35,517 nt of DNA from Bigelowiella natans CCMP2755 (taxonomy: Eukaryota; Protista; Cercozoa). Below, piece after piece: positions 1 to 35,517 of the stretch (within the stretch, counting starts at the first letter, position 1; the number at the start of each line of letters is the position of its first letter). Under the pieces are notes generated by a model, which was not told the DNA's origin, ran no database searches, and saw only the letters and a list, made by a program, of their open reading frames with translations. A program made the position numbers and the translations under genes. The DNA lies in NCBI GenBank assembly GCA_000320545.1, contig ADNK01002422.1:1-35517 (forward strand). The letters run 5' to 3'.

Positions 1-31
<31 letters not shown>

Positions 32-47
32 TCATGTCCTGTGATAG

Positions 48-246
48 ATCTGCAAGATAAGGAGATGTCGCGCGTGGGATTTTGGTCTCAATTGAGCCCC
101 GTTCGGTTTCTCACGCCCCTGCCCTCTATGAAAGCGCATGTTGACTATGCGAGGGGTACCTTTGCCGCGGTCCGAGCTGTGGGGGGGGTAGAGCGGTGGC
201 TAGGTGCGTTTGGCCAGTGCTTGATGTGAATCGTGCGTGTGTGCGC

Positions 247-280
<34 letters not shown>

Positions 281-365
281 TTCGCGCAATCTGCTTGATG
301 CATGTCGCTTTTCGATTTTTTTGGCGTTTTCCGAGCTTAGCTGGTTTCAGCTCGTGCGAAACTAA

Positions 366-405
<40 letters not shown>

Positions 406-696
406 CTCTCTGTCTGTCTCTGTGTCTCTCTCTCTCTCTCCTCTTCCCCCCCCCTCCCAAATTGTAAAAAAGATTTTGTAGGAGATACAGGCAGGTTCGT
501 TCCACATACGAGACCCCTGCGCTCGTATATCACCCAAATGCAGCATCACCATACTTGGGCGCTTCTCGTACTTGTCTTGAGCGTCACAGGAATGGGGGCA
601 TCGATGCTAATGCGAATGATGATAGCATTGAAAGATAAAGGTTTCGTGGCGATTAGATCGGAAGGGACGGGGAGATCTAACCGCAAAACGATATAA
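48..696 (+). CDS. 3' two exons (48-203, 482-696) of a gene entering from the left; uncharacterised protein with a C-terminal transmembrane segment
   Basis: AG acceptor at 46-47, GT donor at 204 and AG at 480-481 join in frame: ...AVRAVGGVERWL-G-DTGRFVPH...WALLVLVLSVTGMGASMLMRMMIAL...RKTI, TAA at 694-696. The (GT)n and (CT)n tracts fall in the intron. Confidence 0.6.
236..440. repeat. (GT)n and (CT)n microsatellites in an intron; (TA)n at 1-28
   Basis: Directly visible dinucleotide runs. Confidence 0.95.
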
Positions 697-1511
697 AAAC
701 TCGCTGCAATTAGCACCTCATCTATGCACGCAGTTCTCATCATGTGAGGAATCATGTTGTCGCATGCGGTGTGATGCGTTTTCTTCTGATGCGCGTGTAT
801 CAAGTGCCTGCGCTGCGTTCTGCGACGATTTTTTTGGTGCTGCTATTGATAACAACGCGCCAGGTCGCTCGTCACAATTTCGACTGCGTGTGTGCAATTG
901 TATTGCATGTTGTGCAAGTCGCGTGCGGCCAATATGATGGACATGCAATACATTGAGCAATTACAATGCGTGTGCAGCACATGTTGTAGGTCATCACTAG
1001 TCATGGCTTGTCTAGCTTGTGTTGTGCTTCGCGGCGGTCTGAGCGTGCAAATTGGACTAGAGTTGTTGCATAGACTAGAATTGTTGGAAGACGACGTACA
1101 CAGAGAGAAAGACGCCCGCAGCCGACCATGCTTAGCCTAATTTGCACTCATATACACAATGCAACGCTAGAACGCCGCAATGGTTCCAACGCATCATGCT
1201 AGCATGTAAGCTTGAACCACAAACCATGCCAAGCAAGGTGAAGAATCTCTGTTCAATTCTACAGCACGTTCGCACCTTGCTACAATATATGGAAATATAG
1301 TGCATGCAATGTAGGCACATGATGAACATTGTGTGTGCAACACATATCGCCATGTACGGTGTCCATGGTTGCTTAGGCTGCTCCTAGTCGCATTAATGCA
1401 AACCAGAATTAGCTCACTCGTATTTTCTTTTCAGTTGAATGATCGCAAAGGTGCAGATGAATGGTGGCCAGGTGAGTGCTTACTAGCAATGCGATGCAAT
1501 TCCTGCATTGA

Positions 1512-2825
1512 CTAGAATTCATCGTCTTCGTCTCCCTCATCAAACTCCTCGACTTCATAATCTTCTTCAGCAATAACTTCATACCCGTGCTTGGTGAATA
1601 CAGCCTGCACTTCTTTCGAGCTCTTAGAAGCTCTAACGAAAGCGGGGTATCCGTCGTCGTCTACTATGTCATTCACATCGTCCTTCTTGCTATTCTTGAG
1701 CAAGATCTCAAGGCATTTTGCATGCCCATTCTCCACCGCTGGGTGTAGTCCATATCCTGGGTCAGCCCCCCGGTTGATAAGCTCATCGATTTTCGAATCC
1801 TCCCCCTTTGCAGCGGCTGCTTTCAGCTCCTCGCACATGGCCTGAAAGTCGTCTTCGCTCATCATTTTGTACCCGTGTTTCTCGAATGTAGCGTGGAATT
1901 GCTTAAACGGGAAGAGCTTGACGAAAATTGGGACCCCTGGGTCGACCCTGCTGTGGAGAACGTCTATCTCTGACATCTCCTCCAACAGATGATCAATGCA
2001 CTCGATGCAGCGATCCACTAAAGGCCCTTCCGAGCTCTCGCTGATGACAGGCCGGAGGCAATGGAAAATTGCTACTTTTCCATCGACGGCATATCCCGTC
2101 GGGTCTGCGCCTTTCTTGATGAGACTTTCCACCAGCTCTGGCTTAAGTTTGGAACAAGCATCACAAAGCTCTCTACTCAGGCCCTCCACGCGCGCCTGCT
2201 CCTTCGTGTCTTCGCCTTCCTTCTTCGCTTTCGCGAGGGCGGACTTGGCAGCGCTGAGAGTATCCCACACAAACTCCCAGCGACGCTTGTTGAATTCTTT
2301 CCATGTTACTGGTGTTTTCCGAACCGTTCCCTTCCACGGATTGGGGTTGTCACTGCTTTTTACGTCTCCAGGGGTCCTCAGAGCCAAATACGCGACTTTT
2401 TGAATGTCCGCTCCGTCGTCATCCTTTGCCACGATCTCACTGGGCTGCATGTACGGTGCGAGTATTTTGGCGCAGTCCCAAGCTTTGGTCCTGATTGCGT
2501 GCAGTAGCAACGTCCCATCGCTAGAGCCCAGCTTGCATTTTCTGCTGTAGTCCCTCTTCTTCACGCAAGCCTCCAGACACAGTTTCAGGCAATCAGGATC
2601 ATGGTCGTTAACGCACATCTCTGTCACGTTGAAGCTACGGCAAGCTTTTAGCGGTGTGAGAGCGTTCGCTCCTTTAGCGAGCAGGTCCTTGAATTTCTTC
2701 AATTCTTCGTCCATTTTCCCCTGAAACTTCGCTCTGTCTTCGGTCAACCTGCTTTTGTATTTCTGGCGAGCAGACTGAGCGGTGCACAGGGCAGCGTCGA
2801 GCTTCTTGTCATCAAGGTCGGTCAT
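1512..2825 (-). CDS. Intronless ankyrin-repeat-containing protein (437 aa from the ATG at 2825) with an acidic C-tail
   Basis: Ankyrin-like motifs DGTLLLHAIRTKAWDCAKIL, LVESLIKKGADP..DGKVAIFH, ELINRGADP.YGLHPAVENGHAKCLEILLK, DDDGYPAFVRA. The first in-frame ATG is at 2825 (MTDLDDKK); TAG stop at 1512-1514. Confidence 0.8.
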   Translation of the reverse strand: MTDLDDKKLDAALCTAQSARQKYKSRLTEDRAKFQGKMDEELKKFKDLLAKGANALTPLKACRSFNVTEMCVNDHDPDCLKLCLEACVKKRDYSRKCKLGSSDGTLLLHAIRTKAWDCAKILAPYMQPSEIVAKDDDGADIQKVAYLALRTPGDVKSSDNPNPWKGTVRKTPVTWKEFNKRRWEFVWDTLSAAKSALAKAKKEGEDTKEQARVEGLSRELCDACSKLKPELVESLIKKGADPTGYAVDGKVAIFHCLRPVISESSEGPLVDRCIECIDHLLEEMSEIDVLHSRVDPGVPIFVKLFPFKQFHATFEKHGYKMMSEDDFQAMCEELKAAAAKGEDSKIDELINRGADPGYGLHPAVENGHAKCLEILLKNSKKDDVNDIVDDDGYPAFVRASKSSKEVQAVFTKHGYEVIAEEDYEVEEFDEGDEDDEF

Positions 2826-5588
2826 CGCTGAACCGGCGATTGGGTGGTTTGGTGTACGTGGGATGGAGACGGCGGTGTCTACGAGCTCTGTGTCCTCCCG
2901 AAAATATCTTCTGTACAAGGTGTATCTATCTTATCTTGCGGGTAGGTAGGTAGGGGTAGGCGTACCTCACAGCGAACGCGACGAATTGAAAAAGCCAATC
3001 GTTTTCTTCCCTGCGACAAGCAAGCATCCATGTCGCATGTCCTTGTCATTTTCGGGGATCTTCTAACGTGGAGATGCTCCAGAGACTACCCCAGCTGGCG
3101 ATCAACACAATTGAGGAATCCGAGGCATCCTTTTACGAGGTGCGACATCGACTTTGTGATTTCGTATCAGCATATTGCCGGGGATTTTTATTTCCTAAGT
3201 TTCCCTTTGATGGGTTTGACAGCTGCCGCTTTCAAAGGAGCACCTCCCTGCCTCGACTTCTTTCTCCCCCTTCGGTTTTCCCTTCCCAGCTTGACAGAGA
3301 AGGACGGGACTCCGGAGTTGCACCGCTTGCAGATTGGGCACGGACAGGTTCCTCAAGACGGAGGATATGGGGTCTAAACGACGAGGTTCCGTTTCATGTA
3401 ACACCTTGCTTGTACATTTGAAAAAGTCACTTCGTCGCATGCCACGCTCGCAGCGGAGCTGCTACCTTTGAGCAACTCTTCCGAATGAACTCAAAATTCG
3501 ACACAAGATCTCGCGTTCATCTCACTATCTAACTGCTCTCCATGCTTCCTCGAAATATAGAGTACTTGTGTTGAGAGTCGTCTTTTTCCTTGTTGGTGAT
3601 GCTGTTCTCTTTACTCTCTACTTACCACATCTTGTGCTCCTAGTACTAGAGTGCGTCGAGCTGGACACACGGCACAGCTATTTTTCGCTAGATCCTATCA
3701 AAAGTGTACCTCCGATGCCGAGGTTGGTTTAAAGAGTGAGATGCCCGCCGTTTATTACCCGAATTGTGAAAGAGTTATTCGCCTTTCGATGTCACTCGAT
3801 AATATGATTTTGATATAAATATTATGAGAGAATAACATGACAATAATGAATAGATTGATCAGCGCGATCCATGAAACATGATCGTGTTTCCCTATGCTGT
3901 AATCACGATTAGGATCCCGTACTGCCTGGAAGGCGATAAAAATATTCGCGTCATTAATTTGAGGTTGTGTTGGAAGGCATGCATGCAATACATTGTACTC
4001 ATAATTTTTGTATGTCTTGGAATAGCTTTCTTCTTTTTCTGGTTTACGTAGTAATAGGACAATGCAACTTTTAGTAAGTTACATGCCCTCATTAGTGGGA
4101 AGGACGAATAAGTTTTTAGAGCATAAGTTGCACCCGTTTGTGAGAGCTAACACATAATCCAGACTAGCAAAAGCGCTCATATCGTACATTGCCCATTACT
4201 TTTGATCATACGTGAAAATTGCATCTGTGCAATGTGACACGATTTGTATGTGTCCAAATCTAGAAATAGACAAATGGTCGCTTGCGTAAGCAAGCAGGTG
4301 AATAGGAATCCAAGATGCGCTTGGTGTCGTGTTGCTTCCGCGCTAGCGTGGCGGACTGTTGCCGACTGCGGGAGTACGTGTCAATTTTTCCTGAGAGCCT
4401 ACATATATATTAGGGCTCTCTGTTTCCCAATATACGTTACGCTCAAAAATGCACTTTACATTTCCAATGATGAGATGCCATCATGCTGCCGGAACGGAAT
4501 GACTACCACACCCCACAAAAAATCCCCTACCACTCGCGGTAGCAAAAATGCCAAAAGAATGCAATTCGTAATTTTGCCCACTGCGGACTTACTGCCGAAC
4601 TATTTTGCTATTTTCTTGACTAGTTGAAATGACGTCGCGTTTGTTTACTGCACGGCGAAGACACTGCTAAACTGGGCTAGTGCGGCTCTCGCGTCGCTAC
4701 GTACAGCACGCATTTATTTGATTTGCAGCTGCAATTCTAGAATGCATGTGCGCGCAACTACTAGACTAGCTTGGAAACCCCACACAAGTGCGCACACACA
4801 TTGTAGCAACCACATGCACAAGCTCTCTAGCTCTGTTGTTAGTCTGGGATGAACATTTGCTGTGTCTAAATGTGTTTCACTAGTTCAGAGGGCACACAGA
4901 ACGAAGCGCACAGGAATGTTCAGGCAGCTAGTGCGTGGCAGAAACGTCTACTTGACAACACGCAAGCTAGAGCTTGGCTCACTGTGCTTGCATCAAATCG
5001 GCTGCGACCTGCTGGCTAGCTGCTAGCTGGTGCATGATCCTACGTACCGTTTGGCTGCTAAACATATCCGCTGCTAGCTAGTTAGCTACATATATCACAG
5101 ATCATGCTGCATCGGCAAGTCATTATAGTCACTAGTCAAGCCGGCTACGCTTAGCTAGCTAGCTGGCGACTCTGTCAGCGGCTGCCATAATAATGTACAA
5201 ATGCACTAGGTCACTGGACATGACTAGATAATTCTAGCCAAGCTGCTGGCGTAGCTAGCGTAGCCGCACTACTAGCAGTAGATAGCGCATGTCCCATGTT
5301 GAACACTAGAATACTATGCCAAATAAACGCAAAAATCGAATCAAACATTGCCATCAATCCAGTCTTACGGCATGCTGTACATGGTGTTCAAGGAGTCCAG
5401 GGACTTAGGTGCTATATTTATGGCAGTATTGATTAGCGCCTTGCAAAATATGAGCAGGTACTTATGCAACTGCAACCATACACATCATTGCATATCTTCC
5501 GCCACACCTTGCGAATTACAGCGAACGTAACCATTATAGGTCTCAGCGGCTATCATTCTAGTTTACACTGTCGTAGCATCTTCAACTG

Positions 5589-7064
5589 CTAGCTCGACTT
5601 CTTCGCTGCCGCCTCCTCTTTGTACGCCTTCTTGAACATACTTAGCGCTTGCGAACCACGTGACACCGCATGCTTTGCCAGCTCCCCAGGAAGCAACAAC
5701 CTATAATGAATCGTAAATATGGTTAAATTCTTTACAGAGACAGAGGCGAGTGAAGTATGCTCTTTCTCCTCTCCCTCTCTCTCTCTCTCCCTCTCCCGCT
5801 ATTTACATATATTTTCCTTTCCTGCGGTAGATGTGATTGATGGCTGAAGAAAATGTCCCGCAAAGTTTCTTTGCGCGATTTGTAGAGATGGGAAATCTTC
5901 TAGAAAAAACTCTTTCCATATTATTTTTGACAGTGCAAATTCGATCCTACACCCTTAGGTGCATAGACCATCCCCATTTGTGAAGTGAGCTACCTGACTC
6001 CGGCTTGTATCTCGCGCGCGGTGAGGGTTGTTTTTCGGTGGAGCGAGAGCATTCTCGAAGCCTTAAATATCGATTTGCAATTTTATGAATTCGCGACCCC
6101 GAGCATATGCAACATCCTCGGAGAATTTCATTTAGAGAGTCTCCAGAAAATACATGAACATCAATCAGCACGTGTTACTTCGTATTAGAGTAAAAGATGC
6201 CAAGGGCGAGCTGATGGTGAGATACTGGCATAGCGCACAGAGACCTCTACCAACGCATCATTAAAGGAATTCAGCGTCACTACCTCCTCCGCTATCTTTT
6301 CAAATTGATCTTGCACAAAGGAGTTCATCACGCCCATGGCCTTCTTCGAGATACGAACATCTGGATGGATTTGCTTCAGCACCTACTCGCAGCAATGCGG
6401 CAAATCATATCGTTCGTTCATTTTATAATTTAGGGAAAAAACAACTTGAACGCGCGAATGGTTGGCAGAAAGAGGGGACAAGCGGGGGGGTTGGGGGTGG
6501 GGGGGCGGAAGAGAACTAGCGCCAATTAATTACCGCATAGATTTTGGAGGAGGGTACAATGAGGGGCACTTTGCTCGGCTTTCTCTTTCCCTTTTTGCAA
6601 AGAGTGGGGGCTGTAAATGATGGCGATGTACTCCTATTTCCTAGCAGGAGGATGGTTGGGAAGGCTACACAGGCGATCGCGAAGATAGCCAGAATGGCGG
6701 AGCTCCGTCTCCTACCAGCCACACGTGTTCGCGTACTGCTTCTAGGTAAATAACTGTGTTGTACAGTTGCTGGAAGGGGGGACCATCTATATTATAAAAA
6801 ATATGGAACAGTTTTAGTTTTACATTCCTTTCCGCTACCATTGGCAGCAAGATTAGGCCTGTCTTCCCAATTTCCAGATGTTTTACCACGCCTATCTTTC
6901 CAATTTTCCCAAGTGATTCAAAGCATAATATATACAACAATAGCTAAACTAGCTAAACCAATGTCGCTTTTGAAGGAAGAAACTCTAGAAGTGATATGCT
7001 CTAGCAACTATCATAGAAGGTACTCTGGGCAGAAACGCCCCTGCTGGTACCTCATGTCCGCCAT
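5589..7064 (-). CDS. H2B: Histone H2B variant with an N-terminal signal/bipartite presequence (probably nucleomorph-targeted); exons 7064-7051, 6786-6534, 6382-6284, 6061-5994, 5700-5589
   Basis: Spliced core [79 protein letters not shown] is a clear H2B fold. All introns are GT-AG and the exons total 546 nt. The 14-nt first exon (MADMR) is tentative. Confidence 0.9.
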
Positions 7065-7320
7065 TTTTCATTGATTTGTAAGACTTATTTCTTTACTCTG
7101 AGCATGCGGGAAAACCCCAAAATTGTATTTTTCGCTGAATATTTGGGAATATTTAACATCAACGGCATTCATTTTGTCCTACAAAGAAGCGAAAATTGAG
7201 AATTCCGACGACGAGATCTCGCTGCTTGATCTTCGAGATATGCAGGGGAGCCTTATTTTTTGAGAATATGCAAGAGAAAACAGTTGTCGCATTCTAAAAT
7301 GTCCATCCATTTTTAACTTA

Positions 7321-9060
7321 TTCGTTTGGAAAAGTGCGGTTTCGATGTTCCCCGAAGATTCCTGCAAAAAAGGATCAGAGATGCCGCTCTAGCGCTTGCG
7401 AAATCGAGCAGAGTCGATCTGCTAGCTGGAGGCCGAGAGATCTCATTCATTCATCCCGGACATCCACCTGCGGCATCGCAAACTCGAAGAGGAAGAAAAA
7501 TGATGGGACGGATGAGAAGAAACAGAGAACGGTTGTGGAGAATGACGAACTAGCGAAGAAAGTGACGTTGAGGACAAGGAGGAAGACGAAGAGGAAGCCA
7601 CCGCTCTGCGATGCATGAACTCTGGAGCTCTGCTTGCACTGGCGTGGCACGGTTCAAGCAACACATGACAGCCCGCCAGAATCATCAGAACGAGACTCCC
7701 TAGCTAGCTAGCTCCTCTGAGAGGACTTGGACTGCTCTGGTGCTGGACTGCAGACTGCCAGACACAACCCTCTGGCTAGCTGGCCATGGCTGGCTAGCTG
7801 GACTGCTAGACTGGTGGAGCCGAGTTTGAAAAGCCCGAACCTGTTTCACACATGAAAGGCACACTTCTCCAGCTAGCTAGCTAGCTAGGTCTAGGCGCAG
7901 ACCCACCACAACTGCATCAATCCCGGTGACGAGTGGGTTTTGAACAAACTGTGCTTTGCGCGTGCGGCCTGGCGCGCTCAATCGTTGCAATTGGACATTG
8001 GAAGCACACTGGAGCCTGTTTGAGGTTCAAATTTGATTTTTTTTTCGAATTTCAGCTTGAAAACCTCACTTTTCAACGCCTGCCAGCGGGCGAAAATTGA
8101 AAAATTCTCACCACTTTTGAACACGCTGGCGCATTTGCATTTGTGTGCCACAAGTTTTGCAAGCTCATGAGGGTGTGCACACACTAGCTTCATGGACGTG
8201 CGAAGTTTCAGCACACGCACACGCAAAAAGCATGCACCTGGGCGCACATGAACGCGCAAAGCTGTGCTCAATGACTCTTGATGAAAAATTCATGCCATTC
8301 GATGACAGACACAGCAATGCACAATGCATGTTGTGATGACAGAAACAGCAATGTACAACACACATCATGCACATGGTGCATTGCATGTCCATCATTTCGT
8401 TGCCCATTTGATGCAGTTGTGACTAGCTAGCTAGCTAGCTCCAGAGCTAGCTAGCCAGAGACGTCGAGGACGTCGACGGCGCAAGCTAGCAAGCTAGCAA
8501 GCTCAACCGCGCACTCCAGCACAGCACGCTCCATTGCTAGCACTGGAGTATTCTGGCATTGCGCTTGTGCACGTTGTTCTCACCAGCCAGCCCTAGCTAG
8601 CTAGAGCCATGCAGCTAGCCAGTCTAGCAGTCCACTCCACAAGCCCATCTCTAGATCTAGCCATTTGGCCAGCTCCCGCCAGCGCTCCAGATCAGCAAAG
8701 CAGTGGATCTAGCTAGCTAGCTAACGTCAGTGCGCATGTCTAGATGTGCACACAAACCGCAATTTCAAAAAAACACCAGCACGAAACCTAGCTGCCGTGT
8801 TCTAATGTTGCAGAAAATGCACATTTCTAGATTTGAATGCACATGCTGCATGCACTCATTCCTAGAATTGTCGAATCGCAATGATGTCAGACAACATAGG
8901 CGTTTCACCAATGGTAGATCGCAAAACCAACATTTGTACATTTGGCAACACTCGAAGTTCGCGATGAGGATTCTAGCTTGTTGCAAATTCCAACATGATG
9001 TTGTGGCGAAGAATTTCCACACCTACTCTTGCCTAAAATTACTAGATTGGTTTACAGTGA
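7321..9060. other. TpA-depleted, CTAG-enriched degenerate intergenic island (probably mutated repeat/TE relic)
   Basis: Manual count over 7321-8353: 15 TpA, all inside CTAG. (CTAG)n arrays with CTGG/CCAG variants; CpG retained. Confidence 0.85.
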
Positions 9061-9069
9061 CCTCTAGTT

Positions 9070-12000
9070 CTAATCCACTGGCACAAAATCTCTATCGGAG
9101 TTCTGGGACTTCACTCGTGTGAAAGGGGGTCGTGGCCTCATTGAAAGCGGAGGGGGACTCCTCTTAGCACGAGAAACTGGAGCCTTTCGAGAAGGAAGAG
9201 CGGGAGCCTTTCGCGCGGGAAGAGGCGGCGGAGATCTAGCCGAAGTATACTGACGCTTATTGCCAGCTGTATTTGAATGACCTGCTATTTCGAGGTAAAA
9301 ACTATACTTATGCATTTCAATGTAAAAGGTCTTTCTTTTATGATGAGTACCTAATGGTCCTGTGCTGTCAGAATCAATATTATGAAGAGATCCCATCTCC
9401 GACAAGATGTTCCCAGCACTAAGGTCGTTGAGCGACCCCTTGCTGTTGGCATCTCTATCAATGGAAGATGACATACGTGACACCAAATCTCCGGCTTGAT
9501 GCATTATCTTCATGTCAGCATTTTTGCCGAAGTTGCGGTTAAAACTATTGATAGATAAAAGTACGATTAGTTAGGTGACATCCAAAATACTAAATTAGAA
9601 TTCGAAAGTTATCAGACTCGGCAACGCGCTGCTCAGTTTCCTTCTTCTGCTTGTACCATCGTAAAAAACAATATGCACCTAATTTATCAAGACATTCACT
9701 CATTATTTTCGAAGGCTCCGCACAATTTAAATAAGTTTATTGCTACCCAATACAATACAAACAAGAGCCACAAATCCTCCAACGACCCCGCCAATCGTCG
9801 GAGCCATGTCGGTCTCTCCAGACGATCCAGATGAATTATCAAAGGGTCTCAGAATCCTTCACATTTATTAATATCAAGTAAAATATAATGCGTAATGCAT
9901 ATATATAAAAAAAATAGAATTTGTAATTCGCATACGTCGGAGAGACGGTCGGGGAAAACGTAGTAGAGACAATAACATTCTCAGTCCTACCGCCGAAGTC
10001 AAAGCTGGACGATCCTATTGCATGGGTAAGGTAAAGTCGCCATATGAAAATCCATTTTATAAACGCGAAACATTTACATATTTACATATAAGACAAACTT
10101 AAAACATTTATGATTTTTTCCAGCTTCACGGCTGACGGATTACTTCCACATCGATAAACAATATTCACCTTTGATGGTATGGTATTGAATTGCGTCCTCG
10201 GATCCTACCGCCCAGATGAACTAAGACAATTTGTAAATTGAAACTTGTGTAAAACTTCTCCTGATGCTATATATAGGCCTAGAATATTGTATGATTTTAT
10301 TTTTTTGAGAATTAATTTTGACCAAGGTCTCATCTTCAGTGTTATAGGAGTTGAAGTCAAGCACGAGTGGACGTATATACGAGATGTTCGTTATTCCGCC
10401 AATTTCCGTGCAGGACAAGTCCGTGTACAGGTCACTCAGATCACTACTTTCGAAAATTCCGCTGACGCTTTGAGAGAATAAGTTTAAGCTTTAGACAGAA
10501 GAAACACCTAGCGTTTGGAAACAGTCGCATTTTAGTGGAACTTGTTTGCCGATGCTCGTGGAATGTATCAACCATCGCTGGAGCAATACGCGAAGTCAGA
10601 GTGCGCCCCAACCATCTGAGCTTGGGTTTGAGATCTAGAAACGCCGAATCCTATGTAACCGAGCGTCCGTGCAGTGAATTTCATTGAAATGCTGGTGCCT
10701 GACAACCACGCCATGATTTGAATATTATCCTGCATCTTGATCCATCATTCAATCCTCTTTACTAGTATTCATAGGGAGGAATAATACTCACCGTCGTGGG
10801 ACCAGAACATGGTCAGATCAGATGCCAACTCTATACTGCAGCTATATGAATTGGGCTGAAGATCGAAAACTAGACAACCTGGCCAATGAGGAACATAGAA
10901 TCTGTACTTTGCAGAAGTTACAAAGAATGCACATTCATTAAAACTTACGATCGGCAAGTGGCACAGGCGCAAAAGTTGGTGCAAGCCCTAGCTGGACTAC
11001 ATTGTCGGTTCCTCCCCCAAAGCTAATGACAGTGGTTCCTAAGTAGCGATAACACCCGATGATGCGTCTTCTCTTGATTGGAATGTATTAGTGTCAAATG
11101 TCGACCAGAAAAAATGTGGCGTTGCAACAAATCATCTCCATCATCGCCGATAGCCCAAACCACCTAAAACCAGTATTTCATTCGCATTCGACGAACAATT
11201 CTGAGAAGGAATGTATCATTATCAACTTACATTTTGTGGTGTCAGATCGATAGGATTGTCAGTGTCGGAAAGAAACCGCTGGAATTTGATAGTCGTAACC
11301 CTTTATATCCATCATATGAAGCTATGCTTAGTTTATACACCTATGCACTTCACACAAAATGCTACACACCCATTCAACTCAGTGCACGAAACGCCCGTGT
11401 AGTCAATATTATTGTTGACAAGTCCTCTGACGTCCGTTTGGGTGAGCTTGTAGTTAGCGATTATAGCTTGGCCTTTTTCCCAGAGCATAAAGACAATGAA
11501 GACAGTAGATGATTAGCAGGAATATTAGAGTAAGGAATATTTCCTTTTAGACAATTTATTTGTTGCTAGTTTGCAGGTAAGAAGCTCTAACCGTCACTAC
11601 TGCACCAAGCATAATCAGCGTCCGACGGAATCATTGTAGCCGGTGATGTTGGGGAAATGCCCAACCCTAGCCATCCTGATATTATACAGAACGTACAGAA
11701 CGTGGTATTAAACGTGCTTTTCACCATAGGCTAGTGCTACATACCAGTTGTGCGTCCTACAAATTGCATTGATATACGGCTCCCTTTCAAAATAATACAA
11801 TAACACACATATTCATTAATTTTTATGAAAACATACTGAAGGTGTATAGGCTTGAAACGTTTAAATGAATATCACACAATAACTGGTGGAGAAAATGTTA
11901 TTTATTCAGATTAAAGTTGAAAGTTTGTGTCAGTTACCATCATGCGACCAGAAGACTTGGAATGTAGACGTTAGAGACACTGCACATCGGTAAGTTGCGC

Positions 12001-15000
12001 CGCTCAGATCCGTTGAGAAGCAATTTGCACCAGTAGGAGAGGATGGGAATGGCGTGGGGGGCATGGATTGGTCTGGGATCTGCTTATTTGCAACCGGAAT
12101 ATGCGAAAGTCAGCAAACACTTAATACTAAAAACCAGATTGATCAGAGTGAAATTCATTCGTACATACATTGCGTTTTAATTTTTGCCAAAACAATATCG
12201 AATTGTCCCTAGATTCACTAGAAAAGTTTCGACGTTTAGATGGCGCCTAACCTCAATGACTGGAGTTGGAAATGTAGTTGGACGCAGTGTGGGAAGTACA
12301 CTAGTTGGCTCATTCGTCGGTGGGAGGGTGTCCTGCGGCATTTCTGCTGCAGCCTGAAGTTCTCCCCATTCAGGAAGCTCGCCTGTGCAATCTAAACAGT
12401 CCTCGGAAAGGAACCTATTATTCATACATGATGATATACAGTTGTTCTTTCATCGGCGATTTGTTCAGAGTGCTGATGATCTATCAAACTGATATTATCA
12501 GTACCAGTTGCGGCTGCTTTCAACATTTATCGATCTCGCGCTTGATGGCAAGTTATCCTTAAAAACATAAAAAGGGATAATCAACTAGCTAGCATCGGAC
12601 AAAGAATTACGATACGCTGAAGAATTATTCATCATTTTCGCATTAATTATTACATGTCGAATACCATATAGCTTGCACAATCCAAACAGAATCCGTTGAA
12701 CTCCCATCGAGGTGGTGGAGGGTTAAGCGGTTCAGGTAGAGGCAAAAACTCAACCTGCAATAAAGTTTATAATTGAATAGTTCATCAAGCATTAGCAACG
12801 CTGCGAATCTGGGAGCTTTAGTCGATTACCCGCTCAACCAGTGTCCAACACGTCGAATAGAATATTGGATCCTTCACAAGGTCAAACACAAAGAGAATGA
12901 TTAATTCTTTTGTTTGAGAATAATTATCAAAAGGAATCTCGGGACATTCTGCATAGATAAATTGGTATGCCTTTACCTCTGGATCTGCGACGATGAGATA
13001 CTCCGGTAGCGTACGAGTTGGTTGACCTATATTTTCAGGTTCACAACGAAGCTTTCGAAGATAATCTCGGATTGACTCTGCAATTTGCTAACATAAATAT
13101 CATCAACTTACGTGCTTCAACTCCGTAACAGACCCGTGGGATATTTTCGCCGTCCCCCGACATAACAGCTTGAGTTGCCTCTTGGGCACCCGGTATCTAA
13201 AGGTATTACATGAATACGATTGATGTAGACATGAGAACTTCCACATATTTTTGAAATGTAAAAAACCTGAGACCGGTACACATTGATGTCTAAAATCGGC
13301 AAGAATCGATTATTTCCTCGGGCCCGAACGCGTATATATTGTCCTAATGCATATTATATAAAACGAAGCCTTAGTCAACGCCCAATGCTTTGGAAAATGA
13401 AGTACCAGTCTGGCCACCACAGTCAACTTGCAACCCGCATATATTTTCAGAGTACTGTAACAAATAGCGCGAGAAAGGGTTAGAAAATGGATGCAAACAG
13501 AGGCCAAAGAAACAAGTACCCGATCTTGCTGGCAGGTAATGGCGGAATCGATGATACCGCACGTTACTTCCTGTTCCTGGTCGGGACAACTAGTACAGAA
13601 TATCAGATAAATCTTTTGAAAACTCTAAATATGATGAAATGTGGGAAGTTACTCTTGTCCAGAACATGGCGTATTCGAGAGAGAAACAGTCACACCGCCG
13701 TTAAGGAACCTCCCCCAAGCCTATTGAGCAATTGGACACAATTAGATAGGAAAATATATAGACGGCGTCCTGTAAAGGGAAAAGTGGTTAATGCCTGTGT
13801 TGCTCCTTCGGTAAGTCTTCCCTGATTGCCCAATGGAGCAGTCCCAGAGAAGACATCGACGAAGAGATCTAATAGATGTTCCACAGAAGTTATAACGACC
13901 AAGGCTGCCTCTCATTACGAATAAATTCTTAATACCATATTGGTTGGCATTTCTAATCTCAGAGTAATAACTGAGGCCCTCATAGTGACAAACAGGCCTT
14001 TGATTCTAGAACAAATGCACATCAGAGAGTTGATACTATTTGCAGCGGATATCTTCATACCTGGAAGAACCAATACATTGCGCAGTCTAATAAATCAGTA
14101 TTCGTCTCTTTCCTCCCTTCTGGGTACCTCCCTACGTGTAGCGTGGATGGATTATTCAAATAATCGTTTACTCCTCTTACATGGTCGGCTAATACTAGCA
14201 CTGTATTAGATAAATTTGTTACCAAGTTCGAAATCTAGAGCTCCAGGGATTCGTATCGATACAATACCCACGGGGGCAGTAGGATCATCCTTGGGATTAA
14301 CAATAGAGTTTCAGGATTGAATCGTGAGAGAATAAAAATCTGTGCGGTCTAATTGACACATCAGAGGCGCACGTCCAATAATGAGCTACCAGGGTGACTT
14401 GAGACCAAGCCTCTTGCGCTGGAAAAGCAACTGGAACCCATGCCAATGGCATCGCGCTCATTAAATAATCAATTCTTAGCCTACCAGTTATGATAACATT
14501 AATATCACTCCAAGGTTGACACGACGCATTAAATCAGATGATAAGATCAAGTGTGTTTGTATTCTGTCTCACACCAATGAAGGTCAGGACAAATGGCCTC
14601 CTTACCGTCTTCGGACTAACAAAGTAGAGATAGTTGGAAATGAGGGGTTACTGACCAATCAAACCTCTCGTTGCTTTTAAAGCAACTTAGTCATCTAGAA
14701 CTAAACTCACCCCAACGTTAATGAGTACGCCGAACTCTCCAGTCATTGTTGAGATGGTAAACTTCCCATCCGTCACTTCAATTGTATGTGTCTATGGAAA
14801 GCAAACGTTATAAAAAACCAAATTTTAAGTGTATGTTAGGCGAGTAATTGACTAATCTTCAGCAAAGCAATATGAATCTGGCATTCAGTGATATGCATTG
14901 TGGACATATGGTCGGCCGAACCTTTGCGGCATTATTCTGTCTTGCACGACGAGTATGGACTCTAGCATTTTCAAAAATACATCCAGTTATTCTAGCTTGG

Positions 15001-15333
15001 CCAGCGGCTCCCTGTTCAAAGAACCATTTTCCCTCATTCAATTGAATAAATCATTTTGAATCTATTATAGCTTAACGTACCGAAAAATGCGTGATTTGGT
15101 AAACACCGTTTGGTAACTAATTTTATCGTTTTCGAATCAGAGTCCATTGTGATTAGTACAACTAAATCCTTTAGGGTTAGAACTTGAAAAGATACATCAA
15201 CTTCCCAGATTTGTGGCTGGTTGGCACCGCAACGGTTTCTCCTAGCCCAATTCAGTAGGCCTGCCTATTGTACAATATTCAAGCACAGAAACGTATACAA
15301 AGTAATACTTTCACGTAACAGACATACATTGAG

Positions 15334-15374
<41 letters not shown>

Positions 15375-18300
15375 GTACATACACACACACACATACAGAC
15401 ACATATATAAATGTAAACGTATTATATATGGTCTATTCATATTAGTATACAAGCGGATATTTACTACTGAAATTATAAAACAAATATAGACGTTACCCCT
15501 GTTCTTTCTGGAGTTGCGCCATGAGTTACAATATTCTACATTGAGGAAACAGAATAATTCTCATACAACTGATTAAATAAAAAACTGGCATTGTGTCTTC
15601 ACCGGTTCGAAGTTGCTCTGTAATATTTGATCATTTGCTTGACATCTCCATCCATATTGCACAGTTCCATCGTAAGGAGCTACTCCGCCTCTTCCGACTC
15701 CTCCAGGCCATGGCGTCGTTCCCGTTTGAGCTAAATGTGTAGTGTTTAGAAAATAAAGTATTCAACCAAGATTCCGATCGAAATGTGTGACTAAGCAAAA
15801 TTACGATATGCTTTTCCAGTATCGACGATAAATCCGGGAGGCGTTGTCTCAACTCCGTTATAGTTCTCGGGACGGAAATCGAAAAACAGAGTGAACTGTG
15901 GTCCTCCCACCGGGTGCGTAGAGTTTCCTTTTTTCAATCAGTAGTCATCAGATTGGATTGTCTGTAACAGTCTTTTAAACCAGTTCAAATCGGCAGAAGA
16001 GTTACAAAATCGATTATCATTCTAATTCCATTCAAACCTCTAGCCCAGTTCTGTGGGTTCTGAAACCTAAGATGAAGGGGAACCATGGAGTAGCCTTAAG
16101 TGTCTGACATCTTTTGATAAATATCGAAATTGTATACATGCTAATAATGGTATCATATCAGGCTATTTATTTATACACTCGTGCTTGATCATTCTACGTA
16201 CTCTTGATCTTGAGCTTGATTGATTACTCTTCGCTCGAAGACAATCCAATTTGAATCGATCCTATCGTTATAACCCTCTCGGCATGTCTTGAACCTCCAG
16301 CTGATAAAATAAGATGCACACAAGCAAAAATCATTGAACATGTGTGGTGTTCGATATTTAGCGGTGAATAATGTTACATGTTCGGTTCCCTGATCATTCG
16401 CTGCAAATCGGCAACGTTGCTTGGATCGACATCTTGGCCATGCTCCCAGTTTATTCCTCTATGTTAAAAGAAGACCATGATGAGACCGAGTGCCGTCTTC
16501 ACGGACGGGCATGGTATTAATATACGGAGGTTATTCGCATTACACGCAGGTTGGGTCTCCATTGCAAGTGGCTATCGCAGATACAAAAGTATCCCTTGCT
16601 TGAACAGAGCTTAGTAGAAAGGAACAGCAGATTATCGGATACAAACTATATCAATAATTGAAAACACAGGCCTACTTGCGACACTCAATTCCGGGTCTTG
16701 TAGTCTACATGGTTAATGAACTCAATATCAAATAATGGAACTCAACAACTGTGTGACTATAGGCTGAAGAAAATATGACCGAAATCCAAGTAAGTATATC
16801 GTAATCCGAGTGTGTCAAACTATTTGGCGAGGTTAGCCTCATCATCCTAGGTTCGATATATCAAATTACAATTATAATATACTCTAAGAGTACTTGGCAC
16901 TAAGAAAAAAACATTACGGAGAATTTAATGCGATGTCGATATGATCGCGAGGCCATTCAATAACTGCCATCCATCGTATAAATATCAAGAACCTCTGTGA
17001 GGAATAATCGAACGTACTATATTCTCTTTAGAGCAACGTGAATAGCATAGTCAATAAACTTAAGGAATAAGAATATTATAGATTTCATGCATATGTAATC
17101 GGCATACCGTCTGTTTCTGATATCTCGTACTCAAAGCTTGTTGGTAGCGCAACCTTTATAGAATAAATACGTGCAAAGAATATACTCAATATCTCTCAAC
17201 TCTCGCACCCATTTTTTTCATTATTTAGATTACCTCATCCCTTATTGAAGACAAAACAGAATTGGGATTCACAATCGGAACAGCATTTATCCCCTTAAAT
17301 CAAAGCATATGATTTAGAACATAAATCTTTTTTCTCGGAATGAGTTTTTTGGATTTCTACCAAAAGACCAACGCTGCGTATGTTCTCAACACCACTGCCT
17401 GCTGCCACTTGAACATTTGCAAGACACTCCGAAATCTGATAATTAGTATTTTCGTAAGCATTGCTCGTACGATCTAGGTTAGAATTCTATATACAGTATC
17501 CGTGGCGTTGTATATTCCTGATGTAAATCCTTGCGGCTGAACAAAACATAGAGAAGTTTATATCTTCATATATCACGATATTATAACCACTATGCTCTCT
17601 GTTATTTGCAGATTACATATTATTTGAAAATAAAATACATGCTCACCTGTATGAACTGGCAGTGATCAAGGCGGTTGATGTCAAATACTAGAAATGCGAA
17701 AATGATTTAAGAACGAATATTGAGATTGAATTTCAATGTAAGAAATACCCCCGGCCTGCAAGACTCCATAGATATCACTTTCCGGAATGATGGTGCTTTG
17801 CGGATGGACGTTTACCTTTCAATATTAATAGCATTTTTATTAAATAATAGGACAGTAATGATTATATTTGAATTCCTGCTGTACAATAGTTTTTAGAAAC
17901 ATTTCTTACATCAATGGCGTCGTAGTAGCCATTCCATATCCAATGTACAATGTAATGATTTCCTTTGTTCTGAGAGCAATATTGATTGCTAAGATCAAGG
18001 GAGATTTCAAATGATAACAGCAATTTCCCCTAAATCCCTTGAATGGGAATTTAAACTCAAAGAGGACATATTATTCCCAATCAGAAATAATATTTAGTTG
18101 CAAATTCAGGTAATCGAACCGGCTGCAGAGGGATACTCAGACACACAATGTCTTCATCTTGAGGAGCATGGTACAAATTTGGATACTGCATGGCCCCTAC
18201 AATCCAAGGATACTGAAAAATTAAAAGGTAATGCTTTAGCAAAGAATGCTAACTTATGAATAATCTACTAGATTCAAGTTTACATTGTCGTTTTGATAGA

Positions 18301-20586
18301 AAGTATAGATATCATTTGAGCGAGCTTGTGCCGTGTATGAAGTCACCGTCGGAACAGGGAAGGCGCCTTGAATCGTTAAGGTGTCAGTATAGTCACATGG
18401 CTATAATCAGATTATGCTCAATGTTTCAGCCAAAACACACTTACCGTGGTTGCAGTATAAAGAGTCAGAAGGTTGCACCTATGATAGAAGCAACTCATTC
18501 TCTATTCTCGATTTTGAATCAATAGAAACATACTTCGTTTCCATAGATACTCTCAGAGCAACTTGAGCTCGCACAGAAGTGGTATCGAGGGTGCATATCT
18601 TGCTCATTATTGGCTCCAGCAGAAGCTAAGTAATCCCGAACCATGTCGAGGTAATTATTTTGGAATGCATAGTGCTCGTCCTGGTAGTTTTTAATTTGAT
18701 AACAAAGAGAAAAAACCAAAACCCAACATGATGGAACGATAGTTAGTTACAGAAGTAATATGTAAGCAATGACTTTTTCACCACGCTGAATATGCAATCT
18801 CGTTTGGAGAGTACATTCATGTTCCCACATATATGAGTGCTATAAATGCTATTATCAACGGCTTCATATTTTTTTGTTGCTATACAAAATATCATGTTGT
18901 ATCACTTGGCCGGAGAAAATGACAATATAGTGCGTTCGGCCATGCCCAGTAGCGAATTTCATAGCAAACTCTTGGCCACTGCTGACTTGAACATGCGTAT
19001 CGGTCGTGCGTCGCTGATTGAACGGATAGGTGGTGGATGCACCCATGTCAGCTCGTCCAGGAACCTAAGAAATGATAAGATGTGAACGCATTTATCCTGA
19101 ATGCAATAATTATGTATATGCTACAAACTATCAATTGAAAATGCCAACCCACCTTAAAATGGGCATGCATCACACGGTTGATTTATTATTATCGTAGAAA
19201 TAATTTGGATAATCGATTACCAATATCCAGTTGTGCCCCTTAGCAGATTGAGGAAATATGAACAAACTTATGCAGAGGAAACAAGTAAAGATGCTCATTC
19301 CTGGGAACCATTTCAGCGACAATACTGTGTTGAAATGATGGTGACGATGACGAGAGCTTCTACTCATTCCAGTACCAAATGAATATGATTTGTGGGCTAT
19401 GTAACCGAGAAAACCGAATATGGCAAAAAGGAACCTAATTGGAGCCAATTCGTCAATTCTTTACATTAGGTGAATGATAGCAATTCCACTATCAGTGAAA
19501 AGTTCCATAAAAATAAGTATTTCCTATATCAACGGCTAGATAAATTAAACTCTAAACTCTAAACCTACCCAGCTGCGCTCGTATGAACTGTTTTGGTATT
19601 AGAAATCTTGAAGTTGCGAACCTAGAACAAACGGAAAAAAATTACGAAAATAGCTAAATTACAAAAGAATTGCTGGTGATAAGTAATGAAATGTATACCG
19701 GTGCTCTGAACTTTCTTTTCAACGAATCGACGCCGATTGATGACCGAGGTTCTGTTTGATTTAAAATCCACTTTTCCGAGACTTTTTTTGCAGGCATACT
19801 TAACAGAGCAGGTGCTCCCTGTGATCGATGCAACCAAATAGTTAATAGATTGAAAATTTGTTCAAAGGATAGCACTTTTACCGAATTCGATACGCAGAAG
19901 CAGAAACGTGTTGCATCCGGCTGAACATATGGGAGCAAAGCACCTTTATTTCAAGAATGGCTATAGGCAATTTCGAGTTCATGATATAAAAAATGCTTGT
20001 ATATCAACATAGAGTTCAGAGATTGTTTTACGTGGGAAGCCATGCATGCTGATCTCCGTGAATCGATGTCCTGCTGGGCCGAACAGAGAATAGGAGAAGA
20101 CCCGGAAAATCTATCAACTCCGTTATAGTAGCAAGAGTCTCCCTTCGCAGGAGCCACTGCGGCGCATGATGGTTCGTACGGTAGAGGGCATCCGGTAAGG
20201 CTTTCAAATGTTATTTCCATTCCAGTTGGACTGTTTACTCCCATATCGCGTAGCCCCTTTAAGAGTGAGTGGTCAGAGTGAGTATATTGCTTCTAGTACA
20301 TGTTGCGACCTGGAGGTTGCACTGAGCTCCGATGCTGGCACAAAAATCAGTGCAAGACTGTCCTTTCTCAGCTACAAACCAGAACTTACAAATAGTTATA
20401 TTAGGCTTCGAGGGTCTTTTTGGGAGGTAAAAATAATAATGACCTCGTTGGTAGGTGCAACCACGTTCTCGGTGAGGCGCAACTGTTTCAGTATGCGGCC
20501 AGGATATCTGCAATAATTACATTAGTTTGGAAACTTTACATGTATAGCTCAAAGTTCTCTAAGATGTTGAAACGTGTGCTAGTTAT

Positions 20587-20628
<42 letters not shown>

Positions 20629-21875
20629 TTAGAAACATCGAATATAAGAATCTAACCCGCCGATAGGTATCAGTCCTTGGTTCTCCATATAGCCAAAGTT
20701 AAGATCCATTCCATTTGGATAGTAAAAGAAGCCTGCCGCAGTATCACAGAATGATTGTATTGAGCGCAATTCACCTTTTTGACATAAGTACTTACCGTCA
20801 TTTGCAGGGCCAACTTTGATAAGGGCATGGAAATCAATGGTGCCTGTGCCAGCAGGAGGGGCCTGTACGATAATATTGTAACTTAGGAACCAAGAAGTAT
20901 TTACAATTAGTACAGTACCTGAAATCGAAATTCAGTTCTCAGAGGTTTGAGATCTCCCTGCGCATGCATTATGCACTCCCGATTCTGGGTGGGAGTGAAA
21001 AACGTCCGTCCTTGCTGATCTAATGGACAAAACTTTAGTCTTGGATAAAAGGAAGTTCGCAAATATTCTCAGAATAACCATTTCCGGTTGTTCGCCATTG
21101 TCCAACAAGAAATCCATCTAATAGCAGTTTTATTACTTAGCGAAGTAGCGAAGTGATCGATCTTAATGCAACTTAGGAATATTTCACCGCTGTCCTGAGC
21201 CTGGAGCGCAAGACCTCTGTACTTCATCGCGTAAAGTCGAACCTAGAATCAACTTGTTCAATACTACTTCAACAAAAAATGCCAAGTCTTTGTACTTCTA
21301 AGATGACTGTGAGCCACTCGCCGGGCGTGTACGTTGTCTTATCATCCTATGAGCATATTTGGTTAATCCCTTCTACAACAATAACATAATTTTTTTCATA
21401 CTTCTTTGAAACGAAGCTGGAACATGTCTGTATAAACTGGTCTGGCACTCTAAAATATTATGGTTCTTAATATTTATTTCAAATGAAGTGTAACACTGAG
21501 ACCAAACCCATGGCATATTTTTCCCTTGGTCACTGCAATCTAGATGATTGTAAGCCCGCACTGGATCATTATTTCGACTGATGGGAACATAACTCAGCAA
21601 TTTCGATACACATGACATGCACCATTCTCATGCGCGACCTGTACGAAGAGATACTGCAGCCAATGTTGTATTCGGTAGGTCTTACTTGCCAACAGCTCGG
21701 ATTTAATTCATCACCAATGAGACCGCTTGAAGCTCCATCTTAATTTAGTACCATCAATTATTTGTAAACATCTAACTACATAAGTTCATTTTTAGTGAAA
21801 TGAATGCTTCTCACCTACGCCTACAAGTCCAACCAAGAACGCGAATCCAACTGCTATCCGTTCCGTTCCCGTCAT
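9070..21875 (-). CDS. Giant multi-exon (about 75 exons) cell-surface polyprotein: SP, Reeler, Cys module, TM, internal signal peptide, LPMO-like His-brace domain, PAN/CBM/F-lectin-like modules, 2x DOMON, TM, Pro-rich tail
   Basis: ATG at 21875 (MTGTERIAVGFAFLVGLVGV, signal-like), then a chain of GT-AG exons spliced in frame by hand to TAG at 9070-9072. A few junctions around 13450-13750 and 15000-15500 were not fully resolved. One in-frame TAA at 10491-10493. Confidence 0.8.
9660..9805 (-). other. C-terminal transmembrane helix of the giant protein
   Basis: IGGVVGGFVALVCIVL-GAYCFL followed by the basic stop-transfer RWYKQKK. Confidence 0.8.
10000..10880 (-). other. DOMON domain 2 with putative heme ligands Met (10615-10613) and His (10181-10179)
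   Basis: YSCSIELASDLTMFWSHDG-TSISMKFTARTLGYIGFGVS....QMVGA...ITNISYIR...FIWAVG...QYH; several intron positions are shared with DOMON1. Confidence 0.85.
11020..12040 (-). other. DOMON domain 1 with putative heme ligands Met (11634-11632) and His (11118-11116)
   Basis: YRCAVSLTSTFQVFWSHDG-SRISMQFVGRTTG-WLGLGISPTSPATMIPSD..W...TTIKFQR...VVWAIG...QRH. Confidence 0.85.
13268..14330 (-). other. F-type-lectin/discoidin-like module (divergent)
   Basis: GVTVSLSNTPC...VTCG...VDCGGQT-GQYIRVRARGNNRFLPILDINVY resembles the fucolectin/FTP C-terminal pattern xCxxxxGrYvxv......LxlxEvxVy. Confidence 0.5.
14710..15930 (-). other. Galactose-binding-like/malectin-type CBM module
   Basis: FFDFRPE..PPGFIVDTGKAY...YGW...IWE..LPNGVYQIT...IEVTDGKFTIS motifs. 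Confidence 0.55.
17800..19235 (-). other. LPMO-like (histidine-brace) copper domain starting at the His codon 19235-19233
   Basis: SAKG/HNWIL-VPGRA...GQEFAMKFATGH(46)GRTHYIVI ... VCLSIPLQP-NKGNHYIVHWIWNGYYDAID-VNV. The final strands parallel the AA10 pattern xPxxxGxHvIxxxW...FYxxxDVn. Confidence 0.65.
19882..20388 (-). other. Cys-rich module resembling the MGAT5/GnT-V C-terminal domain
   Basis: WFVAEKGQSCTDFCASIGAQC...C..SC...P....CYY...SACMASH-PDATRFCFC compared with the MGAT5-type pattern GQSCxxxC...LxC ... SCAGxHPxxxRxCPC. Confidence 0.55.
20720..21440 (-). other. Reeler domain exons of the giant gene
   Basis: Spliced TYTPGEWLTVILE-VRLYAMKYRGLALQAQDS-DGFLVGQW...ECIMHAQGDLKP..EFRFQ-APPAGTGTIDFHALIK matches the Reeler pattern YxPG..V....xGxxLQA..vG.w..C..H....K....APxxGxGxxxFxA. 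Confidence 0.8.
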
Positions 21876-21959
21876 TATCCTGAATCTGTTTCGTGAATGG
21901 CAGTTAGCCTGTGCACTCAAAGGAAGCCAGGTGCAGTTTACTGTGCTTCTGAAAATTAG

Positions 21960-23340
21960 ACACGCGAGTTTTGTTTTCGATCGGTTGTGTTGCCAACAAA
22001 AGAGTGGCCATGCGGCGTTTCATGCGCGTTTTTCCCTTGTCGCGCACAGAATACGGCCTTGTCCTGCCTCGAAATTCATCAAATGCTAGAGGTTTTGTTG
22101 TGCTGCTAGATCAGAAAAAACCGTGCCTCGCACTCATCCAGTTGCGACCGTTAGACTCGAATCGTTTCTTGGTATCTTGTCGCGAACGATGAATTCAGGC
22201 TGGTTTTGCAGCGACGTAGCAGCCTACCAGCAAGTGCAGACAACTTCTGGAAGTGTGCAGTGGGTTGGTGGGCTTGTCGCAGAGGCAAGCGCTGTTGCCA
22301 GAGGCAGTTTTGCATCGATGCTTCACTCATTGTTCACTCTTCATTGTTCATTGCCAGCAATGGAATCCTTTTTTCACGAGTTGGCATGCACTTCAAGCAA
22401 GCTGTTTCACTTGTTCTGTGGAGGTTTGTTCATCGTTAGCAGGAATCCACTCCCAGAGCTCACGCACGAGGTCACGATGGTGTGAACTGGGATCCTTTCA
22501 ACTACTTCCTGTGGAATTGCATCACTTGTTCCATCAACTCACTCATTTGTCGACTTGCTCGCTTCTCTCGTGCTGGCGTGTCGTTGCATTGACTCGTTCG
22601 TGACACGCAACACCGCGTGCAACCACGTCATTGTTCACTTCCAGCAAACAACGCGTTTGAAGACACTGCATGCACTCATTCTGATCTGGCACTCGTTCGC
22701 TCGGTTGTTCACATTGATTGTGATGACTTTCCGTGCATCCTTGTGAAAACATGGCGATTTGGCAGTGCCAGAGTGTGCGGGCCAGCGGCCCCCAACTTCA
22801 CCAGAACATGCCTGCTTGCAAACTGGCACAAGCCCTCCAGCCAGGCACTGCGCCTTCCATGCTGCGCTGACAATGCGTGCCCGAACAGAACAAGCACAAG
22901 ACCAGTTCACGCTGGCACGCTGGCACGCGCGCCAGTCTAGCAGTGGGGAAGATGGAATTTGCTCAAGAAAAGCCAATGCCACACGGCGAGAGATGCAGTG
23001 CTGAGGCGGCACAATCTACTAGTCTAGACAATGTGGCACAATCCGACAATCTCTAGAATCTAGCAATGGTGGGAATGCGTCTTGCATGCTGTGCCATGCT
23101 AGCATGCATGGACGCATGTCCATTGTGCATGAGCGCACAAACCCGTCTCGCACGTGCGTCCACAGGCGTGTAGGACGATCTTCTTCAGATGTTCACTGCA
23201 TGAACCATATTGCACAGTCACAATTTTGTGCAAGCAAGGCACAGCTGTTTTGCCGCAATCTAGACACCATCGATGTGCAGAGTTGCATTAGCACAAAATT
23301 GCTCGAAACGATGTTACCACAGAAGCGACAAAGATCGGAA
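21960..23340. other. Second strongly TpA-depleted intergenic island
   Basis: Between about 22505 and 23016 only one TpA was found, inside CTAG (about 22937-22940). CA/TG-rich; CpG present. Confidence 0.8.
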
Positions 23341-24140
23341 CGTACCAGACTCGATCTTGCAAGTAAATAACTCTTTTCTCCTCCTCAGCTTTGCGGCGGT
23401 GGGCGAGGTTTGCTTCTTTGGTATCCGGGGTGTTGCATTGTCTGCTCAAGACACCATCATCAGCAAAGTGTGCTACATATCATTACGCGTATAACAATGT
23501 GATGTTGACGATAGTACAGCGACCAAATTCTCTTTGTTTGTGCGTCAAATTACATTCTTGGTCGTTGTGGTCTTCTTCTTCGCCTCAGCAACCTTCTGTG
23601 CCTGGCAGTAATGAAACATTGCTGTAAATACCTAGTCACGGCTTTTATCGCATTTTAAATACACCATTGCCCACTGATATTCACTGCTTAAACTTCCATT
23701 CAAACAAATGGACATTGAATTCCCTTAGTCACCTGTCTCTATAACCCCTCTCTCTCTCTCGTTGTTTTCCCGTACCAACTACTTCGAAAACGGTATATTA
23801 AGTTAGTTAATCTATCATAGCACTACTTTAATCCGTTTCACAGTTGTCCAAGCCTTTTGTTAGAACACAGAGGATATTTTAATCATTAACGAAAACAATT
23901 TATCATAGAGTGAAATGATTCATGGAAAAACTACTTCCAGCAAATTCTTATGTTTTGAAGCATCAGTGTTTACACATTAATTGACCTTCATACACCATAA
24001 AAGTGAAACCGAAAATCATAAAAATAGTAAACAATTCAACATAAAGCACGCGCGCGCATATTCATCAATGCCATTCCTTTGGAGTAATCCCGAAATGTCA
24101 TCAATCAGTATTTTTCTACTAGCAAGGGGTGTGAGCTTAC

Positions 24141-24239
24141 CTCAACATCTTCTATGGAAATATTTGCCCTTTTCCTTCCAACCTGATAACAATGACAGTC
24201 CCAACACGTGTAGCACGTCTTAGCTTTATGTGTGTGTAT

Positions 24240-24286
<47 letters not shown>

Positions 24287-25288
24287 CGCGCGTGTGTGTA
24301 CGCTTTTTGAAACCACGCATCATCTCCTACACAGGATGTAGCGTGAATCTATGGCGCATTTGTTATCTTCTCCTCCCCATCTTCTTCTGCATTCTGCAGC
24401 TACTAAACTGAAGTTGTTGTTATCATTCAACTGATATCAGTGATTACTTGTCGAGGAACTAAACCAGACTGACGTAACGCTGCCTTTTCCTACAGCGGGG
24501 AGAAATGAATTTTGATGGATTTTAACGAATATATTATTGACAGTCGTCATATGTGTGTAGTAGGGGCAACACGCCTTAAGTTGTTAGCTCGACAATGCTG
24601 CTTATTGATTTCTTCGAATCAAAACAAAAGCAAGCTACCTTATGGCTCATCGCTTTTATAGGCTGCTGTTTCTTCAGCCTATGAATCAATACGCAAAATG
24701 CAGTAATCGTATCATCGAAAAACAAATGCATGGTTCGAAGAATGGCAGGTATCGGGTATTAGACACGACGGTTTGGTTCGCACTTCATCATCTTGTCGTT
24801 GGTCAGGTTTTCGGCCATCTCCGCAATGGAGTTCTCGAAGTCCTCATCAACTCTACTGTTCTTGACCTGCGAGATACGCCAAAGGATGAATATGTTGATA
24901 AATGTGTCACAGTAAAGGAGGAAGAGGAGTCAGGTTTAAGATTTCATTTTTCTAGGACGTATTCGGAATATTCTCGTAAAAGACTTTCTGTATTTTTTTG
25001 TTAGGAAAGAGCGATTACTGGCAAGCTACTACACATTAGATATGATATGAAATGATATGACCGCTGAAGCAACAGCAAGGAAATCCGGAAGCTTTATCTT
25101 GGACTTAATTGGTGCTACATTGATCTGTAATGATAACAGGTAGTTGTTGTAATAGTAGTAGGACATGTGTGGGGGGCTGATGCTGACAATATATGCATGT
25201 GTGTGTGTTTGTGCATTACATATGAATAATTACGCGCAAGTTTACATTTCCATCATTAGGCAATGGATTCCTACAACTGAAATAGTAG

Positions 25289-25336
<48 letters not shown>

Positions 25337-25582
25337 AAATATTCATACATTTGTGCTCGCAAATCATTTTGATATTTATTAAATGTTTTCCAGATGAATG
25401 GTGTATCTCTACCGAGACTAGTTTCTTCTTCCTTTTTTTCTTCTTTTTCTTCTTCTTCTTTTTCTTGCTCTCCCCCTTAGTTTCGTCTGATTTTCCTTCC
25501 CCTTCACTCGGTAACGTCCCCGCTGCTGTTCCCTTCTTTGCATCTTCTTTGCTACCAACCGAGGCTGCTATTGACAGTGATT

Positions 25583-25621
<39 letters not shown>

Positions 25622-26276
25622 CGTAAATCAAAAGGGAATGATTGAGTTCGGAGTAGGCATGCGTCATTCCCTGTTTTGTCGCGCTTACCAGCAGGTGGAG
25701 GCGCCATCGGTCCATAGCTCGAATCTGATTACATCTCATTATTGTCTTCTGCGGTTGGGCAATCAAGCTGGAACTGCACGTTGCCGTGCCGTTTATATTG
25801 CCATTATGCGAGCACTCCAGTTTTATTCGCTCTTCTCATTTTTCAACCCCCCCACTTTTTCTCTCAATCCCCACATCTCCACCCTTCCTCTCTATTTTGT
25901 ATGACAAACCGACCAGCTAGCTCTTCTTCTTCATCTGCGGTCTCCACAACAATGCTCGCTTTTGCTCCAGCTGGAGATTTTTTTGTTTGGGCAGCGGGAT
26001 TGGGCAAAGGGCGGGCCGAAGCTACTGCGTATGCGGAAACAGTTGATGAGGTTTCTATTTCAATTTTGTATGCCCTACTGCACTTACCCGTCTCTGCTAC
26101 GTTCGGTTGTGCATCCAACTTCGTTGTGTCGTCCTGCTAGGGAGAGGAAGGCGTTACCGTTATCTGAGCCCACTCTCTATCCCGATTAACAACCATTGAG
26201 GTGTTGGTGCATGAAAGATGCAAGGTACCTCTTCTTCGGAGTCAGACCCGTACGCTCCTAGGCCTAGGGCGTCCAT
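24141..26276 (-). CDS. Uncharacterised low-complexity, probably nuclear protein (multi-exon; 3' end unresolved, may extend to about 23550)
   Basis: ATG at 26276, MDALGLGAYGSDSEEE. In-frame GT-AG exons give a poly-Lys tract (25420-25466) and ...EKAALRQSGLVPRQ-VGRKRANISIEDVE. Confidence 0.65.
24229..25619. repeat. Intronic microsatellites: (GT)n/(GC)n 24229-24298, (CT)n 25292-25336, (TA)n 25586-25619
   Basis: Directly visible; other (TA)n runs at about 15337-15368 and 20590-20625. Confidence 0.9.
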
Positions 26277-27423
26277 TGGAAAGGTGTTGGAGTTGCGCCT
26301 TTCCGATCCTGTATTATATCTAGAACAAAATTTACACCGAATATATCTGTAATATAAAATAAATGCATGCACCCGTTTCGGTGTTGTTTGGGGTAATTTC
26401 GCATCCTGTAGTGACGGTTTGATAATGATGTTCTTCGGTCGAAAACCGGTCCGTCTGGTTTGAAGAAGCAATCAAAACATCATTCCTTTTCGGGTAAAAA
26501 CTCGAGTGAGTCTCTCGAGTTGCAGGTGATTTCAGAGACCCACAGCTGTGCATGGGAATGCACACTAAGAATGAACACAGCGACTGATGTGACTGCAACC
26601 GGAAAATATCGTAATATAATTGTCTAATGCCAAGGAAAATTATCCAAATTGATTCACCATATTTGAGACCTATCCACCTACCCATTACCGATTCCGCCAT
26701 TCGCTTGTTGTTCGCCCCCACTCTTAACCCCCCTCTGGAACTACCGGCCAACTGTGGCCTTTTCACTTCAGTTTCCTGCCTGGACTGCATTGCTGTAGCG
26801 AGATTGAAAGTAGGTGAGATGTAGACACAAAGGTGGTTTGTGTTAGTTCTTGATTTGATGTAGAATCTGACCTGTAATGAAAATCTTCATTTTGCTTGCT
26901 TTCTTAATTTTTAATTTATCTTTTCTTTGGCCCCCCTCTCCCCTCCTCCATGAGATGGTTGCCGAATGAAATTTTTAGTGAAAGATGCATCTGTGTCCGC
27001 ATCTTTTGCATGCGACCAAACTATCGTCAGACTGAATAGCACACCAGTCGTCACCGTACTCATTCAAGTCTCACATGAAGTCTACTACACAAATACCTAT
27101 TGACAGGTATAAGGGATCAGTTCAGGAAAGACTAGAGACACGCATCTACAATCCACATGGCCACACCCATCACTAAGGTCACCAACATCCATAAGAGACT
27201 GTTCGTGTAGATGTGCATGGAAAATAAACAATAAACATATGTATCATATACATATACATATACATTAAAGATGGGATATACTATGTCTATAGTCAGATAT
27301 GAGTAAGAACATTTTCACGTCAGTGAACAAATAAACTACTTCACACTGACCACATCATGCGGAACCTACACAAATTAGGATGATGGAGATCAAGACATCC
27401 GTCTTATTGCTAAGGCGGATGCC

Positions 27424-30393
27424 ATGCTCTCAAGGAAGCTGTTGGGGAAAATTGAACTCTCTGTTGAACGTCTTACCAAAAGCCTATTTGTCTCTGCGAA
27501 CACCAAATATTTGTCCAAAATGAGTGTGGGTTCGAGTTGTGCACTCTCCGAGACTACACTGAATCTGGCGTTGGATGATCTGAAGGATGTCAACAACGGC
27601 GTGAATTACTTGACTGAAATCGTAAACCGCTTTTTAAACAAAATCAATGGAGCCGGTGAACCAAGAGGAGAACACAAATCTATGCCTGCGAATGGGGTTG
27701 TTGAAAGCGCTTGTGTGGTGGAGAAAGAGGACGAGAAAGATGAACAAATTACGCACCATCTCGCCACGAAAGAATCACTTTACATTCGGAACGACCACCG
27801 GCAGTATGCTAATTGTGTATCAGTAACTAAATCTTCACATGTGAATCGTGTTTCGGACACCAAGTCGTCATATATAAATTGTGTACCAGATACTAATTCT
27901 TCATATGCAAATCATCTTCCGGGTACTAAGTCTTCATATGGAAATTGTGTGGTGGTGACCGAATCTTCAAATCATACTAAGAGTTTGGGTGAACAATTTA
28001 TTTTTGACGAATCGAATATCAAAGTTGTGAAAGAACTCGGAAGAGGTAATTTTGCGATCACCAAGAGTGTTGTGCTGACGTCTGTGGAAGATGAGGGCAC
28101 CAGAGCAGCTTGGAAGGTTCTGAAGACAGATGGCAAGGGAAAAACAGATGTTGAAGAGTACAAGAAGGAGACTATGTTTTTGATGATGGTGGGTGGCCAA
28201 AAAAATATAATGAGATTCATCGGGATTACTCTCAATGTGAAAAACGGAAATCTAGGTTTTCTCACTGAGTTGTGCGAAAGGGGGAGTCTGGACAAGCTTC
28301 ACGATGCATTCGATCTCCTTGAACCGACCAGGTTCTGGAAAATAGTAACTGGCGTGTTTCTTGGACTCATGCATCTCCATCATTTCAAAATTGTGCACAG
28401 GGATGTTGCATGCAGAAACATTCTTATTGCCGGCGATTGGACCCCAAAGTTGTCCGACTTTGGTCTGTGTGTGCGTGCTACGAGCGACATTCATGTGGGC
28501 AAAGTGGATGAAAGGCTTCCAGTGTTTTGGGTGGCTCCTGAAGGCTTATTCGATAGAGTTTTCACCCACAAATCCGATGTGTGGGCAGCAGGCGTGACGA
28601 TTTGGGAGATTTTGTGGAAAGGGAAACGACCATACATTGACGAGTTGAACAGAATATCAACTTCCATGAAATTGAGCAGACACGACGCAATGCATCGTGT
28701 TCTTAGTGGAATTGTGGCCAAACAAATCCGACTTCTTCCTCCCCCCAACACAGCGCCGTCATTTATCAATTTGCTCGAGGCTTGCCTAGAGTTTGATCCT
28801 GGGTCACGTCCAGATGCGTTTCAAGTTCTTGAGCACTTCGTTCTTCCAGACTTGAAGGCCAATTTTCGGGGGGGGTTGCAGTCCGTCGAGGATGATGGAA
28901 CGGAGGAGATGCGTTCAGAAAAGTCCAGAAGAGCGGAACTCGCAACCATGTTTGGTGTAGCCCACAAAGTCACGGACACTTCTTTAGATTTGAAGGAAAT
29001 GGGGCTGTGTCAAATTTCAAGGCCAGTCCTGATGGAGATTAGGAAGCTAACAGAGCTGACTGAGTTGAACCTGAATCAGAACTTGTTCATTTCTCTTCCA
29101 TCGGAGATCGGGGAGCTAAAGAAATTGACCAGATTGTACATGAATCAGAACCAGCTGACTTCGCTTCCGGCTGAGATCGGGAAGCTCTTGAAACTGACGG
29201 AGCTGTGGGAATTGAAGTTGAACAAAAACCAACTCACTTCGGTTCCTGTGAAGATCGGGGAGCTAACGTATCTGAAGATGTTATGCATGAACGAGAACCA
29301 GCTCAATTCGCTTCCAGCGGAGATCGGGAACCTAACGGATCTGAAGACGTTGCAGTTGGATCAGAACCAGCTCACTTCGCTCCCGACGGAGATCGGGAAG
29401 CTGAAGGAACTACGGATAGTGCACTTGAATCAGAACCGACTTACCTCGCTTCCGGTGGAGATTGGGAAGCTGACGGAACTGGAACACTTGCTGTTGTATA
29501 AGAACAAGCTGACTTCGCTTCCGGTAGGAATTGGGAATCTGACTGAACTAAACACGTTTAGCGTGTCTAACAACCGGCTCACTTCACTTCCGGCGGAGAT
29601 TTGCGGGGTAACAAATCTACACCATTTGGATTTAAATCGCAACCAGCTCACTTCGCTTCCAGCGACGATCGGAGATCTGAACATGGTGGGAAGAGTGTAC
29701 TTGAAACAGAACCAGCTCATTTCACTTCCGGCGGAGATCGGGAAGCTCTGGGAGTTGAGAAAATTGCACTTGAATCGCAATCAGCTCATTTCACTTCCGC
29801 GGGAAATCGGGGGGCTTCATAATCTGGAAGATTTGCAGTTGTGTGAGAACAAGCTCACCTCGCTCCCGGGGGAGATAGGAAAGCTCACGAAGCTGAAAAT
29901 TTTACACTTGGATCAGAACAAGTTGAATTCGCTGACGGCGGAAGTTGGGAAGCTCACGAACCTGGAAGATTTACGGCTGTACAGGAACAAAGTCACTTTA
30001 CTTCCGGTTGAGATTGGGAAGCTGACAGAGCTAACTGTGTTGCGCTTGCCTTGCAACCGGCTCACTTCGCTTCCGGCGGAGATCGGGGAGCTAACGAAGC
30101 TGATCGATTTGGATTTGAATCGCAACAAGCTCACTTCACTTCCGTCGGAGATCGGGAAGCTAACGGAGCTGATGAAATTGCATTTACTTCAGAACCAGCT
30201 CACTTCACTTCCAGTGGAGATTAAGAAGCTGACGAAGCTGAAATGCACACTGCCAAGTGTGCGACGGGGACGAAACTCAAGGAGGGTTGCTCTGCAGCAT
30301 CATGACGAAGGCAAGAAGAAGATGAAGATCAAGTTGCAACATTCGTCCCGCCCCAAAAGGAAACCACCTCGTGGTCGTTATTGGAAAGACTAG
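27424..30393 (+). CDS. Tyrosine-kinase-type protein kinase fused to 17 C-terminal leucine-rich repeats (one 3-kb exon; an upstream exon may join via the AG at about 27377-27378)
   Basis: LGRGNF, AWK, HRDVACRN, DFG, LPVFWVAPE, FTHKSDVWAAGVTIWEI (TK-type catalytic and P+1 loops), followed by 23-aa repeats LxxNqLTSLPxEIGxLxxL. Confidence 0.92.
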   Translation: MLSRKLLGKIELSVERLTKSLFVSANTKYLSKMSVGSSCALSETTLNLALDDLKDVNNGVNYLTEIVNRFLNKINGAGEPRGEHKSMPANGVVESACVVEKEDEKDEQITHHLATKESLYIRNDHRQYANCVSVTKSSHVNRVSDTKSSYINCVPDTNSSYANHLPGTKSSYGNCVVVTESSNHTKSLGEQFIFDESNIKVVKELGRGNFAITKSVVLTSVEDEGTRAAWKVLKTDGKGKTDVEEYKKETMFLMMVGGQKNIMRFIGITLNVKNGNLGFLTELCERGSLDKLHDAFDLLEPTRFWKIVTGVFLGLMHLHHFKIVHRDVACRNILIAGDWTPKLSDFGLCVRATSDIHVGKVDERLPVFWVAPEGLFDRVFTHKSDVWAAGVTIWEILWKGKRPYIDELNRISTSMKLSRHDAMHRVLSGIVAKQIRLLPPPNTAPSFINLLEACLEFDPGSRPDAFQVLEHFVLPDLKANFRGGLQSVEDDGTEEMRSEKSRRAELATMFGVAHKVTDTSLDLKEMGLCQISRPVLMEIRKLTELTELNLNQNLFISLPSEIGELKKLTRLYMNQNQLTSLPAEIGKLLKLTELWELKLNKNQLTSVPVKIGELTYLKMLCMNENQLNSLPAEIGNLTDLKTLQLDQNQLTSLPTEIGKLKELRIVHLNQNRLTSLPVEIGKLTELEHLLLYKNKLTSLPVGIGNLTELNTFSVSNNRLTSLPAEICGVTNLHHLDLNRNQLTSLPATIGDLNMVGRVYLKQNQLISLPAEIGKLWELRKLHLNRNQLISLPREIGGLHNLEDLQLCENKLTSLPGEIGKLTKLKILHLDQNKLNSLTAEVGKLTNLEDLRLYRNKVTLLPVEIGKLTELTVLRLPCNRLTSLPAEIGELTKLIDLDLNRNKLTSLPSEIGKLTELMKLHLLQNQLTSLPVEIKKLTKLKCTLPSVRRGRNSRRVALQHHDEGKKKMKIKLQHSSRPKRKPPRGRYWKD
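27805..27969 (+). repeat. Five tandem 33-bp (11-aa) coding repeats, YxNCVxxTKSS
   Basis: Units start at 27805, 27838, 27871, 27904 and 27937: YANCVSVTKSS/HVNRVSDTKSS/YINCVPDTNSS/YANHLPGTKSS/YGNCVVVTESS. Confidence 0.85.
29040..30240 (+). repeat. 69-bp LRR tandem array (17 units)
   Basis: Recurrent core aaccagctcacttcgcttccggcggagatcgggaagct. Confidence 0.9.
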
Positions 30394-31114
30394 CAAAGCG
30401 GCCTTATGCCTATGTTGGCCTGCACACAGCAGGCTTGCTAAAATTTTCATCGCAAACAGCCCTAGAGCCGTGAAGGCTACATTGTGTGCACTTTGCTTGT
30501 GCACATGTGCACTACTGCCCTTCATCTGTCCTGTTTTCACGCACATCTGTTCTTCATCACAAAAATGCGCACATGAATGCATGAACAACAACCCCTAGAC
30601 CCACATGTGCTGGCAGTGTGTCACACACATGCTAAAAACTGTGCTGAACCATCTAGTCATGGAAGTGGAACGTTTTATGTGATGCTTGTGCGCTTTGCAC
30701 GTGCACATGAGTGGGCACAAAGGCTACATGTCGAGCTTTGACCATTGTTAATTGGAAAGTTCAAATCGCGTTGCGCACAGCTAGACTGCTGGGAACACAA
30801 AATTTTACGATGAGTCAAAAGGAACTATCTGCTAGCAAAGGCGCATGCTATCTTTTGCAACTCCACATTTGCACACATGTTGCATCAATATGAATGTGGC
30901 TGCTTAGCTTCTTTCGCGATCGAAAATCCGTCTAGCCGTGCGTGCGCAAAATCGCACATGCTAGAACACAAAGCTCGCATGCACACATCATGACATTGTT
31001 AGCGTAATAATTCTTTAAACTGACATTTCGTATCATACGATACGTAGACCAAAATTTCATAGAATCTGCATAGTTATAGAATACTAAGGGAATTACAAAC
31101 CTATGAACAAACAA

Positions 31115-31767
31115 CTAGCTCCCTGCTAGACATTTGTCAACTACGGATAGAAGATTATCATTTTCGAGTGCAGCAGCTACCCTTTCCTTGTCGTTGAGCT
31201 GCTTGTTTACTGTAAAGTACCATAACCCCAAACAAGAGGGACAAGAGTCACATAAATATCTATTGGAGATTAAGAGTGTAGTATATTTGTTTTCCTATAA
31301 AACTCAGAAGATTAGTTGTTTGTCCATGCGGGTAAACATTGTCTTTTTCTAGTCTTTGGAAGTCATTTCGTTGTGTTAGTTCCACAAGATCGAGGAGATT
31401 TTCATCTTATGAAGAACTGTGTCATATACAATCATCGACAAATAGATATTACTGCTAATACAAAGGGAACACACTATAACTTTACGACCTGCTTTCTCTT
31501 GATTATGTGTCCCCTTTGATATTTGAATATCCACCTTCAGCCGTGGAGGCAGTGATCGTATCAGCTTTACTCTGATCGATAGACCTATGAGTGTCGCCAT
31601 GCTGCAGTGTGGGATGGTAGGCCTATCCATAGAGGAGAACGTTGAAAAACCAATTAAATTATACGAAAAGAACAGGGTGAGGGATCATCATTTACACCGA
31701 CAGCTATTATGTAGCAAATGCAGAGACATACACATACGCGCGCGGGACCGCGCGTTCGAGCGGATAT

Positions 31768-31814
<47 letters not shown>

Positions 31815-32118
31815 GACAAATTATTGCAAATAAATATTTAAGTGGTACTACGTGAAATTGATCTTGACGGAATTCTCCTTGTTGTCGACGTGTACGTCTT
31901 TCAGCTGCACAACTCGAAGCTTTTATTAATGGAGGAGGAAGAAATGTAAAGATAACGATGATGTGCTGGTGATTCTTAGGCGAGTTGTAATCGACTGCTT
32001 TGCCAAATTCTTCGAAATAACATTGCGCTCGCATAAACATACACGCACAAACATTCACACAAAACGTGTATCTAACACAAACACGCACAAGCGCACCACA
32101 ATATGAATACGTTAATAT

Positions 32119-32153
<35 letters not shown>

Positions 32154-32481
32154 TTATTTATATGGTTTAAATCCGGCGTGAATTTTTGTCTCACCTTCCC
32201 GAATAACACATAACTAAAACTAACGCCGTCTAAATATATTGTGTTGATATTCGTATGTCCATCGTGAGACTACAGAAATCTCGAGAATTACACAGAACCT
32301 GTTCTAACGTTAGCGGGTGCTCGGGATCATTGATACCACGAATAAGCTCGAATATCTCTAGAGCGTCAAACTCGTCTGGCGTCTCTTCATCATCAATGTC
32401 CGTTCTCGTTACCTTATCTTCGAGCTTTTCCTCAGCCCTGTACACTGTGGGGTTGGCATTTATCTTTGCAGCGCCAAACAT
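31115..32481 (-). CDS. FAM96B: Cytosolic Fe-S assembly component MIP18/CIA2B (158 aa); exons 32481-32299, 32213-32195, 31897-31852, 31622-31489, 31209-31115
   Basis: [68 protein letters not shown]; exons total 477 nt. Confidence 0.95.
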
Positions 32482-33051
32482 TACTCGCCCACGCTCCTAT
32501 AGCAATATGAGCTCTATGATGCTACAATGCGACCCCACGAAAAGGGGAGCAACCGAAATATCCTTTCCAACTGCTTGCTCTATTTCTACGGCGGAGGCAC
32601 GGTTCCTTCCGTCTTTCCTCACCCCCCACGTGAGCTGTGTAGGGCAGGCAGCTGTCGTCTCATAGAGATAAACAGATGGCGTTTTTCATGAACGACATCA
32701 AATAAGAAATCAAAGATTCTAGAAAAATAAAGGGCATTACAGGCTTACGACAGCCTTATCGAACTCCCGGTGCTAGTTTTGAGTATCTTCGAACAAGGCG
32801 TGAGTTTTCTCTAAATCAACTAATATCTCCTTAAAAGGACAAGGATTGGAGTGCAATTTATACATTTATGAGGTTATTTTGGCTCACTTAAGCATTAAAA
32901 ATATCAGGGCCGACAGAAGGGCTTTTCAAGCGGCACCCCCTTCGCAATCGCGATCAACCGCTGCCCCACTCCCAGAAAGATCCATTTCCCCAAAGCTTCG
33001 GATGGTTAAGTATCGATACGATTTCTAGCCCGGGAGGTGGTCAACAATGCA
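32482..33051. promoter_or_regulatory. Short divergent (head-to-head) intergenic region between FAM96B and the PPR gene
   Basis: Two start codons face away from each other about 570 bp apart; no specific motif identified. Confidence 0.35.
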
Positions 33052-35390
33052 ATGAGTTACAACAGGAGAATGGGCTGCTACTTCCTCCTCGTCGTTGCAG
33101 AGGCATTGCTGGTATTTAGCCGAACAGGTAAGGAAAACGATGAAACGAGCATGCAACGCATCAAGATCCACTATTGAAGTTCAATAAGTTCAACAATCAA
33201 GCGAATATATCAATCACTCAAAACTTCCACATCAGAAACTTGCCTGACTACGACGTTGTGCAGCTGTTCATGCTGCCAACTTCTCTACTTATATATCCTA
33301 CTCAGCGTCGTTATGTATACTTTTAGCCTCTGCGGCGGTTTTTCCTGGGATTGCGGGTGGAAAAGCACGCCTAGGCGGTTCAGGAGGAAGAGTAGAAGCT
33401 TCTTCATACGGAATGCTGCCACGTCCAGTGGCTAAAGAGGGGTATCTGATAAATCTGATGACAGGAGGAAACACTGGATCTTCTCCTTACTGGCTAAGAC
33501 GGCGAAGGCTGATTCCAAGTCGATGCTATTCATCGCAACAACGCTTGGCCTACTCGCAGGTATTCAAGATCTGTACGCTCTATGCCATGCGTGTCCTAAT
33601 GGTTAAAAAAACACTTTGCTCAAAATATTAAGTTCTACGTGGTTGCTAATCTCGATGTGTTTTTACTGTCAATTCAGTTCTTTCTGCGCCATCACCGTTT
33701 ATTCTTCTTCTTCTTCTTCTTCTTCTTCTTCTTCTTCTTCTTCTTCTTCTTCTTCTTCTTCTCCTTCTCCTTCTTCTTCTACTTTCCGCCTCTGTAAGGT
33801 TGATAGCAGCAACAAATGGCATGTTGACCATGGTTGTCCGGAGGATCTTAGGCGACGACGAAGTCCCTGTCATGAATATCCTCGTCATTCTAGTCTTCGC
33901 AATGGGCCATGCTATACCACGCTATTGCGTCCATCAGTGCCACCTCCTCGCAGGACGAAAGTGCAAGTGGCAGCCGCAGATGATGCTGGTGACCGTTCGA
34001 TGATGAACGCTGCTTATGATCTTGCTGCTGCTTCCTCGGCGTTGCATCACGGGAGAAGGATAAGATTAGCGAGGCGGCGAACGGCTGTTGCTGCAAGCTC
34101 TTTGCTCTCATTCTTCCCCGCTTTGCCAATGTATAACAGGAAGAAGCCAACTTGTCGCCCTCCATCGTTGCATCCCCCCCTCCCCTCCAAGCCCGTCTAC
34201 ACCTCCCTGCGCGCCCAGCGGTATAACCGTGACGCCGAAGGGAAGGATTCTATGGGGAAGGACAAGGAGCGCACTCCTCGCTATCGTCGCGCTCAGAATG
34301 GCGATGGTGATAAAGCGAGGGCGGGAAGGAGCAGTAGGAGGGGCTCAATGTTATCACCACCATCCTCAGGGAGACTTGTCCGGGGAGGCAGCGTTCGGTC
34401 AAGCATTGCTTTGAGCATTAGGAGAATCCGGTCAACCCTCCACAACTGTGCCAAAGCTGACGATGCCGCGGGTGCCTGGAATGCCCTTGCTCGCCTGGAA
34501 AACATCACAACACCCCTGCCGCTTGACTACAACGTGCTGATAGCGCTCGTGGCGAAGCTGCACCCAGAGGGGGGGCCGAGGGCCGACCGGGACGTCGATT
34601 TGCTTCTCGATAGAATGGCAGCGAAGGGGGTGGCGAAAGACGGGTGCGTTGCTGTTAGTGGCACTTGCTCGATTCTGCACCAAACATGAACTGCCAACTA
34701 GTTATAAGCATACAGCATGCCAGCTTAGACTAGCGATGGCAGAAACGCGGATTATTGATGAATTTGATATGATTTAATACTGATGTTTACCGATGACGCT
34801 ACTGGTGACGATGATGGGTTTGAATACAAATATGGTGATGCCATGTCCCTCAGGTACACGTATGGCTCTTTGATCAAGGCTGCACGGAAGAACGCCCCCC
34901 GGGCGCTTGCCCTTTTTAAAGAGGCAGCAGCAGCAGCAGCAGCAGAAGATGCCTCATCGTCTCTTAATCATAGCAATACCAGTCAACAACAACGAGCTGT
35001 TCGGCCTTTCTCTACGAGTGTATTGTACAGCTTAGTGCTCAAGTCATTTGCAGAGGCGGGGCTCCCATGGGACGACACACGGCCGCGAAGATACAACGAT
35101 GATGATGATGATGATGATAATGAGGATGATAGGAGAGAAAACGTCGATAATTCGTCGTCTTCTCTCTCTTCCTCGTCGCTGCCCTTCACATGTCTGAAAA
35201 GTGCCATTAAGGCAAAGCTTAATATCCCTTGCGATGAAGACGTGAAAGAGCGAAGTCGTGACGATGGTGATGGTGATGATGATGATTCTATGCAATATCT
35301 CCCTCCACAAGATCGGACCAAAGGCCACAGCTCTCTTCTCAGCGTGTTATCGCAGATGGGACGATGGCAGGACGTCATCGATGCTTACGA
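33052..35390 (+). CDS. Pentatricopeptide-repeat protein with a signal peptide and transit-like leader (partial, continues beyond the window); exons 33052-33127, 33327-33559, 33799-34643, 34854-35390
   Basis: MSYNRRMGCYFLLVVAEALLVFSRTA leader, then an R/S-rich region. PPR-like motifs DYNVLIALVAK...LLDRMAAKGVAKDG-YTYGSLIKA..RALALFKE, LYSLVLKSFAEAG, HSSLLSVLSQMGRWQDVIDAYE. All junctions are in frame. Confidence 0.75.
33702..33780. repeat. (TCT)n intronic microsatellite; also (GA)n 31768-31810 and (TA)n 32122-32148
   Basis: Directly visible; lies between the donor at 33560 and the acceptor at 33798. Confidence 0.9.
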
Positions 35391-35517
35391 GTAATAAGTT
35401 ACACCACTCTGTATGGTGATTGGTGATGATGATGAAGACGTGAGACGACATGGATAGATAGATTTTTGGGGAGGGCGGGGGGGGGGGGGGGAGGGGGGGA
35501 AATAAAGGTAAAAGGTT

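What the first reader, a model, noticed from the sequence alone, without database searches (positions are those of the whole stretch)
9070..21875. Membrane-tethered polyprotein joining an LPMO-like copper domain to two heme-type DOMON cytochromes and several lectin modules
Seen: one hand-spliced frame gives SP, Reeler, Cys module, TM, signal-like helix, HNW... domain, PAN/CBM/F-lectin-like modules, P/T linker, DOMON x2, TM and a cytosolic PxxPxR tail. Established: LPMOs need an external electron donor, which in fungi is often the Met/His heme-b DOMON-fold cytochrome of cellobiose dehydrogenase (AA8). Reeler plus DOMON also co-occur in FRRS1/SDR2 ferric reductases. Inference: a self-contained surface oxidative machine (bind glycan, relay electrons, cleave) coupled to cytoskeletal or endocytic signalling, plausibly used on prey or substrate walls by an amoeboid mixotroph. 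I do not recall this architecture being described.
Basis: partly seen in the sequence, partly recalled or inferred. Interest (0 to 1): 0.92.

Follow-up and report, generated by a model that had tools for sequence, protein, structure and literature searches.

The report
Protist membrane precursor: His-brace-like domain plus DOMONs
This is one real, expressed, roughly 66-exon gene of the alga Bigelowiella natans. Its protein carries a mid-chain signal peptide placed to expose an N-terminal histidine of a copper-enzyme-like (LPMO-like) domain, tied to sugar-binding modules and two probably heme-binding DOMON domains; I found this arrangement described nowhere, and its chemistry is untested.

Summary
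Window 21875-9070 (minus strand) is one gene of Bigelowiella natans. It is already modelled, imperfectly, as JGI Bigna1/90151, with no function assigned.

**Transcript.** Spliced transcript contigs of 6.4 and 5.9 kb from two studies run through the core, the P/T linker, both DOMONs, the TM and the tail.

**Mid-chain signal peptide.** Relatives, including two B. natans paralogs, Lotharella, Amorphochlora and a choanoflagellate, share the order Reeler, Cys module, TM, second signal peptide, 'HNW' domain. A signal-peptidase site sits directly before the histidine in 40 of 40 sequences.

**Domain identities.**
- No LPMO sequence model matches it, and the His-brace geometry could not be measured.
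- The Reeler, DOMON (with Met/His at heme spacing), F-lectin-like and galactose-binding-like modules are supported. 'PAN' is not.

**Caveat.** The assembled RNA isoform has an in-frame stop inside DOMON2.

**Second fusion.** A paralog on another contig also joins the core to a DOMON. The scan noted that one separately (s1-746094).

**Verdict.** A new variant of His-brace proteins. Its function is inferred only.

The parts
8965..21975 (-). Whole transcription unit. CDS 21875-9070; poly(A) site near 8965; the 5' end is estimated.
   Evidence: P0042 mapping. Spliced RNA contigs and poly-T loose ends at 8965.
21814..21875 (-). Exon 1: start codon and N-terminal signal peptide.
   Evidence: Sequence read. 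Collinear with the signal peptides of P0037, P0038 and P0039.
20794..21340 (-). Exons of the Reeler domain.
   Evidence: tblastn to paralogs at 56-72% identity. Pfam Reeler in P0023 and P0050. Foldseek to the F-spondin reeler domain, E 5.5e-11, on the paralog model.
19882..20384 (-). Conserved Cys-rich module.
   Evidence: Nearly invariant Cys columns in A3. Weak profile match to the MGAT5 C-terminal region, E 0.03. The JGI model mis-splices its first part.
19221..19433 (-). Single exon encoding TM1, a 32-aa basic loop, the internal signal peptide (19298-19236) and His1-Asn-Trp-Ile-Leu (His codon 19235-19233).
   Evidence: Sequence. Open frame without a stop. The same TM-loop-signal-HNW order occurs in relatives.
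17907..19235 (-). HNW (LPMO-like, putative His-brace) domain, 7 exons. Invariant His46 codon at 18944-18942. C-terminal WxWxGYYDxxDV motif in exon 17969-17907.
   Evidence: Family alignment invariants H1, H29 and H46. AF2 of the paralog domain, pLDDT 87.8. VIA-align hits to X325, AA15, AA10, AA13, AA16, AA11 and AA9.
14574..15728 (-). Galactose-binding-like (YxiM/AGA type) module.
   Evidence: Family profile against PDB 2o14 YxiM, E 5e-4. Weak Pfam AGA-YXIM_GBD hit, E 0.018.
13267..14479 (-). F-type-lectin-like module.
   Evidence: Family profile against PDB 3cqo FBP32, E 1.8e-7.
12252..13196 (-). Conserved Cys-containing end of the family core, then the start of the P/T linker.
   Evidence: Collinear with P0037, P0038 and P0001 up to about residue 1400. 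Exon 12414-12252 is confirmed by RNA.
10949..12079 (-). End of the P/T linker and DOMON 1. RNA-confirmed exons: 12079-11938, 11783-11745, 11675-11592 (Met), 11472-11370, 11300-11231, 11163-11106 (His), 11038-10949.
   Evidence: Pfam DOMON 3.1e-12 on P0042. Joints and phases. Protein-language-model neighbours are DOMON clusters at 0.95.
9936..10878 (-). DOMON 2. Exons: 10878-10792, 10698-10573 (Met), 10507 or 10467 to 10323, 10220-10169 (His), 10014-9936.
   Evidence: Internal repeat of DOMON 1, E 2e-10. Exon-level DOMON hit, E 0.075. RNA joints.
10491..10493 (-). In-frame TAA in the splice form carried by the X1 and X7 contigs.
   Evidence: Exon-by-exon phase check. The JGI junction 10590|10467 avoids it.
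9747..9856 (-). Exon with the C-terminal transmembrane helix.
   Evidence: Hydrophobic stretch followed by basic residues. RNA-confirmed exon.
9070..9678 (-). Cytosolic tail with two PxxPxR motifs and PPLP; stop codon at 9072-9070.
   Evidence: Translation. RNA pieces 9349-9544 and 8917-9279.

Best explanation
**Shown**
- The locus is one expressed gene of Bigelowiella natans, encoding a precursor of about 2,000 aa.
- It belongs to a protist family found in chlorarachniophytes and in at least one choanoflagellate.

**Inferred: processing.** Signal peptidase cuts twice, once after the N-terminal signal peptide and once after an internal one.
- The first product is a Reeler plus Cys-rich ectodomain held in the membrane by a helical hairpin.
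- The second product begins with a free histidine.

**Inferred: second product.** Its first domain is a divergent LPMO-like beta-sandwich that binds copper in a histidine brace (His1 and His46). After it come galactose-binding-like and F-lectin-like modules, a P/T stalk, two b-heme-type DOMON domains, one TM helix and a proline-rich cytosolic tail.

**Proposed mechanism (inference).** The lectin modules hold a glycan at the cell or phagosome surface. The DOMON hemes pass single electrons to the copper centre, as the cytochrome domain of cellobiose dehydrogenase does for fungal LPMOs. The copper site then performs oxidative chemistry on the bound glycan.
For: **One gene**
- P0042 mapping.
- Spliced 6433- and 5879-nt contigs from two studies across core, linker, DOMON1, DOMON2, TM and tail.
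- Word share 0.28 observed against about 0.31 expected for all exons.
- 3'-tag reads at depth about 25 and a poly(A) site near 8965.

**Conserved fusion**
- Transcript-derived proteins P0037 (a B. natans paralog) and P0038 (three Logan RNA contigs) are collinear with P0042 over residues 1-1400.

**Internal signal peptide**
- Position -1 is Ala or Gly, and -3 is a small residue, in 40/40 sequences. His lies more than 150 residues in for 28/40.
- All known His-brace proteins need signal-peptide removal to free the amine (PMC10952591).

**LPMO-like fold**
- AF2 pLDDT 87.8.
- 16 of the top 50 rows are LPMO or LPMO-like chains, and the aligned ranges of most of them start at residue 1 of both chains.
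- Nearest protein-language-model clusters are 'polysaccharide monooxygenase-like' at 0.89 and a haptophyte LPMO_10 cluster at 0.87.
- The strand-TGH-strand element and the C-terminal W..GYYD..DV motif mirror AA10 (from my own knowledge of CBP21).

**DOMON**
- Pfam above cut-off.
- Met-to-His spacing is about 88-89 residues in both copies. The modelled heme pair of HYP1 is M90/H174 (PMC10784544).

**Second fusion**
- The paralog on contig C3480 also has the core, then a DOMON, a stalk and a TM.

**Lectin modules**.
Against: - No LPMO sequence model matches: Pfam LPMO_10 and NCBIfam.
- hhalign against 21 actinobacterial AA10 domains aligns only the C-terminal motif, P 0.016, against 0.18 for a reversed control.
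- Foldseek against the PDB gives nothing below E 0.01.
- I could not read model coordinates, so His1-His46 proximity is unmeasured.
- A third invariant His (H29) could mean a CopC- or PmoB-type binding site rather than a catalytic one.
- DOMONs occur only in the B. natans copies. Other members carry PA14, LamG, a possibly SEA-like segment (my reading only, not tested) or WW modules at that end, so the DOMON is not integral to the family.
- No electron source such as b561 or a flavodomain is in the protein.
- The assembled RNA isoform stops inside DOMON2.
Confidence: 0.55

Rival explanations
1. This is a surface metal-handling system, not a glycan-cleaving enzyme. The His-brace-like domain captures or hands over copper, as X325/Bim1 or CopC do. 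The DOMON hemes act as a cupric or ferric reductase ectodomain, as in CYBDOM or FRRS1, and the Reeler fragment forms part of the same apparatus.
For: - His1-His46 spacing is short, as I recall it being in X325 (not checked here).
- There are three invariant histidines.
- The CYBDOM protein HYP1 reduces ferric and cupric substrates (PMC10784544).
- X325 is implicated in copper transport (PMC10952591).
Against: - The family core always carries lectin- or CBM-type modules (F-lectin-like, galactose-binding-like; PA14 or LamG in relatives), which fits a glycan substrate better.
- There is no b561 or transporter domain.
- DOMONs are absent from most family members.
Confidence: 0.22
2. The main product is not membrane-tethered. 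The dominant splice form ends at the TAA inside DOMON2, giving a secreted protein of HNW, lectin modules and one and a half DOMONs. The TM and tail exons are then translated only from a minor isoform, or not at all.
For: Both RNA contigs (two studies) use donor 10572 and acceptor 10508, and in phase this reads VSSV then TAA. Alternative splicing is reported for B. natans (PMC12730881).
Against: - After that stop the frame stays open through at least the next three RNA-confirmed exons, up to and including the TM exon 9856-9747. The JGI model reads on to the stop at 9072-9070.
- The JGI junction 10590|10467 restores the frame.
- The paralog on C3480 ends DOMON, stalk, TM.
- Contigs keep only one path and drop variants (notes).
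Confidence: 0.15
3. The HNW domain is a metal-free Ig-like adhesion module. On this reading the protein is a lectin-type receptor or adhesin. Its DOMONs bind sugar rather than heme, and its conserved N-terminal His has another role.
For: - Generic beta-sandwich adhesins (MSCRAMMs, pilins) score as well as LPMOs in the fold search.
- There is no sequence-level link to LPMOs.
- Some DOMON-superfamily members bind sugars (cited in PMC10784544).
Against: - Invariance of His at +1 of a conserved signal-peptidase site in 40/40 sequences, plus invariant H46, is hard to explain without a free-amine function.
- LPMO-type chains are about a third of the top 50 rows.
- The DOMONs have the Met/His pair at heme spacing.
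Confidence: 0.08

Closest known systems
AA15/AA10 lytic polysaccharide monooxygenases (e.g. TdAA15A, PDB 5msz; Pfam LPMO_10)
   Same: - Histidine directly after a signal-peptidase site.
- Second His in a strand-loop-strand element.
- C-terminal aromatic-Asp-Val strand motif.
- Appended carbohydrate-binding modules.
   Different: - No HMM match, and only marginal profile-profile similarity.
- Only about 45 residues between the two histidines.
- The signal peptide is internal to a larger precursor.
- The protein is tethered by a TM helix.
- DOMONs are attached.
X325/Bim1 LPMO-like copper proteins (LaX325, PDB 6ibh)
   Same: - Compact His-brace domain.
- Anchored at the cell surface.
   Different: - X325 is a fungal single domain of about 150 aa with a GPI anchor, an Asp fourth ligand and no CBMs.
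- Here the domain heads a multidomain TM protein of about 1,600 aa found in protists.
- The Asp ligand was not assessed.
Cellobiose dehydrogenase cytochrome domain (AA8) as LPMO reductant
   Same: A DOMON-fold module, with a Met/His pair where b-heme is ligated in CDH, lies on a flexible linker next to a putative copper oxidase.
   Different: - In CDH the cytochrome is fused to the electron source (a flavodehydrogenase), not to the LPMO.
- Pfam CDH-cyt does not match here. The domains are classical DOMON (PF03351).
- No electron source is present in the chain.
FRRS1/SDR2 and plant CYBDOM/AIR12 (e.g. HYP1)
   Same: - Reeler and DOMON ectodomains occur in one gene product.
- The DOMON Met/His pair has spacing like HYP1 M90/H174.
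- Cell-surface location.
   Different: - There is no cytochrome b561 membrane domain.
- Reeler and the DOMONs would end up on different cleavage products.
- An LPMO-like domain and lectin modules lie in between.
Polyproteins cut at internal signal peptides (e.g. viral glycoprotein precursors)
   Same: A TM helix, a short cytosolic loop, then a second hydrophobic segment ending in a small-x-small site that would be cut on the luminal side.
   Different: This is a cellular protist gene, and here the purpose of the cut would be to create the metal-binding N-terminus.

Membership tests
LPMO (AA10/AA15, Pfam PF03067) | Mature N-terminus is a histidine freed by signal peptidase. | tested here: met
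   This is a prediction only. A hydrophobic h-region is followed by -3 small and -1 Ala/Gly directly before His in 40/40 family sequences. The window reads SAKG|HNW.
LPMO (AA10/AA15, Pfam PF03067) | Second histidine and axial aromatic residue placed to complete the His brace. | tested here: inconclusive
   H46 is invariant and sits in a strand-loop-strand element. The GYYD motif lies in the last strands. Model coordinates were not readable, so distances were not measured.
LPMO (AA10/AA15, Pfam PF03067) | Match to the family sequence model. | tested here: not met
   - No LPMO_10 hit at E<=1 in P0042, and none at E<=0.01 in seven relatives.
- The window is not hit in the own-genome scan.
- NCBIfam gives nothing.
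- hhalign P 0.016 against 0.18 for the reversed control.
LPMO (AA10/AA15, Pfam PF03067) | LPMO beta-sandwich fold. | tested here: inconclusive
   [not shown]
LPMO (AA10/AA15, Pfam PF03067) | Copper-dependent oxidative cleavage of a polysaccharide. | not testable with these tools
   Needs protein, EPR and product analysis.
X325/Bim1 LPMO-like copper proteins | GPI-anchored single domain. | tested here: not met
   The domain heads a long multidomain chain that ends in a TM helix and a cytosolic tail.
X325/Bim1 LPMO-like copper proteins | Aspartate as fourth copper ligand. | not tested
   No coordinates and no residue-level structural alignment were available.
DOMON (Pfam PF03351) | Match above the gathering score. 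| tested here: met
   - DOMON 1 scores 47.2 bits against a cut-off of 32.7 on P0042.
- DOMON 2 is an internal repeat (E 2e-10) with an exon-level hit at E 0.075.
- Protein-language-model neighbours are DOMON clusters at 0.95.
Heme-b DOMON (AIR12/CYBDOM type) | Met and His axial pair at the conserved positions. | tested here: met
   This is at motif level only. Met lies in exons 11675-11592 and 10698-10573, and His in exons 11163-11106 and 10220-10169. Spacing is about 88-89 residues, against M90/H174 in HYP1. The C3480 paralog also has both.
Heme-b DOMON (AIR12/CYBDOM type) | Binds b-heme. | not testable with these tools
   Needs spectra of the expressed domain.
AA8 (CDH cytochrome, Pfam PF16010) | Match to the CDH-cyt model. 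| tested here: not met
   No CDH-cyt hit at E<=1 on P0042. There is only a low-ranked protein-language-model neighbour at 0.87.
FRRS1/SDR2/CYBDOM ferric reductases | Cytochrome b561 membrane domain. | tested here: not met
   No b561 hit on P0042. There is a single C-terminal TM helix.
Reeler domain (Pfam PF02014) | Family model or fold match. | tested here: met
   - Pfam Reeler in P0023 (1.2e-9) and P0050 (5.9e-6).
- Foldseek to the F-spondin reeler domain at E 5.5e-11, TM 0.73-0.76, on the B. natans paralog.
- The window's exons are collinear with it.
F-type lectin | Homology to a solved F-lectin. | tested here: met
   Family profile against FBP32 (3cqo), E 1.8e-7. The fucose-binding residues were not examined.

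The most novel reading that the evidence does not exclude
A protist-wide family of copper His-brace oxidases is made as the second half of a polyprotein. Signal peptidase cuts in mid-chain to unmask the catalytic N-terminal histidine. In Bigelowiella two paralogs have wired this enzyme covalently to their own b-heme DOMON electron donors. That would be the first LPMO-type enzyme with a built-in cytochrome.
Probability: 0.3. Interest if true: 0.85.

Novelty: new variant of a known kind. Interest (0 to 1): 0.7.

Why it matters
**Biogenesis.** A review of His-brace proteins states that all known ones have N-terminal signal peptides (PMC10952591). A conserved mid-chain signal peptide that creates the metal-binding N-terminus would be a new route to making this class.

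**Electron supply.** How LPMOs obtain electrons in vivo is an open question. A natural fusion of an LPMO-like domain to DOMON cytochromes would give a direct, testable model of intramolecular reduction.

**Distribution.** The family is unannotated and missing from Pfam. It occurs in phagotrophic protists, including a choanoflagellate, so it may point to oxidative handling of prey or surface glycans, or of copper and iron, in lineages where no such enzymes are characterised.

Tried and rejected
**Exon-by-exon and own-genome searches**
- Pfam on about 28 window pieces found nothing useful apart from one weak DOMON hit, because the exons are too short.
- Own-genome scans with LPMO_10 and DOMON did not flag the window.

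**Searches with the database protein or family profile**
- phmmer of P0042 against PDB sequences gave nothing relevant.
- NCBIfam gave nothing.
- A search with the HNW-only profile for short relatives found only fragments of the same family, none labelled LPMO_10.
- P0042 is not on record for contig look-up. The P0002 locus is genomic with introns, so it gave no usable sub-range.

**Structure searches on the HNW model**
- Foldseek against the PDB was not significant.
- The ESM Atlas shape search gave TM below 0.5.

**Profile-profile test**
- I fetched 21 actinobacterial AA10 domains. hhalign gave only a marginal C-terminal match, and global mode gave nothing.

**Complex prediction**
- Complex prediction of the Reeler/Cys ectodomain with the HNW domain returned no verdict, with score 0.00 and an uncertain partner fold. 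This is neither for nor against binding.
- I did not try an HNW-DOMON complex, because no intact referenceable DOMON sequence exists. The JGI model mis-splices both DOMONs.

**Rejected readings**
- Two adjacent genes fused by hand-splicing. I rejected this because TM1, the loop, the signal peptide and His1 share one exon, and transcripts of relatives carry the same fusion.

I used exon references, the database protein P0042 and paralog transcripts instead.

Full report
**What the locus is**

The window is a Bigelowiella natans contig (G000 C1315). A phmmer search with one exon of the 'HNW' domain (window 18906-19064, minus strand) found 36 long proteins. A follow-up search returned P0042, the JGI model Bigna1/90151 (1912 aa). 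P0042 maps at about 100% identity to about 66 exons from 21227 down to 9073.

They are the ATG at 21875 with a signal peptide, then exons starting near 21739, 21549 and 21340. The true protein is therefore about 100 residues longer than the JGI model.

I worked with exon references, the database protein P0042 and transcripts of paralogs.

**RNA evidence**

I laid four runs on 8900-14899, within the 6,000-letter limit.
- A 6433-nt contig (X1) and a 5879-nt contig (X7), from different studies, are spliced at GT..AG introns.
- They run through the end of the family core, the P/T linker, DOMON1, DOMON2, the TM exon and the tail.
- Both continue upstream of 14793 into the exon at 14919.
- 3'-tag reads and poly-T loose ends place the poly(A) site near 8965.

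About 4.4 kb of the X1 contig lies 5' of position 12412. That is what the exons up to about 21.9 kb add up to; this step is inference. Runs X1-X12 hold 0.27-0.28 of the 31-mers of 12000-21900. I calculate about 0.31 if every exon is present.

**A caveat in DOMON2**

In the contig isoform, the exon 10507-10323 read in phase gives four codons and then a TAA at 10493-10491. The same frame then continues.

The JGI junction (donor after 10590, acceptor before 10467) keeps the frame but removes about six residues of a DOMON strand. I could not see which form dominates at read level. Alternative splicing is reported for this genome (PMC12730881).

**The fusion is conserved and transcript-supported**

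- P0037 is an MMETSP transcript that proves to be a B. natans paralog on contig C1624.
- P0038 is carried by three Logan RNA contigs.
- Both are collinear with P0042 over about 1,400 residues, from the Reeler region through the HNW domain to the end of the core.
- Members come from Lotharella globosa, Amorphochlora amoebiformis, B. natans and the choanoflagellate Stephanoeca diplocostata.

**The internal signal peptide**

In the window, one exon (19433-19221) encodes four things in a single open frame:
- a TM helix;
- a 32-residue basic loop;
- a signal-like helix ending SAKG;
- His-Asn-Trp-Ile-Leu.

Across 40 family sequences the residue before the His is Ala (37) or Gly (3), and position -3 is always small. 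In 28 sequences the His lies more than 150 residues into the chain. In others, such as P0002, an ordinary N-terminal signal peptide precedes the same His.

A review states that all known His-brace proteins have N-terminal signal peptides, and that cleavage unmasks the amine that binds copper (PMC10952591). A conserved mid-chain site is therefore the most striking feature here. Cleavage itself remains a prediction.

**The HNW domain**

*Conservation and model.* H1, N2, W3, R9, H29, Q31, H46 and Y75 are invariant or nearly so. AF2 of the paralog's domain (L012:1489-2340) gave mean pLDDT 87.8 and pTM 0.81.

*Fold searches.*
- Foldseek found no significant PDB match.

*Sequence-based tests.*
- Protein-language-model neighbours are 'polysaccharide monooxygenase-like' clusters (0.89) and a haptophyte LPMO_10 cluster (0.87). 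Both are leads only.
- Sequence models do not match.
- My hhalign against 21 actinobacterial AA10 domains aligned only the C-terminal motif, P 0.016 against 0.18 for a reversed control.

*Conclusion.* This is a divergent LPMO-like, probably His-brace domain. It is not a demonstrable member of any CAZy LPMO family. I put a copper His brace at about 0.65 and polysaccharide cleavage at about 0.4.

**Other modules**

- **Reeler.** Pfam hits in relatives. Foldseek of the paralog's N-terminal ectodomain to the F-spondin reeler domain gave E 5.5e-11.
- **Lectin modules.** The family profile hits the F-lectin FBP32 (E 1.8e-7) and the YxiM galactose-binding-like domain (E 5e-4). The Cys module weakly resembles the MGAT5 C-terminal region (E 0.03).
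- **'PAN'** was not verified.
- **DOMON1** passes Pfam's threshold.
- **DOMON2** is its repeat.
- **Met/His pair.** RNA-confirmed exons restore a strand that the JGI model lacks. Both DOMONs then show a Met and a His about 88-89 residues apart. The modelled heme pair in the CYBDOM protein HYP1 is M90/H174.
- CDH-cyt (AA8) and cytochrome b561 are not matched.

**Paralogs**

B. natans has three copies.
- The copy on C3480 also has the core followed by one DOMON with Met and His, a P/T stalk and a TM helix. The DOMON link is therefore not a one-off. The scan noted it separately (s1-746094).
- Other family members end in PA14, LamG, Cys-rich or WW modules, or in a segment that looked SEA-like to me but was not tested. 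The DOMON is therefore a lineage-specific addition.

**Mechanism and alternatives**

The best reading is a surface or phagosomal oxidative enzyme with its own heme relay. A copper or iron handling role (X325-, CYBDOM- or FRRS1-like) is a serious rival. No electron source is present in the chain.

Literature searches for LPMO with DOMON, CYBDOM, Reeler or an internal signal peptide found nothing relevant.

Noticed in passing
window 10467-10590: There are two competing splice pairs in DOMON2. RNA contigs use donor 10572 and acceptor 10508 and read an in-frame TAA at 10493-10491. The JGI model uses donor 10589 and acceptor 10468 and stays in frame.
   Followed up: partly
window 20300-20577, 11162-11200, 10589-10648: The JGI model Bigna1/90151 appears mis-spliced in the Cys module, where it misses the conserved exon near 20384-20310. 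It also appears mis-spliced in both DOMONs, where RNA shows exon 11163-11106 instead of 11200-11162 and exon 10698-10573 instead of 10648-10589. It also lacks about 100 N-terminal residues.
   Followed up: partly
G000:C3480 (L013 5200-9995, L015 354-1663): A third paralog has Reeler, the HNW core, one DOMON with Met/His, a P/T stalk and a TM.
   Followed up: partly
G000:C1624 (L014) = P0037; window 9073-9279: The paralog's cytosolic tail ends in a WW domain, as does the choanoflagellate homolog's. The tail of this gene instead carries PPLP and PxxPxR motifs, which are typical WW and SH3 ligands. The tails might interact; this is speculation.
   Followed up: no
G000:C595:10964-11074 (L001 1324-1599, minus): A separate B. 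natans exon carries an LPMO-type C-terminal motif, with a weak LPMO_10 hit (E 0.12).
   Followed up: no
window 27424-30393 (+): An intron-free 989-aa ORF has a protein kinase domain followed by many leucine-rich repeats (Pfam E 1e-60 and 4e-44).
   Followed up: partly
window 1512-2918 (-): A 468-aa ORF has ankyrin repeats (Pfam Ank_2, E 1.8e-9).
   Followed up: partly
window 126-696, 15300-15450, 20590-20640: Dinucleotide microsatellites (CT/GA, CA/GT, TA) lie at the window start and inside introns of the gene.
   Followed up: no
window 10182-14608: Run X19 (type unknown, unspliced, low depth) differs from the window at seven single bases. It is probably DNA of another strain.
   Followed up: no

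What the first reader, a model, noticed from the sequence alone, without database searches (positions are those of the whole stretch)
19221..19621. Internal second signal peptide positioned to release an N-terminal histidine in mid-protein
Seen: exon ...TSAAG splices in frame (GG+A, acceptor 19459-19460) into IDELAPIRFLFAIFGFLGYIA (hydrophobic segment 1), a basic/His-rich loop (RSSRHRHHH), then MSIFTCFLCISLFIFPQSAKG followed directly by HNW. A-K-G fits the -3/-1 signal-peptidase rule. Established: a His brace needs the free alpha-amine of His1, so LPMO domains normally follow the N-terminal signal peptide. Inference: a TM hairpin cleaved by signal peptidase, as in viral polyproteins, yields two co-expressed membrane proteins (a Reeler part and a copper-enzyme part) from one gene.
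Basis: partly seen in the sequence, partly recalled or inferred. Interest (0 to 1): 0.85.

Follow-up and report, generated by a model that had tools for sequence, protein, structure and literature searches.

The report
Internal signal peptide exposing mid-protein histidine
One gene of the alga Bigelowiella natans places a membrane hairpin and a second, textbook signal peptide in the middle of a long protein, so that signal peptidase should free the N-terminal histidine of a copper-enzyme-like domain; the same layout recurs in at least 75 related protein clusters, but the cut itself has not been shown.

Summary
Spliced RNA contigs from three studies join the upstream exon (…TSAAG) in frame to the exon that carries hydrophobic segment 1, a basic His-rich loop, MSIFTCFLCISLFIFPQSAKG and then HNW. 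The acceptor is at 19436-19435, not 19460-19459, so IDELAPIR is not in the mRNA. The intron removes an in-frame TAG that overlaps the donor.

The layout is not a splicing oddity.
- Two paralogues in the same genome (Bigelowiella natans) have it, and one of them has it in a single uninterrupted ORF.
- Among 126 representative homologues aligned from domain residue 1, all start with His.
- In 36 of them the His follows a plain N-terminal signal peptide. In 75 it lies 100 or more residues into the protein.
- All 75 internal sites have A, G or S at -1 and A, V, T, C, S or G at -3. They have a roughly 12-residue hydrophobic core, frequent Pro at -5/-4, usually a TM segment upstream, and a short loop that is mostly net positive.

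The domain has no Pfam family. Its model best matches His-brace proteins (X325, AA15 and others) at only moderate Z (5.4-7.6), with His aligned to their residue 1.

Cleavage by signal peptidase is strongly inferred, not shown. No paper describing it was found. The scan's other notes on this gene (s1-744412, s1-744463) are consistent with this reading.

The parts
21815..21875 (-). Start codon (21875) and N-terminal signal peptide MTGTERIAVGFAFLVGLVGV of the precursor. It puts the Reeler-like part in the ER lumen or outside the cell.
   Evidence: The RNA contig's 5' end lies at 21954-21971.
19699..21738 (-). Exons of the first ectodomain: a Reeler-like domain (…APPAGTGTIDFHALIKVGPANDG…) and a Cys-rich module (…GCPLPYEPSCAAVAPAKGDSCYYNG…ATRFCFC…).
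   Evidence: Introns come from RNA. The rest were solved under the contig-length and open-frame constraints. Reeler PF02014 is found in homologues. The Cys-rich module resembles the GnT-V C-terminal region.
19569..19621 (-). Last exon before the hairpin, VRNFKISNTKTVHTSAA + GG. It supplies the first two bases of the Gly codon completed by 19434.
19435..19568 (-). 134-nt GT-AG intron. Its first bases, G|TAG, create an in-frame stop (TAG 19565-19567) if it is not spliced out. Its removal fuses the two halves.
   Evidence: Joint 19432>19567 (cut +2) in contigs of X1, X8 and X13. Sequence checked.
19395..19433 (-). Hydrophobic segment 1 (TM1, stop-transfer): (SAAG)FLFAIFGFLGYIA.
   Evidence: An equivalent TM1 is present in 63 of 75 internal homologues and in L002 and L003.
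19296..19394 (-). Loop predicted to face the cytosol, 33 aa, net +5 and six His: HKSYSFGTGMSRSSRHRHHHFNTVLSLKWFPGM. It acts as the n-region of the internal signal peptide.
   Evidence: In the family the loop is net positive in 54 of 75 cases, median length 8 aa.
19236..19295 (-). Internal signal-peptide core: h-region SIFTCFLCISLFIF (14 aa) and c-region PQSAKG, with A at -3 and G at -1.
19221..19235 (-). HNWIL. The His codon at 19233-19235 is the predicted new N-terminus. The predicted signal-peptidase cut lies between 19236 and 19235.
   Evidence: His is invariant at this position in 126 of 126 homologues.
17870..19064 (-). Remaining exons of the HNW (LPMO-like) domain: 18906-19064, 18534-18680, 18445-18478, 18284-18366, 18120-18212 and 17969 downwards. 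They include ATGHG (the second conserved His) and HYIVHWIWNGYYDAIDV.
   Evidence: Introns from RNA, translation, conserved columns, fold.
9073..17869 (-). Rest of the same mRNA: lectin-like and DOMON-like modules, a C-terminal TM (…GGVVGGFVALVCIVLG…) and a Pro-rich tail. This would make the C-terminal product a type I membrane protein. The exon structure here was not solved.
   Evidence: The contig continues below 17104. The DOMON hint is weak. The profile matches an F-type lectin and the yxiM protein 2o14.

Best explanation
This is one gene of Bigelowiella natans that encodes a cellular polyprotein.

**Proposed route through the membrane**
1. The N-terminal signal peptide sends a Reeler-like plus Cys-rich ectodomain into the ER lumen.
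2. A first hydrophobic segment stops transfer.
3. A short, basic loop stays in the cytosol.
4. A second hydrophobic segment has the length and c-region of a cleavable signal peptide (14-residue core, P-Q-S-A-K-G). It restarts translocation.
5. The signal peptidase complex cuts after Gly. His482 of the precursor becomes residue 1 of an LPMO-like domain.

**Products**
- The N-terminal product is hairpin-anchored.
- The C-terminal product begins with His. It carries the His-brace-like domain and lectin-like and DOMON-like modules, and it ends in its own TM anchor.

**What is shown and what is inferred**
- Shown: the single spliced mRNA and open frame, and the conservation of the layout.
- Inferred: the cleavage, the topology and the copper chemistry.
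For: **RNA and reading frame**
- One spliced contig covers both halves in three studies. The key joint removes the TAG.
- All listed introns are GT-AG.
- The exon model matches the contig length and is open for 691 codons across the junction.

**Paralogues in the same genome**
- L002 has the whole arrangement in a single ORF, and L003 has it too.
- The L002 transcript ORF is 'complete', with an N-terminal SP and the His at residue 447.
- A fourth paralogue has a plain N-terminal SP directly before HNW.

**Family**
- 233 hits at E<=1e-3.
- 126 of 126 have His at domain residue 1. In 36 it follows an N-terminal SP and in 75 it is internal.

**Internal sites**
- Residue -1 is A64/G7/S4. Residue -3 is A41/V14/T9/C7/S3/G1. 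Pro is common at -5/-4. The h-region spans -17..-6.
- Upstream identity is only 0.18 against 0.44 downstream, so only the cleavage-rule positions are held.
- A PSSM trained on the N-terminal SPs scores internal sites like N-terminal ones (7.5 vs 6.7) and decoys at -20.
- Loops are net positive in 54 of 75.

**Fold**
- AF2 predicts two helices just before the His and a confident beta-sandwich.
- The best structural matches are His-brace proteins, with the His on their residue 1.

**Feasibility**
- SPC cleaves internal signal sequences in the LepCCt(14L) model substrate, which has a 46-aa n-region and a 14-Leu h-region (PMC13578380).
- h-region length is an obvious difference between cleaved signal peptides and uncleaved signal anchors (PMC2120157).
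Against: - No protein-level evidence exists: no N-terminal peptide and no size shift.
- No SignalP run was possible. My small PSSM scores the window's own site only -4.0 and L003's -13.5, though both obey the -3/-1 rule.
- The window's loop is unusually long (33 aa) and holds two Met codons (MSRSS, MSIFTC), so a minor internally initiated product cannot be excluded.
- Raw RNA reads were too few (3) to show starts or isoform ratios.
- Structural matches to LPMOs are moderate (Z 5.4-7.6, below the tool's caution line of 8). Pfam LPMO_10 does not match.
Confidence: 0.75

Rival explanations
1. The protein is an uncleaved three-pass membrane protein. The second hydrophobic segment is a permanent TM helix and the His works as an internal residue, so there is no His brace needing a free amine.
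For: The cleavage was never observed. The fold match to LPMOs is only moderate and there is no LPMO Pfam hit. Rare DNW variants (P0047, P0103, P0126) show that the domain can exist without the His.
Against: - The hydrophobic core is only about 12-14 residues, short for a stable span.
- The residues at -1 and -3 are 100% signal-peptidase-compatible in 75 internal representatives, while the rest of the segment drifts.
- The same domain starts exactly at the cleavage site of ordinary N-terminal signal peptides in 36 representatives and in a paralogue of the same genome.
- The DNW variants keep the small -3/-1 motif too.
Confidence: 0.12
2. There are effectively two genes. The Reeler protein ends at the TAG (intron retained, or polyadenylated upstream), and the copper-domain protein is made from its own promoter or start at MSRSS or MSIFTC. 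The fused mRNA is a minor read-through.
For: An in-frame TAG directly follows TSAAG. Two Met codons lie in the loop. From MSIFTC onward the segment would be a normal N-terminal signal peptide. The contigs cannot give isoform ratios or transcript starts.
Against: - The only form assembled in three studies is the spliced fusion, at contig depths of 22-49.
- The acceptor at 19435 opens an exon that begins with TM1, which makes sense only as a continuation of the upstream ORF.
- L002 has no intron or stop at this point, and its complete transcript ORF is fused.
- 22 of 75 homologues have no Met at -60..-13.
Confidence: 0.06
3. The precursor is cut near the His by another protease (signal peptide peptidase, rhomboid or a proprotein convertase), not by signal peptidase.
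For: Nothing specific. It only accounts for the need for a free N-terminus.
Against: No dibasic motif is conserved. Position -2 is variable, and -1/-3 follow the signal-peptidase rule exactly. An intramembrane protease would not leave His as residue 1.
Confidence: 0.03

Closest known systems
Viral glycoprotein polyproteins processed by host signal peptidase (bunyavirus Gn/Gc, flavivirus prM/E, pestivirus and hepacivirus envelope regions)
   Same: A lumenal domain, a TM segment, a short cytosolic loop and an internal signal peptide whose cleavage creates the N-terminus of the next membrane protein. Both products come from one ORF (reviews PMC4974537 and PMC7926653, listed; I read only their abstracts).
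   Different: This is a cellular nuclear gene with more than 25 spliceosomal introns. It is conserved as a gene family in chlorarachniophytes, the cercozoan Mataza and many unnamed environmental eukaryotic sequences. The selective reason appears to be chemical (a free His1 amine), not genome economy.
LepCC / LepCCt(14L) model substrates for the ER signal peptidase complex
   Same: An internal signal sequence with a long n-region (46 aa) and a 14-residue hydrophobic core plus a cleavage cassette. It is cleaved by SPC in vivo (PMC13578380). The window's h-region is also 14 residues.
   Different: LepCC is an engineered reporter. The window's arrangement is natural and conserved.
LPMO and LPMO-like His-brace proteins (AA15 TdAA15A 5msz; X325 LaX325 6ibh; AA10, AA9, AA11, AA13, AA16)
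   Same: - His is the first residue after a signal-peptide cleavage site.
- Further conserved His residues are present (…ATGH…).
- The C-terminal motif H..HW.W.GYYD..DV recalls AA10. That resemblance is from my memory, not from a test here.
- The domain is a beta-sandwich. The best structural hits align the His to residue 1 of these chains.
   Different: - There is no sequence-level match to PF03067 or to any PDB LPMO.
- Z is only 5.4-7.6.
- The HNW start and the early second His are unlike the characterised families.
- Roughly 60% of representatives carry the domain mid-protein, which to my knowledge has not been reported for any LPMO family.
Reeler-domain proteins (PF02014; spondin and ferric-chelate-reductase-type proteins)
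   Same: The upstream ectodomain of homologues matches PF02014 (9 of 36, best E 1.2e-9). The family profile gives a marginal spondin-1 match.
   Different: The window's own exon pieces give no Pfam hit. The domain is fused to a Cys-rich module resembling the C-terminal region of GnT-V.

Membership tests
Cleavable (type I signal peptidase) signal peptide | Small uncharged residues at -1 and -3 | tested here: met
   Window: A at -3, G at -1. L002 has A/A and L003 has V/A. In 75 of 75 internal homologues -1 is A, G or S and -3 is A, V, T, C, S or G.
Cleavable (type I signal peptidase) signal peptide | Short hydrophobic h-region (about 7-15 residues) followed by a polar c-region, often with a helix breaker | tested here: met
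   Window: SIFTCFLCISLFIF (14 aa) then PQSAKG. In the family the hydrophobic fraction is at least 0.67 from -17 to -6, and Pro is the commonest residue at -5 and -4.
Cleavable (type I signal peptidase) signal peptide | Positively charged n-region on the cytosolic side | tested here: met
   Window loop net +5. Net charge is above 0 in 54 of 75 homologues and below 0 in 4.
Cleavable (type I signal peptidase) signal peptide | Actual cleavage by the signal peptidase complex | not testable with these tools
   It needs N-terminal sequencing or an in vitro translocation assay. No SignalP was available.
LPMO / His-brace copper proteins | His as residue 1 of the mature protein | tested here: met
   In 36 representatives and one B. 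natans paralogue the His directly follows an N-terminal signal peptide. For internal members this holds only if the predicted cut occurs.
LPMO / His-brace copper proteins | A second conserved His and an axial Tyr/Phe positioned at the copper site | tested here: inconclusive
   Invariant His residues lie at domain positions 30 and 47, and the GYYD Tyr residues are nearly invariant. Their geometry could not be measured because no model coordinates were available.
LPMO / His-brace copper proteins | Immunoglobulin-like beta-sandwich LPMO fold | tested here: inconclusive
   X325 scores Z 7.6 and AA15 Z 7.5, and AA9, 10, 11, 13 and 16 are among the top 50, all with model His112 on their residue 1. 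Z is below 8, however, and pilin and Ig-like folds score similarly. Foldseek gave E>0.04.
LPMO / His-brace copper proteins | Sequence membership in a described family (PF03067 LPMO_10 or others) | tested here: not met
   No Pfam hit at E<=1. There was no PDB hit by sequence or by profile. The only lead is a language-model one to clusters in which 13-23% of members carry LPMO_10.
LPMO / His-brace copper proteins | Copper binding and oxidative activity | not testable with these tools
   It needs recombinant protein, EPR/ITC and activity assays.
Reeler domain (PF02014) | Match to the Pfam model above its gathering score | tested here: inconclusive
   The window's exon pieces give no hit. Homologue P0004 scores 27.7 bits against a cut-off of 21, and 9 of 36 family members match. 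The spliced window protein was not searched as a whole.

The most novel reading that the evidence does not exclude
The HNW domain is a previously undescribed family of His-brace copper proteins. Eukaryotic cells have evolved a general way to encode such a domain in the middle of a gene: a TM hairpin whose second helix is a signal-peptidase substrate. If so, this would be a conserved cellular polyprotein processed by signal peptidase. It would deliver, in a 1:1 ratio, a Reeler-type ectodomain and a copper/DOMON redox ectodomain to the same membrane.
Probability: 0.55. Interest if true: 0.85.

Novelty: new variant of a known kind. Interest (0 to 1): 0.78.

Why it matters
- **For LPMO surveys.** LPMO-type domains are taken to be obligatorily N-terminal, because the copper is held by the alpha-amine of His1. 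Genome surveys therefore look for them right after the N-terminal signal peptide. This family shows a natural route round that rule, so mid-protein His-brace domains may be missed systematically.
- **For membrane-protein biogenesis.** It would be a conserved, non-viral set of substrates in which signal peptidase cuts an internal signal sequence behind a TM segment. That offers natural substrates for a question now studied mostly with engineered reporters and a few yeast proteins with extended n-regions (PMC13578380).
- **For function.** It links a Reeler domain, a copper-type domain and DOMON-like modules in one precursor. This suggests a cell-surface redox system in chlorarachniophytes and related protists.

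Tried and rejected
- **Pfam on the window's exon pieces.** Nothing useful came up for either half. Pfam and PDB sequence searches on the intron-free paralogue domain also found nothing.
- **Foldseek against PDB.** No hit at E<=0.001. The VIA-align wide search was needed.
- **Raw RNA reads (X19).** Only 3 reads were laid, so there is no information on transcript starts, strand or isoform ratio.
Rejected in favour of 19436-19435, on the RNA joint.
- **My PSSM from 29 N-terminal signal peptides.** It separates the classes well overall but is too noisy for single sites. The window scores -4.0 and L003 -13.5, so I do not lean on it for the window itself.
- **The window's own protein.** It was not found in the protein libraries.
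- **The spliced model.** It was never sent to a search or fold tool. Exons were searched by reference only, and homologues with ids stood in for the whole protein. The exons were joined only inside local scripts, to check frame and mRNA length.
- **Literature.** Searches for LPMO + internal signal peptide, His brace + Reeler, and LPMO + Bigelowiella returned nothing.
Full report
**1. What is in the sequence.**
The feature lies on the minus strand. An exon at 19569-19621 reads VRNFKISNTKTVHTSAA and ends with GG. The next bases are G|TAGGT, so without splicing the frame ends TSAAG-TAG (stop at 19565-19567).

The following exon, 19221-19434, encodes these parts in order:
- FLFAIFGFLGYIA;
- a 33-residue loop, HKSYSFGTGMSRSSRHRHHHFNTVLSLKWFPGM (net +5, six His);
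- SIFTCFLCISLFIF-PQSAKG;
- HNWIL.

After a GT-AG intron the next exon continues VPGRADMG….

**2. RNA evidence.**
The stretch is held by runs of one organism from several studies, at about 0.37 of its words, which is roughly the exonic share. I laid contigs of three of those runs, each from a different study, on 17000-22000.
- One contig (6433 nt in X1, 6348 nt in X8) lies on the minus strand. It skips at least 28 introns. All 15 that were listed are GT-AG.
- The joint 19432>19567 (cut +2) gives intron 19435-19568. The donor is GG|GTAGGT and the acceptor is TTAG| at 19436-19435.
The frame is the same, so the mRNA reads TSAAG|FLFAIF and IDELAPIR is intronic.
- The contig begins at 21954-21971 and continues well below 17104.

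I solved the unlisted introns under two constraints, the contig's own coordinates and an open frame. The resulting model reproduces the contig length exactly (1843 nt from 21954 to 18534). It is open from the ATG at 21875 for 691 codons, and the His is residue 482. The N-terminus, MTGTERIAVGFAFLVGLVGV, is signal-peptide-like.

The joined model was built only in local scripts for these frame checks. It was not sent to any search or fold tool.

The raw-read run gave only 3 reads. Transcript starts, isoform ratios and intron retention therefore remain untested.

**3. The organism and its paralogues.**
The genome (91.4 Mb) encodes, at 100% identity, a protein that a public source labels Bigelowiella natans (JGI model 89998). 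The nearest homologues are from Lotharella and Amorphochlora.

A six-frame search with the 53-aa core exon found two paralogues.
- **L002.** One uninterrupted ORF runs from the Cys-rich module (…GCPLPYKPSCASVAPA…RRFCPCK…) through AAFAPAILFAVMGLLGA, RGGALFRG and ASPALTAATAFLLQARPAAA into HNWLRSPGR. There is no intron here, so the fusion cannot be a splicing artefact. The matching MMETSP transcript ORF (P0183) is flagged complete and is 1795 aa long. It starts with the signal peptide MRRIEQIAVWVLCLGAIASLT and has the His at residue 447.
- **L003.** It reads IAMPVVLLAGCLAAAASSL, RAFRHNGG, SSLLVLMTFVGMQPVKA | HNWLHSRGR.
- **A fourth paralogue, on contig C1412.** It has a plain N-terminal signal peptide: MSFFGVFCILLPLAPCTSS | HNWILSPSRS.

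**4. The family.**
I searched 1.84 billion representative proteins with the intron-free HNW exon of L002, using HMMER. This gave 233 hits at E<=1e-3. Of the best 150, 126 align from query residue 1, and all 126 have His there (HNW or HTW).

| Position of the His | Representatives |
|---|---|
| Residue 35 or earlier, directly behind an N-terminal signal peptide | 36 |
| Between residues 36 and 99 | 15 |
| Residue 100 or later (typically 270-570) | 75 |

The 75 internal sites share these features:
- Residue -1 is A (64), G (7) or S (4).
- Residue -3 is A (41), V (14), T (9), C (7), S (3) or G (1).
- Pro is the commonest residue at -5 and -4.
- The hydrophobic fraction is 0.67-0.85 from -17 to -6.
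- Charged residues reach about 20% of sites at -21 and -22.
- Mean pairwise identity of the 20 upstream residues is 0.18, against 0.44 for the 20 downstream. Only the positions named by the signal-peptidase rule are held.
- 63 of 75 have a further hydrophobic 17-mer upstream (TM1).
- The loop between the two segments has a median length of 8 residues. It is net positive in 54, neutral in 17 and negative in 4.

A weight matrix trained on the N-terminal signal peptides scores the internal sites like the N-terminal ones (7.5 vs 6.7, leave-one-out). Decoy positions score -20.4. The true site ranks first within its own protein in 33 of 75 cases.

22 of the 75 have no Met anywhere from -60 to -13, so internal initiation is not the general way to make the domain.

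Three representatives have Asp instead of His (DNW). They keep the same -3/-1 motif, and one of them is internal.

**5. What the two halves are.**
*Upstream half.* Pfam Reeler matches 9 of 36 internal-type homologues (best E 1.2e-9). The Cys-rich module matches the C-terminal region of GnT-V structures at E 3.5e-4 by profile.

*Downstream half.* The HNW domain has no Pfam family and no PDB relative by sequence. I predicted an AF2 model of the 374-aa homologue P0072 from a 60-row alignment.
- Mean pLDDT is 71.7, and several 10-residue blocks of the core average above 90.
- Two helices (53-85 and 90-104) lie just before His112, followed by a beta-sandwich.
- Foldseek found nothing significant.
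- The exhaustive VIA-align search ranked LaX325 (Z 7.6) and AA15 (Z 7.5) first. AA13, AA9, AA11, AA16 and AA10 entries were also in the top 50. In nearly all of these rows model His112 aligns with the first residue of the solved mature chain.
- Z is below the tool's caution line of 8, and pilin-like Ig folds score similarly. I treat the fold assignment as probable, not proven.
- Two Atlas look-ups point the same way, weakly.

Conserved columns include His1, Asn2, Trp3, two further invariant His residues (domain positions 30 and 47) and the motif W.W.GYYD..D.

**6. Mechanism.**
The order of topogenic signals predicts the following:
- The first ectodomain is lumenal.
- TM1 acts as a stop-transfer segment.
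- The basic loop is cytosolic.
- The second segment re-initiates translocation, with its C-terminal end in the lumen.

This brings the A-K-G|H bond to the signal peptidase active site. The SPC substrate LepCCt(14L) has a 14-residue core like the window's and a 46-residue n-region, and it is cleaved in yeast (PMC13578380). An obvious difference between cleaved signal peptides and uncleaved anchors is the length of the h-region (PMC2120157).

Cleavage would yield two products:
- a hairpin-anchored Reeler/Cys-rich protein;
- a type I membrane protein that starts with His1. Its C-terminal TM (…GGVVGGFVALVCIVLG…) and Pro-rich tail are visible as ORF pieces.

The steps from topology onward are inference.

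**7. Comparison and novelty.**
Functionally this is the logic of viral glycoprotein polyproteins (bunyavirus and flavivirus type). Here it is in an intron-rich cellular gene family found in chlorarachniophytes, the cercozoan Mataza and many unnamed environmental eukaryote sequences.

I found no paper linking LPMOs or His braces with internal signal peptides or Reeler domains. [quoted passage not shown]

I class the finding as a new variant of known kinds: internal signal-peptidase processing, and His-brace domains.

**8. Verdict.**

| Claim | My estimate |
|---|---|
| One gene, one ORF | near certain |
| Signal-peptidase cleavage immediately before the His | about 0.8 |
| His-brace copper site | about 0.6 |

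Intron retention would therefore give a truncated, unanchored Reeler protein, and this remains to be tested.

Noticed in passing
window 19565-19568: The stop codon TAG overlaps the splice donor (GG|GTAGGT). Retaining this 134-nt intron would end the protein at TSAAG and give a Reeler/Cys-rich protein without any membrane anchor. This could be a splicing switch between a soluble form and the polyprotein form.
   Followed up: no
window 19882-20395 (Cys-rich module); family profile positions 83-179 of A1: The Cys-rich module between the Reeler domain and the hairpin (…GQSC…C…CxxP…CS…P…GxCYY…RxCxC) matches the C-terminal region of GnT-V/MGAT5 structures (E 3.5e-4). One family member hits Pfam Glyco_transf_18.
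   Followed up: partly
G000:C1412:54000-60200 (L008, L009, L011): This is a fourth B. natans paralogue of the HNW domain (JGI model 89998). It has a plain N-terminal signal peptide in MMETSP transcripts. The JGI model adds a 75-aa N-terminal extension, which is probably a mis-called start.
   Followed up: partly
P0047, P0103, P0126 (homologues): These variants have Asp in place of the N-terminal His (DNW) but keep the signal-peptidase motif. They may be non-catalytic relatives.
   Followed up: no
window 10571-10744 and 11590-11730: Two exon pieces have the DOMON-like signature G(W/Y)(L/I)G(L/F)G(I/V)S…(A/C)SSDG. Pfam DOMON scores only E 0.025, below its cut-off, on one piece. The family profile also matches the F-type lectin FBP32 and the hypothetical protein yxiM (2o14) further downstream.
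   Followed up: partly
window 20578-20635: A (TA)n microsatellite lies inside an intron of the gene. The reads tool skipped it as a repeat.
   Followed up: no
window 20396-20443: One low-depth X13 contig runs unspliced into the intron that I placed at 20385-20443. Either the intron is retained in that contig, or my choice among equal-length solutions for this gap is wrong. This does not affect the frame at the hairpin.
   Followed up: partly
L006 (G000:C1624) 1-1708: The L002 paralogue ends with a long Pro/Thr-rich (mucin-like) linker, a C-terminal TM and, a WW-domain hit in its transcript product. Its tail therefore differs from that of the window's gene.
   Followed up: no
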